A program made the position numbers and the translations under genes. A stretch of DNA of 64,000 nt, from positions 1,118-65,117 of the forward strand of contig JAFASQ010000019.1 in the NCBI GenBank assembly GCA_019244395.1, in the 5' to 3' direction. This DNA is from Solirubrobacterales bacterium. GTDB lineage: Bacteria; Actinomycetota; Thermoleophilia; Solirubrobacterales; Solirubrobacteraceae. Below, one piece after another: positions 1 through 64,000 of the stretch (within the stretch, counting starts at the first letter, position 1; every line of letters starts with the position of its first letter). Below the pieces are notes generated by a model that searched no databases, was not told the origin of the DNA, and saw nothing but the letters and a program-made list of their open reading frames with translations.

Positions 1-495
1 GGCGTAGGTCTGGGCGTGAAACTGTGATGCGCTGAACTGGATCGAGAGCGCCCCCAGTTCGGCGCCGGCGTCCGCGCCGACCGCCCACTGCACCAGCCCG
101 AGGTAGCTCGGGCCGATCATCCCGATCGGCCCCCCGTGCCATGGTTGCTGTTCGATCCAGCGCAAGGTGGCCAACCCGTCGTCGCGCTCGTCAAACGGGC
201 TGAAAGTGCCCTCGGAGCCGAACGTGCCCCTGACGCTCTGGATCACCACCTGGAGGCCGCGCTCGGCCAGCAGGCGCCCGAACATCAGCCCGATCATCTG
301 CCGGCGGCCGTACGGCGAGCGCACGAGTACCGTCGGCTGCCGGCGTCCGCGCGCCGCGCGCGCCACCCAGCGATCGGCCAACAGCACAGCGCGGTCATCC
401 ATGGAGGCGCGCAGGTCAGGCTCGCAGACGACGTGGCGAGTCTGGGCGCGCGGCAGCCGCATCCGGCGCGCGAAAATCTCGCTCGCGAGACTCAT
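1..495 (-). CDS. CocE/NonD family hydrolase (X-Pro dipeptidyl-peptidase S15-like), runs off the window edge
   Basis: Not in the ORF track; manual translation from ATG 495 gives MSLASEIFARR...TVLVRSPYGR...VIQSVRGTFGSEG...GMIGPSYLGLVQWA, with the RSPY, xRGxxxSEG and GxSYxG motifs of CocE/NonD. Confidence 0.75.
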   Translation of the reverse strand, partial: MSLASEIFARRMRLPRAQTRHVVCEPDLRASMDDRAVLLADRWVARAARGRRQPTVLVRSPYGRRQMIGLMFGRLLAERGLQVVIQSVRGTFGSEGTFSPFDERDDGLATLRWIEQQPWHGGPIGMIGPSYLGLVQWAVGADAGAELGALSIQFSASQFHAQTYA

Positions 496-620
496 CGCGA
501 CAGCATTGCAGGCGCGGCGTCGGCGGCAGCGACCGCGTACCGTTACCGCGAGGCGGGCGGCGACCCCACGAACGTTCGATCAACGCCGCCTGGAGACGAG
601 GCAGCGAGCGGAGGAATGAC

Positions 621-2279
621 ATGGCGGCGATGAAATGGTGGGGGTGGGGCCCGGAGGGCGTCGAGTTCACGCACGAGGACAAGCCGGCCTTGCGCCCTTT
701 CATCCAGTGGGCTCTCGGCGTGGACGTGGCGAGCGCGTCGGCCTCGCCCATCCCGTTCAAGGACCTTCGCATCCCGGAGTCGAGGCTGGCTGACGATCTC
801 CGCACGGCTCTGGAGGCGGCGGTCGAAGGACGGTTCGTGTCCACCGACCGGCTTGACCGCGTCGTGCACGCGCGCGGGAAGTCGCTCCATGACCTCGTGC
901 GCCAGCGGCGGGGAGAGCTGCACCGCGTTCCGGACGTCGTCGTGCGACCCGGCGGCGAGGACGAGGTCGAGGCGATCATGCGATCGGCGATCGATGCCGA
1001 TGCCGTGGTGATCCCGTTCGGGGGCGGCTCGTCGATCTCGGGATCGCTCGAGGCGCCGCCCGACGAGGAGCGGCCGGTCATCTCGGTGGATCTGGGCCGG
1101 ATGAACCGCGTGCTCGGCATCGACGGCACGTCGCGCCTGGCCCGCGTGCAGGCCGGCGTGTTCGGGCCGCACCTGGAGGAGCAACTGAGCGCTCAGGGCT
1201 ACACGTTCGGCCACTTCCCCGACTCGTTCACGCATTCCACGCTGGGCGGCTGGATCGCCACCCGGTCCTCCGGCATGCAGTCGGACCGCTACGGCGACAT
1301 CGCCGACCTGACGAAGGGCCTCCGGGTGGTGGCGCCGTCGGGATTGCTCGTGGTGCGCCCCGTCCCGGCCGCGTCGAACGGGCCGAGCATCCGCCAGATC
1401 GTGCTGGGCAGCGAAGGTCGCCTGGGGATCGTCACCGAGGCGACCGTCGAGGTGCGGCGCATACCCGAGCGCCGCACGATCCTCGGCTATCTGTTCCCGA
1501 CCTTCGCCGACGGGCTGGCCGCCATGCGCGACATCGCCGCGGGTGAGTTCTCGGTGTCGGTGACGCGGCTCTCTGACGCGCCGGAAACCCAGTTCTCCTT
1601 CGCCACGCGAAGGCTGCCCACCCTGGTGGACAAGCTCGAGTCCGCGGTGCTGAGGACCTACCTGCGGCGCCGGCTCGGATACGACACCGAGCAGATGTGC
1701 CTGTCGTTCATCGGCTATGAAGGAAGCGAGCGCAACGTGGCCCGCGAGCGCAAGGCGGTGGGCAAGCTGGTCAAACGCCACGGCGGCCTGTGCATCGGAT
1801 CGGGGCCGGGAACCCTGTACGACCAGAAGAAGTTCGATACCCCGTATATCCGCGACTTTCTCCTCGACCGCGGCGTGCCGGGCGACGTGTCCGAGACCGC
1901 GGCGCCCTGGAGCCGCCTGGTTCCGGTGTACGACGCGGTCAGAAGCGCGGCATCAGACGCCTTCGCGCGGCTTGGGGTCCAGGGCTACCTGATGTGCCAC
2001 CTGTCGCACAGCTATCACGCCGGGGCGTGCCTGTACTTCACGTTCGCCTTCCGGCCGACCCCCGGCAACGACATCCTCGAGGAATACGACGTGGTGAAGG
2101 TCGCCATCCAGCAGGCCTTCGTCGACAACGGGGCGACGCTCTCGCATCATCACGGGGTCGGAACCGAGCACGCACGGTGGCTCGAGGAGGACATCTCGCA
2201 TCCCGGGGTGGTCATGCTCGATGCGCTGTTCGAGGGGGCGGACCCGGGCCGCCATCTGAACCCGGGGAAGATCGTGTGA
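621..2279 (+). CDS. FAD-binding oxidoreductase, alkyl-dihydroxyacetone-phosphate synthase-like (VAO/PCMH fold)
   Basis: MKWWGWG N-terminus, PFGGGSS, GHFPDS, STLGGWIATRSSG, GSEGRLG, C-terminal SHHHGVG and LNPGK. Confidence 0.85.
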   Translation: MAAMKWWGWGPEGVEFTHEDKPALRPFIQWALGVDVASASASPIPFKDLRIPESRLADDLRTALEAAVEGRFVSTDRLDRVVHARGKSLHDLVRQRRGELHRVPDVVVRPGGEDEVEAIMRSAIDADAVVIPFGGGSSISGSLEAPPDEERPVISVDLGRMNRVLGIDGTSRLARVQAGVFGPHLEEQLSAQGYTFGHFPDSFTHSTLGGWIATRSSGMQSDRYGDIADLTKGLRVVAPSGLLVVRPVPAASNGPSIRQIVLGSEGRLGIVTEATVEVRRIPERRTILGYLFPTFADGLAAMRDIAAGEFSVSVTRLSDAPETQFSFATRRLPTLVDKLESAVLRTYLRRRLGYDTEQMCLSFIGYEGSERNVARERKAVGKLVKRHGGLCIGSGPGTLYDQKKFDTPYIRDFLLDRGVPGDVSETAAPWSRLVPVYDAVRSAASDAFARLGVQGYLMCHLSHSYHAGACLYFTFAFRPTPGNDILEEYDVVKVAIQQAFVDNGATLSHHHGVGTEHARWLEEDISHPGVVMLDALFEGADPGRHLNPGKIV

Positions 2280-2349
2280 GCGGGGGGGCCCGGGACGGCC
2301 GGCGGCTTCAGCTCTCAGCCGGAGCGCTCAATCGAGTAGAACATCATTC

Positions 2350-4041
2350 GTGACCGAGACGGCGGCGACGAGCGTGACCGGGGCCAGCCGCCTCCTCGAG
2401 TCGTTCGAGCGGCTTGGGGTGGAGCTCGTGTTCGGGCTGCCCGGCGTCCACAACCTCCCGATCTGGAAGGCACTGTCGGAGTCCGACGTGCGTCTCGTCG
2501 GGGTCCGGCACGAGCAGACCGCGGTGTACGCCGCCGACGGATATGCGCGGACGACGGGCCGGCTCGGCGTCGCCGTGGTGACCACCGGACCGGGCGCGGC
2601 CAACACCCTGGGCGCGACGGGCGAGGCCATGGCATCGGGCTCCCCCGTGCTGGTCATCGCCACCGACATCGCCACGACGCTGCGGCGCGAGGGCGTCTAC
2701 GGCGGGACCCTGCACGAGACGCGCGATCAGACCGCCATGTTCCGGCCGGTGACCAAGGGAGCGCGGCTGCTGGCCGGCGCCGAGGAGATCGCGGGTGCCG
2801 TGCTCGAGTCGGGTTCGCTCGCGCTGACCGCGCCGACCGGCCCGGTCTATCTCGGCGTGCCAACCGATCTGCTGCGCAGGGAGCTTCCGGCCGGTGGGCC
2901 GGCGATCGAGGTGACGCCTGCGAGGGTGGGTTCGCCGGAGTCACTCCCGGCCGCGGCGGCTCTAGATCGGGCATCCGAGCTGCTGGCCACAGCCGAGCGG
3001 CCGCTGATCTGGGCGGGTGGCGGCGCGCTGCGCGCCGGCGCGGGGCCGCTGGTCGGCGAGCTGGCGCGCAAGCTGGCGGCGCCGGTGATCACCACCTTCA
3101 ACGCGAACGGTTTGCTTGTCCGCGACCATCCTTGCGCAGTTGCGGGCCCGGTGCACGCGCCGGAGGTCGGAGCCCTGTGGGACGAGTCGGACGTGGTCCT
3201 GGCGATTGGCTCCGACTTCGACGGCACGATGACCCAGAACTGGCAGATGCCGGCGCCGCCGAGGCTGATCAGCATCAACGTCGATCACACCGAGGCGAGC
3301 AAGAACTATCGGCCCGAGCTCATCCTGCTCGGCGATGCGCGCGCTGTGCTCGAGCAGCTCGTGCCCCGCGTCGAGCCGCGGGATGGTCTTGGCGAACTCG
3401 AGGCCCGGCTTGCGGCGATCGGTTGCGCGGTGGCCGCCGGGGTCGAGTCAGACGACCCACAGGCGGCCGCGTTCCTGGAAATCGTGCACCGGGCGTTGCC
3501 GACCGACGCGGTTGTGGTGACCGACATGTGCATCCCGGGCTACTGGCTGGGTGGTTATTGGCAAGCCCCGAAGCCGCGCAAGCTGGGCTACCCGCTGGGC
3601 TGGGGCACGCTCGGGTTCGGGTTTCCCGCCTCGCTGGGAGCCGCCCTGGCCGGCGCGGGCCCGACCATCTGCGTCTGTGGCGACGGCGGTTTCATGTACG
3701 CCTGCGGCGAGCTCGCCACCGTCGTGCAGGAGCGGATTCCACTTACGATCGTGCTGGTCAACGACGGCGGCTACGGCATGCTCCGCTTCGACCAGATCCA
3801 GGCCGGCGAGGATCCGTTCGGCGTCGACCTGGTCAATCCGGACTTCCCCGGGCTGGCGAGGGCCTTCGGGATTCCGGTGAGGACCGTGCACGGCTTCGGC
3901 CCGGACTTCGAGCGGGCGCTTCGATCGTCCGTCGCCGCCGGGGAGCCGCAGATGATCGAGGTCTACGCCTCGCTCAAGCCGCCGCCCACCACGTCGCCGC
4001 GGTGGTATCGAAAGCCGCAGGCCACCGCGCGGGGGTCCTGA
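2350..4041 (+). CDS. Thiamine-pyrophosphate-dependent enzyme (acetolactate synthase-like family)
   Basis: FGLPG, RHEQTAVYAADGYAR, TTGPGAAN and the ThDP motif GDGGFMY...NDGGYG. Confidence 0.9.
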   Translation: MTETAATSVTGASRLLESFERLGVELVFGLPGVHNLPIWKALSESDVRLVGVRHEQTAVYAADGYARTTGRLGVAVVTTGPGAANTLGATGEAMASGSPVLVIATDIATTLRREGVYGGTLHETRDQTAMFRPVTKGARLLAGAEEIAGAVLESGSLALTAPTGPVYLGVPTDLLRRELPAGGPAIEVTPARVGSPESLPAAAALDRASELLATAERPLIWAGGGALRAGAGPLVGELARKLAAPVITTFNANGLLVRDHPCAVAGPVHAPEVGALWDESDVVLAIGSDFDGTMTQNWQMPAPPRLISINVDHTEASKNYRPELILLGDARAVLEQLVPRVEPRDGLGELEARLAAIGCAVAAGVESDDPQAAAFLEIVHRALPTDAVVVTDMCIPGYWLGGYWQAPKPRKLGYPLGWGTLGFGFPASLGAALAGAGPTICVCGDGGFMYACGELATVVQERIPLTIVLVNDGGYGMLRFDQIQAGEDPFGVDLVNPDFPGLARAFGIPVRTVHGFGPDFERALRSSVAAGEPQMIEVYASLKPPPTTSPRWYRKPQATARGS

Positions 4042-4043
4042 GC

Positions 4044-5210
4044 TCAAATGAGCCGGCGGACGACGTCTTGGAGCGTCGGCAGGGCCGCGATCTCGGCGGC
4101 GATGCGCGACGCGGCATGGCGGTAGGACGGCGTGCCCAGAACCTCCTCGATGCGCGCGCGCAACGGTGCGACGTCGTTGGGTCCGAGGCTCCCGAGCCCG
4201 CCCGAGGCGGGCGTGTGGCCACCCAGCACCATCCCGGCGCCGGAGTCCTGCACGATCCGCGCGTTCGTCAGCTGATCCGCGAACAGAGGGCAAACGACCA
4301 GGGGAACGCCGGCGGCCAGCGCTCCGAAGGTCGTGCCCGACCCGCCGTGGCACACGACCACAGCGGCGTGCTCGAGTACGAGATCCTGGGGAACCCACTG
4401 TTCGACGCGCGTGTTCTCGGGTATCGATCCGAGGCTCGGGACATCGGTCGCTCGGCCGACCGTCAACAACACGCGCGCCGGCAATCCAGCCACCGCCTCG
4501 AGTGCGCAACGAAAGACGGCGCTCGCCTCGGGAAGGTGACCGAGCACGCTTCCGAAGGTCACGTAGACCAGCGGCTGCTCGCGGTTCCGAGCCGGGCCGG
4601 AGGTGACGTTACGGCGCGCGGCGGCGGCTCGGAACCGGCGGGTATCGGACCACGGCGAGGGATCGAGTGACGTAGGAAACGAGCTCAGGTACGGAGAGGA
4701 GGCGATCGCCGCGGCGACTCCAGGGGAAAAGCGCTCGATGATCGGCGCCACCATCCTCAGCACGCCGGACTCGATCGATGCGAGGGAAACGCCCACCTCC
4801 GCGTGGGGGATTCCCGTTTCGTGCGCCGCCACCGCGGAGGCGTACTCGCACGGCTCGCGCACCACGAACTGGGGTCGCCACGAATCTCGCAGGTCGCGCG
4901 CCGCCCCAAGCATGGCCTCGGTGCAGCGGTCGGCGAACAGTTCACGGTCGAACAAGCCGGCGACGGCCTCGGCTGGCCCAGCCCGGACGCGCTGCCAGAT
5001 CTCGTCTACGAACGCCCGCGGCGGCTCTTCGCCCACGCGGTACGCCAATCCCGTTCGCTGCGCGCTGTCCGCCAGCGCTGGGGGCACCAGGAGCTTTACC
5101 TCGTGTCCCGCCGCCTGAACTGCCCGCCCGACCCTGGCGAGCGGAACCAGGTGTCCCTCTCCACCGAGGGAACAGGCGAGCATCACGCGCCGGACGCGTG
5201 GGTTACTCAT
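4044..5210 (-). CDS. Family-1 (UDP/macrolide-type) glycosyltransferase
   Basis: GHLVP N-terminal motif, VYVTFGSV, WVPQDLVL...HGGSGT...GVPLVVCPLFADQ signature; start set at ATG 5210. Confidence 0.9.
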   Translation of the reverse strand: MSNPRVRRVMLACSLGGEGHLVPLARVGRAVQAAGHEVKLLVPPALADSAQRTGLAYRVGEEPPRAFVDEIWQRVRAGPAEAVAGLFDRELFADRCTEAMLGAARDLRDSWRPQFVVREPCEYASAVAAHETGIPHAEVGVSLASIESGVLRMVAPIIERFSPGVAAAIASSPYLSSFPTSLDPSPWSDTRRFRAAAARRNVTSGPARNREQPLVYVTFGSVLGHLPEASAVFRCALEAVAGLPARVLLTVGRATDVPSLGSIPENTRVEQWVPQDLVLEHAAVVVCHGGSGTTFGALAAGVPLVVCPLFADQLTNARIVQDSGAGMVLGGHTPASGGLGSLGPNDVAPLRARIEEVLGTPSYRHAASRIAAEIAALPTLQDVVRRLI

Positions 5211-5228
5211 CGCCTGAGCATCGCACCC

Positions 5229-5274
5229 TTGCGCCTGGCGTTGCATCCGCTATAGCGTTCGCTTACGGCGAACG
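5229..5274 (+). promoter_or_regulatory. Candidate sigma-70 promoter plus palindromic operator in front of the XRE-cupin regulator
   Basis: TTGCGC (5229-5234), TAGCGT (5253-5258) and a perfect 7-bp inverted repeat CGTTCGC-ttacg-GCGAACG (5256-5274) ending 3 bp before GTG 5278. Confidence 0.5.
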
Positions 5275-5277
5275 ATC

Positions 5278-5913
5278 GTGCGAAACGTGCGCAAATCGAG
5301 AACAATCCGGACCGCGGCGGCGAACCTCAACGGCACCGGCGACAGCCGGCTCGCGGGCCTGATGGGGCAGCGGATCCGCCGGTTGCGGACCCAGGCGGGG
5401 AAGACGCTGCGAGCGCAGGCGCGGGAGATCGGAATCGCCGCCTCCTCTCTCTCGGCACTCGAGAACGGGCAGGGTGGCGTCTCGCTTAAACGCCTTCAGC
5501 TGGTCGCCGAGCACTTTGGGCTTCACATCACCGAGCTGCTCGGGGAGCCCGCCGTGGCCGCGAGAGTCGATGGCGTCGAGATCATTCGCAACTGCGCCGC
5601 GACGGTGCCTGGGGTGCAACGGGGGACCGGCGTGCTCTACCAGCTGCTCGGCAGCGGACGTGACCACATCATCCAACCGTACCTCCTGTCGTTCGACCCC
5701 GAGGGCGGTTACGACCGCGACATGATCGGTCATCCCGGTGAGGAGATCGCCTACGTCCTGCACGGCCGGGTCGAGCTGCTGATCGAGGACGAGTGTCACG
5801 CGCTCACCCAGGGCGACCTGATCCGCTTCCGGGCCGATCGGCCGCACGCGTTCCGCAATGCTTCGAGTGTCGGCGTGGCGGCAGTGATCGGGGCGGCGAC
5901 GCCGCCATGGTAG
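5278..5913 (+). CDS. XRE-family HTH transcriptional regulator with C-terminal cupin domain
   Basis: MGQRIRRLR...SSLSALENG HTH_3; cupin HPGEEIAYVLHGRVEL...GDLIRF...PHAFRN. Confidence 0.9.
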   Translation: MRNVRKSRTIRTAAANLNGTGDSRLAGLMGQRIRRLRTQAGKTLRAQAREIGIAASSLSALENGQGGVSLKRLQLVAEHFGLHITELLGEPAVAARVDGVEIIRNCAATVPGVQRGTGVLYQLLGSGRDHIIQPYLLSFDPEGGYDRDMIGHPGEEIAYVLHGRVELLIEDECHALTQGDLIRFRADRPHAFRNASSVGVAAVIGAATPPW

Positions 5914-7052
5914 GCACGGTCGACCTGCACGAGATCGTGACGCCCGTGCTGCTGGTCGACCGGCCCCGCCTGCTAAAGAACATCGAGGACATGGCCGAGC
6001 GGGCGCGCCGGCTGGGCGTCGTCCTGCGGCCCCACGCCAAGACCCACAAGTCGCCCGCGATCGCAGCCCTTCAGCGCGAGCAGGGCGCCGTGGGACTGAC
6101 CGTGGCCACGGTGGCCGAAGCCGAGGCGTTCGCCGCCGAGGGCATCGACGACCTCGTGCTCACGACCCCGCCGGTGGGGGAGTGGCGCCTTGATCGCGTG
6201 GTCGCGCTGGCGAGACGAGTGCGGCTGCGCGTGACCGTCGACGACGTCGACGTCCTAGCTGCGCTCGACCGCGCCTGCCGGCGCGGCGGGGCCGACATCG
6301 GCTACCTGTGGGAACTCGACAGTGGGGTGGGCCGTTTCGGTACACCGCCCGGCGCCGCCACCGCTGAGTTGATCGCAGGAGCGGCCGACCGTACGAGCAA
6401 CGCCTCGTTCGACGGACTGTTGACCTTCGGCGGGCACTCCTACGCCGCCACCGACTGGCAGGGGATCGTCGCCGCCGCCCGCGACGAGCGGGAAGCCATC
6501 GCGCAGACCGCGACCGCCCTGCGCGAGCGCGGTATCGAACCACGCCTAACCAGCGTGGGGAGTACCCCCACCGCGCACGCCATGGAACGGGATGACGCGA
6601 TCACCGAGATCCGTCCCGGCAACTACGTGTTCTACGACGCGACGCAGGTGGCGCTGGGAGTCGTGCCGGTCGAACGCTGCGCGCTGTCCGTTCTGGCGAC
6701 GGTGACCTCGCGACCGGCGCCGGACCGCCTGATCCTCGATTCCGGATCGAAGGCGCTCGCGGCCGAGCGGCTGACCGTGCTGAGCTCCGGATTCGGGCTG
6801 ATCGAGGGTCATCCCGAGCTGAGGGTCGAGCGCCTATACGAGGAGCAGGCGATCGTCCATGGCGACGAACCGTGCGACATTCCCGTTGGCGCGCGGCTTC
6901 GCGTCATCCCCAACCATGCCTGCGCCGCGGCGAACCTTCACTCGCGGATGCTGGCCGTGGAAGAGGAGGCCGTGGTCGAGGAATGGTCGGTGGCGGCCCG
7001 TGAGTGGAGAGAGATCGAGGCCGAGAGGAGACCGGCATGGAGCACCAGATAG
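5907..7052 (+). CDS. Fold-type III PLP enzyme, D-threonine aldolase/D-serine dehydratase (DSD1) family
   Basis: TPVLLVD, LRPHAKTHKS (PLP lysine), SVGSTPT, EIRPGNYVFYD, EEQ, VIPNHAC; start ATG 5907 overlaps the upstream stop. Confidence 0.9.
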   Translation: MVGTVDLHEIVTPVLLVDRPRLLKNIEDMAERARRLGVVLRPHAKTHKSPAIAALQREQGAVGLTVATVAEAEAFAAEGIDDLVLTTPPVGEWRLDRVVALARRVRLRVTVDDVDVLAALDRACRRGGADIGYLWELDSGVGRFGTPPGAATAELIAGAADRTSNASFDGLLTFGGHSYAATDWQGIVAAARDEREAIAQTATALRERGIEPRLTSVGSTPTAHAMERDDAITEIRPGNYVFYDATQVALGVVPVERCALSVLATVTSRPAPDRLILDSGSKALAAERLTVLSSGFGLIEGHPELRVERLYEEQAIVHGDEPCDIPVGARLRVIPNHACAAANLHSRMLAVEEEAVVEEWSVAAREWREIEAERRPAWSTR

Positions 7053-7972
7053 ACGCCAAACGCATTCACCACAACTGGGACAACACGCTCGAGCCCACGT
7101 TGCGGGTCGCGTCCGGCGACGTCGTGCATTACGACATCCTGATGGCCGGCCACGGCCAGGTGCGCGAGGGTGACACATTTGAGGACACCCACTTCGATTT
7201 CGACACCCTGTACAACCTCCCGGGCCCGGTTTACGTCGAGGATGCGCGCCCGGGCGACACGCTCAAAATCGAAGTCCTCGACCTGACACCGGGTGAATGG
7301 GGCTGGTGCGTGATCCTGCCCGAACTCGGCACCCTTCCGGACCATTTCCCAGATCCCCACCTGCGGACGTTCGATCTGCGCAGCGGCACGCACGTCGACT
7401 TCTCAGAAGACATCCGCATCCCGTTCGCGCCGTTCCTGGGCACGATGGGCAATCACCAGGACGAGCCCGCCACCGCCTCCGCGTTCCCTCCGCACAAGGG
7501 CGGCGGCAACATCGACACGCGCCACCTCATCGCGGGCTCCACGCTGTGGCTGCCGGTGTGGTGCGAAGGAGCATTGTTCTCATGCGGTGACCCACACGCC
7601 ATGCAGGGCGATGGCGAGGTATGCGTCGCGGCGATGGAATGCAACATGCGGGCCAGCCTGCGCTTCACCGTCGAACAGCGCACCATCCCGGCACCCTTCT
7701 TTCGCACCGCCGGGCCGCTGACGCTCAAGACTGACACCGGGGGCTATCACGGCGCGATGGGGATCGCGCCGGACCTCATGGAAGGAACGCGTAAGTCCGT
7801 GCTGGCGATGATCGAGTGGATCGTCGCCGAGCACGGGCTCACGCGCGAGGACGCGTACATGCTGTGCAGCCTGGCCGGCGACCTGAAGATCCTCGAGGTC
7901 GTCGACGCCGGGATGTGGAACGTCGGATTCACCCTGCCGCTGTCGGTATTCGCTGACCAAGGGCCCGTATGA
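7037..7972 (+). CDS. Acetamidase/formamidase family protein
   Basis: GPVYVEDARPGDTLKIEVL, GGNIDTRHL, GDPHAMQGDGEVC, AYMLCSLAGDL. Confidence 0.9.
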   Translation: MEHQIDAKRIHHNWDNTLEPTLRVASGDVVHYDILMAGHGQVREGDTFEDTHFDFDTLYNLPGPVYVEDARPGDTLKIEVLDLTPGEWGWCVILPELGTLPDHFPDPHLRTFDLRSGTHVDFSEDIRIPFAPFLGTMGNHQDEPATASAFPPHKGGGNIDTRHLIAGSTLWLPVWCEGALFSCGDPHAMQGDGEVCVAAMECNMRASLRFTVEQRTIPAPFFRTAGPLTLKTDTGGYHGAMGIAPDLMEGTRKSVLAMIEWIVAEHGLTREDAYMLCSLAGDLKILEVVDAGMWNVGFTLPLSVFADQGPV

Positions 7973-8021
7973 AAACAATCTCGGCACTGGATACGGCCTG
8001 GATGACTTCGCGGATGCGGCA

Positions 8022-8067
8022 CCGGCGCGTGCGCACCGTAGCGCTGCTACTACCGCGCACGCGCCGG
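8022..8067. terminator. GC-rich intra-operon hairpin (attenuator, processing or mRNA-stabilising structure)
   Basis: Perfect 13-bp arms CCGGCGCGTGCGC / GCGCACGCGCCGG with an inner GTAGC/GCTAC stem; no U-tract. Confidence 0.5.
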
Positions 8068-8138
8068 CACCGCGCCGCTCGCCCCCAGACCGCCCCAGCA
8101 CCAATCTTATTTCCCTACGGACCCTAAGGAGCCGCGAG

Positions 8139-9599
8139 TTGAGCGACATCGCCCCCCAGCAGCCTCACCACGGACCAGAGGTCGACAGCGAGTTGCTGCT
8201 CGAGGACATGGGCTACGAGCCCCAGCTCCAGCGCGGGCTGAACATCCTCGGCAACCTGGCGCTGACGCTGTCTGACATCACCCCGACCGCGTCGCTGCTG
8301 GTCGTGGCAACCGCGGTGATCGCCACCGCGGGCACGGGCTCGCTGTGGGCCTACCTGATCGGCGGTTTCATCGCGGTCAACGTCGCGCTGTGCATGGGCG
8401 AACTCGGCTCGATGTTCCCGGTCGCCGGCGGGCTGTACTCGATCGTCACTCGTGTGCTAGGTCGTCCGATCGGGTTTCTCGCGCTGCTCGATTACATCGG
8501 CCAGGCGATCTTCCTGCCGGCGAGCGTCGCGTTCGGCATCGGCACCTATATCAACGCGCTGTACCCGAGCCTGTCGACCAAGTGGATCGCCGCCGGCATG
8601 ATGATCTTCGTCGCGCTGATCGCGTGCCTGGACGTGCGCTTCAACGCCTGGATGATCGCGTTCTTCCTGGCCCTCGAGATCGGCGTGGTGATCATGCTGG
8701 CCCTGGCCGGATTCCTGCACCCACACCAGTCGCTCAGCACGTTCACCCATCCACATATGGCGGCCGGGACCAACCGAATCGGGCCGGTCGGGATCAGCGC
8801 GATCATCGCGGCGTTAGCCACGGCCTTGTTCTCGGTCAACGGGTACGACAGCGCGATCAACTTCTCCGAGGAGACCGAGGGTGCAGCGTCGGATGTCGGC
8901 AAGGCCGTCGTGCTGGCTGCGTCCATCGGCATCGTGTTCGAGATCATCCCGTTCATCGGGGTCAGTCTGGGCGCCAAGGACCTAAATGCCTTCCTGCATT
9001 CCTCCACGCCGCTCACGGACGTGGTCCGTTCATCGTTCGGGCACACCGCGGTGGACATCGTCACCTGGGGCGCGATCCTCTCCATCTTCAACGCGTCGCT
9101 GGCGATCACGCTCCAGTTCGCGCGGGTGACCTACGCGAGCGGTCGTGACATGGCCTGGCCGGCTCCGATCTCCAGGGCTCTGTCCTATGTGAACCCGCGA
9201 TTCAAGATGCCGTGGGTGGCGACGATGCTGGTCGGTGTTCTCGGCGGGATCCTGTGCGCCCAGTCGAGCCTGATCAGCGTGGTCACCTTCACCGCAGTGC
9301 TGATCGTCATCCTGTACGCGCTGATCGCCATCTCGGCGCTGGTCAGCCGCGTCCGACAGAAGGATCTCGAGCGGCCGTTCAGGATGCCGCTGTGGCCGGT
9401 TCCTCCGTTGATCGCGCTGATCGGCGTGGGGCTCGCGCTCAGCCAGCAGAAGGGCAGCGACCTGATCATCTGCGCTGCCATCTTCGTGGGCGGCGCCGTT
9501 TACTACTTCACGTTCCTCAGGCCGCGTCAGGATCGGTACTGGTCACACCTCACGGTGCCTGAGCACGAGCTATCAACGGCCGCCGAGGCGAACCGGTGA
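8139..9599 (+). CDS. APC-family amino acid/polyamine permease
   Basis: About 12 hydrophobic segments, ELGSMFPVAGGLY, FSEET, ARVTYASGRD, RPFRMPLWP; TTG start after TAAGGAG. Confidence 0.9.
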   Translation: MSDIAPQQPHHGPEVDSELLLEDMGYEPQLQRGLNILGNLALTLSDITPTASLLVVATAVIATAGTGSLWAYLIGGFIAVNVALCMGELGSMFPVAGGLYSIVTRVLGRPIGFLALLDYIGQAIFLPASVAFGIGTYINALYPSLSTKWIAAGMMIFVALIACLDVRFNAWMIAFFLALEIGVVIMLALAGFLHPHQSLSTFTHPHMAAGTNRIGPVGISAIIAALATALFSVNGYDSAINFSEETEGAASDVGKAVVLAASIGIVFEIIPFIGVSLGAKDLNAFLHSSTPLTDVVRSSFGHTAVDIVTWGAILSIFNASLAITLQFARVTYASGRDMAWPAPISRALSYVNPRFKMPWVATMLVGVLGGILCAQSSLISVVTFTAVLIVILYALIAISALVSRVRQKDLERPFRMPLWPVPPLIALIGVGLALSQQKGSDLIICAAIFVGGAVYYFTFLRPRQDRYWSHLTVPEHELSTAAEANR

Positions 9600-9663
9600 A
9601 AGGTCTCGATCCCGGGCCTCGAGGTCGGGCAGCAGAAGATCTACAGTTGACCCGCCCCGCGCA

Positions 9664-10509
9664 ATGAGCACAGATCGCACCGTCGACGCCGTCACCAAGG
9701 TGGTCCCCGCCGAGGCCGCCGATTGGCCGCTGGTCCTGGACGGCGAGCTGATGCGCGCCGGCGAGGCGATGATTCCGGCGGGCGACGACGGGCTGATCCG
9801 CGGCGATGGGGCCTTCGATGCGTTTCCGGTACGTGACGGGCATCCGTTCGCCCGCGCGGCCCACCTCGACCGGCTCGAGCGCTCCTGCCGGGCGTTGGCA
9901 CTCGCGTGCCCGCGCGAGCAACTCGAGTCCGACATCGACCTCCTCCTCACCCAGGCGCCTCCCGGCTATACCGTCGTACGCGTGGTCCTCACCCGCGGCG
10001 GCCACCGGATCTCTCGCCTGGAGTCGGCGGGGGATCTCGAGGCGCTGACCAAGCCGGCGCGGCTGCTGCCGGTCACCTACGACCCCTCGGTACTGCTCAA
10101 CGGCGTCAAGTCGCTCTCCTACGCGGCGAACATGCAGGCTTCGCGGCAAGCCCTCGCCGCGGGCTACGACGAGGCGCTGCTGGTCCGCTCGGATCGCGTC
10201 GTGCTCGAGGGGCCGACGTGCTCGATCTTCTGGGTGCGGGCCGGCCGCCTTCAGACGCCGGGGCTCGAGACGGGGATCCTGGCCTCGATCACCCGACGGG
10301 TGATCATGGCGGCGATGCCGGCCGAGGAAGGGAGCTTCCCGCTTGAGGATGCCGTGCGAGCCGAGGAGGCCTTCCTGGTCTCGACAGCGCGGTTGGCGCA
10401 GCCGATCGCGGCGATCGGTGACGTGGTCCTGCCGGCTGCGCCGGGGCCGCAGACGCTACGCGCGCAGGAAACGATCGAGCGCGCGATGGCCGAGGAGACG
10501 ATCGCCTGA
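9664..10509 (+). CDS. Class IV PLP aminotransferase (D-amino acid / branched-chain / ADC lyase family)
   Basis: DDGLIRGDGAFD, HLDRLERS, VKSLSY (PLP lysine), DEALLV, LEGPTCSIF, GILASITR. Confidence 0.9.
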   Translation: MSTDRTVDAVTKVVPAEAADWPLVLDGELMRAGEAMIPAGDDGLIRGDGAFDAFPVRDGHPFARAAHLDRLERSCRALALACPREQLESDIDLLLTQAPPGYTVVRVVLTRGGHRISRLESAGDLEALTKPARLLPVTYDPSVLLNGVKSLSYAANMQASRQALAAGYDEALLVRSDRVVLEGPTCSIFWVRAGRLQTPGLETGILASITRRVIMAAMPAEEGSFPLEDAVRAEEAFLVSTARLAQPIAAIGDVVLPAAPGPQTLRAQETIERAMAEETIA

Positions 10510-10521
10510 CCGCTGGTTCTC

Positions 10522-11649
10522 ATGCGCGCGCGTGACCACGGCATCGTGATCGGCGACGGCACGCCGGGCCCCTCGAACGCAATCACCGATGTGGCCGGGG
10601 TGCGGGTCGGGCACCGGACGCTGATCGAGGGCTCGGGCCCGCTCGTCGTGGGACGCGGCCCGGTCAGGACTGGCGTAACCGTGATCCTGCCACCGGGCAA
10701 TGTATGGGAAGCGCCGGTGTTCGCCGGGCCCCACCGGCTGAACGGCAACGGCGAGATGACCGGCCTGGAATGGGTGCGCGAGTCCGGGATGCTGACCACC
10801 CCGGTCGCGCTCACCAACACCCACAGCGTCGGCGTGGTGCGCGACGCGCTGCTGGCGGAGGTGCTGGCGGCTGACCCCGCCCGAGGATCGGAGTGGTCGC
10901 TGCCCGTGGTGGCCGAGACCTGGGACGGCATGTTGAACGATTTGAACGGCTTTCACGTCCGCCCCGAGCATGTGCACGACGCGTTTGCCGCCGCGGCGGC
11001 AGGCGCGGTCGCGGAGGGCGCGGTGGGCGCCGGCACCGGGATGATCGCCCACGGGTTCAAGGGCGGGATCGGCACCGCCTCGCGCGTGCGGCCCGAGTCC
11101 GAGGGCGGCCACACAGTGGGGGTGCTGGTGCTCGCCAACCACGGACAGCGCCGACGCTTCGCGGTCAACGGCGTCCTGGTCGGCCACGTGCTCGACGAAA
11201 TCCCGCTTCCCGGCGCGCCGGACGTCCCGGGCGACACGACCCGCGCCGGCGCCCCGGCCGGCGCCGGCTCGATCATCGTGATCGTCGCCACCGACGCGCC
11301 GCTGCTGCCCCATCAGTGCACGCGCCTGGCCCAGCGGGCCGGCCTCGGTGTCGCGCGGGTGGGAGGGATCGGCGAGCACACGAGCGGCGACCTGTTCCTG
11401 TGCTTCGCCACGGGCAATCGCGGCATGACGTCGGGCACTATCGACGAGGAGGCGCCACACACCTTTCCGCTCGAGATGTTCGCCGACGCCTACATCGACG
11501 GGCTGTTTGAGGCCGTCGTCGAGGCCACCGAGGAAGCGATCGTCAACGCGGTGATTGCGGCGAAGACAACCGAGGGTCGCGACGGGATCGTGGCGCACGG
11601 CTTGCCCGGAGAGCGGCTCGCGCGCGCGCTGGCGGAAGCGACGCGCTGA
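10522..11649 (+). CDS. DmpA-like L-aminopeptidase/D-esterase (peptidase S58/P1, Ntn-type)
   Basis: NAITDVAGVRVGH, RTGVTVI, NGNGEMTG, EGAVGAGTGM, GFKGGIGTASR, autoprocessing GSIIVIVATDAPL, SGDLFLCF. Confidence 0.9.
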   Translation: MRARDHGIVIGDGTPGPSNAITDVAGVRVGHRTLIEGSGPLVVGRGPVRTGVTVILPPGNVWEAPVFAGPHRLNGNGEMTGLEWVRESGMLTTPVALTNTHSVGVVRDALLAEVLAADPARGSEWSLPVVAETWDGMLNDLNGFHVRPEHVHDAFAAAAAGAVAEGAVGAGTGMIAHGFKGGIGTASRVRPESEGGHTVGVLVLANHGQRRRFAVNGVLVGHVLDEIPLPGAPDVPGDTTRAGAPAGAGSIIVIVATDAPLLPHQCTRLAQRAGLGVARVGGIGEHTSGDLFLCFATGNRGMTSGTIDEEAPHTFPLEMFADAYIDGLFEAVVEATEEAIVNAVIAAKTTEGRDGIVAHGLPGERLARALAEATR

Positions 11650-11707
11650 GGGCGCCTCCGTGAGCCCAAGGCGGGCGGGCCGCGACGCGCCGAGCCTATA
11701 GTGCTGA

Positions 11708-13720
<2,013 letters not shown>

Positions 13721-13743
13721 CTCGCGCTCGTCCGGGCTCTCAG

Positions 13744-14260
13744 TCACTCGTCCTCAGGCGCGGTGTCGGTGTTTGGGCGTGAATTCTCCTCGCCGAGCAG
13801 GGCCTGAAACTCGGCGTCCCAATCGACGAACGCGAGGAGCCTCTTGAGCGTCGCCAGCTCCTCCTCGATGACGAGAAGCAGGGGATGCAGGGTTCGGACT
13901 CGGGGGCGCCGGTAGCTCGCTTTGCATCGGAACCTTGTGAATGGTGAGGCGGAGGTCGGCGACGGTCAGCTCGCTGGACTCGAGCGCGCGCAAAACCTGT
14001 TGGTAGACGTTCGCGATCGCCTCGGAGCCTTCGCTGCGAACCGGGACGACGTTGTCGATGCCCCACCGGTCGCGCCGGTAGGCCTCGAACGTACTATGGG
14101 TGCCGCGGTAAAGCTGCGCATCGCGGATCGCGGCCAACGCTTCGCCCACCTCCGTGTCGGAACGCAGACCGGCCTGTGCGACGGTCTCCAGTCGATGCAG
14201 GACCTCGATCTCGCTGTTGTTGAGGGTGTTGTCTGGGCCGGGGTTACGCATATCGTGCAC
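13744..14260 (-). pseudogene. Degenerate phage/ICE-type protein fragment with probable frameshift
   Basis: VGEALAAIRDAQLYRGTHSTFEAYRRDRWG resembles a motif common in mobile-element proteins; the annotated frame turns Pro/Arg-rich while another frame gives a protein-like tail LHPLLLVIEEELATLKRLLAFVDWDAEFQALLGE ending at 13744. Confidence 0.5.
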
Positions 14261-14404
14261 TCGTTTGGTCTGCCCGGCGCCGCGGTGGGGACGACGGAGT
14301 TCGGTTTTGTCTTCCGCACTACCTATGCCGGGGGTAACCCGTCGGTTACGGCGCTGGAGCCGACCTTTACGGAACTCATAAAGTCCACCGTCGGCGGTCG
14401 GCCG

Positions 14405-14731
14405 TCACCAGCAGTCTGCCTGCGCAGTGGCGCCCCGCGTTTGCCGATCCTGGCGGATCACCCGGCGTCGGCGCGCGCCGGCGGCTCGGTCCTCGTCGAC
14501 GGCGCCAAGCTCGAGGGCACGTTCGCGCCCCTTACGCGTGAGGTCATAGTGGTCATTCTCGGGGCGTCCGGGCTTTGCCTGGAACCACTCGCGGCGCAAA
14601 CCAATCCGGCCGGCGAACTCATGGAGTTCCTCCGGCGTGTCCGCCTGCAGGTGCCCGCCGCCGGTCCATCGTCCCCAATTGCCGACCGCGAAGGCGTTAT
14701 CGACGTAAACGGCCAAGGCCGGTGCCCTCAC
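14405..14731 (-). CDS. DUF4031-like small protein
   Basis: AVYVD...HLQADTPEELHEFAGRIGLRREWFQ...HYDLT...RALELGA; true start may be TTG 14716. Confidence 0.8.
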   Translation of the reverse strand: MRAPALAVYVDNAFAVGNWGRWTGGGHLQADTPEELHEFAGRIGLRREWFQAKPGRPENDHYDLTRKGRERALELGAVDEDRAAGARRRRVIRQDRQTRGATAQADCW

Positions 14732-14828
14732 GCACGCGGCAACCCAGCTACGACGAAGTTCATCATCGCCGCGACGGCGTGGCCTGCGCTGGCGCGCAAA
14801 TCACGCGCGCGAAATGCGCGAAGCCCTT

Positions 14829-15218
14829 CTAACCGGCCGGATGCCAGCCCTGGCCGTCCCGCTTTACCTGTCCCTCTGACGCCAGCCTCGGCAGCACTCG
14901 ATAGAGGTAGTTGGGCTGAATCTTCATCGCCTTCGCGAGTTCGGGAATGGTCAGACCCGGTCGCTCACGCACCAGCTCGAGTGTTTGGACCGCACGTGCG
15001 TTACCGCCGCGACGCGGAGCGCGCGTTCGCGCCCGACCGGTGGTCCGGCGAGCGGCGCGGGTGCGGGTCGAGCGGGTGGCGGTCGCCCGGGGACGCCCGC
15101 GACGGCGTCGAGGAGCGGTAAGAGCGGAGCGCGCGGCCTCGAGACGAGACACCTCATCACGCAGCTCGCGCAGCCGGCCGTCAATGTCCCGAACTGCACC
15201 GTCAACGAATTCAGGCAC
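14829..15218 (-). CDS. Small basic DNA-binding protein: coiled coil + RGRP-containing basic linker + winged helix
   Basis: IDGRLRELRDEVSRLEAARSAL heptads; RRRRGRPR; LELVRERPGLTIPELAKAMKIQPNYLYRVLPRLASEGQVKRDGQGW; GGAGG RBS. Confidence 0.8.
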   Translation of the reverse strand: MPEFVDGAVRDIDGRLRELRDEVSRLEAARSALTAPRRRRGRPRATATRSTRTRAARRTTGRARTRAPRRGGNARAVQTLELVRERPGLTIPELAKAMKIQPNYLYRVLPRLASEGQVKRDGQGWHPAG

Positions 15219-15353
15219 CGATGCCTCCTGTCATTTCGACCGACAGATCGTTCAGTAACGATACATGGGTGCTTCGCTGCACAAGCGTGAAACGAACACT
15301 CTGCACGATTGGTTGCGAAACCGGCAGACGCGTTTCACGTGACGGCGATACGC

Positions 15354-16385
15354 CTATTTGGGTGAACCGTTTCGCTGCGAGCGGTGATTGCCGCTGTCGC
15401 CTCGTCCCCGCCGCCCGTCGGGAGGTGTCGTGGTCGCATCGAGGAACACCTCGGTGACATCCGGCACGACGTCGCGCATCCGGCGATCGATTTGCTCGGA
15501 GGCGCGCTCCACTTGTTCGTCCTCGAGTCCAGCCGCGAAGTCGACGCGGGCAGCGACGAGCAGCGAGTTTGGGCCGAGCACCATCGTGAGCAGCTCGAGT
15601 ACGTTGTCGACCTCGTCGAACTCCTCGAGCGTGCGCTCCAGCGCCTCGCGTTCGGCCGGCCGCGCCGCCGCGCCGATCAGCAGCTCCGACGTGTCGTGCG
15701 CCATCCACCCGGCTACACCGACCAGCAGCAGTCCGACTCCGATCGAGGCCGCCGGGTCAAACACGCTCGCGCCCGAGAGCTGATCGGCGAGGATCCCCGC
15801 GAACGCGATGGCGAGTCCGGCGAGCGCGGCAGTGTCCTCGAACAGGACCATCTTGACGTTCGGGTCACGGGTCTCGCGAACGTAGCGCAGCAGCGGCAGA
15901 TTGGCCTGCGCCGCCTCTCCCCGCGTCTGCCGCACCGCCCGCACCCACGACAGACCCTCGGCCACGAGCGCGATCGCGAGCGTGGCATACGCCACCAGGT
16001 AGCCCGTCGAGGACTCACCCACGGTCAGCTGGTAGGTGCCGTAGCCGATGGCGAAGATGGCGCCGGCCAGGAACATCGCGATGGCCGCGATGAACGTCCA
16101 CAGGAAGCGCATCCGCCCATATCCGAAAGGCTGCGCCGGCGTCGGCTCGCGCGAGGCGAGCTTGATCGAGACCAGGAGGAACATCTGGTTGGCCGTGTCG
16201 GCCATCGAATGGGCCGCCTCGGCCAGCATCGCGGCGGATCCACTCATCAGTCCACCGGCCAGCTTCGTCATCGTCACGAGCGCATTCGCGGCCAGCGCGA
16301 TGCGCACGGTGCGGCGGCTGGCCTGGGCGGTCCGCTGTGATCGGACCACGCTGCGCCGGCTCGTCCAGGGGTTGCTGTTTGTCAC
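15354..16385 (-). CDS. Cation diffusion facilitator (CDF) family transporter
   Basis: GSAAMLAEAAHSMADTANQ, PFGYGR, VLFEDTAAL, DPAASIGVG, C-terminal LTMVLGP...RVDF. Confidence 0.92.
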   Translation of the reverse strand: MTNSNPWTSRRSVVRSQRTAQASRRTVRIALAANALVTMTKLAGGLMSGSAAMLAEAAHSMADTANQMFLLVSIKLASREPTPAQPFGYGRMRFLWTFIAAIAMFLAGAIFAIGYGTYQLTVGESSTGYLVAYATLAIALVAEGLSWVRAVRQTRGEAAQANLPLLRYVRETRDPNVKMVLFEDTAALAGLAIAFAGILADQLSGASVFDPAASIGVGLLLVGVAGWMAHDTSELLIGAAARPAEREALERTLEEFDEVDNVLELLTMVLGPNSLLVAARVDFAAGLEDEQVERASEQIDRRMRDVVPDVTEVFLDATTTPPDGRRGRGDSGNHRSQRNGSPK

Positions 16386-16446
16386 GTTCCCGACCTACCC
16401 AAGAACACCGGCGGGCAACACGCGGGCGGCGAGGCGCCCGCGGCGG

Positions 16447-16533
16447 GTCCTCAGGCTCGCTGCGGCGCCGCGGCGCGGCGCGTCCTCAGGCTCGCTGGGG
16501 CGCCGCTGGGCGTCGCGTCCTCAGCGCTCGCCG
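16447..16533. repeat. Three 35-bp-period direct repeats
   Basis: GTCCTCAGGCTCGCTG at 16447 and 16482, variant GTCCTCAGCGCTCGCCG at 16517. Confidence 0.7.
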
Positions 16534-16857
16534 ACGGTGTTCAGGCGGTCCGCCACGCGACCCGCGCCGGCGTGGATCTCGTCGTGCCGGGTCACGCGAA
16601 GGACCATGGTGTATCAGGGGCGGGGAGTCCCGCTCTAACCAGACGTAGCGCGCGCGACCCGGATAAGTTGGGGGGCAACCGTCGGGGGACGCGCGCGCTA
16701 CGGCCGGCGCGTGATCACCCGACCCAGAGCAGGCCGGCGGCGCGACATCGCCTGGATGTCGAGCGGTCCGCCGCCGGCTGCGCTGGGCCGGCCGCCGCCA
16801 CCTCGGGCTGGCCCCTGCCACCTGCCACGCCCGGAGGGGCACCCGCTCCGCACCGCT

Positions 16858-16900
16858 GGTGAGCGAATGGTGAGCGAACGGTGACCGGCCGGTGAGCGCT
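16858..16900 (+). promoter_or_regulatory. Four phased 11-bp direct repeats upstream of the ECF sigma gene
   Basis: GGTGAGCGAA (16858), GGTGAGCGAA (16869), GGTGACCGGC (16880), GGTGAGCGCT (16891). Confidence 0.65.
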
Positions 16901-16943
16901 CCGGCGGATCCTGCCTCGGTCAGCGACCACCGGAGCACACACC

Positions 16944-17561
16944 ATGACCGCCACACTCAGCCCGCACCCAGCTCCGCGCAAAGCGCAGCGTCGCCTTTCC
17001 GCTGAGCGCGTGACCGAGCTCGTCGACCTGGCCGCGGCCAGCGACCAGCAGGCCTGGAACTCGCTCGTCGCAGCATTCGGACCCATGATCTGGGCGATCG
17101 CTCGGGCGCATCGCCTCGGTGACGCCGACGCGGCCGATGTCTCGCAGGCGACCTGGCTCGCGCTGTTCGAGCACCTGGGCAGACTGAACGATCCGGCCCG
17201 CGTGGGCGCCTGGCTCGCGACCACCGCGCGCCGCGAGTGTCTGCGCATCCTGCGCGACAAGGAGCGGCGCGTCCCGGTCGGCGACGAGTTCCCGGAGCAC
17301 GAGTCGCATGACCCGCTCCCGGGCGAGCAGCTACTGCTCTCCGAGCGCGACGCCGCGCTCTGGCACAGCTTCGCGAAGCTGCGGGCCAGCGATCAGGCAT
17401 TGCTCCGCCTGCTCACGGCCGACCCGGCTCCGGCCTACGAGGAGATATCGGCAGCTCTCGATATGCCGATCGGAAGCATCGGTCCGACCCGGCAGCGCGC
17501 CCTTGCGCGGCTGCGAGAGCAACTCGGCAGCGCGCGAGCGCTCACCCTGATGATCGACTAA
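16944..17561 (+). CDS. ECF (sigma-70 group 4) RNA polymerase sigma factor
   Basis: DAADVSQATW region 2, AWLATTARRECLR, region 4 YEEISAALDMPIGSIGPTRQRALARLR. Confidence 0.92.
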   Translation: MTATLSPHPAPRKAQRRLSAERVTELVDLAAASDQQAWNSLVAAFGPMIWAIARAHRLGDADAADVSQATWLALFEHLGRLNDPARVGAWLATTARRECLRILRDKERRVPVGDEFPEHESHDPLPGEQLLLSERDAALWHSFAKLRASDQALLRLLTADPAPAYEEISAALDMPIGSIGPTRQRALARLREQLGSARALTLMID

Positions 17562-17575
17562 CGGAGGTCCCACCA

Positions 17576-17848
17576 ATGCTCGAGCACACCGACACCGAAA
17601 TCGCGACGATCGGAGTTCGCCTAATCGACGACGCGTACGTCGCGTGGTTCAACGCCGAGAGCGAGTGCGAGACCAGGCTCCGATCCTGGTTCCAGGCCAC
17701 CGGCGAGGGGCGCGAGATCGCCTACGTCAGCTATCGAGCGGCGCTCGACCGCGAGGAGGCCTCGGCGCGTGACCTGGCGCGTCTGTGGCGATTGGCCGAG
17801 CCGTGCCGCGCCGCCGTGGCGAAGCAAGCGGAGAGCGTGCCCGAATGA
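17576..17848 (+). CDS. Small helical hypothetical protein
   Basis: GGAGGT RBS; DAYVAWFNAESEC...AYVSYRAALDREEASA; coupled to the next ORF by ATGA. Confidence 0.7.
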   Translation: MLEHTDTEIATIGVRLIDDAYVAWFNAESECETRLRSWFQATGEGREIAYVSYRAALDREEASARDLARLWRLAEPCRAAVAKQAESVPE

Positions 17849-18048
17849 CTGCTTGCGGCCATACCCGTCACGTTGGCACCTGTCCCGAGTGCCAGCGAGC
17901 TCAGCTGGCGCGTTGGCGTTCCCAGCTCCAACAAGCGACAGAGAGCGCCCGCGTATCAGGCCGGTTGCTCGACGCCTCTCACAGTCGGTGGATCCAGGTC
18001 GATTTGATCCAACGGCAGCCGTCCTCGACGCTGACGACGATCTTCTGA
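17845..18048 (+). CDS. Small Cys/His protein with an H-x3-C-x2-C motif
   Basis: ATG 17845 overlaps the upstream TGA; MTACGHTRHVGTCPECQRAQLARWRSQL. Confidence 0.55.
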   Translation: MTACGHTRHVGTCPECQRAQLARWRSQLQQATESARVSGRLLDASHSRWIQVDLIQRQPSSTLTTIF

Positions 18049-18145
18049 TCGCGGGTTTCGCGGCAATTGCCGCAGTGGTGGACCCGGTCCCGGCAGCCGT
18101 TCAGGAGGAGGCCCGCCGGGTGTTCGCGTCGCGTGTCGCGCCGCC

Positions 18146-20611
18146 CTACAGGCCGCTCTTGATAGCGGCCTGCTCCGGCCCCGTCGGCCTGGCGCCGCCG
18201 GCGCAAACGCCCGTGTCCACCGGCGGTGGTTTGCCAGGCTTTGCCGTCTGGTCGGCAGCCAGGCGACCGTTCTCGGCTTGCCATAGGGGCGAGCGAGGGC
18301 CGGCCACCTCGTAGTTGGCGTCGATCGCGCGCTGGATCGAGCCTTCATTCAGCCTGGCCGCGCCGATCTCGCTCGGTGTGGCAATTCCGAAGTGGCCCGG
18401 CCAGCAGGCCCATGGCGTCTTGGCGATGTCGACCAGCGGCGTGCTCGCCGCGCGGAAGGCAAAGCGGCCCGAGCCGCATACCACCCAGTCCGCGACCCGG
18501 CCGCGGATGACGCCGAGGGCCGGGGCGTAGCGCAGGCTCTCGCGGCAGTGGGCGTCGTAGGTGGGATGGCCGCCGAGCGCGGCCTGCACGATCGGGTGTG
18601 CGCCGTCGAAGGTGAGCAAGGGGCTGTCCCACGCGTAGTACTCGCCCTCGCTCGAGTGGCGGGCGGTGTACAGCCACAGAGGCTGCTTGGTCTTGGCATC
18701 GAGCAGGACCGTGACGTGTTCCCAGTCACCCTGGTGCAGGTCCGTGTTGACGAGGTCGCCCGCCACCGGCGCGTCGTTCATCAGGCTCGCATCGAACACC
18801 GTCGGGTAGTAGTTGTACGGGTAGAAGAACCAGTACTGGAGCGCGATCAGCTTCCCCTTGATCGCGGTATCCGGGGCGGGCCAGGTCGCGGGATTCGTGT
18901 TCGCCGCGTAGTAGAAATACACCTCGGCAGTGCGCCAGGGATCCAGCTGTCCGGGGTCGGCCAGGCGCTGGCGCAGCGTCGGGAGCCCGCCCAGGCGAGC
19001 CTGCTGGCCGCGGAGGAAGGCCGCGAGCTGGCCTTCCGGGTCCGCGTCCAACGGGGGCGAGACCGGATACCTGAGGAAATCATCCGGGCCGCTACCGGCG
19101 GCGGCAAGTTGGTCCATCGTCGGTGCCGCGCGTGGCTGCTTCGCCGGGCACGACATGGCGGGCAAATGCTGTAAGCAGGTGAGCTGACCGCCGGCACCGC
19201 GATCGGCAAGCAGCGCACCCACTGACACGGGCCAGAACGGATCTGCCACGGTCACGAGGACGGTCGGCTGGTAGCGGCGGGCGAGCGCCGCGATCCGGGG
19301 GCTGGTCTGCTCGATCGGGCGCTCGCCGTCCACGGCCTGACCGCCCGGCGGCCCCGGACCCGCGACCACGCCTTGGCCGAGTTGCGGCGCGGAATACCCG
19401 GCGCTTGGCGTCGGCAGCGGATCGCCGGCGCAGGTGGGCCGGATCGCGCGCACCTCTGGTCTGATCCAGGCCGGCGTGCTCGATTCGACGCCCAAGGCAT
19501 GCAGGAGAACCGTCGGCAGCGAAGGGCGGAGGCCCGAGTCGACCACGAACGGCGTGGTCGTGGTCGCCATCGCTTTCACGGCGGCGGCCGGGATGACCGA
19601 CACCTGCTCGTTCTGGGACGTCGCGTCGGCGAGCGGGGTGCAGGTGACCAAGTAGACGCCCGCGCTGGTTCGCGCCACATAGCCACCCACGCGTACGCCG
19701 GTCGGGGTCGTGACCGTCGTCTGGGAGAAGCTCACCGGAGGCAGGCCGTAGTACGCGATCCCCACCAGCGCGTATACGGTGAGCAGCAGCCAGGGCATCG
19801 GTGAGAGCACGAAGGCCAGGTGGCGCGGGTGCCCGCTCGCCAGCGCGCCCTGGCCGCGCCGGCTCCGGAACTTGCCGTACGCCCGGCCGCCCGAGGCGAT
19901 CCCCGCCCAGGTCAGCAGCAGCACCCCGACCGGAGCCGAGGAGACCAGCGCGACGACGACCACGACAACCCAGAGCACCGCGTGGAGAAAGCGGCTGCCC
20001 CACAGCGGTCCCAGCCAGGCCAGAAGTCCCGACAGGATGACCGTGGTAAGCGCCCAAGGGGCGAGCAGGTCCCACCACGGACCGGGTGGCCACGCCTGGT
20101 CGATCGGCGTCTTCAGCACGCGGGCCGCGGCGAGGCCAAACGTCGCCGAGATCACGCCGACGTTGAAGCCGGCGATCACCCTGACGAAGCGGTCGCCCAC
20201 CGGAGCCTCAAAGTCGGCGTGCGGCCGGAAGCCACGCTTATGCCGTCGGGCGGCGTCGGGGCGACCGTGCTTGATCACGCTGTGCCACTCCGGAGCGCGT
20301 TGGCGCCACGTCCGGGCGTGGATGGCGTAAGCGACCACGCACATCGCGGTGAACACGATCGCCATCACGATGACCAGGCGAAGCCCGGACAGGAACACCA
20401 CGTTGTGATCGACGGCCGGCAGCGAAGCGTCAACCGGCACGCGCGCCGCCGATAGGCGCACCCACGTGATCACCCAGCCGATGACGTAGATGTACGCCGC
20501 CGCCGCGAGGAGGGCGAGGAGCAGCTCGACGATCTCGAGCCAGTCCGCCCGACGGTCACCTACGTCAATCCCGCCCGCCGTCGAAGCAGGCGCAGGATCT
20601 GGCGTGGTCAT
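18146..20611 (-). CDS. Multi-pass membrane protein with a C-terminal Vps62/DUF946-like (NPP1-related) domain
   Basis: About 7-8 hydrophobic helices in the N-terminal 300 aa; C-terminal QYWFFYPYN...HQGDWEHVTVLL...TARHSSEG...HPIVQAALGGHPTY. Confidence 0.7.
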   Translation of the reverse strand: MTTPDPAPASTAGGIDVGDRRADWLEIVELLLALLAAAAYIYVIGWVITWVRLSAARVPVDASLPAVDHNVVFLSGLRLVIVMAIVFTAMCVVAYAIHARTWRQRAPEWHSVIKHGRPDAARRHKRGFRPHADFEAPVGDRFVRVIAGFNVGVISATFGLAAARVLKTPIDQAWPPGPWWDLLAPWALTTVILSGLLAWLGPLWGSRFLHAVLWVVVVVVALVSSAPVGVLLLTWAGIASGGRAYGKFRSRRGQGALASGHPRHLAFVLSPMPWLLLTVYALVGIAYYGLPPVSFSQTTVTTPTGVRVGGYVARTSAGVYLVTCTPLADATSQNEQVSVIPAAAVKAMATTTTPFVVDSGLRPSLPTVLLHALGVESSTPAWIRPEVRAIRPTCAGDPLPTPSAGYSAPQLGQGVVAGPGPPGGQAVDGERPIEQTSPRIAALARRYQPTVLVTVADPFWPVSVGALLADRGAGGQLTCLQHLPAMSCPAKQPRAAPTMDQLAAAGSGPDDFLRYPVSPPLDADPEGQLAAFLRGQQARLGGLPTLRQRLADPGQLDPWRTAEVYFYYAANTNPATWPAPDTAIKGKLIALQYWFFYPYNYYPTVFDASLMNDAPVAGDLVNTDLHQGDWEHVTVLLDAKTKQPLWLYTARHSSEGEYYAWDSPLLTFDGAHPIVQAALGGHPTYDAHCRESLRYAPALGVIRGRVADWVVCGSGRFAFRAASTPLVDIAKTPWACWPGHFGIATPSEIGAARLNEGSIQRAIDANYEVAGPRSPLWQAENGRLAADQTAKPGKPPPVDTGVCAGGARPTGPEQAAIKSGL

Positions 20612-22089
20612 GGCGTGAAGTGCGAAGCGGAGATGCCGACGCGCTCGGTGAACGGACTGTTGAACACACCGCTCGCGTTCAGGCGGTTGTGGACCTGTAG
20701 CCAGTCCGGGTAGCGCGGGTACATCGTCTCGAGAAGCCCTTCGCTCGCGGTCAGGGTGTTGACATGACCCCAGTGAGGTCGTCCGCCCAACTTGCCGAGT
20801 GCCTCCTCGTAGGCCGCGTTGAGCTCGTAGCCGCCATCGCTGCGGCTGAGCTGGATCAGCTCGATCATCATCGTGTCGCGCCCCTGCATCATCGACATGT
20901 AGGCGTCCGAGGCCTTCACGAAACGGAACGAGATCGGCGAGCTCTGATACACGTCGCCGACGCCGCGGAACTCGGCCGCGACGCGGACAATCGCCTCGGC
21001 GGCCTCGATGTGGCGCCCATCCATTGGCACCCCGATCTCGGATGAGTATGCGGGCAGCAGGTTGGCGGCGCCGATGTTCAGCACCTTATAGGAAACCTCG
21101 TCGTACTCCTTCTTGATCAGGGCGCGGATCGCGCTCTCCATCATGCGCGGAGAAAGGTTTGGCTTGAGATCGACGATCAGATTGAGGATGTCGGGCGTGA
21201 GGGGGAAGGCCGAAGCGAGTTCGACGGCCCAGTTGCGGGTGCGCTTGTCGAGAGGCTTGTGTGACGGATTGGTCGTGTAGTTGCGCGTGGTGACCAGGCA
21301 CGGGTAGCGGTGCCTCAGCTCATACGGGCTGAACAGCACCTCGTAGTGGCGGTTCGCGCGCAGCACCTCGCCATCGATCAGGTCGGCCTTGACCTTCTCC
21401 CAGGTGTGAAATTCGCGCACCTCTCTGAGGTAATACTTCGGCTCGACTTCGAGCATGACGGTGCAGATCACGCCCATGCATCCCATTCCGACCGCCACCG
21501 CGTTGAACCAGTGGTCGTCCTGGACCAGCGTTCGCGCGTTCCCGTGGTGCGCCTCGTATGCGCCTCGCTCCGTGGGCCCGTCCGAGGGCTCGATCCGATA
21601 CACCGCACCCCCGGCAGCGACGATGTCCAGCGAGCGGACGAAGTCGTTCAGCGGCCCGAAGGTGATGCCCGAGCCGTGCGTCGAGGTGGAGATCACGCCG
21701 GCGACCGTCTGGTGGTCGTACCCGCCCATGTTCGACAGGGCCAGTCCCCGTCCATCGAGGTAGGCGTTCAGCTCCTTGATGGGGATGCCGCCTTCTGCCC
21801 GGACCAGGTGACGGTCAGTCCACTGCGGACTCAGGAACTCGGGTTCTGTCGCTGCGGGCCGAGCGAGCCCGTTCGTTCTCAGGAGGAACCCGCGGGTAAG
21901 GGCGACGTCAGACCATGAGTGACCCGAGCCGACTGCCCGGACCGTCACGTGATCCTTCTCCGCCTCGCGCACGATTGCGCTGACCGCGTCGATGCTTCCG
22001 GGCTCGTAGGTCCGCAGCGGATCGATCCGCTGGTTGCCGAGGTGGTTCGTCCAGGTCTGCCGGACCTCGAACCCGATCTCGGCCGTCAT
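20608..22089 (-). CDS. FAD-linked sugar 1,4-lactone oxidase (ALO/GULO-like)
   Basis: TWTNHLGNQ, VRAVGSGHSWS (covalent FAD His), QTVAGVISTSTHGSG, GRPHWG; start ATG 22089. Confidence 0.88.
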   Translation of the reverse strand: MTAEIGFEVRQTWTNHLGNQRIDPLRTYEPGSIDAVSAIVREAEKDHVTVRAVGSGHSWSDVALTRGFLLRTNGLARPAATEPEFLSPQWTDRHLVRAEGGIPIKELNAYLDGRGLALSNMGGYDHQTVAGVISTSTHGSGITFGPLNDFVRSLDIVAAGGAVYRIEPSDGPTERGAYEAHHGNARTLVQDDHWFNAVAVGMGCMGVICTVMLEVEPKYYLREVREFHTWEKVKADLIDGEVLRANRHYEVLFSPYELRHRYPCLVTTRNYTTNPSHKPLDKRTRNWAVELASAFPLTPDILNLIVDLKPNLSPRMMESAIRALIKKEYDEVSYKVLNIGAANLLPAYSSEIGVPMDGRHIEAAEAIVRVAAEFRGVGDVYQSSPISFRFVKASDAYMSMMQGRDTMMIELIQLSRSDGGYELNAAYEEALGKLGGRPHWGHVNTLTASEGLLETMYPRYPDWLQVHNRLNASGVFNSPFTERVGISASHFTP

Positions 22090-22133
22090 CGCGGGCCCCG
22101 GCGGGCCATCTCGGCCGTCATCGCGGGCCCCGG
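22076..22133. repeat. 26-bp direct repeat, 32-bp period, at the GMC/ALO gene junction
   Basis: ATCTCGGCCGTCATCGCGGGCCCCGG at 22076-22101 and 22108-22133. Confidence 0.85.
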
Positions 22134-23689
22134 TTGGCCAACAGGCGCTCGACGCCGCGCTCGGCCAGTGCCGCGATCGTCTTGGATGGGTTGACCCCCA
22201 GCGCTGTGGGGACGATCGAGCCATCGAGGATGTACAGCCCGTCGTAGCCGTGCACCCGCCCGCCATCATCGGTCACCCCTTTTGAGGGGTCGTCGGACAT
22301 GGGGCACCCCCCGAGCGGGTGAACGGTGATGAACTTGCCCAGCGGCCCGGCGTCGAGAGCGAAGAACGACTTGGCCTGCGCCGCGGCGGCGAGTTCGCCG
22401 GCCGCCTCGCGCATTCCGGCGAACAGCCCCGCACTGTCTGACTTATCCCAGCGGATGTCGAACGCTCCGAAGACCGGAGTCAGCCGCATCTGCCCGTCGG
22501 CTGCGTCGCGCCCGATCATGAGGAACACGAGGGAGTCGCCAATCGGCTCCTGCTTGAGGTTGACGTTGCGGTGTGTGACGTGCGTGTCGGTGATCCCCAG
22601 CTTGGTAGCGGCGTTCTTGACGTGCAGGACGACGCGGCCCCAACCGGTCAGGGCGCTCACCTGGCGGACGATCGCGAGGAGGCCGCCGAAGTTCCCCGGC
22701 AACCCGCCGTCGGCGACCATGAACCCGCGTTCGTCGGTGTAGTCGATCCGGCTGGTCATCGACGGCCCGTACTCAGTCCGGGCACCGGCGACTCCGGCCG
22801 CCTTCGGATCCAGGGCCAGGGCCAGCGCGTCCCCGTTGCCGGAGAAGCGGCTTCCCAGCGCGGGGGAGAGGCGGCGGAGCCGAGTGCGGTTCTTCAGCAG
22901 CAGGCGACTGCTCCCGAGCGTGCCGGCGGCCAGTACGAGGATCGGCGCCTGCACCGCCCCGTCGATGCGGTACTGCAGATCACGGAAGCCCACACGCCAG
23001 TGCCCGGTGGTCGAGCCCGGAGGATCAATGCGCCGCACCTCGTGCAGCGGGAACACCTCGGCGCCGTGCGCCTCGGCACGCGCGATGTAGGTGATGTCGA
23101 CCGTGTTCTTGGCCAGCACCGGGCAGCCCAAGTCACACCGTCCGAGGTTCTGGCAGCCCTGCTGGAAGACATCGCTGAACGGGTGGCGGCGGCTCTCCCC
23201 GAAGTGCACGGCGAGGGGGAGCCGGGTGGCCGTGCGCCCGGCCCGCTCGGCCATCACGTCGAAGGCGCGGATCTTGGGCAGGTCCGGCTCAGCCGGGGTC
23301 TGGCGCGGTTCGAGCGCGTCCTCGGTGCGGTCGTAATACGGGGCCAGTTCGGCGGCGTCGATCGCGTCGGGCCACGCGGGCTGCTGGAAGACGTCCGCCG
23401 GCGCCCTGAGCTGGACGTTGGCGTACACGAGCGAGCCCCCTCCCACGCCGGCCCCAGTGATCACCGCGAGGTCCTTCATCAGCCGGAGGTCGAGCATCCC
23501 CCCGGGGTTCAGCAGGGGATGCCAGAAGGCCAGCGGCGCCTGCTCGGGCCGGTCCGGGAAGTCACCGGCCCCGAACCGCCGGCCCCGTTCGAGCACGCAG
23601 ACACTGAGCCCTTGTTCGGCCATCCGGCACGCGGTCACTCCGCCACCAAACCCGGAGCCCACGACCACCACGTCGTACGTGCTCTGCAA
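22118..23689 (-). CDS. GMC oxidoreductase, cholesterol-oxidase-like, no evident signal peptide
   Basis: VVGSGFGG Rossmann, GAGVGGGSLVYAN, C..LGRCDLGC, LAAGTLGS, TVHPLGGC, GVNPSKTIAALAER. Confidence 0.9.
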   Translation of the reverse strand: MQSTYDVVVVGSGFGGGVTACRMAEQGLSVCVLERGRRFGAGDFPDRPEQAPLAFWHPLLNPGGMLDLRLMKDLAVITGAGVGGGSLVYANVQLRAPADVFQQPAWPDAIDAAELAPYYDRTEDALEPRQTPAEPDLPKIRAFDVMAERAGRTATRLPLAVHFGESRRHPFSDVFQQGCQNLGRCDLGCPVLAKNTVDITYIARAEAHGAEVFPLHEVRRIDPPGSTTGHWRVGFRDLQYRIDGAVQAPILVLAAGTLGSSRLLLKNRTRLRRLSPALGSRFSGNGDALALALDPKAAGVAGARTEYGPSMTSRIDYTDERGFMVADGGLPGNFGGLLAIVRQVSALTGWGRVVLHVKNAATKLGITDTHVTHRNVNLKQEPIGDSLVFLMIGRDAADGQMRLTPVFGAFDIRWDKSDSAGLFAGMREAAGELAAAAQAKSFFALDAGPLGKFITVHPLGGCPMSDDPSKGVTDDGGRVHGYDGLYILDGSIVPTALGVNPSKTIAALAERGVERLLANRGPR

Positions 23690-23824
23690 AACCCGTCCTG
23701 TCTAGATGCCCTCGGCCCGCACGCTATCCCCTCGCTCTGGGAGCACCCAGAATTGCAGAAGGTGTGGAACTTTGGTGAAGGATTCGTCCCAGACGTTGAC
23801 CTCGGGCCGCGATAGGCTGCGGCC

Positions 23825-24478
23825 GTGCGCGTGGTCATTGCTGGAGCCCACGGGAACATCGCGATGCGCCTTGCTCCTCGTCTGCTGGAGCGGGGCGACA
23901 CGGTCATCGGCCTGATCCGCAACCCCGACCACGCCGAAGATGTCCGCGCGACGGGCGCGGAGCCCGTGGTGTGCGACCTCGAGCACGCGACGGTCGAGGA
24001 GATCGCCGCGGCCGTGAAGGGCGCCGACGGAGCGGTGTTTGCCGCCGGCGCGGGACCGGGGAGCGGCGCCGCCCGGAAGCTCACGATCGACCGCGACGGC
24101 GCGATCAAGCTGCTCGAGGCGACCGCGGCCGAGTCGGCTCGCTATCTCATCGTGAGCTCGGTGGGCGCCGAGAACCCACCGGAGGGCGACGACGTCTTCA
24201 ACGTCTACCTGCGCGCGAAGGCGGAGGCCGATGCCGCCGTGCAGGCGAGCGGCCGCGAGTGGACGATCATCAGGCCGGGGCGCCTGAACGATGACCCCGG
24301 GACCGGCCGGTTGCGCATCGACACCTCGCCGTTTCGTGGCGACGTGCCGCGGGAAGACGTGGCTGAGGTGCTCGCCGCCGTGCTTCACGACCCGCGCACC
24401 ACGCACCGCATCCTGTATGTCAACGGCGGCGAGGAATCGTTGGAGCAGGCGCTCGCGCGCGCGGTCGACTCGCCTTAG
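23825..24478 (+). CDS. NAD(P)-binding atypical SDR (NAD_binding_10 type)
   Basis: IAGAHGNIA, VFAAGAG, YLRAKAEAD, WTIIRPGRL; TAGGCT 6 nt before GTG suggests a leaderless mRNA. Confidence 0.9.
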   Translation: MRVVIAGAHGNIAMRLAPRLLERGDTVIGLIRNPDHAEDVRATGAEPVVCDLEHATVEEIAAAVKGADGAVFAAGAGPGSGAARKLTIDRDGAIKLLEATAAESARYLIVSSVGAENPPEGDDVFNVYLRAKAEADAAVQASGREWTIIRPGRLNDDPGTGRLRIDTSPFRGDVPREDVAEVLAAVLHDPRTTHRILYVNGGEESLEQALARAVDSP

Positions 24479-24640
24479 GGCCGGCTCCAGAATTAATGGT
24501 GGAAATTGACGAGTGGCTGGGCGCGACTGACGCCGCCGGCTCGCCGCGATAATACCGGGAGTATTTGAGGGCGAGCCGGCGGTGTCAGGCGCGTCCAGAC
24601 GCCGTCAAGGCCGTCAATAATTCTGGAGCAGGTCCTTAGG
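24473..24640. other. Long imperfect palindrome (MITE-like element or structured RNA)
   Basis: GCTCCAGAATTA (24484-24495) / TAATTCTGGAGC (24618-24629), nested arms TTGACG/CGTCAA, CTGACGCCGCCGGCTCGCC/GGCGAGCCGGCGGTGTCAG, AATAC/GTATT; CCTTAGG at both ends. Confidence 0.7.
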
Positions 24641-24648
24641 AGAGACAA

Positions 24649-25440
24649 ATGCTTTCTCTGCATCCGCTGCGTCCACCGAGAGCAGCCGCAACCCCGGCCT
24701 GGCCGACGTTCAGCGGCACGGCGAGCCTCGTCGGGACGAGCAGCAGCGGCGTGACGGTGTACGTCGATGAGGCCTTGGGTCAGCCGGCCTTGCAGAACGC
24801 CCAAGACCTCCTGGCGTCGGCCGACACCGTGGTTGCCCAGAACAACGCCATCTTCGGGATCACGGGCGGCGCGGTCGACGTGATCGTGTATGCCATCGGC
24901 GGCGCCACGGACGGCACCGGCGGCGCGGACCACGGCGGATGTGACTTCACCACGGGAAACGCAATCGAGGTTGACGCCTCATACGGAAGTCCGAACCGGG
25001 TGATCGGGTTGTTCGAGGCCGAACTCAGCGAGTGCGCGATGAAGGGGAACCTCTGCGGCTACAGCACAGGCGAGGCGCTGTCTCGCTGGTGCGCCGCGGT
25101 GGTGAGCTCGAACGCCCTCTCCGACTACGCCACCGCGCCGATATGGGCGCAGTCCGGGATGCCCAACTGGGTCGATCAGACGGAGCACACCGATCAGGAT
25201 GCGGTAAGCACCGGGTGCGGCATGGCGTTCATCTCGTGGCTGCTCAGCCAGGGCCACCGTCTGAGCCAGATCGCGCAGGCGATGGTGGCCCTCGGCGATT
25301 CCGGCACGCTTGCCGGTCTGTACGCACGAATCACAGGCGACGCGGCGACAAATGCGTGGCCGAAGTTCCAGGCGGCGCTCGCCGCGCTGCCAGGCGGCGT
25401 CACGACCGACGATCCGTTCAACGGAATGTCGCAGGCATAG
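24649..25440 (+). CDS. Conserved-looking hypothetical protein, unknown function
   Basis: AGGAGA RBS; globular composition; GTGGADHGGCD, LFEAELSEC, STGEALSRW, STGCGMAF. Confidence 0.75.
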   Translation: MLSLHPLRPPRAAATPAWPTFSGTASLVGTSSSGVTVYVDEALGQPALQNAQDLLASADTVVAQNNAIFGITGGAVDVIVYAIGGATDGTGGADHGGCDFTTGNAIEVDASYGSPNRVIGLFEAELSECAMKGNLCGYSTGEALSRWCAAVVSSNALSDYATAPIWAQSGMPNWVDQTEHTDQDAVSTGCGMAFISWLLSQGHRLSQIAQAMVALGDSGTLAGLYARITGDAATNAWPKFQAALAALPGGVTTDDPFNGMSQA

Positions 25441-25446
25441 GCCGAT

Positions 25447-25554
25447 TTCGGATCCGCCGGCCTTTGCGCCCTTCGGATCCGCGCCTTCGCCCTTCGGATC
25501 GGCCGGCCTTTGCGCCCCCCGGATCCGCCGGCCTTTGCGCCCCCCGGACCCGGC
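25447..25554. repeat. About 25-bp tandem repeat, four copies plus a partial
   Basis: TTCGGATCCGCCGGCCTTTGCGCCC at 25447, 25472 (21-bp variant), 25493, 25518 and partial at 25543. Confidence 0.85.
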
Positions 25555-25571
25555 TGTTAACGTTCTTACCC

Positions 25572-28500
25572 GTGGGGGAAGCTCTAGAGCTGGCCATACT
25601 TGGGCCGTTCGAGCTGCACATCGACGGCAGGATCCCGGTAGCTCTCGGCGGCCTGCGTCAACGTGCACTGCTCGCGATCCTTGCCTTGCACGCCAACGAA
25701 GTGGTCGCCACCGATCGCCTGGTCGATGAGCTTTGGGGCGAGCACCCACCGGGGTCCGCGACACACACCGTCCAGGTGTTCGTCTCACGACTCCGCCGTG
25801 CGCTGGGTCCCGCCAGCGGCCGTCTGGCGACGGTGCCGCCGGGATACCGCCTACAGCTCGAGCCGGGGGAGGTCGATGCCGACCGCTGTGAGCGCCTCTA
25901 TGCCAAGGCGCGTGCAGCGACCGCGTCTGGCCGGCCGGCCGCGGCGGCCGAACAGCTCGACCAGGCGCTCGCGTTATGGCGCGGGTCGCCACTGGCCGAC
26001 TTCACGTACGAACCGTTCGCACAGGGCGCGATCGCTCAGCTTGAGGAGCTACGGTTCAGCTGCCGCGAGGAGCTGGTCGAAGCGCAGCTGGCGTTGGGGC
26101 GAAACGCCGAGATGGTGCAGGTTCTCGAATCACTGATCGCCGAGCATCCGCTGCGCGAGCGACCGCGAGGCCAGCTGATGTTGGCGCTGTATCGGTGCGG
26201 CCGTCAGGCGGAAGCACTCGATGCCTACCAGCAGGCGCGGCACATGTTGGTCGAGAAGCTCGGGATCGAGCCGAGTGCTGAGCTGCGCGCCCTCGAGCAG
26301 GCAATTCTCCAGCAGAATCCCTCGCTCGGAGCACCGGTGCCGAGCGCTGCGGAGCGACAGAGCGCGGGTCTTGCGATCACGTCCGATCCTCTCACTGAGC
26401 GCGACACAGACCGGGCGATGGCGACCGTCCTCGCACAACACGACAAGCGCCCGGCGACAGCGCCTCCGCGTACCGCCGCGGGCGCCTTCGTTGGTCGCTT
26501 GGATTGCTTGGAGCGGTTGCGCCCACGGTGGGAAGAGAGCAAGGCCGGACGCACCAATATCACTTGGCTGTCCGGTGAAGCGGGCGTCGGCAAGACACGA
26601 CTGGCGACTCAGTTCGCCGAGGAAGTGCAGATCGATGGGGGCGTCGCACTGTACGGGCGCGCCGACGTCGAGAACCTGCTTCCTTACCAGCCCCTGGCGG
26701 AGGTGCTCGACGATCTGATCTCACACGCGGGAGCGCGGTTGATCGAGGCACTGGAGCGTGAACTCGAGACCCTGAGCCGGCCGTTCCCGAATCTCAGGCG
26801 TTACACGCCGGCCGTCCCGGCGGTGGACGACCTCGAGACTATGCGCTACGAGGTATTCGAGGCGGTGGTCTCGGTGCTCGTGGGCAGTTCAGCGCGTAGC
26901 CCGCTTCTGGTCGTGCTCGACGACCTGCAGTGGGCGGACCAACCGACACTGTTGCTCCTGCGCCACGTGCTGCGCCGAGCCGAAGGAGCCCGTCTGCTCG
27001 TCGTGGGGACGTTCCGGGCCGACGAGCCGAATCGGGCGCTGGCCGGCCTGTTGGCCGACTTGCGGCGAGAGCGCCTTTACGACCGGCTGAACCTGGAAGG
27101 GCTCGACGAGGAGGCAACGGCCAAGCTCGTCGCCGATCGCGCCGGGATCCAAACCACGCGGGCCTTCATCCACCGTCTCCACGCCCAGACGGACGGGAAC
27201 CCGTTCTTCATCGAGGAGACGCTCCGCGCGCTCGGCGAGTCCCGTCTCTTCGGACGCGGCGTGGTCGACGCAGATGCCCTCGAGGCGCTCGGCGTACCCG
27301 AAGGCGTGGCCGAGGTAATCACGCGCCGTTCCGAGCAGCTCTCGCCCCTGGCGCAGGAGGTGCTGCTCGTCGCGTCGGTCGTCGGGCCGTCGTTCAACCT
27401 CCGCTTCGTCGAGGATGTGATGCGTTCGGAGCGACGGGACATCGACCAGGAGCTTGACGCGGCGCCCGTGGACGCGATCGCTGCGGCGGCGGACGAGGTT
27501 CTGGCGTCTGGTCTGGCCGTCGAGGTGCCAGATCACTTCGAGGTCCTGACCTTCACCCACGCCCTGGTCCGCGAGGTTCTCTACGCGAGCCTCACCGGTG
27601 GCCGGCGGGTCCGGCTGCACCACCGGGTGGCGGCGGCGCTGGAGCGCCTCTCCGCGCATGCCGAGGTGAATCCGGCTGAGCTGGCACGCCACTTCCTCGA
27701 GGCGAAGCCGGTCGCCGGCCTCGAGCCGGCGCGCCGCTACGCGATCGCCGCGGCCCGGCGTGCGGCCGATCAATTCGCCTACGAGGAGGCGGCAGACCAT
27801 CTTCGCCGGGCGCTCGTGCTGCTCGAAGATAACGACGAAGCAGGGCGCTGCGACGTCCTGCTGGCTCTCGGGCGAGTGCAGTGGCAAATGGGGGACGAGG
27901 AGGCGAGAGGCACGTTCTTGGCCGCGGCCCAGAGCGCGGAGCGCCGCGGCGCCGCGGATCAGCTCGCGAGGGCCGCGAGCGGACTCGCTGAACGATGGTT
28001 CGAAATCACCTACCGGGGGGCGCGTTACAACGATTGGTTACAGAAGGCACTGGACGCGATCGACGACCGCGACAGCCCGCACCGCGTCCTCCTCCTCTCG
28101 CGCCTGGCGGTGAATCTGTCCTACCCGTACGAGGATGCCCATGGCCAGGCGCTGGCTGACGAAGCGGTTGCTATGGCTCGTCGACTCGGCGAGACGAGGA
28201 CACTGTTCGCCGCGCTGCTGGCGCGTCATACGAGTTTGCTCGATGTCCGGCACATCGAAGAGCGCCTCACCCTCGACGAGGAGCTCGCCTCCCTCGCGGC
28301 CGGGCAAGATCAGCTCGCGACGTATGCCCACCAATGGCGGATGTACGACCTACTCGGTATCGGCAAGCTCGACGAAGCTCGCGCCGAGTACGCCGAGCTC
28401 TCACGGATCGCCGACAAGCTCGGCCAGCCGCTGCTGCGGACCATTACGTTCGGCGCGCGAGGTCTGTGGGCTGAGCTCGACGGTGACGAGGAGGAGGCGG

Positions 28501-29141
28501 AGCGCTGGGCCGGCGAGTCACATCGCCAGGCGAACATCGCGCACACCGGAGACGCTGATAGCTCATGGGGCTCGCAGATGTTCGCGTTGCGACGGCGGCA
28601 GGGCCGCGTCGCCGAGCTGACGGCTGTCGCCGAGTCGGTCGTGGCCTCCGGCGGTCGAGCGCTCGGATGGCTCAGCGCGCTCGGGCTCGTCCGGTTGGAC
28701 GCGGGCGACGAGCCCGCGGCGCGGGGGACTTATGAGAAAGAGATCGGCGAGGGCGCGGCGGCGTTGCCGCGTGGGATGTTCTGGCTGACCAGGATGGCGC
28801 TGCTGAGCGAGCTCTGCGTGGGCCTGGGCGATCCCGGCGGCGCTGCGCAACTCTACGCCGAGTTGCTGCCGCATGCCACCCGCTACGTGGTCGTGGCGTA
28901 CTGCAGCTTCTGGGGCCCGGTGGACGGATACCTGGCATCCCTGGCTGCGACCGCCGGAGACACCGCGCTAGCCAAGGAGCACGCGGACGCGGCGCTCGAG
29001 CAGGCGGTGGCGATGGGCGCGCCGGTGATCGTCAGCGAGCTTCAGCGTCGTTGGTCAGACGCGCGGGTCGCCGTTAGCGCGGCATCCGCGGCGGCCGGGG
29101 GGCGATCAGCCCTCCGAGCTCGAGGTACGGTGCGCCGTTGA
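25572..29141 (+). CDS. SARP-family regulator: OmpR-type winged helix + BTAD + STAND/AAA ATPase + TPR
   Basis: LAILGPFEL, RQRALLAIL, ALALWRG.PLA, HPLRER..GQLMLALYRCGRQAEAL, Walker A GEAGVGKT, Walker B VVLDDLQWAD; start GTG 25572. Confidence 0.92.
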   Translation: MGEALELAILGPFELHIDGRIPVALGGLRQRALLAILALHANEVVATDRLVDELWGEHPPGSATHTVQVFVSRLRRALGPASGRLATVPPGYRLQLEPGEVDADRCERLYAKARAATASGRPAAAAEQLDQALALWRGSPLADFTYEPFAQGAIAQLEELRFSCREELVEAQLALGRNAEMVQVLESLIAEHPLRERPRGQLMLALYRCGRQAEALDAYQQARHMLVEKLGIEPSAELRALEQAILQQNPSLGAPVPSAAERQSAGLAITSDPLTERDTDRAMATVLAQHDKRPATAPPRTAAGAFVGRLDCLERLRPRWEESKAGRTNITWLSGEAGVGKTRLATQFAEEVQIDGGVALYGRADVENLLPYQPLAEVLDDLISHAGARLIEALERELETLSRPFPNLRRYTPAVPAVDDLETMRYEVFEAVVSVLVGSSARSPLLVVLDDLQWADQPTLLLLRHVLRRAEGARLLVVGTFRADEPNRALAGLLADLRRERLYDRLNLEGLDEEATAKLVADRAGIQTTRAFIHRLHAQTDGNPFFIEETLRALGESRLFGRGVVDADALEALGVPEGVAEVITRRSEQLSPLAQEVLLVASVVGPSFNLRFVEDVMRSERRDIDQELDAAPVDAIAAAADEVLASGLAVEVPDHFEVLTFTHALVREVLYASLTGGRRVRLHHRVAAALERLSAHAEVNPAELARHFLEAKPVAGLEPARRYAIAAARRAADQFAYEEAADHLRRALVLLEDNDEAGRCDVLLALGRVQWQMGDEEARGTFLAAAQSAERRGAADQLARAASGLAERWFEITYRGARYNDWLQKALDAIDDRDSPHRVLLLSRLAVNLSYPYEDAHGQALADEAVAMARRLGETRTLFAALLARHTSLLDVRHIEERLTLDEELASLAAGQDQLATYAHQWRMYDLLGIGKLDEARAEYAELSRIADKLGQPLLRTITFGARGLWAELDGDEEEAERWAGESHRQANIAHTGDADSSWGSQMFALRRRQGRVAELTAVAESVVASGGRALGWLSALGLVRLDAGDEPAARGTYEKEIGEGAAALPRGMFWLTRMALLSELCVGLGDPGGAAQLYAELLPHATRYVVVAYCSFWGPVDGYLASLAATAGDTALAKEHADAALEQAVAMGAPVIVSELQRRWSDARVAVSAASAAAGGRSALRARGTVRR

Positions 29142-31602
29142 GGTCATGCCGGAGGTCGCTGCTGGCCTCGTAGACCCAACGTCGCACGCGGTTGATACCT
29201 CCGAGGGGTCGATGCTCCCAGCGGCTGTGCCAAGGCGTGAAGATAAGGTTCTCGCCGAAGTTCCTGCGCTGCTGCCTCGTGAAGTGCTGGTGCCGGATGC
29301 GTATTGTCGCCACCTTGCGAAACTGCGATTCGCGCTCGCTCCAGAGAACCCGCGGGTCTTCCACTGGCATCGTGTGCCGATCGGACTGAACCTGCACGAG
29401 GAAGTCGAAAGAGTAATCGGCGTCGCGGGGCCTGAGGGCGGCCTCCATGGCATCCTCGAGCGAGTCGTAATCCGACGCTCGCGCTCCCTTGGGCCCGGCC
29501 GGACGCGTCGGGCGGACCAGGTACTTCACGGCGCGGTCGCGCAGCGCGTACGGCGTCTCGCTCCAATAAGTTACGTCGAGGGGGTTGTCGGGTCTCGTCG
29601 AGATCATCCGCCAGAGGATTCCGAAGCCGCGGCGGTCCCGTTCTAGGAAGAATTCGAGCATGCGGATCTTGCTCTCGACGGCAAGGCCGCGCACGGAGCC
29701 GGTCGCAGTCACTGCCCTTGCGAAGTCAGCGACGGCCAACGCGTTGGGCAGGAAGAACACATCGTGGTTGACCAGGATGAAGTCCTGCGTCTTGCACCAG
29801 CGCTCCTCGGGCAGGATCTTCTCTTCCTCGACGTCGAGGACCTTGATCGCGATCCCCTGGGCATCGGCCTTGGCGTCGGACTGCAAGCCAGAGTGGCTCG
29901 CCGAGAAGCGGATCCAGGCCTCGTACTCCCTGGGCGGAAACTCGAACAAGCCGACGCGCAGGTCCTCCGGCACGTCCTCGACGATGAAACAGGCCTTGAC
30001 GCAGGCGTGCATCTTGGGGTGCTGGCCGCGCAGCATAGGCCGCGTGCTCGCGTAGCTGCGCCGCATTTGCTTCGTCACGAGCCCGACCACTCGCTGTATG
30101 GCCTCGGGCTCCGTCGCCGGGATCTCTTCCAGCTCCATGACCGGGGATGGGTACGCCGAGAGCCGCGCGAGCGCCGCGCGTCCCGGCATGAACAGGTAAT
30201 CGCATCCCCGCGTACGTACGAGCCCTCTATCTCGAGTCACGAAGAACGGAGGCGCTCCGCTGACCGCATACGTAGCCTCGGACCGGCTACCGACGAGGTA
30301 GTCCTGGTGCTCGCCCAGACCGAACGCGTTCCCGTCGTTCAACCACTGTCCCTGCACGACCTCGAACTGGCGCTCGAAGTCGGCGTTGAAGCCGATGAAG
30401 ATGAGCCCACGCTCCTGAGCAGCCGCCACGCTCGGAGCCGCTTCGCCCGGATCATCGGCCGGAGCGTCGTATGGCGGGCCGTAGGGCATTCCGCGCCGGA
30501 TGATGCGATGGCGCGCCGACTCCTGATGATCGTCGCCCAGCAGGTCGCGGGGGTTGGCGCGGCGGATATGCGCGCCGAGGGGACAACGCCGTCCCTTTCG
30601 GTCGTCTCCGTAGCGAAAGTTGTTCTCGACGTGACCGCGACCGGCCGGGTGCAGGTCGTGGCCGCGGCGGGGCCCATGATCAAGCTCAAGCGGCGTCCCG
30701 TCGCGCCAGCGGCCCACGAGCTTCGCTGCCAGCCACTCGATCGCTTCGTCTGGATCGAGGGCGGTCTCGAGCCGCCCCGCATTCAGCTCAGCCTGCGCGT
30801 AGCGCTCGGCCTGTTCGGCCAAGATCCGCCGGAACCCGGCGACGTTCTGCTCGAGCTTGCGATAGACCATGAACGAGCCGTCGTACAGGAGCCAGGTCGC
30901 TCGCTCGGGTAAGGCTTCGCCGTCTTCGTTCGGATATCCGAGGATGAACTCGCCGGCCTTAATGTCACGCCAGGCACCCGTCTCGGACGGCTCCGGGACC
31001 CCTTGGCCGGGCCAGTTGTTCGGCACTCCTTCAACCGCGGGCTGGCCGAACCCGTCGGCGAAGCCGAAGTGCTCGCGCAGGTTGGGTTGGCCGGCCGGCG
31101 TGAGCAGGGCCTCGACGTCCTGTCGATGTAGGCGCCGCGCTGCGTGACAGCGCAGTCGCCCCTCCAGCCACGCAGCTGCTCGCGCCAGCTTGGGGAAGCG
31201 GCGTTCAAACCGGTCGTCGTGCTGCGGGTCTTCGCTCGACGCGAGGAGCACCAGGAGGTGCGTACCCGGATTGCCAAACTCGTCGTCCCATTCGTCGGGG
31301 TTGTCCCCGAGCTGGATTCGCGCCCGCTCCCGGATCGGTTCGCGGAACGCGTCTGGCAACAAGCGGAGCGTGGCCTCGTCGACGTCCAGCCTCTCGAGTC
31401 CCGCATACGTCAGCGCGACATTCAGCGCGATGATCGGCTTCGTCGTCCATTCGCGCGCGGTGGTGATCTCCGGAAGGAGATCACGCAACAGAGCGCGGCC
31501 ACCTGCGCTATCGGGCAGGGTCACGAAGTAGTGACTCCCGGCCGCGAAGTTGTAGCCGCGGAGAATGTTGCCCTGGATGTCGTGGAAGTTCAGACGGCCC
31601 AC
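29074..31602 (-). CDS. DyP-type peroxidase fused to a C-terminal catalase-related heme domain
   Basis: DIQGNILRGY, HFGFADG (GxxDG), GAHIRRANPR, IIRRGMPYG, FEVVQGQW; then RGQHPKMHAC, AWIRFS, DFILVN, SETPY, FTPWH...HRPLGGINRVRRWVY. Confidence 0.88.
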   Translation of the reverse strand: MGRLNFHDIQGNILRGYNFAAGSHYFVTLPDSAGGRALLRDLLPEITTAREWTTKPIIALNVALTYAGLERLDVDEATLRLLPDAFREPIRERARIQLGDNPDEWDDEFGNPGTHLLVLLASSEDPQHDDRFERRFPKLARAAAWLEGRLRCHAARRLHRQDVEALLTPAGQPNLREHFGFADGFGQPAVEGVPNNWPGQGVPEPSETGAWRDIKAGEFILGYPNEDGEALPERATWLLYDGSFMVYRKLEQNVAGFRRILAEQAERYAQAELNAGRLETALDPDEAIEWLAAKLVGRWRDGTPLELDHGPRRGHDLHPAGRGHVENNFRYGDDRKGRRCPLGAHIRRANPRDLLGDDHQESARHRIIRRGMPYGPPYDAPADDPGEAAPSVAAAQERGLIFIGFNADFERQFEVVQGQWLNDGNAFGLGEHQDYLVGSRSEATYAVSGAPPFFVTRDRGLVRTRGCDYLFMPGRAALARLSAYPSPVMELEEIPATEPEAIQRVVGLVTKQMRRSYASTRPMLRGQHPKMHACVKACFIVEDVPEDLRVGLFEFPPREYEAWIRFSASHSGLQSDAKADAQGIAIKVLDVEEEKILPEERWCKTQDFILVNHDVFFLPNALAVADFARAVTATGSVRGLAVESKIRMLEFFLERDRRGFGILWRMISTRPDNPLDVTYWSETPYALRDRAVKYLVRPTRPAGPKGARASDYDSLEDAMEAALRPRDADYSFDFLVQVQSDRHTMPVEDPRVLWSERESQFRKVATIRIRHQHFTRQQRRNFGENLIFTPWHSRWEHRPLGGINRVRRWVYEASSDLRHDLNGAPYLELGGLIAPRPPRMPR

Positions 31603-32246
31603 GAGGCCGACTCCTTGATGTAGGCAGCCTTCAGCGTGTCGTGTCCCCGGTCACCGACGAGGGCATCTTGGTGCTGAAGGACAAACTGAGCAAATCCCTG
31701 CCGCACGTTGATCGCGCGGCTGATGTCCGAAGGAGTGAGATCGGGGAAGGCTGCGTAATACAGGTCAATATCGATCTGGCTATGGCTCAGGTACTTCACG
31801 AAGTGATCTACCTCGTCGACGCCCGGGAAGTTCATGCAGTGCTTCCAGACCGCGTCGCACTCGTCGGGGATGTGATGGGCTAGGTCGCGGAAGAATGTGC
31901 CGGGGAGACATGCTGCGCGGTAGGCCGGCGCGGTCAGGTCGGCGCTGAAGAGCAGATACTGAGATCGGAGCCTCGACGGCCTCTTCGGCGCCCCGGGCCA
32001 GTCGAGGCGGAGCCGGTCGATCACGACCCACCTGGCGAAGTGCACGTCCGGAACCTTGGCCAGCGGGCTTCCACTGCCGAGCTTGAATCCTCGGAGGACA
32101 TCTCTGAGCTCGTCGGACGCGTCGGGCAGGATCGGCGTTATCAGGGTCACGGCGTATGAGTTTCCCCGCCGATTCACTGAGGTCGCCCCCAGCGCCGCCG
32201 CCGCAATCCGACCGACGGCTGCGAGGAGTGAGCTCGGTGTGGTCAC
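31590..32246 (-). CDS. DyP-associated hypothetical protein A (HFAR motif)
   Basis: VHFARWVVID...YLLFSADL...VWKHCMNFP...FVKYL...YYAAFPDLT; 13-bp overlap with the DyP fusion start. Confidence 0.8.
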   Translation of the reverse strand: MTTPSSLLAAVGRIAAAALGATSVNRRGNSYAVTLITPILPDASDELRDVLRGFKLGSGSPLAKVPDVHFARWVVIDRLRLDWPGAPKRPSRLRSQYLLFSADLTAPAYRAACLPGTFFRDLAHHIPDECDAVWKHCMNFPGVDEVDHFVKYLSHSQIDIDLYYAAFPDLTPSDISRAINVRQGFAQFVLQHQDALVGDRGHDTLKAAYIKESASWAV

Positions 32247-32833
32247 AGGTCGCTCTGCAGGTGTGTCACGAGGGCGCGGAGGCGTTCGGCGAACTCATCG
32301 GGATCGAGATCGTGAGCATCTTGGCGAAGCTCCGCGGTGGCCTGCACGATGCGCAGCGCGGACTTCACCATCTTCACGGTGACCTCGGGGTTTCGAACGT
32401 AGTAGTGATCGATGGGAAACTCGTTCTGCAGGATGTAGTGCTTGAACGGGCCGAGCGGCAGTCGCCATGGAAAGCCATACGAGGTGCCCCACAAGGCGCG
32501 CATCCGGCCGGGAAGGGCCTGGACGAACATGTCGATGTACGAGCCAAACGAACCGTTGTAGTTGCTCTCGAAGAGCTGGAGCGTTTGCCGTAGATAATCC
32601 TGAGGCTGCCCGTGATCGGGAAACTCACCGATGACGGCCAAACGCACGAAGTGAATGACCGCGAGCCGATCGACGTTCGTCGCCTGTCCTAACCGTCCAA
32701 GAGCGAAGAAGGCGCGCTGCACGTAGCTGCCGCCCGGGCGCAGGAGGGAGAACACCGTCATGGGTATGGCAAAGCCGTCGCGCTCGATACCGGCGGCTTC
32801 TGGCTGTGGCTGATCCTGCGTAATCGTCGACAA
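32243..32833 (-). CDS. DyP-associated hypothetical protein B (paralogue of A)
   Basis: IHFVRLAVIG...LQLFESNY...LWGTSYGFP...FKHYI...YYVRNPEVT; GTGA overlap with A. Confidence 0.8.
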   Translation of the reverse strand: MSTITQDQPQPEAAGIERDGFAIPMTVFSLLRPGGSYVQRAFFALGRLGQATNVDRLAVIHFVRLAVIGEFPDHGQPQDYLRQTLQLFESNYNGSFGSYIDMFVQALPGRMRALWGTSYGFPWRLPLGPFKHYILQNEFPIDHYYVRNPEVTVKMVKSALRIVQATAELRQDAHDLDPDEFAERLRALVTHLQSDL

Positions 32834-32913
32834 GAATCGCGGAGGGTTAGGCGTTGACCCTAACGAGCGCGCAGGGCGGCGTCTAGATACATCTCGTATT
32901 TTTGACGACCGGC

Positions 32914-32942
32914 TTGCGGCGCCCGAGCTGCGACGCTAGGGT
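32914..32942 (+). promoter_or_regulatory. Leaderless-type sigma-70 promoter
   Basis: TTGCGG-17 nt-TAGGGT-6 nt-ATG 32949. Confidence 0.6.
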
Positions 32943-32948
32943 CGGACG

Positions 32949-33569
32949 ATGGCTGGGGCCATCCGCCGCGGAGACGTCGTGCTGGTCGATGAGCTCGGCC
33001 AGGGCTTGGTGTCGGCGTCCATCGCGCTGGGCGAGTTGCTGCGTTATGGGCGCGGTAGTCCATACACGCAGTGGACCCACAGCGCGATCGTCTGCGATGT
33101 GCCCTTCCAGGATCCGTCGACGATCTCGATCGTCGAAGCACGCGCCGCCACCGGGGTCCGCAGGGCATTGCTCTCGAAGTATGAGAAGCATTACGCAATC
33201 GTGCACACGGATGTCGATGATTGTGACTGGCCGGAGGTCGAGCGCTTCCTCAAGAGCGTGCGGGACGCCCGCGAGAGTTACGACTTTGTCGCCTACGCCG
33301 GTCTCACGCTGTACGCGCTGACCGGCAGCCGCATCTGCATCCAGCGGGCCGGAACGGCGACGTGCGCGGGGCTGGTCGCGGATGCCCTCACGCGGGCGGG
33401 ATTCATCTGGTCGCGCCCGCCATACGCGATGACTCCCGCCGACATCGCAGCCGACCTCGAGGACGGGAAACACACGATCACATCCAAGGTCGTCGACGAG
33501 GGGCAGACGACACTGTGCGGCCGGATGCGACAGCTGGCGAGCACGATGCTCCCGCAGCCCCGCCGTTGA
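32949..33569 (+). CDS. Permuted papain-like amidase (YaeF/YiiX, NlpC/P60 superfamily)
   Basis: RRGDVVL, WTHSAIV (His), IVEA, TCAGLVADAL (Cys), MTPADI. Confidence 0.75.
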   Translation: MAGAIRRGDVVLVDELGQGLVSASIALGELLRYGRGSPYTQWTHSAIVCDVPFQDPSTISIVEARAATGVRRALLSKYEKHYAIVHTDVDDCDWPEVERFLKSVRDARESYDFVAYAGLTLYALTGSRICIQRAGTATCAGLVADALTRAGFIWSRPPYAMTPADIAADLEDGKHTITSKVVDEGQTTLCGRMRQLASTMLPQPRR

Positions 33570-33619
33570 GCCGTGCTCGCCCACCACGGCGACACCCGCG
33601 GTGGGTCCCGGCCCGGCGC

Positions 33620-34615
33620 TTACGGGTTAGGTACGCCGGCAGACTTGCGCACCGCGTCGCGGATGGCGCTCGCGGTGACGCTGGCCGCGGCGGTGCCGAG
33701 GACCGCGATGGTCCAGGAGGCGGCAAGGCCCGGCGGCGCCGGAGGCTGTGTGCCCGAGGCTACGCAGAACACGACGTCGCCGTCGATCGGGGTGAAGGCC
33801 GGATCGACCGAGCGGGCGACGCCGGCGCTCGCCATGCGGGCGACGATCGCGCAGCTGCGCTTGTCGACGGAGGCGTCGGTGCAGACGCAGGCCAGCGTGG
33901 TGTTGCCGGCCTCGGCCGCGCCGAAGCGGCGAAACTCGGGGAGTTCCGGCATGCTCCCTAGCAGGTCCGACGTGCGAACGAGTTGTCCGCGATCGTCGCG
34001 CGGAGCGCCGAGGAGCTCGCCGTCTTCAGCGATCACGTCGCCGAACGCGTTAGCCACCGCGACCGCGGCCACGATCGTGCCGTCGGCCAGTGTCGTAGCG
34101 GCGAACCCCACGCCGCCGGGGGTGGCCCGATGGCGGCCGAACAGCTTGCCGACTGCGGCCCCGGTGCCCGCACCGACGGCCCCGAGCTTCCAGCCCTCGG
34201 CCCGAGCCGCCTGACACGCCGCGTAGCCCTCGGCCGGACCAGGTCGGGCCGCCGGTGAGCCCTCGACCAGATCGAAGATCACTGCGGTCGGGACGAGCGG
34301 TACCGCAGCGCTGGGGGTGGGCCGGCCGAGCCCACGCTCCTCGAGCCAGCGGACGACGCCATCCGCCGCGGCCAGCCCGAACGCACTGCCGCCGGTTAGC
34401 AGGACCGCGTTCGGGCCCTCCGAGTTAGCCAGCGGCGAGAGGTTCTCGAGCTCGCGGGTGCCGGTGCCGCCGCCCCGCACGTCGACGCTGCCTCGGCTCT
34501 TCGGCGGAGGGAGTATGACGGTGCAGCCCGTGCGACCGTGCGGATCGGTCCAGTGACCGACGCGGAACCCCGAAGGTAGCGCCGAAGCGGTCACAGCTGG
34601 CAGGCCGGACACCAA
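33620..34615 (-). CDS. Peptidase S58/P1 (DmpA-related, GNTT type)
   Basis: GFRVGHW, TGCTVI, DVRGGGTGTRE, LTGGSAFGLAAADGV, GNTTL, DGDVVF. Confidence 0.9.
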   Translation of the reverse strand: MVSGLPAVTASALPSGFRVGHWTDPHGRTGCTVILPPPKSRGSVDVRGGGTGTRELENLSPLANSEGPNAVLLTGGSAFGLAAADGVVRWLEERGLGRPTPSAAVPLVPTAVIFDLVEGSPAARPGPAEGYAACQAARAEGWKLGAVGAGTGAAVGKLFGRHRATPGGVGFAATTLADGTIVAAVAVANAFGDVIAEDGELLGAPRDDRGQLVRTSDLLGSMPELPEFRRFGAAEAGNTTLACVCTDASVDKRSCAIVARMASAGVARSVDPAFTPIDGDVVFCVASGTQPPAPPGLAASWTIAVLGTAAASVTASAIRDAVRKSAGVPNP

Positions 34616-35334
34616 TACGTGGTCCTACCCCCGATCCGGTCGCGTTCGAGCCGATGCCCGTCGCGCGGGCACTTCCCGTCCCGCTCGCGCGCCGCAATGA
34701 ACCGGCCGGTATGGGCGCCGCCCTTGCGGATGGCCGAGCGGACGGCGGCCCGGACCTCGCGGCGCAACCGATCGACGTCGGCCATCGAGAGATCGCCGGT
34801 AAGGCGCTTCGGCGAGATCCGCGCCTGCCAGAGAATCTGATCGGCGAGCAGGTTTCCGATCCCGGAGATGGCGCTCTGGTCGAGCAGCCGGGCCTTGATC
34901 GGAGCGCGTCCGGCGCCGATCCGCCGTCGAAACTCGACCCGTCCGACCTCGGCGGCGTCGGGACCCACGTGCGAGAAATCGGGATTCAGCACCGCGCGGC
35001 CGAGCCGGCGCTTGTCGCGAAGCACCAGCCGCCCGCCGTCGTCGAACTCGAGCGTGAAGCGATCCCACCGCGAGATGTCCTCGGGGTCGACGACGATCCG
35101 GCCGGCCATGCCCAGATGGAGCCCGAGGGCGGGCCCTTCATCGGTCTCGAGCCACATGAACTTTCCGCGCCGGTGCGCGGTGGCGAGAGTGTGGCCGGTC
35201 AAAGCACTGGCAATTTCCCCGGGGGGATGTGGCCGGCACACGTACGAGTCGCGGTCGTCGACGTCGACGATCCGCCGGCCGAGCGCCGACTCGAGCGCTT
35301 GACGGGCGCGTTCCGCTTCAGGGAGCTCGGGCAT
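34591..35334 (-). CDS. Fpg/Nei family DNA glycosylase
   Basis: MPELPE N-terminus, RRGKFM, HLGMAG, D.RRLG, LLDQSAISGIGNLLAD, degenerate Zn finger ...GGRTTYWCPACQ. Confidence 0.92.
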   Translation of the reverse strand: MPELPEAERARQALESALGRRIVDVDDRDSYVCRPHPPGEIASALTGHTLATAHRRGKFMWLETDEGPALGLHLGMAGRIVVDPEDISRWDRFTLEFDDGGRLVLRDKRRLGRAVLNPDFSHVGPDAAEVGRVEFRRRIGAGRAPIKARLLDQSAISGIGNLLADQILWQARISPKRLTGDLSMADVDRLRREVRAAVRSAIRKGGAHTGRFIAARERDGKCPRDGHRLERDRIGGRTTYWCPACQL

Positions 35335-35517
35335 CAGCGGTAACGCGCGGTGTGCGACGCGCCGCGGTGGGAGCACCGCCGCGCCGTCGGACGCCGGGCC
35401 CACCTCGGCGGCCTGACGCGGGTACACGCCGCGGGGGCTTCTCGTCCTGGTCCTTGAGGCTCCACGGCCCGAGCGTAGCGGCGTTGTGCCGCCCGCACTC
35501 GGGTGAGACTGAAGTCC

Positions 35518-35603
35518 GCGACCGCGCTGTTCCTCGCCTCCGACCACTCGTCCTTCATCACCGGGGTGGCGCTACCGGTGACGGTGGGTTCACCACGCAG
35601 TGA
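35518..35603 (+). pseudogene. 3' remnant of a short-chain dehydrogenase gene
   Basis: ATALFLASDHSSFITGVALPV then, after a 1-nt shift, DGGFTTQ-stop: the typical SDR C-terminus. Confidence 0.7.
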
Positions 35604-35638
35604 CGCGCCCGGCGGGCGCCGGCGGGTAGAGGGTGGCC

Positions 35639-36079
35639 ATGACCACAAACACCGAGACCACCAGCGAGTTCGCCGTAGTCAACCCCGACGACGCCGATGA
35701 TGCCTATGCCGGCACCGACGTCCCGGGCGAGTTCCGCAGTCTGACCAGCGCCCTCGGGTGCGACCAGGTCGCGGTGACCCTGATCCGCGTGCCGCCCCAT
35801 TCGGACTTCGAGCAGGGCACCGGCCACTTCCACGACGAGATCGAAGAGCTCTACGTGTTAACCCGTGGAACCCTAACCATGCGCTTCGGCGAGGAGATCC
35901 GCACCGTCAGCGCCCCGGCCGCGGTGCGCGTCGCGCCGACGACGCCGCGCTCGCACCGCAACGAGCGCGACGAACCGGTCGAGATGTGGGCGATCTCGCG
36001 CAAGCTGGGCCGGCGCGACGCGACCAAGCTCGATGACTTCTGGGAGGCCTCGCCGCACGCCAGGCAACGCACCGGCTGA
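35639..36079 (+). CDS. Cupin domain protein
   Basis: GHFHDEIEELYVLTRG and PRSHRN cupin motifs. Confidence 0.8.
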   Translation: MTTNTETTSEFAVVNPDDADDAYAGTDVPGEFRSLTSALGCDQVAVTLIRVPPHSDFEQGTGHFHDEIEELYVLTRGTLTMRFGEEIRTVSAPAAVRVAPTTPRSHRNERDEPVEMWAISRKLGRRDATKLDDFWEASPHARQRTG

Positions 36080-36114
36080 ACACGCGGTGTGGAGCGGTTG
36101 CAGCGGGATGACGG

Positions 36115-36594
36115 TCAGCCGAGCGTCAGCAGCTTGTCGCGGTAGTCGATCGTCACCGACCCGAACCGGGACAGCACGTCCGAGCCCAGGAGACCGAAAC
36201 CGAAGCCGCCCGTGCCAACGATTGGGGAGCTCGAGGCGACGACCGACGGGAGCGGCTGGCCGCCGATACTCCAGTTCGAGAGGCGCACACGGCGCGCTGT
36301 CGAGCAGCCCGTCACGCCACAGAACTGATGCGGCTGGCCGACTGTCCGCAGGTGGAGGTGCCGGGCCAGGGTTGGATTGACCAGCGTCACGCTCGCGCCG
36401 GTATCGATGAGGAACGGGAAGGCGCGGCCGTGGATGATCACCTTCGCCGCCACCACGGTGCCGCCGGTTCTCGAGTGCAAGACGACTATGTGAACCACCG
36501 AGGCGGCGTGCGCGGGTCTGGCCGATGCCACGGCGCCGCCGACGGCGCCGACCCCGAAGATCGTCGTGAGGCAGACAACTATCAAGCGTCGCAC
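36115..36594 (-). CDS. Secreted retropepsin-like aspartyl protease
   Basis: GGAGGAGG RBS before GTG 36594, signal-peptide-like VRRLIVVCLTTIFGVGAVGGAVASA, FLIDTGAS, GLLGSDVL. Confidence 0.82.
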   Translation of the reverse strand: MRRLIVVCLTTIFGVGAVGGAVASARPAHAASVVHIVVLHSRTGGTVVAAKVIIHGRAFPFLIDTGASVTLVNPTLARHLHLRTVGQPHQFCGVTGCSTARRVRLSNWSIGGQPLPSVVASSSPIVGTGGFGFGLLGSDVLSRFGSVTIDYRDKLLTLG

Positions 36595-36840
36595 GGCTCC
36601 TCCTCCTGTGCCCCCGGTGTGGGCGGCATCGATCTCAACCCGTCGGCGGTACTGTGGCAAACGCGCCGACGCGGTGCGCGGCGCCGGGCGCGGATGCCCA
36701 GCGCACCGGTGGTCGCGGCGACGGCCGCACTCGGCATCCTCGGCCGAGTGGGACGCGACCACGCCGCGCCGCGGCCACGCCGCCGGGCATGGACGCCCGG
36801 CGGAACGGCCCCAGGGATGCCGAGCGCAGCGAGGCCCAGA

Positions 36841-38904
36841 TTAGAACGCAGTGGCCAGCGCCACCGGCACGATGCGCGCGGCCCCCGCGCGGCGCAGCTG
36901 CCCGCCGACCATGGCCAGCGTCCACCCCGACATGCGGCGGTCATCGAGGAGTACGCCCGTCCCTGGCGGCGGCGCGGCCACCACGCGGAAAGCGCCTCGC
37001 ACGTTGGCCACCTGCTGCGCCGCGTTGGCCATATCGCGCTGGGGCGGACGTTCGGCGGCGCGGTCCACGAGGCGTACGAATGGGACACCAAGGCGACGGC
37101 CCAGCCGCTCCACCGCGTCGCTCAGCCGCACCGAGGGCACGCACGTCACCCAGTCGGCGCCCGCGGCGCGGAGGAGATCGGCCACGGCGGCCACCACGTC
37201 GTCTTCGAACTCCCCTGCGCGCAGACCACGCTCGACGGCCGGCCACCAGCCACCGTCGCCGAACCGCGCGAGCGCCCACCCGGGCTCGACGCGCACGTCC
37301 TCGGGGATCTTGCGCATCGTCCCGCCCGCGTCCGGCGCCATCTTCTTGACCTCGAGTTCGATCGGGGTTGAGCGCAGATGCCGGCCTGCGGCCTCGACCA
37401 ACGCGGGATCGAGCGGTATGGCGAAGCGAGGACCGGCGCACGCCGAACAGCGCCCGCAGTCGGCCGGCTCGGGGTCATCCAACTCCTCCTGGAGAACGCG
37501 CATGAGACAGCGCCCGTCCGATCCGAACGCGGCCATGGCCCGCTGCTCGGCGCGCCGGAGCGCGGTCACGGCCGCGTAGCGCTCTCCGTCATAGGTCCAA
37601 GATGCGTCAGCTACCAACTTCCAGCGGGTACCGGCGCGAACGACTGCGCCCTCGACGTCGAGGATCTTCAGCATGGCCTCGATCCGCCCGGCGCCGAGGT
37701 TCACCACGGCCATCAACTCGCGGGTCGTGCGTCCGCGGTCGCCGGCCTGCTCGAGCTCGCCCAGAACCGCCATGACGTGCTCGCGGACGGGAAACGCCTG
37801 CTCGATGAAGAAGTCCTGGATCCGCCGGTCCTCGCCGCCGCGGAGCAGAACGATGTCGGCGTGATCGACGCCGCGCCCGGCTCGCCCGATCTGCTGGTAG
37901 TACGCCACCACCGAGCCCGGTGCCTGATAGTGCACGACGAAGCTGAGGTCGGGCTTGTCGTAGCCCATGCCGAGCGCGGTGGTGGCGACGACGGCCTTGA
38001 TCTCGTTGCGCAAGAGCTGGTCCTCGATGGCGATCCGCGCTTCGGACTCGTGCTCCCCGGTGTAGGAGACCGCGTCGATCCCGCGGCCGCACAAAAAGCC
38101 GGCCACCTGCTCGGCGTCGCGCTTGGTGAGGGTGTAGACGATGCCCGAACCGGGCAGGCGGGGCAGGTTGGCGGCCAGCCAGGCCAGGCGCTGCGCGGGT
38201 TGCGCCAGCTCCAGCACCTCGAGGCGCAGGCTGGCGCGCGCCAGCGGTCCGCGGTAGGCACGAAGCGGTCGCCCGTCGCCGTCGGCCAGCTGAGACACCA
38301 CGTCCGCGACCACACGATCGTTGGCCGTCGCGGTGGTGCCGAGCACCGCGACGCCCGGGTCCAGCGCATCGAGCATGTCCTTCACGCGCCGGTAATCGGG
38401 ACGGAAGTCGTGGCCCCAGTCCGAGATGCAATGCGCCTCGTCGATCACGAGCAGGCCGACCGAGGCGGCGAACAGCGGCAGCATCTCCCGGCGGAACCCC
38501 TGGTTGTTGAGCCGCTCGGGACTGATCAGCAGCAGGTCGATGCTGTCCGCGGCCAGCCGCTCGCGCACGTCGTCCCACTCGTCGCGATTGGTGCTGTTGA
38601 TCGTGTGGGCCCGCAGGCCGAGGCGCCCGGCGGCGGCGATCTGGTTGCGCATCAGCGCCAGCAACGGGCTGACGATCAGGGTCGGGCCCGCGCCTGCCCC
38701 GCGCAGCAGCGCGGTGGCGACGAAGTACACGGCTGACTTGCCCCAGCCCGTCCGCTGCACGCAGAGCACGCGGGCGCGGTCCTCGACCACGTCGCGGATC
38801 GCCTCGAGTTGGCCGTCGCGGAACTCAGCGGCGCCGTCGCCGGTCAGCGTCCGGAGCCGCTCCAGAGCGATGGTGGAGAAAGTGTCGGGGCGAGTCGTCA
38901 GCAC
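36841..38904 (-). CDS. RecQ-family helicase with C-terminal PRTase-like module (RqlH-like)
   Basis: QRTGWGKS, SPLLALMRNQ, DEAHCISDWGHDFRPDY, ATTALGMG.DKPD, YYQQIGRAGR, CGRCSAC, tail VLLDDRRMSGWT. Confidence 0.9.
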   Translation of the reverse strand: MLTTRPDTFSTIALERLRTLTGDGAAEFRDGQLEAIRDVVEDRARVLCVQRTGWGKSAVYFVATALLRGAGAGPTLIVSPLLALMRNQIAAAGRLGLRAHTINSTNRDEWDDVRERLAADSIDLLLISPERLNNQGFRREMLPLFAASVGLLVIDEAHCISDWGHDFRPDYRRVKDMLDALDPGVAVLGTTATANDRVVADVVSQLADGDGRPLRAYRGPLARASLRLEVLELAQPAQRLAWLAANLPRLPGSGIVYTLTKRDAEQVAGFLCGRGIDAVSYTGEHESEARIAIEDQLLRNEIKAVVATTALGMGYDKPDLSFVVHYQAPGSVVAYYQQIGRAGRGVDHADIVLLRGGEDRRIQDFFIEQAFPVREHVMAVLGELEQAGDRGRTTRELMAVVNLGAGRIEAMLKILDVEGAVVRAGTRWKLVADASWTYDGERYAAVTALRRAEQRAMAAFGSDGRCLMRVLQEELDDPEPADCGRCSACAGPRFAIPLDPALVEAAGRHLRSTPIELEVKKMAPDAGGTMRKIPEDVRVEPGWALARFGDGGWWPAVERGLRAGEFEDDVVAAVADLLRAAGADWVTCVPSVRLSDAVERLGRRLGVPFVRLVDRAAERPPQRDMANAAQQVANVRGAFRVVAAPPPGTGVLLDDRRMSGWTLAMVGGQLRRAGAARIVPVALATAF

Positions 38905-39176
38905 TCGTTCATAGAGTCGCAGGCGCCCCGGAAATCACCCTGCCGCGACGACCCCCCGCTCCTCGGATCGAGCGAGAACGCGTGCATGACGCGACAACGC
39001 TCGGCCAGATCGGGGGGGTGTGGCGTCTCAGGATCCTCTGGTGTGCCTGATACGCCAATCCCCGGGGGAGAGCGAGCGTTGGCGCGTCAGGCACCCGCGG
39101 CGTCACCCCACGCGGGGGGCGAAGCGATCGGCGATGGGGGGAGGTGCGACCCCCGCCGGAGCTAGTGTGACAAGCC

Positions 39177-42100
39177 GTGCTGCACGTCCATCGAGCCGAA
39201 CGCGCGGACCGTCTCGCCGAGGGCCTGGCCGACACGCTGCGCTCGCCGCTCGAGGATCCGTTTACGCCGGACGTCGTCGCGGTGCCGACGCGCGGGGTCG
39301 AGCGCTGGCTCACGCAGACGCTCTCGACGCGCCTGGGAACGTCTGAAGGCGGCAAGGATGGGGTGTGCGCGAACGTGGACTTTCCGTTCCCGGGGAGGCT
39401 GATCCTAGCCGCGCTCGCCGCCGCCACCGGGATCGACCCCGAGAGCGACCCCTGGCCGGCTGAGCGATCGGTCTGGCCGCTGCTCGAGGTGGTCGACGAG
39501 TGCCTGGGGGAGCCGTGGCTGGCCGCGCTCGAGCAGCACCTGGCCGGCGCACGGGGGGGATCCGAGGAGCCGCCCCGGCGCCTTGCGGTGGTGCGTCACA
39601 TCGCCGATCTGTTCGATCGCTACGGGGTGCACCGGCCGGACATGCTCCGCTCCTGGGCGGCCGGCGGCGCTGGCGCGGCCGGTGGCGCTGGCGCGGCCGG
39701 CGCGGTTGGCGGGGCCGGCGCGGCTGGCATTGGGTGGCAGGCCGAGCTGTGGCGCCGGCTCCGGCAGCGCATCGGCCAGCCGAGCCCGGCGGAGCGACTA
39801 AGTGACGCGTGCGCCCGGATCGGTGCCGACCCTGCCGTGCTCGATCTCCCGGAGCGGCTCTCGCTGTTCGAGCTGACGCGGATGCCGCGCTCCTATCTCG
39901 ACGTGCTGGCCGCCGTCGCCGCGGACCGCGAGGTGCATCTGTTCGTCCTGCATCCCTCTCCGTCACTGTGGCGCCGGGTCGCCGGCGAGCTGGGACGGGG
40001 GCCGGGGATCACGAGGCGGGCCGCCGACCGGACGGCCGAGCTGCCGGTCAACCGGCTGCTCGCCTCGTGGGGCCGGGACGTACGCGAGCTCCAACTCGTG
40101 CTCGCCAACACCGGCGAGAGCCTCGACCACCACCACGCGGTGCCCTCGGCCGGAGCCGACAGCCTGCTCTCGATGATCCAGCGAGACATCCGCGAGGACC
40201 GCCAGCCACCAGGGTCGCCGCTGTCAGGCGAACTCGACCTGCGACCGCTGCTGGCCGGCGAGGACCGGAGCGTCCAGATCCACGCCTGTCACGGCCGCGC
40301 CCGCCAGGTCGAGGTCCTGCGCGACGCGGTGCTCCACCTGCTCGAGGACGACCCGACGCTCGAGCCGCGTGACGTGATCGTGATGTGCCCTGACATCGAG
40401 ACGTTCGCGCCGCTCATCCAGGCCACGTTCGGGGTGGGCGGGACGGCCAGCGGCGAGGACGACGACCAGGGCGTTCCGGGGGCGGAACGGCTGCCGGATC
40501 TTCGCGTCAGGCTTGCCGACCGCTCACTGCGGCAGACCAACCCGGTTCTGGGCGTCGTCAGCGGACTGCTCGCGCTCGCTGATCAGCGGGCCACGGCATC
40601 GCAGCTCCTCGACCTAGCGGCGCGTGAGCCCGTGCGCCGGCGCTTCGGCTTCGACGATGACGACCTGTCCCGGATGCAGGACTGGGTTGCCGCGAGCGGG
40701 ATCCGCTGGGGCTTCGATGCCCCGCACCGGGAGCCTTTCCGGCTCGGGACGGTCAGCGCCAACACGTGGCGCCGGGGCCTCGATCGCGTGCTGGCCGGCG
40801 TCGCGATGACCGAGGAGGATCGGCCGCTCGTCGGTGGGGTGCTTCCCCTGGATGACGTCGAGAGCGGCGCGATTGATCTCGCCGGGCGCTTTGCCGAGTT
40901 CGTCGGCCGGGTGCAGGCGGCGGTCGACGCGCTGTCGGACGCCAAGCCGATCGATGCTTGGAGCGAGGCCATCGCCGGCGCCGCGGCGGCGCTCACGGCC
41001 ACGAGCGACCGGGAGTCCTGGCAGCGACGCGAGCTCGAGCGCCTCCTCGACGACGTCCGGACCGAGTCCGAGGGCGGGATTGCATCAGGGGCCACGACGC
41101 TCGAGCTGGCCGATGCTCGCGCGCTGTTGGCCGACCGTCTGCGCGGGCGTCCCACGCGGGCCAACTTCCGCACCGGCCATCTGACCGTGTGCACGCTGGT
41201 GCCGATGCGCTCGGTCCCGCACCGCGTGGTCTGCATCCTCGGGCTCGACGACGGCGAGTACCCGCGGCGCACTCGGCGCGACGGCGACGACCTGATGCTG
41301 GCCGAGCCGCACGTCGGCGACCGCGACCCCCGCGCCGAGGACCGCCAGATGCTGCTCGACGCGCTGCTCGCCGCGACCGAGCGGCTGATCATCACCTACA
41401 CCGGCAACGATGAGCGGACGAACGTGCGCCGGCCGCCGGCGGTGCCGGTCGGCGAGCTGCTCGACGTCATCGAGCGCACCGTCCAGTGTCCGGACGGCCC
41501 GGCGCGCGACCGCGTCGTCGTCCACCACCCGCTGCAGCCGTTCGATCCGCGGAACTTCACCGCGGGCAAGCTTGTCCCCGGCCGGCCGTGGGGCTTCGAC
41601 CCGCAGGCGCTGGCCGGGGCGCAAGCGATGAAGCGCCAGCGGCCGGACCCCACGCCGTTCCTGGCCGCACCGCTCCCGCCGCGGAACGAGCCAGTTGTCG
41701 AACTCGACAGCCTCGTCCGGTTCGTCGAGCATCCAATCCGGGCGCTCCTGCGCGACCGGCTCGGAATCAGCGTCAGCGAGTACTTCGACGAGGTGGCCGA
41801 TGCGATGCCCGTCGAGCTCGATCCGCTCGGTGAGTGGGCGGTCGGCCAGCGACTGCTCGAGGGGGTGCTGGCCGGGGCGGAGCTGAAGGTGTGCATGCAA
41901 GCCGAGATCGCCCGCGGCGAGCTCCCGCCGGGCGAGCTCGCGCGGCCTGCGCTGGCGCGTATCGGCGCCGTCGTCGGCCAGCTGGCGGCGGCGGCCGACG
42001 AGCTGACCGGAGGGTCTCCCAGCTCGGTCGACGTCAACCTTGCGTTAGCGGACGGGCGCACGCTGGCCGGCACGGTCACCGGCGTGTCCGGCGAGGTGAT

Positions 42101-42659
42101 CCGCACGATCTCCTATTCGCGGGTCCGCCCCCGCGACCGGCTGCGCGCCTGGGTGAGGCTGCTCGCGCTGAGCGCGGCGCACCCCGAGCGTCCGCTCGAG
42201 TCGGTAGTCATCGGACGCGTCCGGCCCGGCGTTCGCGGCGCCGGCGTGACCGTCGCCCGGATCCTGCCGCTGGCGGACGCTCCGGACGCCCGGAGGGGGG
42301 CTGCGCTCGAGCATCTCGCCGTCCTGGTCGACCTCTACGACCGCGGCATGCGCGAGCCGCTGCCCCTGGCCTGCGAGGCATCCGCCGCCTACGCCCAGGC
42401 CACGGCGAACGGCGATGACGGCGAGGCCGCGGGCCGGGGGGCCTGGGAGACCGCGTACCGCTACGAGAAAGAGGATCGCCAGCCGGAGCACGTGCTGGTC
42501 TACGGCGAACCCATCCCGTTTGCGCGGCTGGCGGCGCAGGCGCCGCGAGACGATGAACGAGGCGCGGCCTGGGACGAGGCCGAGCACACCCGGTTCGGGC
42601 GCTACGCAATGCGGCTGTGGCGAGGGTTGTTGGCGGTCGAGATGCTCAGCGACCGATGA
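39177..42659 (+). CDS. recC: Exodeoxyribonuclease V gamma chain
   Basis: MLHVHRAERADRLAEGL, RWLTQTLS...GVCANVDFPFP, HGRARQVEVL, VMCPDIETFAP, LVPMRSVPHRV, DPRAEDRQ. Confidence 0.95.
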   Translation: MLHVHRAERADRLAEGLADTLRSPLEDPFTPDVVAVPTRGVERWLTQTLSTRLGTSEGGKDGVCANVDFPFPGRLILAALAAATGIDPESDPWPAERSVWPLLEVVDECLGEPWLAALEQHLAGARGGSEEPPRRLAVVRHIADLFDRYGVHRPDMLRSWAAGGAGAAGGAGAAGAVGGAGAAGIGWQAELWRRLRQRIGQPSPAERLSDACARIGADPAVLDLPERLSLFELTRMPRSYLDVLAAVAADREVHLFVLHPSPSLWRRVAGELGRGPGITRRAADRTAELPVNRLLASWGRDVRELQLVLANTGESLDHHHAVPSAGADSLLSMIQRDIREDRQPPGSPLSGELDLRPLLAGEDRSVQIHACHGRARQVEVLRDAVLHLLEDDPTLEPRDVIVMCPDIETFAPLIQATFGVGGTASGEDDDQGVPGAERLPDLRVRLADRSLRQTNPVLGVVSGLLALADQRATASQLLDLAAREPVRRRFGFDDDDLSRMQDWVAASGIRWGFDAPHREPFRLGTVSANTWRRGLDRVLAGVAMTEEDRPLVGGVLPLDDVESGAIDLAGRFAEFVGRVQAAVDALSDAKPIDAWSEAIAGAAAALTATSDRESWQRRELERLLDDVRTESEGGIASGATTLELADARALLADRLRGRPTRANFRTGHLTVCTLVPMRSVPHRVVCILGLDDGEYPRRTRRDGDDLMLAEPHVGDRDPRAEDRQMLLDALLAATERLIITYTGNDERTNVRRPPAVPVGELLDVIERTVQCPDGPARDRVVVHHPLQPFDPRNFTAGKLVPGRPWGFDPQALAGAQAMKRQRPDPTPFLAAPLPPRNEPVVELDSLVRFVEHPIRALLRDRLGISVSEYFDEVADAMPVELDPLGEWAVGQRLLEGVLAGAELKVCMQAEIARGELPPGELARPALARIGAVVGQLAAAADELTGGSPSSVDVNLALADGRTLAGTVTGVSGEVIRTISYSRVRPRDRLRAWVRLLALSAAHPERPLESVVIGRVRPGVRGAGVTVARILPLADAPDARRGAALEHLAVLVDLYDRGMREPLPLACEASAAYAQATANGDDGEAAGRGAWETAYRYEKEDRQPEHVLVYGEPIPFARLAAQAPRDDERGAAWDEAEHTRFGRYAMRLWRGLLAVEMLSDR
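39660..39728 (+). repeat. 18-bp in-frame tandem repeat (Gly/Ala tract) inside recC
   Basis: GCCGGCGGCGCTGGCGCG, three full units plus a partial, encoding AGGAGAAGGAGAAGAVGGAGAAG. Confidence 0.8.
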
Positions 42660-45600
42660 GCCTCGTCTACGCGTATGCCGAATTTGACCTCTGCGGTCCG
42701 TTGCCGTCCGGCGTGACCGTGCTCGAAGCCAGCGCCGGGACGGGCAAGACGTACACGGTTGCCGCGCTGGCCGCGCGCTATGTGGCCGAAGGCACGCCGC
42801 TCGATCGTCTGCTCCTGATCACGTTCACGCGGATCGCGACCGGCGAGCTGCGCGACCGGGTGCGCGAGCGCCTGGTGCGGTGCGAGCAGCAGCTCTCGTC
42901 GATCCTTGACGGCGGCCCCGACCCCGGGAGCGATCCGATCCTCACGCTGCTGGCGACGGGGACCGAGGAGGAGGTGCGCTGCCGGCGCGACCGGCTGGCC
43001 GGCGCCGTGGCCGACTTCGACGCGGCGACGATCGCCACCACGCACGGCTTCTGCCAAGAGGTGCTGGCCGAGCTCGGCACGATCGGCGATCTCGACCGAG
43101 AGACGGAGTTTGTCGAGGACGTCTCGGAGCTGCTCGAGGAAACGCTTGACGATCTGTACGTGAGGCGCTTTGGGCCGCGAAGCGGCGGCCCGGCCAAGTT
43201 CACCCGCGCCGAGGCGCTGCAGATCGCGCGAGCGGCCGTGGAGAACCCGATGTCCGGCCTCGAGCCGCGCGACGAGCCGCATGACAGCACCGCGGCGATG
43301 CGCTATCGGCTGGCCGTCCGGATATGCCAGGAGCTCGAGCAGCGCAAGCGGCGGATGGCCATCATGACCTACGACGACCTGCTGACACGGCTGAGGGACA
43401 TCCTGCGCGGTCCAAATGCCGGGGCGGCGAAGGAGCGTCTGCGCACCCGCTACGACGTCGTCCTGGTCGACGAGTTCCAAGACACGGACCCGATCCAGTG
43501 GCAGATCCTAGATCGCGCTTTCGGGAGCCAGGGGGTCACGCTCGTCCTGGTCGCCGATCCCAAGCAGGCGATTTACGCCTTCCGCGGCGCGGATGTATAC
43601 GCCTATCTCGTGGCCGCCGCCACCGCCCGGGAGCGCGCCACCCTGGGGGTCAACCGGCGCAGCGACCAGCCCCTGCTCGATGCCTTCGACGCGCTGTTCG
43701 CCGACGCGCGGCTCGGCCACCAGGACATCGTCTACCGGCGGGTCAGGGCGGCGCCGGCGCACCAGGAAGCGCGTCTGCATGGTGCGCCGGAGGACGCCGC
43801 GCTCCGCGTACGCGTCGTGCGCCGGGCCGAACCGAGCGTCGAGTTGACCAACTACGGATATGCCAGGGCGCCCTCCGCCCGGGCCCACGTCGCCCGCGAC
43901 CTGGCCGCCGACGTGGTCGGGCTGCTCTCCTCGGGAGCGACGCTCGAGCAGCGATCTCCAGACGGAGAGCCGACCGGCCACGAGGCGATCTGCCCCCGGC
44001 ACGTCGCCGTGCTGGTGCGCACGCACGCGAACGCCGAGCTGATCTGCGAGCAGCTGCAGGCCGCGCGGGTGCCCGCGGTCATCAACGGCGGCGGCAACGT
44101 GTTCGCCACCGTCACGGCCCGCGGCTGGCTGCGCCTGCTCGAGGCGCTCGAGCGCCCCGCCTCGACGATCCGCGCCCGGACCGCGGCGGGGACGCTGTTC
44201 CTCGGGTGGAGCGGCGAGCGCATCGCCACCGCGACCGAGGCGGAGTGGGAGGAGGTGCATCGACGTCTGCACCGCTGGAGCCGCATCCTGCGCGACAGCG
44301 GCGTCGCCGCGCTCACCGAGGCCATCACGGTCAGCGAGGAGCTGGCCGCGCGGGTCCTGGCCGAGACAGGAGGCGAGCGGCGGCTCACCGATCTGGAGCA
44401 TCTGGCTCAGCTGCTGCACCGAGCTGCCAGCGCCGAGCGGCTCGGGGTGACCGCGCTGCGCGGCTGGCTGGCCGAGCGAATCGCCGACGCCGGACGCGGG
44501 GACGCCGAGGACGAGCGAACCCGGCGGCTCGAGTCGGACGCCGAAGCGGTGCAGGTGCTGACCATCCACCGGAGCAAGGGCCTCGAGTTTCCCGTCGTCT
44601 ACTGCCCGTTCCTGTGGGAACCGAGCTACATCCCGCGTGAGCCCGAGCCGGTGTTCTTCCACGACCCCGCCACCGGCTTCCGGCGGACCGTCGACGTCGG
44701 CCTTGAGGGCCGTGCCTGGAGTGCCCACGTGCGCCGGCATCGCGACGAGCAGCGGGGCGAGGACCTGAGGCTCGCTTACGTGGCGCTGACCCGCGCCAAG
44801 CACCAGGCGGTGATCTGGTGGGCGGGCTCGTACGACAGCCGCCACTCTCCGCTCGGGCGCCTCCTGTTCGCCAAGGGACCGGAGGGGGACATCGCCCCGG
44901 AGGGAAGGTCAACCCCCGCCGACGACGCCGCTGAGGAGCGCTTCGCCGACCTGGCCGGGCAGGCCCCGGGCCGCATCAGCATCGAGCGATCGGCCCTCGG
45001 CTTGCCGACCACCTGGAGCCCGCCCGTCGAGCCACCGGTCGATCTCGCGGCGGCGCGGTTCGATCGGCACCTGGACCTGTGGTGGCGGCGCACCTCCTAC
45101 AGCGACATCACCGCCGAGGCGCACGAGCCGCTGGTGGCGAGCGAGCCCGAGCAGCCGGGGCTGAGCGACGAGCCCGAGGCGCCGGCGCCGGTTCCCGTGG
45201 GGCCAGGGCAGGTCGGCGCGGGGGATGCGATGGCCGATCTCGGCCGCTCCTCGCCGCTCGGGGCGATGCCGGTGGGCGTCGCGTTCGGGACGTTCGTGCA
45301 CTCCGTCCTCGAGGCCACCGACTTCGCCGCCGCCGACCTCGACGCGGAGCTCGCGGAGCGCGTCGCGGCGGCGCAGCTGCGCCGCCCGCTGGAGCTGGGC
45401 GCGCCCGGCGTGATCGTCGAAGGGCTGCGGGCCGCGATCGACACGCCGGTCGGTCCGCTCCTGGCCGGGAGGCGGCTGCGCGACATTTCACGCCGCGACC
45501 GGCTGGATGAGCTCGAGTTTGAGCTGCCGCTGGTCGGTGGCGACGAGCCCAGCGGCCGGCTCACCGTGCGGGCGATCGCCGAGGTGCTCCGCAGGCAGCT

Positions 45601-46048
45601 GCCGCCCGAGGATCCGATGGCGGGATACGCCGCGCGGCTCGAGGATCCGTCGCTGCGCGCGCAGGTACGCGGCTTTCTCACCGGCAGCATCGATCTGGTC
45701 ATCCGGGTCGACGGTCCCCGGTTCGCGATTGCCGACTATAAGACCAACTGGCTCGGACCGGCTGACGAGCCGCTGCTGCTGGCCCACTACCGCCCCGACG
45801 CCGTCGCCGAGGAGATGAGCCGCGCTCACTACGGGCTGCAGGCCCTGCTCTACACGGTGGCGCTGCACCGCTACCTGCGCTGGCGGCTGCACGGGTATGA
45901 CCCGGATCAGCATCTGGCCGGCGTGCTCTACCTGTTCGTGCGCGGGATGGCCGGTGACCCGGGCCACGGGGTGTTCGCGTGGCATCCACCCGGGGCGCTG
46001 GTCAGGTGTCTCAGCGACGTGCTGAGCGGAGCTGGGGTTTCCGCGTGA
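42656..46048 (+). CDS. recB: Exodeoxyribonuclease V beta chain
   Basis: LEASAGTGKT, TFTRIAT, VDEFQDTD, DPKQAIYAFRGAD, TIHRSKGLEFP, YVALTRA, nuclease GSIDLV...DYKTN; ATGA overlap with recC. Confidence 0.95.
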   Translation: MSLVYAYAEFDLCGPLPSGVTVLEASAGTGKTYTVAALAARYVAEGTPLDRLLLITFTRIATGELRDRVRERLVRCEQQLSSILDGGPDPGSDPILTLLATGTEEEVRCRRDRLAGAVADFDAATIATTHGFCQEVLAELGTIGDLDRETEFVEDVSELLEETLDDLYVRRFGPRSGGPAKFTRAEALQIARAAVENPMSGLEPRDEPHDSTAAMRYRLAVRICQELEQRKRRMAIMTYDDLLTRLRDILRGPNAGAAKERLRTRYDVVLVDEFQDTDPIQWQILDRAFGSQGVTLVLVADPKQAIYAFRGADVYAYLVAAATARERATLGVNRRSDQPLLDAFDALFADARLGHQDIVYRRVRAAPAHQEARLHGAPEDAALRVRVVRRAEPSVELTNYGYARAPSARAHVARDLAADVVGLLSSGATLEQRSPDGEPTGHEAICPRHVAVLVRTHANAELICEQLQAARVPAVINGGGNVFATVTARGWLRLLEALERPASTIRARTAAGTLFLGWSGERIATATEAEWEEVHRRLHRWSRILRDSGVAALTEAITVSEELAARVLAETGGERRLTDLEHLAQLLHRAASAERLGVTALRGWLAERIADAGRGDAEDERTRRLESDAEAVQVLTIHRSKGLEFPVVYCPFLWEPSYIPREPEPVFFHDPATGFRRTVDVGLEGRAWSAHVRRHRDEQRGEDLRLAYVALTRAKHQAVIWWAGSYDSRHSPLGRLLFAKGPEGDIAPEGRSTPADDAAEERFADLAGQAPGRISIERSALGLPTTWSPPVEPPVDLAAARFDRHLDLWWRRTSYSDITAEAHEPLVASEPEQPGLSDEPEAPAPVPVGPGQVGAGDAMADLGRSSPLGAMPVGVAFGTFVHSVLEATDFAAADLDAELAERVAAAQLRRPLELGAPGVIVEGLRAAIDTPVGPLLAGRRLRDISRRDRLDELEFELPLVGGDEPSGRLTVRAIAEVLRRQLPPEDPMAGYAARLEDPSLRAQVRGFLTGSIDLVIRVDGPRFAIADYKTNWLGPADEPLLLAHYRPDAVAEEMSRAHYGLQALLYTVALHRYLRWRLHGYDPDQHLAGVLYLFVRGMAGDPGHGVFAWHPPGALVRCLSDVLSGAGVSA

Positions 46049-47769
46049 GCGCGCTGGCGGATCCGTTCACGGCCACCCGCGCCCTCGGCGCCACCGGGCT
46101 ACTGCGCGCGTTCAACGACAGCGGCCTGCTGTCAGCGGCCGACGTGCACGTCGCGGCGCGGCTGGCCGAGCTGGGCGAGGAGGAGGCCGATGCGGTGAGG
46201 CTGGCCGTGGCGCTCGCGGTGCGCGGTCCGCGGCTCGGCCACGTGTTCGTGGACCTGGCCACGATCCGTGAGACCGCGAACGTCGAGAGCGAGGAGCCGG
46301 TCGACCTCTCCGCGCTTCCGTGGCCGGAGCCCGGTGCCTGGCTCGCTGCGGTGAGATCCAGTCAGCTGGTCGCGATCGGCGAGGAGGATCCCGCCGCCGA
46401 GGTCGACCGGCCGCTGCGGCTGATCGGCACCCGGCTCTACCTCGATCGCTACTGGCGCGAGGAGCGGGCCGTGGCCGCCGATCTGAATGGGCTGACCGCG
46501 CGCCGGCGCCTGTCGGTGATCGCCGGTGGCCCCGGCACCGGGAAGACCACCGAGGTGGCTCGGATGGTCGCGGAGCTGGTCGAGCAGGCCGCCGCTGAAG
46601 GCTCGCGGCCGCCGCTGATCGCACTGGCGGCGCCCACCGGCAAGGCGGCCGCGCGTCTCGAGGAGGCGGTGCACGACGAGGCCGCGCGACTGCCCCTCGG
46701 CGAGGAGATCCGTACGTGGCTGATGGACCTGCGCGCCTCAACCGTGCACCGGCTGCTCGGCCGGCGTCCCGGGAGCCACAGTCGCTTCGCCCACCACCGT
46801 GTCAGTCGCCTGCCGCATGACGTGGTGATCGTGGACGAGACATCGATGGTGTCGCTGTCGCTGATGGCGCGGCTGGTGGAGGCGGTGCGCCCCGAGGCGC
46901 GGCTGGTGCTGGTCGGCGACCCCGGGCAGCTCACCTCAATCGAGGCCGGGGTCGTCCTCGGCGACATCGTCGGTGCTGCCGGGAGGGCGGTCGCGGAGGG
47001 GATCGTCGTCCTCGAGCGAGTGCATCGCTACGGCGTCGGCATCGCCAAGCTGGCCGACGCGGTGCGTCGCGGCGATGCTGACGCCACCATGGCCGCGCTG
47101 GGCGAGGCGCCGGGCGAGGTGGCGTGGCTGCCGGTTGAGGTCGAGGAGGGCGGGGCCATGGGCGAGCTCCGGTTGGTGCGAGAGCGGGCGGTGGCGGCCG
47201 GCGCCGCCGTGGTCGCGGCCGCGCGCGGCGGCGCGGCTCGCGTCGCGCTCGAGGCGCTGGGACGGTTCCGCCTGCTCTGCGCGCACCGCCGCGGCCCCTA
47301 CGGGGTGAGCGACTGGAGCACGCGCGTGCGCGGCTGGCTGTCGACCGAGATCGAGGACCTCGACGTCGAGCAGCGCGACTACGTGGGCCGGCCGTTGCTG
47401 ATCACCGAGAACGACTACGAGCTGGGGCTCTACAACGGCGACACGGGTGTGATCGTGCAGGACTCCCCGCAGCATCCCAGCGCGGTCTTCGAGCGCGGTC
47501 GTCAGCTCATGCACTTCAGCCCGCTGCGACTGGGCGCGGTCGACACCGTGTACGCGATGACCGTGCACAAGAGCCAGGGCTCGCAATTCGACACCGCGGC
47601 CGTGCTGCTGCCGTCCGCGAGCTCGCGCATCCTCACCCGCGAGCTGCTCTACACCGCGGTCACGCGGGCGCGCCGGGAGCTGATCCTGGTGGCCAGCGAG
47701 GACGCGGTGAGGCGCGCGGTGGAGCGCCCGGTGGCGCGTGCCTCCGGGCTTGGCGAGAGGCTGCGGTAA
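46045..47769 (+). CDS. recD: Exodeoxyribonuclease V alpha chain
   Basis: GGPGTGKT, APTGKAAARL, TVHRLLG, VDETSMV, LVGDPGQL, YAMTVHKSQGS, LLYTAVTRA; GTGA overlap with recB. Confidence 0.95.
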   Translation: MSALADPFTATRALGATGLLRAFNDSGLLSAADVHVAARLAELGEEEADAVRLAVALAVRGPRLGHVFVDLATIRETANVESEEPVDLSALPWPEPGAWLAAVRSSQLVAIGEEDPAAEVDRPLRLIGTRLYLDRYWREERAVAADLNGLTARRRLSVIAGGPGTGKTTEVARMVAELVEQAAAEGSRPPLIALAAPTGKAAARLEEAVHDEAARLPLGEEIRTWLMDLRASTVHRLLGRRPGSHSRFAHHRVSRLPHDVVIVDETSMVSLSLMARLVEAVRPEARLVLVGDPGQLTSIEAGVVLGDIVGAAGRAVAEGIVVLERVHRYGVGIAKLADAVRRGDADATMAALGEAPGEVAWLPVEVEEGGAMGELRLVRERAVAAGAAVVAAARGGAARVALEALGRFRLLCAHRRGPYGVSDWSTRVRGWLSTEIEDLDVEQRDYVGRPLLITENDYELGLYNGDTGVIVQDSPQHPSAVFERGRQLMHFSPLRLGAVDTVYAMTVHKSQGSQFDTAAVLLPSASSRILTRELLYTAVTRARRELILVASEDAVRRAVERPVARASGLGERLR

Positions 47770-47832
47770 GGTGGGCAGCTCACGGACCGAGAGGGACTGT
47801 TGTCGATCAGCGCCGACGGCGACTAGAAGCTC

Positions 47833-48438
47833 GTGACGGACAGCATTGCGGCACGGCTTGGGCGTCCGCCCGGAACTTCTCGGCGCGCGGTGAGCCGCAC
47901 CGCGCTTGAACTGTTCGCCGAGCGTGGCTTTGAGGAGACCACGGTCGACGACATCGCCGACGCGCTCGGCGTGAGCCGCCGGACGCTGTTTCGCTACTTC
48001 GCCTCCAAGAACGACATGGCCTGGGGCGACTTCGACTGGGTGCTCGCGCGCCTGCGCCGCTGCCTGGAAGCCACCGAGCCCGACGAACCCCTGCACAAGG
48101 CGCTCGGCCGGGCCGTTGTCGAGTCAAATCGCTACGAGGACGATCAGCTGCCGGAGCTCCGGATTCGCATGCGCCTCATCACCGGGGTTCCGGCTCTGCA
48201 GGCGCATTCCACTCTGCGCTACGCGGAATGGCGCGCGGTGATCGCCGAGTTCGTGGCACGGCGGCTTGGCTGCCAAGTGGATGACCTGATCCCGCAGACG
48301 GTGGCGCATGCGGCGCTCGGCACGTCGATGGCGGCGTTTCTGGTCTGGGTCGATGAGCCGTCGAGCGACCTTGTGCAGAACCTCGAGGAGGCGTACGCGT
48401 TGCTGGGTTCGGGGCTGCGCGCGCTCGACGCGGCGTGA
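47833..48438 (+). CDS. mftR: TetR-family regulator of the mycofactocin system
   Basis: GRPPGTS, GFEETTVDDIA..GVSRRTLFRYF.SKND..WGDF, ELRIRMRLI..VPALQAHS.LRYAEWR..IAEFVARR; mft genes in the same window. Confidence 0.8.
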   Translation: MTDSIAARLGRPPGTSRRAVSRTALELFAERGFEETTVDDIADALGVSRRTLFRYFASKNDMAWGDFDWVLARLRRCLEATEPDEPLHKALGRAVVESNRYEDDQLPELRIRMRLITGVPALQAHSTLRYAEWRAVIAEFVARRLGCQVDDLIPQTVAHAALGTSMAAFLVWVDEPSSDLVQNLEEAYALLGSGLRALDAA

Positions 48439-49451
48439 CTCCGGAGGAGCGGGTCAGCGCCCAGCTGCTCGCGGGTCCCTATGGGCAGGATCCGGTGGCG
48501 GTGGTCGAGCACTTGTTGGCGGTGCAAGCCCAGGACGCGCGCGGCGCGAGGCTGGCGATACGAGCACGGACCACCGGCCTCAGGGCCGGCGACGTCGACC
48601 GGAGCTTGACGGTGGATCGATCGCTGCTCATCAGCTGGCTGAATCGCGGCACCCTGCATCTGGTCGCAAGCGGCGACTACCGGTGGCTTCATGCCTTGAC
48701 GACACCGCAGCTGTTCACCGGGAACGCGCGGCGGTTGGCCCAGGAGGGAGTCGCCCCGGACGCCGCCGACCGCGCCGTTACGGCAATCGAACGCGCACTC
48801 GCCCGCGACGGAGCGTTGACGCGCACGCAGCTGTGCGAGCGCATCGACCGAGCCGGCATCCGAACCGCGGGCCAAGCGCTCGTTCACCTGCTCATGCTCG
48901 CGTGCCTGCGGGGCCTGACGGTTCGCGGACCGATGGTGGACGGTCAACACGCCTACGTGCTCGTGCGCGACTGGCTCGGCGAGCCCAAGGCCGTGTCGCG
49001 CGAGAACGCCCTGGCGGAGCTCGCCCGGCGCTATCTGACCGGGCACGCTCCGGCCGGCGAGCGCGACCTCGCCCGTTGGGCCGGACTGCCGCTGCGCGAT
49101 GCGCGCGCGGGCCTGAAGGCGATCGCCGGCGAGCTTGAAGTTCGAGCCGATGGCCTGGTCAGCCTCGCCGGCCGCCCGCCCGTGGGCCGTCTTGCCGCGC
49201 CGCGCTTGCTCGGCGCCTTTGATCCGCTGCTCATGGGATGGTGCTCACGCCAGGCGATCCTTGGCGAGCACGAGTCGCGCGTGGTGAGCGGCGGGCTGTT
49301 CCGGCCAATCGCCCTGGTGCGCGGCCGCGCCGCAGCGACGTGGAGCCTCTCGCGCGGCCGCGTCGTGCTCGAGCCGTTCGTCCGCCTGGGGCGTGCCGCG
49401 GTTCCCGCGCTCGAGGCCGACGCCGACGACGTGGTTCGCTTCCTTCGATAG
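48435..49451 (+). CDS. AlkZ/YcaQ-like winged-helix DNA glycosylase (HTH_42)
   Basis: LLAVQAQD (Q-x-D type motif), WLNRGTLHLV, LARRYL.GHAPA...DLARWAGL, LLGAFD.LL.G; GTGA overlap with mftR. Confidence 0.85.
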   Translation: MTPEERVSAQLLAGPYGQDPVAVVEHLLAVQAQDARGARLAIRARTTGLRAGDVDRSLTVDRSLLISWLNRGTLHLVASGDYRWLHALTTPQLFTGNARRLAQEGVAPDAADRAVTAIERALARDGALTRTQLCERIDRAGIRTAGQALVHLLMLACLRGLTVRGPMVDGQHAYVLVRDWLGEPKAVSRENALAELARRYLTGHAPAGERDLARWAGLPLRDARAGLKAIAGELEVRADGLVSLAGRPPVGRLAAPRLLGAFDPLLMGWCSRQAILGEHESRVVSGGLFRPIALVRGRAAATWSLSRGRVVLEPFVRLGRAAVPALEADADDVVRFLR

Positions 49452-49479
49452 GGCTGTGTCTGGGTGACGACGATCCCAG

Positions 49480-49504
49480 GTTTGCGCGGAGTGGGTGCGG
49501 GAAG
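49480..49504 (+). promoter_or_regulatory. SigB/SigF-type general-stress promoter
   Basis: GTTT-15 nt-GGGAAG upstream of a CsbD-like gene. Confidence 0.55.
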
Positions 49505-49532
49505 TTGACCGGCTAAACCAGTCGGAGGGACG

Positions 49533-49715
49533 ATGTTCAAGAGCTCAAGGCGGGATAAAGCGGAAGGTCGACTGGACCGGCTCGGCGGTCGAGTACTCGA
49601 GCTGGTGGGGCGGCTGACCGGCCGCTCATCGCAGAAGGCCAAGGGGAAGGCGGCTCGCGCGCGTGGGGCGGGTAGGACTCGAAAGGGGCAGGCGAAGCAG
49701 CGGGTAAAGCGCTAA
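49533..49715 (+). CDS. CsbD-like small basic protein
   Basis: DKAEGRLDRLGGRVLELVGRLTG...KAKGKA pattern; GGAGGG RBS. Confidence 0.7.
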   Translation: MFKSSRRDKAEGRLDRLGGRVLELVGRLTGRSSQKAKGKAARARGAGRTRKGQAKQRVKR

Positions 49716-49837
49716 GCGGCTTCATTTCACCGATCCTCGGACTGATTGCACAGCCTTGCCCGGGTCCTCTCCCGTGTTTGTCCGCGCAGGTCAGCGGGCA
49801 GCACGCCGTTAGGGATCGAATCGAGGAGGCGCAAGTC

Positions 49838-50101
49838 GTGTTTCACATCATCGGACTAATTCTCATCGGGCTGGTCGTCGGCGCGCTTGGGCGCCTCTTC
49901 CATCCCGGCCGGGACAAGATGGGGCTTCTCATGACGATGGTCATCGGAGTCGCATCGGTTCTGATCGCGGGTTTGCTCATCCACGGCTTCTTGGGCTTCG
50001 TCATTGCGGTGGTGATCGGAGTCGTGCTCGTGGCGCTCTGGTCGCGGCTCGTTGAGGCTCGTCGCAGGCCCACCTGGCGGCAGAAACTCAAGATCGACTG
50101 A
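49838..50101 (+). CDS. GlsB/YeaQ/YmgE (transglycosylase-associated) membrane protein
   Basis: IIGLILIGLVVGALGRLFHPGRDKMGLLMTMVIGV; GAGGAGG RBS before GTG 49838. Confidence 0.85.
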   Translation: MFHIIGLILIGLVVGALGRLFHPGRDKMGLLMTMVIGVASVLIAGLLIHGFLGFVIAVVIGVVLVALWSRLVEARRRPTWRQKLKID

Positions 50102-50179
50102 GGCACGTCGGCGATCCATAGCCGCACTCGAGCCTGCCAGCGGCAGCGAGCCGCCCCGAAGGTTGGCGATAGTAGATGG

Positions 50180-50635
50180 ATGCGCGAGGACCCGTCCGGG
50201 GCGACGCATGTGGTTGTTGTCGAGGTCACCGCGGGTGAGCGTCGTCGGACGCCGCGGGGTGTGATCGTCGCACTCGTGCTATTGCTGTTGATCGCCTCGG
50301 CGGGGCTGCTGTGGCTGGGCAATCGAAATGTTGCCGGTCCGGTCATGCGTAACAGAGGTCCGGACGGAGTCGCAGCCGTGTACGGCTATCCGCTCAGGTG
50401 TCTGAGCGTCACCATCCTGGCCACCAACCGCACGTACGCCCGGGCCGACTTCAATCACCTGAGTCGGTGCGGACGGTACACGTGGTATCCGACCGCGATC
50501 TTTCACTACGCCTCGGGGAGGTGGCGGACCGTGCTCGACGCGATCAACTACGTGTGTCCGGTCGCTTCGCTGCCGCGCCCGGTGCAGACCGACCTCGGTG
50601 TGTGTGACCTCTCAGGGGTTCAGTCGGGCTCGTAG
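50180..50635 (+). CDS. Hypothetical membrane-anchored or exported protein
   Basis: One TM segment (GVIVALVLLLLIASAGLLWL) then a Cys-containing domain with four Cys. Confidence 0.6.
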   Translation: MREDPSGATHVVVVEVTAGERRRTPRGVIVALVLLLLIASAGLLWLGNRNVAGPVMRNRGPDGVAAVYGYPLRCLSVTILATNRTYARADFNHLSRCGRYTWYPTAIFHYASGRWRTVLDAINYVCPVASLPRPVQTDLGVCDLSGVQSGS

Positions 50636-51007
50636 GTAATACAGCGCGGCCCGGAGCTCTGATATGTGAATGTCGGGGTTGTAGAGAGGACTCCGGCAAC
50701 CGTCGGTGAGGAGTCGGCGCAGATCAGCCACGGCCGGCGGATCGGGGTCGTCACATCGGTCGAGCGAATCGGCGAGCTCGAGCAGGTCGGGCCTGACCGC
50801 CGCGACCCGGTCGAGCAGCAACACCTCGAACCGGCGCCGGGCGCGGCCGCGGTGCAGCCCGCGATCGGCGACCCGTCGGAGGTCGCCCGCGAGCGTGCGA
50901 CGCAGACGGGCGCTGACCGGCCGCATGCGCTTGCCGGCAAGGCGGGACTGCTCCGCTTCGGCCGGCGAGATGCCGAGATCCGCCAGCGGCTGATGCGATC
51001 TCCACAC
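50612..51007 (-). CDS. Hypothetical protein
   Basis: Protein-like C-terminus LRRLLTDGCRSPLYNPDIHISELRAALYYLR; start uncertain. Confidence 0.55.
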   Translation of the reverse strand: MWRSHQPLADLGISPAEAEQSRLAGKRMRPVSARLRRTLAGDLRRVADRGLHRGRARRRFEVLLLDRVAAVRPDLLELADSLDRCDDPDPPAVADLRRLLTDGCRSPLYNPDIHISELRAALYYLRARLNP

Positions 51008-51079
51008 TGCCCGACAGAGCCGGCAACGTGCGGCTTTGATACGAGACGGCTCACCGCATATTCACCTGGCGGGCCGAGA

Positions 51080-52309
51080 TCAGCCGCGATGCGCGGCCGT
51101 GGCGGCGTTGGCGCCGGCAATCTCGCGGATGAACTCGCCGGCGGCGGCGAACGCGTCGGCAGCCTCGGGCAGGAACGACCAGAACAGCTGGAAGGCATGC
51201 GCCTGCACCGGATAGAGCTCCAACCGGGCGGCCACGCCATGTTCCTGCGCGCGGATCGCGAGCGCTTCGGCGTCGGCCAGGCGGGCGTCACCGGTGGCGG
51301 CCTGAATCAGCATCGGCGGCAGGCCGGCGAGGTCGGCGCCGAGCGGGTCGACGATCGGATCGTCGGCTGGATGACCGTTCAGATAGGCCCGGGTGCAGCG
51401 GGTCGCCTCAGCATCGGTCGCCATCGGAGCAGCGGCCTCGCCGGCGTCCGTCGGGCGGGCCATCTCGTGCAGCCCGAGGTCGAGCCAGGGGCAGAGCAGG
51501 ACGGCGGCGCCCGGATACGGCGCGCACTGGTCTTTCAAGGTCAGCAGCAGCGACATCGCGAGCCCTCCGCCCGCGGAGTCACCGGCCACGACCACGCGGT
51601 CGGCTGGGACGCCCTGCTCGAGCAACCACCGATACGCGCTCACCGCATCCTGCACGGCGGCGGGGAACGGATGCTCGGGGGCGAGACGGTAATCCGGAAC
51701 GAGTACCGCGGTCTGGGCCGCGGCGGCCAGGGCGCCGGCGTGTGGTTGATAGCCGAACGCCGACCCCACCACGTACCCGCCGCCGTGCAGATAGAGCACG
51801 GTGGGCTCCGGGTGATCCGGGGGCGCCGCGATCAGCGACGGCACGCCGCCGGCGGTGACCGGCCGGACGCTCGTACCAGCCGGTGGGCTGAACCCCGCCT
51901 GAAGCCGCTCGAAGGCAGCCCGCGCGTCGTGCAGGCCCTCTTCCTGGGCGACGAGTCCGGACAGCGGCTCGAGCAGCCGGGCGACGCGCCCGAGCAGTTC
52001 ACCACCGACCGCCAGCGTCGCGGACACCGCCTCGTCGACATCGCGGAGGAGCTTGCGGGCTCGATCCAGCAGCGCCTCGTCGGCCAGTGTCAGCTCGACG
52101 CGGTGCGTCGATCGCCGCAGCAGCTCACACCCGACGAGTTGCTCGAGCGAGCGGATCTGCCGGCTGAGCGCCGGTTGGGAAACGTATAGCCGGTCGGCGG
52201 CACGGCCGAAGTTGAGCTCCTCGGCGACCGCCACGAACGCCCGCAGGTGGCGTAGCTCTATGCCATCGGGCGCCTGCGGGAAAGGGAGCAGATGTCCGCG
52301 TTCCGGCAC
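51080..52309 (-). CDS. LysR-type HTH fused to an HSL-family alpha/beta hydrolase
   Basis: IELRHLRAFVAVAEELNFGRAADRLYVSQPALSRQIRSLE; then YLHGGGY, DYRLAPEHPFPAA, GDSAG, D and AHAF; start GTG 52309. Confidence 0.88.
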   Translation of the reverse strand: MPERGHLLPFPQAPDGIELRHLRAFVAVAEELNFGRAADRLYVSQPALSRQIRSLEQLVGCELLRRSTHRVELTLADEALLDRARKLLRDVDEAVSATLAVGGELLGRVARLLEPLSGLVAQEEGLHDARAAFERLQAGFSPPAGTSVRPVTAGGVPSLIAAPPDHPEPTVLYLHGGGYVVGSAFGYQPHAGALAAAAQTAVLVPDYRLAPEHPFPAAVQDAVSAYRWLLEQGVPADRVVVAGDSAGGGLAMSLLLTLKDQCAPYPGAAVLLCPWLDLGLHEMARPTDAGEAAAPMATDAEATRCTRAYLNGHPADDPIVDPLGADLAGLPPMLIQAATGDARLADAEALAIRAQEHGVAARLELYPVQAHAFQLFWSFLPEAADAFAAAGEFIREIAGANAATAAHRG

Positions 52310-52345
52310 TCGGCAAGTATGGCTCGGGCGCGCCCAGTTGGTGAT

Positions 52346-52378
52346 GCCGATCCTGCACGACCGTCGTGCAGGATCGGC
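52346..52378. promoter_or_regulatory. Perfect 33-bp palindrome in the divergent intergenic region
   Basis: GCCGATCCTGCACGAC-C-GTCGTGCAGGATCGGC followed on + by CTTTCCCTTTCT. Confidence 0.75.
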
Positions 52379-52416
52379 CTTTCCCTTTCTCGCGCGTGGC
52401 TGGAACTCTGGCCCAC

Positions 52417-53007
52417 ATGTCATTGGCCGCGGATCTGAAATTGCGCTTCGGCCCCGTGCGGCTCCCGGCGCGCGTCTACCTGCCCGCGCCGCGGGCGCTG
52501 GCCGCCGGCCGGCCGACGCTCGTCGTCTGGCTCGCGGGCAGGAAGGGCGGCGATGTGCTGTGCCGCGATTTGAGCGCGGCCGCTGCGGCCGTGGTGCTCG
52601 AGCTTCCAAGTTCCGGTTTCCCGATTGGCGGCGGGCACGAGCTGGCGGCACTCGCGTGGGCGGCCGAGCACGCCTCGGAGTTCGGAGTTGGCGGCGGCTC
52701 GCTGGTGGTCGGAGGTCAGCTCGCCGGCGCAGCGCGCGCGGCACGACTCGCGCTCGATGCACGCGACAGCGGCTGGCCGGCGCTGCGCAGGCAGGTGCTC
52801 GTCCGGCCGACGTTCGCCGGTCCCGGCCTTGTGCCCACTGGAGTCGCTGGCATCGCCCCCGCGACAATCGTCACCAACGGCCTGCGAGGAGACGACGGGA
52901 GCCGTTTCGCGGCTACCCTGCGGGGCGCAGGTGTCGCCGTGCAGGAGCTGGTGAGCGACGCTCGTCGGGCGCTGCCCGTCCACGAGCTGGCCGCGGCGCT
53001 GCGATGA
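52417..53007 (+). CDS. Degenerate alpha/beta hydrolase (probable pseudo-enzyme)
   Basis: HSL-like scaffold (PARVYLP, PTLVVW, LCRDLS, ALAWAAEHASEFG, ALDARDSGWP, FAATLRGAGV) but GQLAG in place of GDSAG and no HGGG. Confidence 0.7.
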   Translation: MSLAADLKLRFGPVRLPARVYLPAPRALAAGRPTLVVWLAGRKGGDVLCRDLSAAAAAVVLELPSSGFPIGGGHELAALAWAAEHASEFGVGGGSLVVGGQLAGAARAARLALDARDSGWPALRRQVLVRPTFAGPGLVPTGVAGIAPATIVTNGLRGDDGSRFAATLRGAGVAVQELVSDARRALPVHELAAALR

Positions 53008-53627
53008 GTACCGGCTCGGCCACGATGAGAGCGGGTCCGATCCAGGACGATCTCGAGCGCCACCGCCTCGCGCTGACGCGGCACTGCACGCGCATGCTCG
53101 CCTCGACGTGCGACGCCGAAGACGCGGTTCAGGAGACCCTGCTGCGCGCCTGGCGGAGTCGTCGTCAGTACGAAGGGCGATCCTCGCTGCACTCGTGGCT
53201 GTACCGAATCGCAACCAACGTGTGCATCGACATGCTGAGCGATCGCTCGCGGCGCGCGGTGCCGGTCGAACCCGCGCAGGTCGAGGGCGCCCCGATCGAG
53301 GCGGGCGCCGACACCGATCCGGCGGCGCGCACACTGAGGCGTGAGACGTTCGGGCTCGCGCTGGTCGCGGCGATCGAGCGGCTGCCGGCGCGCCAGCGGG
53401 CCGTGCTGCTTCTGCGCGAGGCCCTGGACTGGAGGGCGAGCGAGATCGCGGAGCTGTTCGGGACCAGCGTCCCCGCGGTGAACAGCGCCCTGCAACGCGC
53501 GCGGGCGAGGCTCGACGGCGGTGGCGCCGAGGCGGACCTCACGCCAACGCCGGTCATGAAGGACCAGCACCGGCAGCTGCTGGCCTCGTACCTGGCTGGG
53601 TTCGAGGCCGGCAACTTTGCGCGGTAA
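53004..53627 (+). CDS. ECF sigma factor, SigG-like, lacking the SnoaL extension
   Basis: DAEDAVQETLLRAWR, SWLYRIATNVCID, LPARQRAVLLLRE.L.W.ASEIA, AVNSALQRARA; stops at YLAGFEAGNFAR; ATGA overlap with upstream gene. Confidence 0.88.
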   Translation: MSTGSATMRAGPIQDDLERHRLALTRHCTRMLASTCDAEDAVQETLLRAWRSRRQYEGRSSLHSWLYRIATNVCIDMLSDRSRRAVPVEPAQVEGAPIEAGADTDPAARTLRRETFGLALVAAIERLPARQRAVLLLREALDWRASEIAELFGTSVPAVNSALQRARARLDGGGAEADLTPTPVMKDQHRQLLASYLAGFEAGNFAR

Positions 53628-53664
53628 CGATGAGATCCGGGACCTCTCGGGGTCTGAACGGGAA

Positions 53665-54105
53665 ATGCGCACATGGGAGACAGAGACCACGGTTCCGGGA
53701 CCGCCGGCGGCAGTGCTCGAACTGCTCACGGAGCCGGACTCGATCTCGCGCTGGGCGCCGGTTCCGTTCGAGGTCGTGTCGCTGCGCGATCGCCGGCTGT
53801 GCACGGGCAGCCGCGCCCAGGTCGCGGGCCGGCTCGCTGGCCGCGCCGTCGAATTCGATGTCACCGTATTCGAGGCATCCGGAGAGCGGTTGGCGTTGGC
53901 GGCCGACGGTCCGATCTCGATCGGCGTCCAGTATGTCCTGCGCCAGGTCCCCGGCGGGAGCGACGTAAAAGCCTCGGTTTCGGTCGTCGGCCGGGGCCTG
54001 TTCGGCCGGGTCCTGGCCAGTGCCACCGAGGCGCTCCTCGCCGCCGGCGCGCTTCGCGTCTCGCTCGAGCGCCTTGGGCGCCTGCTGCGGCCTGCCGTGG
54101 CCTAG
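53665..54105 (+). CDS. SRPBCC/START-like family protein
   Basis: V...LTEPDSISRWAP N-terminal helix, beta-rich core, C-terminal helix SLERLGRLL. Confidence 0.65.
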   Translation: MRTWETETTVPGPPAAVLELLTEPDSISRWAPVPFEVVSLRDRRLCTGSRAQVAGRLAGRAVEFDVTVFEASGERLALAADGPISIGVQYVLRQVPGGSDVKASVSVVGRGLFGRVLASATEALLAAGALRVSLERLGRLLRPAVA

Positions 54106-54111
54106 CGTCAG

Positions 54112-55497
54112 CTAGCCGATGGTGGTTGATGATCGGGCGGCGAGGACGTGCTCGAGGGCGGCTAGCACCTCCTGGTCAAGCCTGCGGTTCGCGTCCGGTC
54201 GCAGGATGCTCAGCACCTCGTCGGGGTCGAGCGCGCGCCGATACGGGCGGTCCGCGCTGAGCGCCTCGGCCACGTCGGCGACGGCAAGGATCCGCGACGG
54301 CTGGTCGAGGTGCTCGCCGGTGAGTCCGCGGTAGTAGCCGCTGCCGTCCAAGCGTTCATGATGCGCGGCGGCGATCCGGGCCATGTCTGCGAATGCGCCC
54401 ACCCGCGCGAGGATCTCCAGCGACCATTGTGGATGGCGCCGAACCGCCTCCCACTCCCCCGGATCGAGCGGACCTGGCTTGTCCAGGATCCGGCTGGACA
54501 CGCCCAGCTTGCCGATGTCGTGCAGCAGCGCAGCGCGGTGCAGGGTCGCGCGGACACGGTCGTCGATTCCCGCCAACGCGGCCAGGGCGTCGGCGAGCGC
54601 GGCCACTCTCTCGGAGTGCTGCGCGGTGTACGGCGATTTGGCGTCGACGATCGAGGCAAACGCGTGCGCCACTCGATCCAGCCGGTCGCTGTCGGCGACA
54701 AGAACACGGGCAGGCGGCTCTAGTGGAGTCACCTCGGGGAAATCCAGGGACTGCCAGAAGTCCGAATCCTCCTCGAGGGCGACCAATGCGTCGACCAGGG
54801 TGGGGTCGAACCAGGTCCGTCGTCGTCGGCGCGCGATCTCGCAAGCGGCATCCGGCCCGCCGTGCTGCCAGAACACCTCCGCGGTCTGGGCCAGGCACAG
54901 CACTCGGCCCGCCAGCGAGATGTCGTCTCCTGAGATTCCGGTGGGGTAACCCCCGCCGTCCCAGTGCTCATCGACGTCCAGGATCGCGCGAGCCGTGACC
55001 TCGTCCAGACCGATGGCGCGCGCCACTGCGGCGCCCCGCTCGCAGCGCAGTTCGATCAATGAGCGGGCGCCGGACCGCCCAGACCTGAGCACGGCACCCA
55101 CGTGGTGTCCTCTCGCCAGCAACGACCCGCCGGTTCCGGCGGTACGGAGCACGTGCAGCAGGGCCTGCGACGTGCTGCTGGTATCAGTCAACCGCCGCGA
55201 GCTCTTGACCATCGCATCGTCCGCGCCGAACAGCGCCGCGACCCGGGCCGCGTTCGAGGAGCAGCCCGCGTCTTTGAGCAGCAGGGCATAGAACAGCGAT
55301 GAGCGCGAGGCGTCGTCCAGACCGAGAGCGCCCGCGAGGCGCATGCCGATCAGGCAGCTGCGCTCAGCATGGCCCCGCGGCTGACCCTCGGTCATGTCGA
55401 GGGCATACGAAAGCCCTGAGAGCACCTCCGAGAGAGGAAGCTCGGCAACTGCGTCGATCGGTTGATCGGTGGCCTGGCGTGGCACCCGCATTAGCAT
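54112..55497 (-). CDS. Tandem HD-GYP domain protein (cyclic dinucleotide phosphodiesterase-like)
   Basis: Degenerate first domain (LLKDAG, EHWDGGGYP), intact second domain (HSERVA, LLHDIGKLGV...LDKPGPL, HHERLDGSGY, AVADVAEAL...RPYR). Confidence 0.9.
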   Translation of the reverse strand: MLMRVPRQATDQPIDAVAELPLSEVLSGLSYALDMTEGQPRGHAERSCLIGMRLAGALGLDDASRSSLFYALLLKDAGCSSNAARVAALFGADDAMVKSSRRLTDTSSTSQALLHVLRTAGTGGSLLARGHHVGAVLRSGRSGARSLIELRCERGAAVARAIGLDEVTARAILDVDEHWDGGGYPTGISGDDISLAGRVLCLAQTAEVFWQHGGPDAACEIARRRRRTWFDPTLVDALVALEEDSDFWQSLDFPEVTPLEPPARVLVADSDRLDRVAHAFASIVDAKSPYTAQHSERVAALADALAALAGIDDRVRATLHRAALLHDIGKLGVSSRILDKPGPLDPGEWEAVRRHPQWSLEILARVGAFADMARIAAAHHERLDGSGYYRGLTGEHLDQPSRILAVADVAEALSADRPYRRALDPDEVLSILRPDANRRLDQEVLAALEHVLAARSSTTIG

Positions 55498-55660
55498 CGC
55501 GCATCGGCCGGTTCACCTCCACCCGCGCGATCCGGGCAAACCACGATAGAACCTTTTCAATCCTGATCAAGAGATGGTGCGGAAAGTCACAACATGTCCG
55601 GGCTGACTAACAGATCGTCTGCGTGGCCCTGCCGCCATCCTGGTGAGCGGGACGCCTTCC

Positions 55661-57295
55661 TTACCGACGGCTAGGCGGCGGCGGGCGCCGTGGCAGCAAC
55701 GCGCGGAAGTCGCGGGCGCGCAGGCAGCCCAGCCAGATCCCGACGCCGCGGCTCGACTCGTCGGCGAGCCGAAGCGCCGCGTAGGCGCCGGGATCGAGCG
55801 CCGGGCGATCCGCCAGCCAGTCGGCGAGCACCATGGCTGACACAAGCGCGCCGATCCTGCTGGCGAGCTTGCGGCGGCGCCGGTGACCGGTCAGGGTCAG
55901 CGCCGCTATAGCGAACGGCGCCCATGGTCCGGCCAGCGCTCGCGCCAGTTCGCGCCCCTCGCGCAGCGTAACGTCCGCGCTGAGCTTGGCCGCCCACGGG
56001 CCGGCGGCGGGCAACCGGCGACCGATTGTGCGCCGGAGGCGGGACGCGCGGGCGGCGGCGAGGATGACCACGGCCGGTGGCATGCCAGCGAGTGCCGCGG
56101 CCCACGCGAGCGCCGCCGCCGGGGAGAGGAACAGCACCGGGACCCGCTCGGGATGGCGGCGGAGGAGTGGGGCGACCGACTCGTTGTAGGCCACCCGCCG
56201 GCGGTACCAAGCCAGCGGTTGTACGCGATCCTCGTGCGCGACCGTCACCTGCGGGTCGTAGCGAAGCTGCCATCCCGCGTCGTGCAGGCGCCACACCAGG
56301 TCGACGTCTTCGCCGAGCGACAGGTCCTCGTCAAAGCCGGCGCCAAGTGCCTCACGCCGAGCCACCATGGCCGCGCTCGGCACGTACCAGACCGGGCTGT
56401 AGGGTCGCACCAGCGACGGTCGCGGGCCCATGTCGAGCGCCGAACGGCAGCGCTCGTAGGCGGCGATCGGGCCGGACGCGGGCGCGGCGGTGACGATCCG
56501 CGGGGCCGCGAGCGCCACCGCCGGATCATCGAGGTGATCGAGCAGGCGGCCGGGGAAGTTCGCCGGCGGGACGCAGTCGGCATCGAGGAAGGCCACCAGT
56601 GGCGTCTCGGCCACCGAGAGCCCTGTGTTGCGGGCGGCAGAGGGACCACGGTTTTCGCGGTGGCGCACGTACCGCGCGCCGAACCGCTCCGCCACGGCAA
56701 CGATCGGCGCCGGATCGGGCGAGCCGTCGTCGACCACGACGAGCGGCCACTTGCCGGCGAGCGGGGCAAGGCACGCGCTCAGCCGCCGAGGATCCGCGTA
56801 GACGGGCACCACGATCGTCAGCGCGCCGGCGGCGTGCGGCCGCGCCGGCGGATCGGGATCGGCCAGGCCGGCGTTGAGCAGGCGGCGAGCGAGGAGTCGC
56901 TCCTCCTGATCCTCGCGCTCCTCCTGATCCTCGCGCTCGTCCCGCTCCTCGCGCTCGTCCCGATCCTCGCGCTCGTCCCGCTCCTCGCGCTCGTCCCGAT
57001 CCCCGCGCTCGTCCCGCTCCCCGCGCTCGTCCCCATTCCCGCGCTCGCCCCGATTCCCGCGCGCCTTCTGATCCTCCGCGTGCGCCCAACTCACTGGCTG
57101 GCCAGCCAGCCAGCCACGGACAAGGGAGGCGGCGCGGGCGGACAAGGTCAGGATCCGCAGGGGCGAGCCCCCCACCAGGATCTCGCCATCCCGGATCACC
57201 CGCGTGCCGGCGGCTGGCCGGAGGCGCCATCCCGCGGGGACGGGAATGGGCATCCTGGCGGCAGTCGCGCCCGCGTCGGCCGGGGCAATGATCAT
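55661..57295 (-). CDS. mftF: Mycofactocin glycosyltransferase
   Basis: GGSPLRILTLS, LARRLLNAGLADP, VVVDDGS, GPSAARNTG, AFLDADC, SALDMG, YVPSAA, GEDVDLVWRL; TGATG coupling to the upstream SDR. Confidence 0.9.
   Translation of the reverse strand: MIIAPADAGATAARMPIPVPAGWRLRPAAGTRVIRDGEILVGGSPLRILTLSARAASLVRGWLAGQPVSWAHAEDQKARGNRGERGNGDERGERDERGDRDEREERDEREDRDEREERDEREDQEEREDQEERLLARRLLNAGLADPDPPARPHAAGALTIVVPVYADPRRLSACLAPLAGKWPLVVVDDGSPDPAPIVAVAERFGARYVRHRENRGPSAARNTGLSVAETPLVAFLDADCVPPANFPGRLLDHLDDPAVALAAPRIVTAAPASGPIAAYERCRSALDMGPRPSLVRPYSPVWYVPSAAMVARREALGAGFDEDLSLGEDVDLVWRLHDAGWQLRYDPQVTVAHEDRVQPLAWYRRRVAYNESVAPLLRRHPERVPVLFLSPAAALAWAAALAGMPPAVVILAAARASRLRRTIGRRLPAAGPWAAKLSADVTLREGRELARALAGPWAPFAIAALTLTGHRRRRKLASRIGALVSAMVLADWLADRPALDPGAYAALRLADESSRGVGIWLGCLRARDFRALLPRRPPPPSRR
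56897..57062 (-). repeat. 18-bp in-frame tandem repeat (about nine units) encoding an Arg/Glu/Asp tract in MftF
   Basis: CCTCGCGCTCGTCCCGMT units; RGNRGE RGNGDE RGERDE RGDRDE REERDE REDRDE REERDE REDQEE REDQEE. Confidence 0.9.
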
Positions 57296-58080
57296 CAAGC
57301 GGTCAGTCCGCCGTCGACCGGCAGCACCGCGCCGGTCAGTGCCGAAGCCGCCGGACCGCACAGCCAGATCACCGCCTCGGCAATCTCGTGCGGCTCGATC
57401 AGCCGGCGTATCAGGTGCTGACTGGCGAACTCCTCCTCGCCGGTGAGATCGTAGACCTCGGCACTCGCCGCGAGCATGACCCCTCGCGTCGAACCCGGAC
57501 AGATCGCGTTGGCGGACACGCCCGTCCCGGCGAGGTCACCGGCCAGCGCGCGGACGTAGCCGACGGTGGCCGCCTTGGCCGCTGAGTAGGCGGCGAGCTG
57601 TGACATGGCCCGCAGCGCCGCCGCCGACGCAATCGCCACGAACCGTCCGCCACCCGCTTGCATCATCCCGGGGATCGTGGCCTCGGCGAGTCGCCGGGTG
57701 CCGTGCAGGTTGACGTTCATCAGGCTTGCCCAGGCGTCCTCGCTCGTCTCCCACCCGGCTCCTCCCGCGATCACGCCAGCGGCGGCCACCGCGGCGGCCG
57801 CGGTCCTTCGCTCCAGGGCGCGCGTGAGCGAGGCGACGAAGTCCGCGCTGCCGACGTCGGCCTGGAGCACCTCGACGCTCGCGGCGCCGGCCTCGGCACA
57901 TCGGGACGCGAGGGCGTCCAGATCCGCCGGCGCCGGCATCTCGTACGCGATCCCGGGCTGCGCCGCACACGCGTCGACCAGGAGCAATGACCAGCCTCGC
58001 GCGGCCAGTCCTGTAGAGACGGCGGCCCCGATGCCGCGCGCGGCACCGGTGACCACGGCCAGATCGGACTCGTCAGGCAT
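57295..58080 (-). CDS. Mycofactocin-associated SDR oxidoreductase
   Basis: VVTGAARGIG, insertion VDACAAQPGIAYEMPAPADL typical of mycofactocin-linked SDRs, YSAAK, NAICPGST, LPVDGG; lies inside the mft operon. Confidence 0.85.
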   Translation of the reverse strand: MPDESDLAVVTGAARGIGAAVSTGLAARGWSLLLVDACAAQPGIAYEMPAPADLDALASRCAEAGAASVEVLQADVGSADFVASLTRALERRTAAAAVAAAGVIAGGAGWETSEDAWASLMNVNLHGTRRLAEATIPGMMQAGGGRFVAIASAAALRAMSQLAAYSAAKAATVGYVRALAGDLAGTGVSANAICPGSTRGVMLAASAEVYDLTGEEEFASQHLIRRLIEPHEIAEAVIWLCGPAASALTGAVLPVDGGLTA

Positions 58081-58771
58081 GCGCCGGCGCCGGGACCGGG
58101 AGCAGCGCGTCGAGCGAGGCCACGCACCCGGCGATCAGCTCTTCGAGGAGCCGGCGTCCCTCGCCCGCGGTGGCACCTCGCGGATCGCCCAGCACGCCAT
58201 TGGCGCTGACGGATCGCACGCCTTCGCTGCGCAACCGACCCATGAGCTCGCTCACCGGGCGGCGCTCACCCGCCTCGGCAAGGTCGAGCCGCACGGCCTG
58301 CGGGGCGAGGTGCAGCAGCAGCGCCGTCTCGGTCAGGCCAGCGTGCGCGTCACCTGAGCCCGGCGAGGCGTGGAACGCCGCACACCGCTGTCCCTCGCCA
58401 AGCAGGCGATCCACAGCTGCAGACACCGCGTCCCGGTTTCCGCCGTGCCCGTTAACCAGGAGCATCGCCTCCCAGTCCCGGGTCGCGTCGCGACCGAGCT
58501 CAACCAGAACCGAGCAAAGGGCGCCGGTACCGATCGACAGCGTGCCCGCAAAACCGGCGTGCTCGCCACTGGAGCCGAAAGCGACCGGCGGCGCCACGGC
58601 CACCCCCTGGCGCAACGCCGCGGCGCCACGGGCTACCGCGACCGCGATGCGGGTGTCGGTATCGAGCGGGAGGTGACGCCCGTGCTGCTCGAGCGACCCG
58701 ACCGGCACGAGTACGGCTCGGCGCCGTGCGCGCTCCATCTGAACCCAGCTGGAGTCAGAGAGATTTGTCAC
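58073..58771 (-). CDS. mftE: Mycofactocin peptidase (creatininase family)
   Basis: VLVPVGSLEQHGRHLPLDTD, GSSGEH.GF.GT, VNGHGGN, DAHAG.TET, NGVLGDP. Confidence 0.92.
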   Translation of the reverse strand: MTNLSDSSWVQMERARRRAVLVPVGSLEQHGRHLPLDTDTRIAVAVARGAAALRQGVAVAPPVAFGSSGEHAGFAGTLSIGTGALCSVLVELGRDATRDWEAMLLVNGHGGNRDAVSAAVDRLLGEGQRCAAFHASPGSGDAHAGLTETALLLHLAPQAVRLDLAEAGERRPVSELMGRLRSEGVRSVSANGVLGDPRGATAGEGRRLLEELIAGCVASLDALLPVPAPAHA

Positions 58772-58784
58772 AGAGTGCTAAATT
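58764..58784. promoter_or_regulatory. Candidate MftR operator overlapping the mftA extended -10 and the mftE start codon
   Basis: Imperfect palindrome TTTGTCAC-AGA-GTGCTAAA (58764-58782); TGcTAAATT at 58776-58784; mftE GTG at 58771-58769. Confidence 0.65.
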
Positions 58785-58821
58785 ATCGCGCCCGACCGGC
58801 CGGCGAGAGAGGAGACGCCAC

Positions 58822-58971
58822 GTGAGCATCACGCCTGAGCAGCTCGAGAAGACCGACGAAGACCGCGAGCGGGAGGAGAAGACCACCGCGCCGCCCGAGG
58901 CCGAGGAGCTCGTCGTCGAGGACCTGCTGGTCGAGGACGTCTCGATCGATGGCATGTGCGGCGTCTACTGA
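58822..58971 (+). CDS. mftA: Mycofactocin precursor peptide (49 aa)
   Basis: Ends in the invariant IDGMCGVY; GAGGAG RBS before GTG 58822. Confidence 0.97.
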   Translation: MSITPEQLEKTDEDREREEKTTAPPEAEELVVEDLLVEDVSIDGMCGVY

Positions 58972-59239
58972 TCTGCTCGATCGCGGCTGGCGAGTCGCGC
59001 CGCAGGTCGCGCTGCGCCCCGAGCCGTTTGGCGCGCTGGTCTATCACTTCGGCACTCGCCGGTTGACCTTCCTGAGGAGCCGGCTGCTGCTCGATGTGGT
59101 GCGCGGACTCGACGAGCACGCGACCGCGCGTGAGGCTTGCGATGCCGCGGGGGTGCAGGCGAGTGAGCGCCCGCGCTATTCGCGGGCCCTCACGACGTTG
59201 GCCGGCGCGGGCATGATCGTTCCGCAGGACGCGTCGTGA
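58949..59239 (+). CDS. mftB: Mycofactocin RRE chaperone
   Basis: WRVAPQVALRPEPFGALVYHFGTRRLTFL; between mftA and mftC; exact start uncertain. Confidence 0.93.
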   Translation: MACAASTDLLDRGWRVAPQVALRPEPFGALVYHFGTRRLTFLRSRLLLDVVRGLDEHATAREACDAAGVQASERPRYSRALTTLAGAGMIVPQDAS

Positions 59240-60387
59240 GCGCGACGCTGGTCGAGCAGCTCGAGACTGGACTAGACGCGCCGATCTGCCTGACCTGGGA
59301 GCTGACCTATGCCTGCAACCTGGCCTGCGTGCACTGCCTGTCGAGCTCGGGTCGGCGCGATCCGCGCGAGCTGACCACGGAGGAGTGCCAGGGCGTCATC
59401 GACGAGCTCGAGCGTATGCAGGTGTTCTATGTGAACATCGGCGGCGGCGAACCGACGGTCCGGCGCGACTTCTGGGAGCTGGTGGAGTACGCGGTGGCGC
59501 ACCGGGTCGGCGTGAAGTTCTCGACCAATGGCTCGCGGATCAGCGCGGAGCGGGCGCAGTGGCTGGCCGGCTGCGACTACGTGGATGTGCAGGTCTCGCT
59601 CGACGGCGCCACGTCCGAGGTCAATGACGCGGTTCGCGGACCCGGCTCGTACTCGACGGCGATCACCGCGATGGAGAACCTGGCCGGCGCGGGATTTGCC
59701 GGCTTCAAGCTGTCGGTCGTGGTCACGCGCGAGAACGTCTCGCAGCTGGACGAGTTCAAGCGGCTGGCAGATGGCTTCGGAGCGCAGCTCCGGCTCACGC
59801 GCTTGCGACCGTCCGGACGCGGGGCCGATGTCTGGGGGGAGCTCCATCCCACCGCGGCGCAGCAGCGCGAGCTCTACGAATGGCTGCTCGCCCACGGCGA
59901 GAACGTCCTGACCGGCGACTCCTTCTTCCACCTCGGCGGCTACGGCGCGGCGTTGCCGGGCCTGAACCTGTGCGGGGCGGGACGCGTGGTGTGCCTGATC
60001 GATCCGATCGGCGATGTGTACGCGTGCCCGTTCGTGATCCACGACGAGTTCCGCGCCGGCAACGTGCGCGAGCCGGGCGGATTCGCGCGGGTATGGCGGG
60101 AATCGGCGCTGTTTGGCGATCTGCGCCGGCCCCAGCACGCCGGCGCGTGCGCGAGCTGCGGCCTGTTTGACAAGTGCCGCGGCGGCTGTATGGCGGCCAA
60201 GTTCTTCACCGGCCTGCCTCTGGACGGACCCGATCCGGAGTGCGTCCTCGGTCACGGCGAGCGGCTCCTAGCGGCGCGCGGCGACGATCCGATCCCACGC
60301 CCGTCGGTGGACATGTCGAAGCGGAGGCCCCGCCGCCGGCCGGCGCGGGCCTGCGACGAGAACCCGCTCACGGTGATCCCGGCGTGA
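59236..60387 (+). CDS. mftC: Mycofactocin radical SAM/SPASM maturase
   Basis: LDAPICLTWELTYACNLACVHCLSSSG, VNIGGGEP, CGAGRVVCLIDPIGDVYACP, CRGGCMAAKFFTGLPLDGPDPEC. Confidence 0.97.
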   Translation: MSATLVEQLETGLDAPICLTWELTYACNLACVHCLSSSGRRDPRELTTEECQGVIDELERMQVFYVNIGGGEPTVRRDFWELVEYAVAHRVGVKFSTNGSRISAERAQWLAGCDYVDVQVSLDGATSEVNDAVRGPGSYSTAITAMENLAGAGFAGFKLSVVVTRENVSQLDEFKRLADGFGAQLRLTRLRPSGRGADVWGELHPTAAQQRELYEWLLAHGENVLTGDSFFHLGGYGAALPGLNLCGAGRVVCLIDPIGDVYACPFVIHDEFRAGNVREPGGFARVWRESALFGDLRRPQHAGACASCGLFDKCRGGCMAAKFFTGLPLDGPDPECVLGHGERLLAARGDDPIPRPSVDMSKRRPRRRPARACDENPLTVIPA

Positions 60388-61592
60388 TGAGGCGGAGCCT
60401 CTGGTTCGAGTCGGTCGCGGTCGCCCAGCGCCGGGCCAAGCGGCGGCTGCCGAGGTCGGTCTACGCAGCGCTGATCGCGGGCTCCGAGGCGGGGCTCACG
60501 CTCGCCGACAACGTCGCCGCGTTCGGAGAACTCGGGTTCGCGCCGCATGTCGGCGGAGCCCCCGCCCAGCGGGACATGTCCACCACGGTGATGGGGGAGC
60601 AGATCTCGCTCCCGGTCCTGATCTCGCCGACCGGCGTGCAGTCGGTGCACCCGGATGGCGAGGTCGCGGTGGCGCGCGCCGCGGCCGCCCGCGGCACCGC
60701 GATGGGGCTCAGCTCGTTTGCCAGCAAGCCCCTCGAGGACGTGGTCGCGGCGAACCCGCAGACGTTCTTCCAGCTCTACTGGGCGGGCTCGCGCGAGGCA
60801 ATCGTCCAGCGGATCGATCGTGCCCGGGCGGCCGGTGCCCGGGGGCTGATCGTGACCCTGGACTGGACGTTTTCCCACAGCCGCGACTGGGGCAGCCCGT
60901 GGATCCCGGACAAGCTGGATCTGGGAGCGATGGCCCGGCTCGCACCACAGGCGCTTGCCAGGCCAGCCTGGCTGATCGAATGGGCACGTTCCGGCGGTCC
61001 GCCCGACCTGACGGTGCCCAACGTCACGGCGCGCGGCGCCCCGGCGCCGACCTTCTTCGGTGCCTACGGCGAGTGGATGATGACCCCGCCGCCGAGCTGG
61101 GATGACCTGCGCTGGCTGCGTGAGCAGTGGGATGGGCCGTTCATGCTCAAGGGCGTGGTGCGCGTGGACGATGCCCGGCGCGCCGTCGACGCCGGCTTCA
61201 GCGCGATCTCGGTCTCCAACCATGGCGGCAACAACCTCGATGGCACCCCTGCCCCGATCCGCGCGCTCCCCGCGGTCGCCGAGGCGGTCGGCGATCAGAT
61301 CGAGGTGCTGCTCGACGGCGGCATCCGGCGCGGCAGCGACGTGGTCAAGGCGCTCGCGCTGGGCGCGCGCGCGGTGATGATCGGACGCGCGTACCTGTGG
61401 GGTCTCGCCGCGGCGGGTCAGGCCGGGGTCGAGAACGTGCTCGACATCATGCGCGCCGGCGTCGACTCAGCGCTGCTCGGTCTCGGCCGCGCGTCGACCG
61501 CGGAGCTGACGCGAGACGATCTCCTCGTCCCGGCCGGCTTCGAACGCAGGCTGGGCGCCGCGGACGAGGCCGCGGTCAGCCTTCGTGGATGA
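60387..61592 (+). CDS. mftD: Pre-mycofactocin synthase (FMN alpha-hydroxy-acid oxidase fold)
   Basis: WFESVAVAQRRAKRRLP.SVY, ISPTGVQ, LDWTFSHSRDWGSP, VSNHGGNNLDG, LLDGGIRRGSDV. Confidence 0.95.
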   Translation: MRRSLWFESVAVAQRRAKRRLPRSVYAALIAGSEAGLTLADNVAAFGELGFAPHVGGAPAQRDMSTTVMGEQISLPVLISPTGVQSVHPDGEVAVARAAAARGTAMGLSSFASKPLEDVVAANPQTFFQLYWAGSREAIVQRIDRARAAGARGLIVTLDWTFSHSRDWGSPWIPDKLDLGAMARLAPQALARPAWLIEWARSGGPPDLTVPNVTARGAPAPTFFGAYGEWMMTPPPSWDDLRWLREQWDGPFMLKGVVRVDDARRAVDAGFSAISVSNHGGNNLDGTPAPIRALPAVAEAVGDQIEVLLDGGIRRGSDVVKALALGARAVMIGRAYLWGLAAAGQAGVENVLDIMRAGVDSALLGLGRASTAELTRDDLLVPAGFERRLGAADEAAVSLRG

Positions 61593-62700
61593 CCACGCCA
61601 CGGATGTTCTTGCCGGCCAGCAGGTCGTGGTAGCCCTGGTTGACCTGCTCGAGCGAGTAGCGCTGGGTGATGATCTCGTCGAGCTTCAGATGACCTGACC
61701 TGTAGAGGCCGAGCAGGTTGGGCATCTCGAAGATCGGGTTTGACCCGCCGGCCAGGGAGCCCTGGATCCGCTTGTGCCAGCCGACCATCGGCGAGCCGGT
61801 CAGGCTGATCGACTTCACGTCGGCCCGGCTGACTGAGGTCAGGACGACTCGGCCGGCCTTGCCGATCAGGCTTACCGCGTCGACCGTGATCTCAGGCTCG
61901 AGTACGCCGACCGTGACCACGGTCAGGTCCGCCATCTGCCCTCGCGTCATGTCGATAAGTTGCTCGCGCGCCTCGTCGACGTTGGTGAAGCCGTGCGTCG
62001 CGCCCAGGCGTTTGGCCATGTCGAGCTTGAACGGGTTGGGATCGATCGCGATCAGCCGCGCGGCTCCCGCGTAGCGTGCGCCCTGCACGGCGTTGATGCC
62101 CACGCCGCCCACGCCCATGACCACGACGGTCTCGCCGGCGCGCGTCTCGCCGGCGCGCACGGCCGAGCACCAGCCCGTGGTCACGCCACAGCCGACCAGG
62201 CAGGCGACCTCGAAGGGAATGTCCTTCTCGATGCGCACACACGAGTACTCCGAGACGACCGTGTGGTCCGAGAAGGTGCCGAGCGCACAAAACCCGCCGT
62301 AGTCCTCGCCCTGCTTGTGAAACCGAAAGGTCTCGTCCTGCAGGCAGCCAACGCCGGCGTAAAGGCCGCGATCGCATAGGTTCTGGTGGCCGGTCGAGCA
62401 GTAGCGGCACTTCCCGCAGGCGGGGATGTAGGAGGTGACGACGTGATCGCCCGGCTCCACGCGCGTGACTCCCGGGCCGACCGCCTCCACGATGCCGGCG
62501 CCCTCGTGACCACCGACCAGGGGGAAGCGGATATGGCTGCCGCCCTCGGCGCGGATGTGCTCATCCGAATGACACAGGCCAGCCGCCTTGTAGCGGATCA
62601 GCACCTCATACTCTTTGGGCGGGTCGAGGTCGAGCTCAGTGATCTCCCAGTCGGTGCCGGGCTGATGCAGCACGGCCGCGCGCGTCGTCATGTTCGCCAT
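61576..62700 (-). CDS. Zn-dependent alcohol dehydrogenase, NDMA-dependent/mycofactocin-associated type
   Basis: GLCHSDEH, GGHEGAG, CGKCRYC.TG.QNLC, CLVGCGVTTG, G.GGVG, GKNIRGV. Confidence 0.88.
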   Translation of the reverse strand: MANMTTRAAVLHQPGTDWEITELDLDPPKEYEVLIRYKAAGLCHSDEHIRAEGGSHIRFPLVGGHEGAGIVEAVGPGVTRVEPGDHVVTSYIPACGKCRYCSTGHQNLCDRGLYAGVGCLQDETFRFHKQGEDYGGFCALGTFSDHTVVSEYSCVRIEKDIPFEVACLVGCGVTTGWCSAVRAGETRAGETVVVMGVGGVGINAVQGARYAGAARLIAIDPNPFKLDMAKRLGATHGFTNVDEAREQLIDMTRGQMADLTVVTVGVLEPEITVDAVSLIGKAGRVVLTSVSRADVKSISLTGSPMVGWHKRIQGSLAGGSNPIFEMPNLLGLYRSGHLKLDEIITQRYSLEQVNQGYHDLLAGKNIRGVVIHEG

Positions 62701-62728
62701 TCGGGGTCTCTCCTCGGTTGATCGCGGG

Positions 62729-63661
62729 TCACATCGACGCCACCTGCGGGACCACCTCGCTCCCGATCAGCCGGAGGTGGTCGAGATCGTCGATGTCGAA
62801 GATGTGCAGGTACACGGTCTCGCAGCCGGCCTTCGCGAGCTCCTCGAGCGAGCCGACCACTTCGGACGGCGTGCCGACCACTCCGCCCGAGAGCATCCGC
62901 TCGCCGGGTGGGCCAAGTCGCGCCAGCCGCCGCTGCGCCTCCTCGCGCGTCGAGCCGCAGATGACCTGATAGGTGGCCGACATGCGCAGCGTGGCCGGAT
63001 CGCGACCGATCTCTTCGCAAATTCGCCGGACGTTCTCGAACCGCTCGCGGCTGCCCTTGCCGCCGCCGCTGTTGAACTCGTCCGCGTACCGGGCGGCCAT
63101 CAGCGGCGTGCGCCGCGGCCCGGTGCCGCCAATGATGATCTCGGGACGGGGCTGCTGCACGAGCGCCGGGAAGTTGGCGCACTGATCGAGCTGCCAGAAC
63201 CGTCCGTGGAAGCTGAAGGTGTCGCCGCGCGGCGTCGTCCACAGTCCGGTGATGATCTCCATCGCCTCGGCCAGACGGTCGAAGCGCTCACCGATGGGCG
63301 GGAACGGGATGCCGAAGGCCAAGTGCTCGCGCTCGTACCAGCCGGTTCCGATCCCCAGGCAGATCCGCCCGCCCGACATCTGGTCGACGCTGGCCACGGC
63401 AATGGCCAGCACCGCGGGGTTGCGATACGTGCCGGCGGTCATCAGCGTCCCCAGCTTGACCGTGCTGGTCTCGCGGGCCAGCCCGCCGAGGGTGGTCCAC
63501 GAGTCAGTCGGCAGGTAGTCGGGATCGGTCGAATCGATACCCAGGTAGTGGTCGGAGCGGAAGAACGCGTCGAAGTCCGCCTCCTCGGTGGCCTTGGCCA
63601 TGGCCACGATGCGGTCGTAGGTCGCACCGTGGCGCGGCTCCATGAGCACTCGTAGTTTCAC
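62729..63661 (-). CDS. LLM-class F420-dependent oxidoreductase
   Basis: MEPRHGATY, FDAFFRSDHY, DSWTTLGGLARET, VDQMSGGR..LGIG.GW...EH.AFG, IIIGG; GAGGAG RBS before GTG 63661. Confidence 0.9.
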   Translation of the reverse strand: MKLRVLMEPRHGATYDRIVAMAKATEEADFDAFFRSDHYLGIDSTDPDYLPTDSWTTLGGLARETSTVKLGTLMTAGTYRNPAVLAIAVASVDQMSGGRICLGIGTGWYEREHLAFGIPFPPIGERFDRLAEAMEIITGLWTTPRGDTFSFHGRFWQLDQCANFPALVQQPRPEIIIGGTGPRRTPLMAARYADEFNSGGGKGSRERFENVRRICEEIGRDPATLRMSATYQVICGSTREEAQRRLARLGPPGERMLSGGVVGTPSEVVGSLEELAKAGCETVYLHIFDIDDLDHLRLIGSEVVPQVASM

Positions 63662-64000
63662 GCCGACTCCTCTGGTCGCGGCAACGGGAATGGCGCCGGC
63701 CCGCCCCCGTCGAGGACGAGCATCTGCCCGGTCATGAACTCGGCACCATCGCTGGCCAGGTAGCGCACCGCGAACGCGACATCCTTGGGCTGGCCGACCC
63801 GCCCGACCGGCAGGCGCCGGCCCCGTTGCTCCATCTCCGACGCCACGTCGATGTCGGGGTCGAGGCTCAGCACCGACCGGCTGGTGTCGAGGGCGCCGGG
63901 GCTTATCGCGTTTACCGTGATGCCCCACGCGGCCAAGTCCATGGAGAGCGCTCGGGTCAACCCGATGATCCCGGCTTTCGAGGCCGAATACGGCGTCGAG
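63658..64000 (-). CDS. Short-chain dehydrogenase/reductase, 3' part only
   Basis: YSASKAGIIGLTR, GITVNAISPG, FMTGQMLVLDGG; 5' end lies outside the window. Confidence 0.9.
   Translation of the reverse strand, partial: STPYSASKAGIIGLTRALSMDLAAWGITVNAISPGALDTSRSVLSLDPDIDVASEMEQRGRRLPVGRVGQPKDVAFAVRYLASDGAEFMTGQMLVLDGGGPAPFPLPRPEESA

Follow-up and report, generated by a model that had tools for sequence, protein, structure and literature searches.

A Mobile Cassette of A/B Proteins, a Class V DyP Peroxidase and an Exchangeable Second Haem Enzyme: A Possible Lipid-Oxidising System in a Solirubrobacterales Bacterium

The window analysed here, a 64,000-nucleotide stretch of contig JAFASQ010000019.1 (assembly GCA_019244395.1) from a Solirubrobacterales bacterium, carries a three-gene operon that is one variant of a horizontally mobile cassette: paired A/B proteins of an unnamed family, a DyP peroxidase, and either a catalase-related protein (Cat) or a P450. 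The conserved unit is A/B plus DyP, whereas Cat is an optional and exchangeable module that may be fused to the DyP, encoded next door or absent, in which case a cytochrome P450 is often encoded after the DyP. We give roughly even chances to the proposition that the cassette is a system oxidising lipids or fatty-acid hydroperoxides and not an H2O2 scavenger; the substrates would most likely belong to the unsaturated fatty acids, or else to lipids and the hydroperoxides formed from them.

The initial annotation of this locus had delimited the genes and their overlaps correctly. The ORF of gene A (32243..32833, minus strand, 196 aa) overlaps that of gene B (31590..32246, minus strand, 218 aa) by 4 bp, with the start of B lying over the stop of A (GTGA), and gene B in turn overlaps the DyP–Cat fusion ORF (29074..31602, minus strand, 842 aa) by 13 bp. 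Residues 1–488 of the fusion constitute the DyP domain (30139..31602, minus strand), and residues 489–842 plus the stop constitute the Cat domain (29074..30138, minus strand); no GGAGG-like sequence precedes the Met489 codon at 30138, in agreement with the earlier remark that this ATG has no RBS. An assembly or frameshift artefact was rejected as the origin of the fusion, which is kept in many independent assemblies. No second copy of the system was found in the genome.

The operon is flanked by a regulator gene and by a 206-aa gene. Between the latter, which is divergently oriented, and gene A lies an intergenic region of 115 bp (32834..32948), by its position the presumed promoter region of the A–B–fusion operon; a promoter and terminator scan of 28800–33100 found none, the absence of a sigma-70-type consensus being uninformative in an actinobacterium of 67–70% G+C. 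The 206-aa product matched no Pfam or NCBIfam family even at E ≤ 5–10, and the gene, kept only in the three closest loci, was rejected as a member of the system. On the other side, a SARP/AfsR-type STAND regulator (25572..29141, plus strand; Pfam Trans_reg_C, BTAD and AAA_16) is convergent with the fusion gene, their 3′ ends overlapping by 68 bp. Genes with BTAD and AAA_16 domains occupy the identical position in the close relative L082, and AAA_16-type regulators were found again in nine other loci; the position of the SARP regulator suggests that it may be tied to the operon.

The N-terminal half of the fusion is confirmed by profile and model comparisons as a complete class V (former C/D; C-type) DyP peroxidase with its predicted active-site residues intact, as had been claimed at the outset. 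It matches the Pfam models DyP_N and Dyp_perox_C above the cut-off and TIGR01413 with an E-value of 6e-26. The best PDB match of the DyP profile is DrDyP (8re3, E 2e-88), which is also recovered by Foldseek (E 4e-32, TM (target) 0.82), and the pair of ferredoxin-like domains that make up the DyP fold is present. Among 43 full-length homologues, the distal Asp D183 (in GFADG, a GXXDG motif), the proximal His H345 and R369/R370 with the distal Arg are invariant, and these align with their counterparts in DrDyP and AauDyPI. W420 is likewise invariant in the homologue alignment and aligns with W377 of AauDyPI, the Trp of the surface radical site ('site 5') that PMC9719856 defines for class V. We found no transmembrane or signal-like hydrophobic stretch in A, B or the fusion and no shell gene nearby, which bears out the earlier view that neither a signal peptide nor an encapsulin context is evident. 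Encapsulin-cargo DyPs are of class P, with a C-terminal targeting peptide and an adjacent shell gene; a cargo role was rejected for the window protein, a class V DyP whose C-terminus is the Cat domain and which has neither a signal peptide nor a shell gene nearby. A secreted lignin peroxidase was rejected on the class of the window DyP and its lack of a signal peptide.

The second half is confirmed, again from profiles and models, as a catalase-related mini-catalase domain of ~350 aa with a predicted Tyr-ligated haem. Its detection required family profiles, a single sequence being insufficient: on its own, the domain had no match in Pfam (no PF00199 at E ≤ 10) or among PDB sequences. The Cat family profile matches MAP_2744c, a 33-kDa catalase-related protein (3e4w, E 6e-15), and also true catalases at E 4e-8 and weaker. 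Foldseek agrees, retrieving 3e4y (E 8e-13, TM (target) 0.74), while true catalases reach a TM (target) of only ~0.45 because they are larger. Distal H528, N612 (in 'LVN') and proximal R807-x3-Y811 align with the corresponding residues of catalase and MAP_2744c; the His, Asn and R-x3-Y of the original description are thus present, although only H528, R807 and Y811 are invariant in the family and the Asn is a majority residue. A Gln directly before the distal His (QH) is nearly invariant. Catalases of the KatE type have ~480 aa or more. The window domain, at 354 aa, is not a true monofunctional haem catalase of this type, having no PF00199 match above the gathering score and none of the tetramerisation and NADPH-binding extensions; some of its relatives do pass the Pfam Catalase threshold, with 22–34 bits over a partial stretch.

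Peroxides react with either type of haem fold, and the operon could be read as plain peroxide scavenging in oxidative stress, with the DyP and the small catalase removing H2O2, possibly from nearby flavin oxidases, and A/B acting as assembly or stabilising factors. GMC and ALO-type oxidases lie 5–9 kb from the operon within the window. The GMC (cholesterol-oxidase-like) flavin oxidoreductase (22118..23689, minus strand; Pfam) is loosely associated and a possible peroxide source, and shares 37% identity (E 8e-76) with a GMC cluster recurring near A–B–DyP in seven other loci. The D. radiodurans homologues are also listed among oxidative-stress proteins (PMC6300522). However, one of these, DR_A0146, is reported to be without catalase activity (PMC6300522), and DrDyP, studied alone, is inactive at neutral pH, its substrate being unknown (PMC10820274), both of which count against plain scavenging. 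Mini-catalases such as cAOS are not H2O2 scavengers either (PMC5617202), and the window domain falls below the Pfam Catalase model. Further, scavenging would leave unexplained two dedicated partners as well as the membrane hairpins and the patatin, FadL and lipoxygenase links described below. We consider it quite unlikely.

A and B are paralogous, as the initial annotation had noticed (BLASTP E 2e-11, 22% identity), and are members of a large family of predicted alpha+beta-barrel proteins, here termed 'HxxR', with ~4,400 clusters at 50% identity, of which no published account was found in the literature. Neither matches any Pfam or NCBIfam family even at E ≤ 5–10; both keep the family signature H-x-x-R ... 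F ... W ... P ... Y (H61, R64, F88, W115, P122 and Y133 in A; H69, R72, F100, W134, P141 and Y152 in B). The AF2 model of B (pLDDT 90.7) has a predicted ferredoxin-like alpha+beta core. Its Foldseek matches are weak (E 0.02–0.2, probability up to 0.96, TM (target) 0.4–0.6), and the best of them are all dimeric alpha+beta-barrels of the ABM/Dabb type, namely ABM monooxygenases, the TcmI cyclase and methylmuconolactone isomerase. A and B most likely form a heterodimer.

The nature of these matches, the only ones that B has, would suit a role in tailoring or breaking down a small molecule of aromatic or polyketide type. In this scheme A/B would serve as cofactor-free oxygenases or cyclases of the ABM/TcmI kind, a quinone- or anthraquinone-like product would be oxidised by the DyP, a peroxide intermediate would fall to the second haem domain and the SARP would control the genes. 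Consistent with this, the SARP (BTAD) regulator is adjacent and kept in close relatives, P450, SDR and GMC oxidoreductase neighbours recur, and anthraquinones are classic DyP substrates (PMC8197335). Nevertheless, the matches of B are not significant, PKS, NRPS and other genes of core biosynthesis do not recur among the flanks of 80 loci, the cassette sits beside fatty-acid genes in Deinococcus and on Alphaproteobacteria plasmids, and the fusion partners of the Cat subfamily are lipid enzymes, so that we regard this role as unlikely. IsdG-type haem oxygenases have the ABM fold too. The weak resemblance of B to it and the conserved His, Arg and Trp of A/B might indicate haem or iron handling, in which A/B would bind haem as IsdG-like barrels or act as its chaperones, while the DyP would be an EfeB-like deferrochelatase; DR_A0145 (DrDyP) was once placed in the EfeB COG (PMC6300522). 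This is highly improbable: the window DyP is of class V and without a signal peptide, not of the Tat-exported class I EfeB type, and the flanks of the 80 loci contain no recurrent iron or haem transport genes.

We then considered 71 related loci, which span Actinomycetota, Acidobacteriota, Gemmatimonadota, Pseudomonadota, Dormibacterota and other lineages. In 64 of them the A/B genes immediately precede the DyP gene, and this linkage, with the two folds and their residues, supports the predicted two-haem protein with two dedicated partners that had been put forward. Cat is fused to the DyP in 17 loci, adjacent in 4 and, within the fetched flanks, absent from 50. Thus, of the three-gene unit with a fusion as first conceived, the A/B–DyP linkage stands, but Cat is only an optional part. 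The domain search and fusion count proposed with the initial annotation found both folds and, in independent assemblies, ~45 clusters of DyP–Cat fusions of ~800–900 aa and ~28 of ~1300 aa. Natural fusions join the modules in several combinations: A–B (loci L007 and L047), A–B–DyP (P0125, P0128 and P0153), A–B–Cat (P0132), Cat–A/B–A/B without DyP (P0195, P0206 and P0253) and A–B–DyP–Cat of ~1300 aa (P0043 and others). A two-helix membrane hairpin is present in all eight of the ~1300-aa forms examined.

The cassette is widespread and often plasmid-borne, including on plasmids of Alphaproteobacteria; it is present in tractable organisms, among them D. radiodurans, Streptomyces and hosts of plasmids of Novosphingobium or Roseomonas. 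Many plasmids, and D. radiodurans as well, carry unfused triads annotated as catalase family protein, hypothetical protein and Dyp-type peroxidase, and hhalign places the 'hypothetical' protein in the A/B family (probability 99%). Downstream of the DyP, 21 loci have Cat and 13 have a P450 as a separate gene, with no overlap between the two sets (P = 0.006, uncorrected); this exclusivity is weakened by the lack of a phylogenetic correction and by a counterexample, a Methylorubrum plasmid with both. The description of the operon as an undescribed system holds in part: neither the fusion nor the A/B family is described in any publication that we found, whereas the unfused D. radiodurans neighbourhood (DR_A0145/DR_A0146) had already been noted (PMC6300522) and the system is widespread.

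Lipid-related genes recur around the cassette. First, one proteobacterial operon type reads A–B–DyP–patatin–P450–FadL. Second, other loci, of the Novosphingobium or Roseomonas type, combine a divergent TetR with an acyl-CoA thioesterase, a 3-hydroxyacyl-CoA dehydrogenase and an oleate hydratase; a 3-hydroxyacyl-CoA dehydrogenase also neighbours the D. radiodurans trio, and MMPL and GMC oxidoreductases are further neighbours. Third, the same Cat subfamily (38–42% identity) is fused elsewhere to lipoxygenase (PF00305), to a COX-like haem peroxidase/dioxygenase (PF03098), to patatin and to SRPBCC, which accords with the earlier statement that mini-catalases of this type are linked to fatty-acid oxygenases. 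The membrane hairpins of the ~1300-aa forms point in the same direction. The same alternatives of Cat and P450 follow a lipoxygenase or dioxygenase in oxylipin pathways (PMC5617202, PMC13049297).

Several observations count against the lipid reading. The window operon itself adjoins no patatin, FadL, lipoxygenase or fatty-acid gene, its link to lipids coming from distant relatives only. A DyP consumes peroxide, and we know of no hydroperoxide production by a DyP. The weak A/B fold matches to aromatic or polyketide enzymes and the SARP beside the operon speak for other chemistry, and the neighbouring flavin oxidases are also compatible with an H2O2-centred role.

From the folds, catalytic residues, gene linkage, fusions and lipid-related neighbours, we infer an A/B–DyP complex, its substrate and the direction and steps of its chemistry as follows. 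The operon would encode a soluble cytoplasmic three-module system of an A/B pair, a class V DyP and a fused Tyr-ligated mini-catalase. A/B would work with the DyP, presenting a hydrophobic substrate to it or switching it on; reaction of the DyP with a peroxide would yield compound I together with a radical on the protein, at W420, and this radical would oxidise a lipid; and the mini-catalase domain would then convert or reduce the resulting or incoming organic hydroperoxide, with no dismutation of H2O2. Such conversion or reduction is the chemistry of MAP_2744c and of the catalase-related enzymes that act as allene oxide synthases or hydroperoxide lyases. The first supposition, an enzyme that would make as well as convert a hydroperoxide, is so far unsupported, and so is the cross-linking pathway suggested alongside. 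More speculatively, and in our estimate rather unlikely, the DyP with A/B might take the place that a lipoxygenase or COX-like dioxygenase has in known pathways, forming radicals and oxygenating as the counterpart of a haem domain (mini-catalase or P450) that transforms hydroperoxides. If true, oxylipin-type lipid products, or the detoxification of antimicrobial unsaturated fatty acids, would have a third and independent route, confined to bacteria; A/B would then constitute a novel family of subunits that present lipids or activate the DyP, and this would account for the apparent inactivity of isolated class C DyPs such as DrDyP.

What bacterial DyPs do in the cell, especially the cytoplasmic class C/V forms, is an acknowledged open question (PMC8197335, PMC10820274). 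Class V DyPs come with A/B partners and an exchangeable second haem enzyme, and the fusions and operons point to lipids; the gene set hence offers a way into the actual role of these enzymes, and the A/B partnership could account for the inactivity of DrDyP when isolated. Should the lipid reading be true, the cassette would represent a new enzyme class in bacterial oxylipin and lipid-peroxide biology, of relevance to skin and plant commensals facing antimicrobial fatty acids.

Among known systems, the nearest is that of D. radiodurans, whose DrDyP (DR_A0145; PDB 8RE2/8RE3) is the closest solved DyP to that of the window, with 33–34% identity. A six-coordinate low-spin state has been seen in DrDyP. 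DR_A0144–0146 encode an A/B-family protein (243 aa), a DyP and a catalase family protein in the same order as in the window; in contrast to the latter, Deinococcus has a single A/B gene in place of two paralogues, and its DyP and Cat are separate genes. DR_A0144, or DR_A0144–0146 as a unit, appeared in no paper found by our literature search, which also returned none describing a DyP–catalase fusion or a DyP with oleate hydratase.

The dimeric barrels of the ABM/Dabb type (PDB 4DN9, 3GZ7, 1TUW and 3HFK) are possible relatives of A/B: the predicted core of B is ferredoxin-like and has its best fold matches there, and the paralogue pairing and tandem fusions would suit such a barrel. A/B differ in their length of ~200 aa (twice the usual), additional C-terminal helices and a signature of their own, and neither sequence nor fold comparison gave a significant match (E ≥ 0.02).

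The catalase-related haemoproteins, comprising the coral cAOS/cHPL–lipoxygenase fusions, the Nostoc 10S-hydroperoxide lyase with its 10S-DOX, and MAP_2744c (3E4W/3E4Y), share with the window Cat the small core, the distal His (and Asn) and the proximal Arg-x3-Tyr (cAOS active-site residues are given in PMC5617202), and like it are partnered with or fused to another oxidative enzyme. That partner is a dioxygenase in the cAOS, cHPL and Nostoc systems and a DyP peroxidase in the window, where Gln, rather than Val or Thr, precedes the distal His; identity to MAP_2744c is only ~20–22%. Compared with the lipoxygenase–cAOS and dioxygenase–CYP fusions, the window protein has a DyP in place of PF00305 or PF03098. 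In the 2022 survey of DyP diversity, PFL and P450 are the sole additional domains recorded, and A/B partners go unmentioned (PMC9719856). Its subclass V4 (P450–membrane segments–DyP), like the window protein, couples a class V DyP to a second haem enzyme, and Yoshida and Sugano liken V4 to the Ppo-type oxylipin synthases (PMC9719856). The second haem domain of V4 and of the fungal DOX-CYP enzymes (Ppo/linoleate diol synthase) is a P450, whereas that of the window is catalase-related, and the window protein, with neither a P450 domain nor the hydrophobic segments of V4, is predicted to be soluble. In the related loci where a P450 replaces Cat downstream of A–B–DyP, the arrangement resembles the V4 and DOX-CYP pairing.

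The operon comprises three head-to-tail ORFs on the minus strand, namely gene A (32833..32243, 196 aa), gene B (32246..31590, 218 aa) and the 842-aa fusion of a DyP-type haem peroxidase with a catalase-related (Cat) domain (31602..29074). The two upstream genes are paralogous, as the initial annotation had claimed (A versus B, E = 2e-11), and the ORF coordinates bear out the overlaps it described: 4 bp (GTGA) between A and B, and 13 bp between B and the fusion. The operon region has the same G+C content (66–70%) as the remaining window, and a scan of it for a sigma-70-like promoter and an intrinsic terminator detected neither.

Our analysis upheld the complete DyP previously read in residues 1–488, with Pfam, profile, predicted structure and catalytic residues in agreement. 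The Pfam models DyP_N and Dyp_perox_C both score above their cut-offs, TIGR01413 matches with E = 6e-26, and a profile of 43 full-length homologues finds its best match in the D. radiodurans DyP (DrDyP; PDB 8RE3, E = 2e-88), followed by fungal class D and bacterial class C enzymes. The whole fusion, modelled with AlphaFold2 (pLDDT 80.9, pTM 0.84), matches 8RE3 with a TM of 0.82. D183 (GFADG), H345 and R369/R370 are invariant in the DyP homologues (n = 43), and W420 occupies the alignment column of AauDyPI W377, which is the radical site of class V enzymes (PMC9719856).

Residues 489–842, searched alone against Pfam and PDB sequences, gave zero matches. The Cat family profile, in turn, picks up true catalases and MAP_2744c, a catalase-related protein of 33 kDa (3E4W, E = 6e-15); relatives exceed the Pfam Catalase threshold, and the fusion model matches 3E4Y (E = 8e-13, TM 0.74). 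In alignments with catalases, H528 matches the distal His, R807-x3-Y811 the proximal motif and the 'LVN' Asn its catalase counterpart; H528, R807 and Y811 are invariant. Because profile, model and aligned residues agree, this half is a mini-catalase of the cAOS/MAP_2744c kind, and KatE-type identity was rejected; the small catalase-like domain with distal His, Asn and R-x3-Y that the initial annotation had proposed thus stands. The domain search it had called for confirmed both folds and counted ~45 DyP–Cat clusters of ~800–900 aa and ~28 of ~1300 aa. Since these derive from independent assemblies, an assembly artefact was rejected; by its sequence and predicted structure, the 842-aa ORF is a true fusion of two predicted haem-binding domains.

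Neither A nor B matched Pfam or NCBIfam models. A profile built from 65 homologues and searched against 1.84 billion representatives retrieved 4,445 clusters at 50% identity (2,908 below 1e-10), including many tandem two-domain proteins. The family signature, H-x-x-R ... F ... W ... P ... Y, is present in both window paralogues. The AF2 model of B (pLDDT 90.7) gave only weak fold matches (E 0.02–0.2), every one of them a dimeric alpha+beta-barrel protein (ABM monooxygenases, TcmI and methylmuconolactone isomerase). This points to a predicted ferredoxin-like core with extra helices, and Pfam, NCBIfam and the fold search with B yielded no solved or named relative.

From species-representative genomes we retrieved 80 related loci, of which 71 carry DyP. 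In 64 of the 71, A/B lies directly upstream of DyP on the same strand, across Actinomycetota, Acidobacteriota, Gemmatimonadota, Pseudomonadota, Dormibacterota and others. Among the DyP loci, Cat is part of a fusion in 17, is encoded by its own adjacent gene in 4 and is absent from the fetched flanks of the remainder. The conserved unit is A/B plus DyP, and the Cat domain is exchangeable. Natural fusions join the three modules in every combination: A–B (loci L007, L047), A–B–DyP (proteins P0125, P0128, P0153), A–B–DyP–Cat of ~1300 aa (P0043, Myxococcota) and, without DyP, Cat–A/B–A/B (P0195, P0206, P0253) and A–B–Cat (P0132). As Cat is fused to two A/B domains without DyP in both orders, A/B partners the mini-catalase as well as DyP. 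A two-helix hydrophobic hairpin lies between the A/B copies in 8/8 of the ~1300-aa forms examined.

The window belongs to a 5.7-Mb MAG whose nearest relatives are Solirubrobacterales-type Actinomycetota. Of 81 genomes from its order, 16 have the A/B pair and only 2 the strong Cat subfamily; among four other genomes of its genus, none has the pair. Plasmid copies of the triad are annotated 'catalase family protein', 'hypothetical' and 'Dyp-type peroxidase', the 'hypothetical' being an A/B member (hhalign probability 99%), and D. radiodurans has the triad as DR_A0144–DR_A0145–DR_A0146. This patchy distribution within the order, together with the plasmid copies, indicates that the cassette (A/B, DyP and Cat or a P450) is accessory and mobile. 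The MAG (580 contigs, 4% contamination) exceeds in size all four same-genus genomes sampled (3.2–4.9 Mb). Here, the cassette is either an accessory acquisition or the contig's bin assignment is in question.

We put the chance that the system acts on lipids or hydroperoxides at about even, from four kinds of context. First, other fusions of the window's Cat subfamily (38–42% identity) carry lipoxygenase (PF00305), COX-like haem peroxidase/dioxygenase (PF03098), patatin phospholipase, SRPBCC/polyketide-cyclase-type lipid-binding domains (~520 aa; P0079, P0097) and cytochrome c domains (~940 aa; P0057, P0066, P0082, P0085), the last two architectures appearing in none of the papers found. Fatty-acid hydroperoxides are the substrates of the characterized catalase-related proteins that pair with lipoxygenase or 10S-dioxygenase (PMC5617202, PMC13049297). 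Second, a cytochrome P450 lies downstream of DyP in 13 loci without Cat, and the Cat and P450 sets are disjoint (P = 0.006, uncorrected). Both enzymes do occur in L088, on Methylorubrum populi plasmid pMPPM03, where the P450's redox partners ferredoxin and FAD reductase, the P450 itself, catalase-like protein, A/B protein and DyP follow a TetR gene on one strand (2088–8061). The clearest lipid-pointing form is the six-gene operon A–B–DyP–patatin–P450–FadL/TodX outer-membrane channel of four proteobacterial loci (L034, 4755–11145, plus strand; likewise L014, L023, L025). Third, plasmids of Novosphingobium and Roseomonas carry the triad in divergent orientation to a TetR operon, whose products include acyl-CoA thioesterase, 3-hydroxyacyl-CoA dehydrogenase and oleate hydratase; a 3-hydroxyacyl-CoA dehydrogenase also precedes the D. 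radiodurans triad. Fourth, the surroundings of the cassette repeatedly contain MMPL transporters and cholesterol-oxidase-like GMC oxidoreductases. The window's GMC gene (22118–23689) falls in the same cluster as the latter (37% identity, 7 other loci). It sits in a same-strand run (18146–23689, minus) with a FAD lactone oxidase of the ALO type and a protein of 821 aa whose match is weak and Vps62-like.

Convergent with the fusion gene is a SARP/AfsR-type STAND regulator (25572–29141, plus), the 3' ends sharing 68 bp (29074–29141); it is kept in close relatives, and the tail-to-tail overlap is also called in L082 and L083. Aromatic or polyketide tailoring under the control of this adjacent regulator is a minor possibility. 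A divergent 206-aa gene (32949–33569, plus), without a Pfam match even at E <= 5, is kept beside the operon in just the three closest loci (L081–L083); its conserved His ('WTHSAIV'), lying ahead of a Cys ('TATCAGLV'), is in an order reminiscent of permuted NlpC/P60 or LRAT-like hydrolases.

If lipids are the substrate, A and B would form a heterodimeric barrel that binds DyP and either presents the hydrophobic substrate to it or switches it on. DyP would form compound I and a W420 radical and then oxidize an unsaturated lipid, after which the Tyr-ligated mini-catalase might isomerize, cleave or reduce the organic hydroperoxide. The chemistry could serve to make an oxylipin-like product or to detoxify lipid peroxides or antimicrobial fatty acids. 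Two haem enzymes in one chain could instead scavenge H2O2, a role we rate slightly below polyketide tailoring: DR_A0146 lacks catalase activity (PMC6300522), DrDyP purified alone is six-coordinate low-spin and inactive at neutral pH (PMC10820274), H2O2 scavenging is beyond cAOS (PMC5617202), and a scavenger would not be expected to have membrane hairpins, lipase fusions or a pair of dedicated partner proteins. Haem or iron handling by the same cassette is very improbable.

The closest solved structures are DrDyP for the DyP half and MAP_2744c for the Cat half, and the nearest architectural precedents are lipoxygenase–cAOS fusions, fungal DOX–CYP fusions and the catalogued P450–DyP 'subclass V4' (PMC9719856). 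That 2022 survey lists PFL and P450 as the only extra DyP domains (PMC9719856), a 2021 DyP review is silent on catalase fusions and on partner proteins alike, and full-text literature searches turned up nothing on either the DyP–catalase fusion or the A/B family. The system is therefore known in kind, as a predicted two-haem pairing of an oxygenase or peroxidase with a hydroperoxide-transforming haemoprotein, and new in its undescribed partner family, A/B.

Follow-up and report, generated by a model that had tools for sequence, protein, structure and literature searches.

ECF56 (SigG-type) sigma factors occur widely among Actinobacteria, and their promoter and regulon are strikingly conserved (bioRxiv 10.1101/2020.01.30.927608; PMC8999054). 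The promoter consensus is CGATGAGTT-N14-GGTC, the regulons contain genes of the glyoxalase and dihydrofolate reductase types, and an MPP(F/Y/L) motif downstream of sigma4 is conserved in the group (Thompson et al., bioRxiv 10.1101/2020.01.30.927608). SVEN_4562(delta237-323) and its equivalents are more active than the full-length proteins and drive promoters of this consensus (Thompson et al., bioRxiv 10.1101/2020.01.30.927608). In the ECF41 group, activity is lost when the extension is removed entirely (review). Other ECF sigma factors are controlled at the level of transcription, among them ECF32 HrpL, ECF39 SigE/CseBC, ECF203 with TetR and ECF234 with two-component systems (PMC8999054).

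Here we analyse a 64,000-nucleotide stretch of DNA from a Solirubrobacterales bacterium (contig JAFASQ010000019.1), referred to below as the window. It carries a naturally short ECF56-type sigma factor encoded together with a catalytically dead mini-esterase, opposite a gene whose product joins a LysR-type DNA-binding head to an esterase that retains its triad. An earlier note on this DNA had taken these genes and a downstream SRPBCC gene for one ligand-sensing circuit in which the dead esterase, the SRPBCC protein or both act in trans on the sigma. As a whole, that interpretation is partly supported.

Results

Organization of the locus

The LysR-esterase gene is divergent from three plus-strand genes:

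51080..52309, minus strand: LysR-HTH::HSL-esterase fusion, 409 amino acids, with a GTG start at 52309, putatively leaderless
52417..53007, plus strand: dead mini-esterase, 196 amino acids, an HSL-fold core without caps, catalytic Ser, Asp and His, or oxyanion loop
53004..53627, plus strand: ECF56/SigG-derived sigma factor, 207 amino acids, SnoaL_2 missing save its first helix
53665..54105, plus strand: SRPBCC (Polyketide_cyc2) protein, 146 amino acids, Pfam PF10604

The ATGA coupling of the dead esterase and sigma genes that had been claimed is present, as an overlap at 53004-53007. The SRPBCC gene, also as claimed, lies downstream of the sigma gene on the same strand after a gap of 37 nt; ATG 53665 is the more likely start codon, over TTG 53617.

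The sigma factor ends one helix into its regulatory extension

The short sigma has the Pfam domains Sigma70_r2 and r4_2 and no Pfam match to SnoaL_2 (PF12680). Among NCBIfam models it scores best with PRK08241 (E 1e-66) and TIGR02960, which were built on sigmas of ~320-340 residues with a C-terminal extension, and the match ends at model position 234 of 343. The scores fall under the curated cut-offs (224.9 against 240 for PRK08241 and 210.6 against 264.75 for TIGR02960) because the C-terminal third is absent, and the assignment to ECF56/SigG was made from the NCBIfam models and a tree. Alignment to SnoaL_2-bearing relatives shows that the protein ends ~15 residues into the extension, past the first helix (LLASYLAGFEAGNFAR-stop), and that ~15 residues of the sigma2-sigma4 linker are missing as well. 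The proposal that this sigma stops where the SnoaL domain begins thus holds for the absence of SnoaL_2 itself, the stop falling one helix (about 15 residues) into the extension. In the same alignment no short-clade sigma has the MPP(F/Y/L) motif, all of them ending ahead of it, whereas the nearest long relatives carry both SnoaL_2 and MPPY (SMPPYELW or SMPPYDLW). The DNA-recognition segments WLYRIATNVC and VNSALQRAR are common to the short sigma and its long relatives. AlphaFold2 predicts the retained helix with pLDDT below 50 and a pTM of 0.42, giving no confident placement on sigma4.

Short sigmas of this kind form more than 80 clusters, with conserved lengths. In the tree the main short clade is monophyletic (support 95/87) and branches from within the long ECF56 sigmas. 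L123 and L124, both on long branches, and the trio P0086/P0089/P0093 are either placed elsewhere or unplaced, and the short sigmas as a whole may have arisen more than once. The short sigma gene is under purifying selection, with omega 0.21-0.43. The genome encodes other ECF56-like sigmas as well, namely a full-length closest paralog (contig C552) and two more divergent SnoaL-bearing paralogs. The short sigma would be constitutively active and is predicted to keep the ECF56 promoter specificity.

The dead esterase is an HSL core without a catalytic apparatus

The earlier description of a dead hydrolase at 52417-53007 proved accurate: the 196-residue HSL-fold protein lacks the triad Ser, Asp and His and the HGGG loop. 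Its only Pfam match is Abhydrolase_3, and then to profile positions 18-109 of 210 (E 5e-9); no anti-sigma domain was matched. It has GQLAG against GDSAG of the HSL family and WLAGRKGG against HGGG, the catalytic Asp motif reads T-N-G-L-R-G-D-D-G, with Gly in the Asp position, and the C-terminus falls short of the His motif in the alignment. In 32 aligned dead esterases and 12 short distant members, the Ser motif is replaced by GQLAG or GGARA, Gly takes the place of the catalytic Asp, the chain stops short of the His motif and HGG is missing; none of the 12 short family members read has a canonical G-x-S-x-G.

The AlphaFold2 model is an alpha/beta-hydrolase core (pLDDT 70.8, pTM 0.73) in which residues 131-155 are disordered, and the best Foldseek matches are all HSL esterases (4YPV, 6AAE, 1EVQ and 2YH2; query TM-score 0.70-0.78). 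The possibility that the protein is a recent duplicate of the neighbouring esterase domain was rejected, BLASTP giving merely 30% identity over 152 residues (E 0.03). The family comprises ~90 clusters at 90% identity, most of them holding the length of 196 residues, and 70 representatives at E<=1e-30 in a 50%-identity library (at least 70 clusters). Such triad-less mini-esterases apparently constitute a large undescribed family.

The gene is also under selection, as the dN/dS analysis called for in the earlier note shows: each of the five sigma-linked pairs tested has an omega under 1 (0.35-0.52), the bootstrap upper bounds are 0.52-0.77, and no more than 1 replicate in 200 is as high as 1. 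For the sigma-linked L124-L126 comparison omega is 0.66. Among the three genes of the module the dead esterase has the highest omega. The alignment of 32 sequences contains 17 invariant columns and many more that are nearly so, W81, H85, W120-P121, Q126 and D159 among them.

The divergent regulator carries an intact esterase in place of the LysR effector domain

In the LysR-esterase, Pfam identifies HTH_1 (PF00126, E 2e-20) and Abhydrolase_3 (E 1e-53), the latter in place of the LysR substrate-binding domain PF03466, for which there is no match. The best solved-structure match to residues 17-101 is the DNA-binding domain of BenM. HGG, GDS-G, Asp341 and His371 are invariant in an alignment of 18 homologs. 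Every relative cluster listed (at least 120) has the HTH plus esterase architecture, and omega, 0.12-0.17, is the lowest of the three genes. A literature search for such a fusion returned nothing relevant, which is weak evidence of absence; LysR-HTH::esterase regulators are apparently an undescribed family. We propose that this protein is the master regulator of the locus. A LysR head that lacks its usual effector and oligomerisation domain may not act as a LysR-type transcriptional regulator (LTTR) does.

A conserved dyad lies midway between the divergent genes

The region between the divergent start codons was aligned across 19 loci. It contains the following elements:

52316..52321, minus strand: putative -10 element of the LysR-esterase promoter (CATACT on the minus strand)
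52346..52378, no strand: perfect 16-1-16 dyad, GCCGATCCTGCACGAC-C-GTCGTGCAGGATCGGC, candidate operator of the LysR-esterase, from repeat search and conservation
52378..52389, plus strand: near-invariant CCTTTCCCTTTC box at the -35 position of the operon promoter, its function suggested by position
52404..52409, plus strand: -10-like AACTCT (A-N3-T), 7 nt before ATG 52417

The arms of the dyad are 100% complementary, as found by the repeat search, and its centre at 52362 is 53 and 55 nt from the two divergent start codons. Its consensus, ATGCCGATCGTGCA-N9-TGCGCGATCGG, is conserved in the 19 loci, and the pattern occurs once in the window against 0.14 occurrences expected by chance. When the region was examined for the T-N11-A box, a conserved dyad was found at the expected position, yet it is a 16-1-16 palindrome with an inner TGCAC-N7-GTGCA and no strict T-N11-A.

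On the LysR-esterase side, AGTAT is conserved in 19 of 19 aligned loci at 6-7 nt from the start codon (CAC or CAT on the plus strand), which is itself invariant in all 19, 6-7 nt past the -10 element. On the operon side, the CTTTCCCTTT box is conserved in the 19 loci, including those where the downstream gene differs; the corresponding CCTTTCCCTTTC box is possibly the activation site. In the loci read by eye, L129 included, A-N3-T is conserved in the columns 6-9 nt ahead of the first operon start. With AACTCT only 7 nt from ATG 52417, the operon transcript would be leaderless; the leaderless starts, the operator and the transcription start positions given here are predictions. An ECF56 motif upstream of the dead esterase-sigma operon was looked for in the window and the aligned loci and was not found, so the sigma appears not to be autoregulated.

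The three-gene module is conserved and its cargo varies

The module of LysR-esterase, dead esterase and short sigma is found in the window and 14 other loci (L111, L112, L114, L123-L128, L130, L131, L132, L134 and L135), in which the sigma is 46-77% identical to that of the window. The same order in ~15 independent loci is far beyond chance. Every module sigma read ends just past the first SnoaL_2 helix, and the dead esterase and sigma genes overlap by at least 4 nt in all sigma-bearing loci that have the dead esterase. Within the module there is no relative with an intact hydrolase or a full SnoaL sigma. The synteny proposed for four genes is thus seen for three of them, the SRPBCC gene being present in the window only, and the notion of a single circuit survives for the LysR-esterase, dead esterase and short sigma (~15 syntenic loci, with an operator and promoter architecture common to 19) and not for the SRPBCC gene. 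A profile search of the genome contigs with the short-sigma alignment gave, among the matches listed, only long SnoaL sigmas and none with the module.

The dead esterase and the sigma can be separated. In L129 the whole operator and promoter region is kept and the short sigma follows directly, its ATG at the usual start position of the missing dead esterase. Conversely, at least seven LysR-esterase loci (L120-L122, L133, L154, L155 and L156) have the dead esterase without the sigma. In these it precedes an MFS, RibD_C or glyoxalase gene, or is fused to AHSA1; the fusion, to an AHSA1-type SRPBCC domain of a subfamily unlike that of the window protein, is seen on one contig only (L154). The cargo families of the sigma-less loci are largely those of reported ECF56 regulons or of genes that follow an ECF56 motif in this genome. 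Two of the four MFS-linked loci carry a truncated dead esterase, with omega as high as 0.73; across loci the size of the dead esterase runs through 332, 239, 196, ~160 and 0 residues.

The SRPBCC gene has its own ECF56-type promoter

The SRPBCC protein matches PF10604 with 33.2 bits (E 8e-8; cut-off 27.4), and no anti-sigma domain was matched in Pfam. The gap before its gene is filled by one element:

53628..53654, plus strand: ECF56-type promoter motif CGATGAGAT-N14-GGTC, from 1 nt past the sigma stop to 10 nt before the SRPBCC ATG

The motif has one mismatch to the consensus (A for T at position 8) and is the sole match in the window at up to one mismatch, against 0.06 expected by chance. 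A relaxed form of the motif gave 19 matches in the genome and 2 in the control. About 10 of the 19 sit 8-35 nt upstream of regulon-type gene starts, and the genes behind the motif include glyoxalase/VOC, RibD_C, MFS and SRPBCC types. Further ECF56 motifs occur close to the module in L123 and L130, and in L120 and L121 one stands ahead of the MFS gene.

Among ~16 sigma-bearing loci, an SRPBCC gene was found beside the sigma in the window only. One copy lies 3.4 kb away in L120, and the paralogs in related genomes stand alone, one of them (L137) with an ECF56-like promoter and ~7 with a ATGTCACA box. Having its own ECF56-type promoter and no conserved adjacency, the SRPBCC gene is more plausibly a target than a regulator, and the sequence context places it probably in the ECF56 regulon. 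The promoter in front of it could equally be open to the full-length C552 paralog, and is possibly served by the two more divergent SnoaL-bearing paralogs.

Discussion

The reading that we favour, and hold to be reasonably probable, is a transcriptional relay: the LysR-esterase would set transcription of the sigma gene, and the SnoaL-free sigma would then fire ECF56 promoters. As a one-component regulator with an intact esterase, the LysR-esterase would bind the dyad midway between the two divergent leaderless promoters and so control both its own gene and the dead esterase-sigma operon. The sigma appears to have shed the autoinhibitory SnoaL_2/NTF2 domain and also the linker segment which that domain contacts; with the autoinhibitory domain lost, its activity would be set mainly by the amount made. 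It is predicted to send RNA polymerase to CGATGAGTT-N14-GGTC promoters, the adjacent downstream one driving the SRPBCC gene and others in the genome driving glyoxalase/VOC, RibD_C, MFS and similar genes.

Within this relay the dead esterase would be the generic first gene of LysR-esterase-controlled operons. Its persistence before other cargo and its absence from one sigma locus tie it to the LysR-esterase and not to the sigma. Whatever its role, the distribution of the gene makes modulation of the LysR-esterase the more likely one compared with an anti-sigma function; the dead esterase would most likely modulate or feed back on the regulator, for example as a partner of its esterase domain or by keeping hold of a ligand that it cannot turn over. 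In a bolder version of the scheme, which we think improbable, the active LysR-fused esterase and the dead esterase would form an enzyme/pseudoenzyme pair that reads an ester or lactone and commands the whole ECF56 regulon through a sensor-less sigma; in its strongest form the dead esterase would dock on the sigma and replace SnoaL_2 in trans.

The earlier note had cast the dead esterase as a dedicated anti-sigma acting in trans, and a ligand-sensing anti-sigma or co-activator that binds the truncated sigma in place of SnoaL_2 has some attractions. The gene overlap in all loci having both proteins favours their co-production, the ECF56 sigma SigG1 uses a separate protein partner, RsfG (literature), and the inactivity of ECF41-type sigmas stripped of the extension means that a sigma cut this early, ~18 residues ahead of the MPPY point of the laboratory truncation, might need a partner, which by analogy the dead esterase could be. 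The truncations and the omega of 0.73 in MFS-linked loci would fit a constraint relaxed in the absence of the sigma. This last argument is weak, as the omega of L124-L126 is also high despite sigma linkage. The idea is weakened further by the sizeable dead-esterase frames in at least seven loci without a short sigma, by L129, where the sigma stands behind the same operator without a dead esterase, and by the lack of resemblance to any anti-sigma domain in Pfam; we regard it as unlikely. Much the same small chance is given to the view that the dead esterase is a shrinking relic with no function as a protein, kept for its leaderless start and translational coupling. The graded series of sizes, the highest omega of the three genes, the disordered segment of the model and the clean loss in L129 would all agree with it, but five pairs show an omega clearly under 1, even at the upper bootstrap bounds, the invariant columns run through 32 sequences, the core fold is predicted with reasonable confidence, and a length of 196 residues is held in most of the ~90 clusters.

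The remaining alternatives fare worse. SRPBCC domains bind hydrophobic ligands, and the window gene adjoins the sigma gene on the same strand, so that a co-transcribed anti-sigma or ligand-dependent activator might be imagined; the dead esterase-AHSA1 fusion of L154 would point the same way. Yet the adjacency is peculiar to the window among the sigma-bearing loci, an ECF56-type promoter occupies the gap, the paralogs of related genomes stand alone with ECF56-like or ATGTCACA elements of their own, and the fused domain belongs to a different SRPBCC subfamily on a single contig. The role in control once ascribed to the SRPBCC protein is thus not borne out, and we consider it very unlikely. Simple decay, in which a truncation confined to this genome would have turned the sigma and esterase genes into pseudogenes, might be suspected from two proteins that are shorter than their families and score below the NCBIfam cut-offs. 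It is refuted by the comparative data and has next to no probability: the short sigmas and dead esterases occur in large numbers of clusters with conserved lengths, the short-sigma clade is monophyletic, both genes are under purifying selection, and the sigma has invariant DNA-binding residues.

Comparison with known systems

The dead esterase shares the HSL alpha/beta core with Est8 (4YPV), EstDL136 (6AAE), EST2 (1EVQ) and PestE (2YH2), and differs from these enzymes in lacking all triad residues, the oxyanion loop and both cap regions. Plant GID1 is a non-catalytic receptor of the HSL fold with a disabled triad that acts in a gene-regulation pathway, and the dead esterase can be likened to it; since the protein has merely 196 residues, a lidded ligand pocket of the GID1 kind is doubtful. 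If the dead esterase does dock on the sigma, it would be an alpha/beta-hydrolase-fold sigma modulator, which belongs to no known class.

Like the LTTRs BenM and CbnR, the LysR-esterase has an N-terminal HTH_1 with a linker helix and a divergent target operon, and the candidate dyad operator overlaps its own promoter. In contrast to the LTTRs, the effector domain PF03466 has been swapped for an HSL esterase with an intact triad, and the 16-1-16 dyad is longer than the classical T-N11-A box. The ECF32, ECF39, ECF203 and ECF234 systems offer a parallel, in that no anti-sigma can be recognised and control is likely to be exerted by an adjacent regulator gene. Unlike in those systems, the regulator here combines a LysR head with an active esterase, the sigma is co-translated with a pseudoenzyme, and it descends from a group in which a fused domain usually exerts control in cis.

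The closest relatives are the ECF56 sigmas themselves, M. tuberculosis SigG (Rv0182c), S. venezuelae SVEN_4562, S. tsukubaensis SigG1 and C. woesei Cwoe_2709, with which the short sigma shares a similar sigma2/sigma4 core. The ECF56 motif of this genome precedes glyoxalase and RibD_C type genes, as in the reported regulons. The short sigma differs from these proteins in lacking SnoaL_2 (save the first helix), MPP(F/Y) and ~15 linker residues, in being paired with the LysR-esterase and the dead esterase and not with RsfG-type partners, and in the apparent lack of autoregulation from an ECF56 promoter. The same cassette seems to drive MFS, RibD_C, glyoxalase and SRPBCC-type genes directly. That its cargo and the ECF56 regulon share gene families, together with the esterase sensor, suggests as input a compound of the ester or lactone type, or else a detoxification stress, and the locus offers a testable lead on the signal behind the poorly understood ECF56 regulon. 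The laboratory truncation SVEN_4562(delta237-323) is likewise an ECF56 core without the NTF2 domain. The natural short sigmas are cut ~10-20 residues earlier, before MPPY, have a shortened linker, and form an old, selected lineage under what appears to be a dedicated transcriptional regulator. Evolution thus seems to have carried out the ECF56 truncation experiment itself and to have placed the freed sigma under a regulator with an active esterase as its sensor.

Organization of the locus

Five genes were called from reading frames, domain matches and the raw sequence in this region of about 70% G+C. The elements between the LysR-esterase and dead-esterase starts, in left-to-right order on the + strand, were read from a 19-locus alignment.

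51080-52309, - strand: LysR-esterase, 409 aa; LysR HTH_1 head (E 2e-20) and complete Abhydrolase_3/HSL esterase (E 1e-53)
52307-52309, - strand: GTG start of the LysR-esterase; invariant, 6-7 nt after the conserved ATACT
52316-52321, - strand: ATACT element, conserved in the 19-locus alignment
52346-52378: dyad, consensus ATGCCGATCGTGCA-N9-TGCGCGATCGG; perfect 16-1-16 palindrome in the window
52378-52389: CCTTTCCCTTTC box, near-invariant; occupies the -35 position for the operon
52405-52409: A-N3-T, 6-9 nt before the first operon start codon
52417-53007, + strand: dead esterase, 196 aa; Abhydrolase_3 match limited to profile positions 18-109 of 210
53004-53627, + strand: ECF (short) sigma, 207 aa; ATGA overlap with the dead esterase
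53628-53654: ECF56-type promoter motif CGATGAGAT-N14-GGTC; 1 nt past the sigma stop, ending 10 nt before the SRPBCC ATG
53665-54105, + strand: SRPBCC (Polyketide_cyc2) protein, 146 aa
54112-55497, - strand: HD_5 protein; convergent, outside the story

As the earlier note had described, the hydrolase-fold gene is ATGA-coupled to the sigma gene (overlap 53004-53007), behind which lies an SRPBCC gene. Further along, a 566-aa ORF (55661-57361, - strand) carries a long Asp/Glu/Arg repeat run (…DERGERDERGDRDEREERDEREDRDEREERDEREDQEEREDQEE…) separating its N-terminal part from the remainder.

The LysR-esterase and its putative divergent promoters

A domain search found no LysR substrate-binding domain in the LysR-esterase. 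Its family comprises more than 120 clusters at ≥71% identity, all HTH_1+Abhydrolase_3 among the matches listed, and the HGG, GDS-G, Asp and His are invariant, leaving the catalytic triad unchanged. Relatives are annotated merely as "alpha/beta hydrolase" or "epsilon-lactone hydrolase", and no literature was found on a LysR-HTH::active-esterase fusion family.

A single occurrence of the dyad pattern is present in the window (0.14 expected by chance), and its centre lies 53 nt from one start codon and 55 nt from the other. Because these codons fall 6-7 and 6-9 nt past promoter-like elements, both transcripts look leaderless. From this layout we infer a putative divergent, activator-dependent promoter pair and an autoregulated regulator. 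A second inverted repeat, GCGGGAAAGGGA / TCCCTTTCTCGC (52276-52287 and 52382-52393; 12 nt, 92% complementary), pairs the conserved CTTTCCC box with DNA coding for the invariant LPFP peptide of the LysR-esterase N-terminus, and could be another binding site or a coding coincidence.

The dead esterase

The nucleophile, oxyanion loop and His are missing from this protein, as the earlier note had read. In the family alignment GQLAG stands at the GDSAG site and WLAGRKGG at the HGGG site, the catalytic-Asp position is Gly (T-x-G-x-R-x-D-D-G), and the C-terminus comes before the His motif is reached. AlphaFold2 (pLDDT 70.8, pTM 0.73; residues 131-155 disordered) predicts an alpha/beta core of the HSL type that lacks cap regions; the best Foldseek matches to the model are Est8, EstDL136, EST2 and PestE (TM-score on query 0.70-0.78).

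The family contains about 90 clusters, most of exactly 196 aa. A separate search of 1.84 billion representatives with the family profile gave 70 clusters at E≤1e-30, and the canonical G-x-S-x-G is absent from all 12 short members that were read. P0372 retains the full length of an Abhydrolase_3 (E 3e-52), yet has GEGAGG/RAGG at the Ser/oxyanion sites, so stepwise reduction can be followed within the family, through 332, 239, 196 and ~160 aa. Recent copying from the esterase domain of the neighbouring LysR-esterase was ruled out as its origin (30% identity, E 0.03). On a single metagenome contig (L154, 5001-6032) a dead esterase, divergent from a LysR-esterase, continues in frame into an AHSA1 (SRPBCC-superfamily) domain, giving a protein of 343 aa; this fusion hints at a functional tie between the two folds.

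The short sigma

Among NCBIfam models, the sigma fits the SigG-type PRK08241 and TIGR02960 as far as model position 234 of 343. It is truncated, as the earlier note held, but does not stop exactly where the SnoaL domain starts: aligned with SnoaL_2-bearing relatives, it ends just past the first helix of the extension, and its sigma2-sigma4 linker is ~15 residues shorter. The N-terminal extension helix, which DCA ties to sigma4, is kept, and the recognition segments WLYRIATNVC and VNSALQRAR are common to the short sigma and its long relatives. The predicted structure was uninformative on the C-terminal helix; among solved sigmas, 7QH5 chain A is the nearest (E 5e-32), and our literature search found no paper on it.

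Sigmas of 200-216 aa that share 55-79% identity with that of the window make up more than 80 clusters; next come SnoaL_2-bearing relatives at ~50-55%. Maximum-likelihood analysis places 32 short sigmas in a single clade (support 95/87) that lies within the long sigmas; with three small groups unplaced, a single origin is likely, not proven. In one same-genus genome the short sigma is immediately followed by another ECF sigma gene (L126, 5741-6355), which has 38% identity to the query.

Conservation of the module

The earlier note had proposed a synteny check of four genes. Three of them, the LysR-esterase, the divergent dead esterase and the short sigma, recur together in 14 further loci from metagenomes and genomes of the same genus and order (L111, L112, L114, L123-L128, L130, L131, L132, L134, L135), and dead esterase and sigma overlap wherever the junction was read. 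The fourth is not conserved: SRPBCC directly follows the sigma only in the window among module loci, and the 3' gene is elsewhere a TPR protein, a MocR-type regulator, an acetyltransferase, an NmrA-like protein, a no-Pfam protein or an opposite-strand gene. Distribution is patchy, with the module in 5 of 24 sampled same-genus genomes; among 300 further genomes of the order, sampled separately and evenly, four carry the LysR-esterase, all in another family. L113 and L114 are near-identical contigs from different samples, and frameshifts in L113 that break the LysR-esterase and dead esterase but leave the sigma intact reflect either real regulator decay or assembly error.

The LysR-esterase was found in all loci with available flank, including those in which the gene behind the cassette, in place of the sigma, is a DHA2-type MFS gene (L120-L122, L155), an ATGA-coupled RibD_C gene (L133) or a glyoxalase gene (L156). 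In L129 it directly faces the short sigma, whose ATG occupies the usual dead-esterase start position, with the entire intergenic region retained. The dead esterase tracks the LysR-esterase rather than the sigma.

ECF56-type promoter motifs

ECF56 sigmas recognize a nearly invariant promoter, CGATGAGTT-N14-GGTC, a consensus valid even in Conexibacter (Thompson et al., bioRxiv 10.1101/2020.01.30.927608). The motif before the SRPBCC gene is the sole match in 64 kb at ≤1 mismatch (0.06 expected by chance), and the gene is probably an ECF56-sigma target, judging by this sequence. The role in the control mechanism that the earlier note gave to SRPBCC does not fit a gene with a predicted promoter of its own that follows the sigma in the window only. 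No ECF56 motif was found upstream of the sigma's own operon.

GATGAGWT-N14-15-GTC has 19 matches in the organism's own genome, against 2 for the reversed control, and ~10 lie 8-35 nt before gene starts. CGATGAGTT-N14-GGTC sites at this distance from start codons occur on contigs C12, C50, C66, C96, C212, C233, C291 and C536; the genes behind own-genome sites include two VOC/glyoxalases, RibD_C, DHA2 MFS, MoaD/ThiS-like and several unknowns, a ready list of the predicted ECF56 regulon. In sister loci the motif lies 1.3 kb downstream of the short sigma, perfect and before an Abhydrolase_1 gene (L130), 2.5 kb downstream (L123), or before the MFS gene within the dead esterase's 3' end (L120, L121).

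In related genomes the SRPBCC paralogs are solitary genes. An ECF56-like promoter precedes one paralog, and about seven, from same-genus genomes and the own genome, bear a ATGTCACA box ~35-45 nt before the start codon (L141, L142, L144, L145, L146, L148, L149), which resembles the ECF41 -35 element TGTCACA. This SRPBCC family may be a target class common to SnoaL-type ECF sigmas.

A proposed regulatory relay

The simplest reading of these sequences is a relay in which the LysR-esterase would set transcription of an uninhibited ECF56-type short sigma, which would in turn activate ECF56 promoters, that of the adjacent SRPBCC gene among them. In sister loci the same cassette would drive regulon-type genes directly, bypassing the sigma.

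Simple decay of the locus is countered by the large short-sigma and dead-esterase families, the well-supported sigma clade and dN/dS values well under 1 (pairwise NG86; approximate at such high genomic G+C): 0.12-0.17 for the LysR-esterase, the strongest purifying selection in the module, 0.21-0.43 for the short sigma, and 0.35-0.52 for five sigma-linked pairs of the dead esterase, for which the earlier note had proposed this analysis (bootstrap upper bounds 0.52-0.77). As to its function, we favour a modulator of the LysR-esterase, because the two are always linked. The earlier note's idea of a trans-acting anti-sigma keeps some weight, in that ECF41 cores stripped of all extension are inactive according to the literature, and two of the four MFS-linked dead-esterase copies are visibly truncated. 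Its observation is confirmed, and its interpretation partly supported.

In ECF56 sigmas, removal of the NTF2 extension after MPPY gives higher activity (Thompson et al., bioRxiv 10.1101/2020.01.30.927608). The locus described here is best read as an ECF sigma under transcription-level control, and each of its three parts is unusual: the LysR-esterase as regulator, the pseudo-esterase, and an ECF56 sigma that is SnoaL-less by nature.
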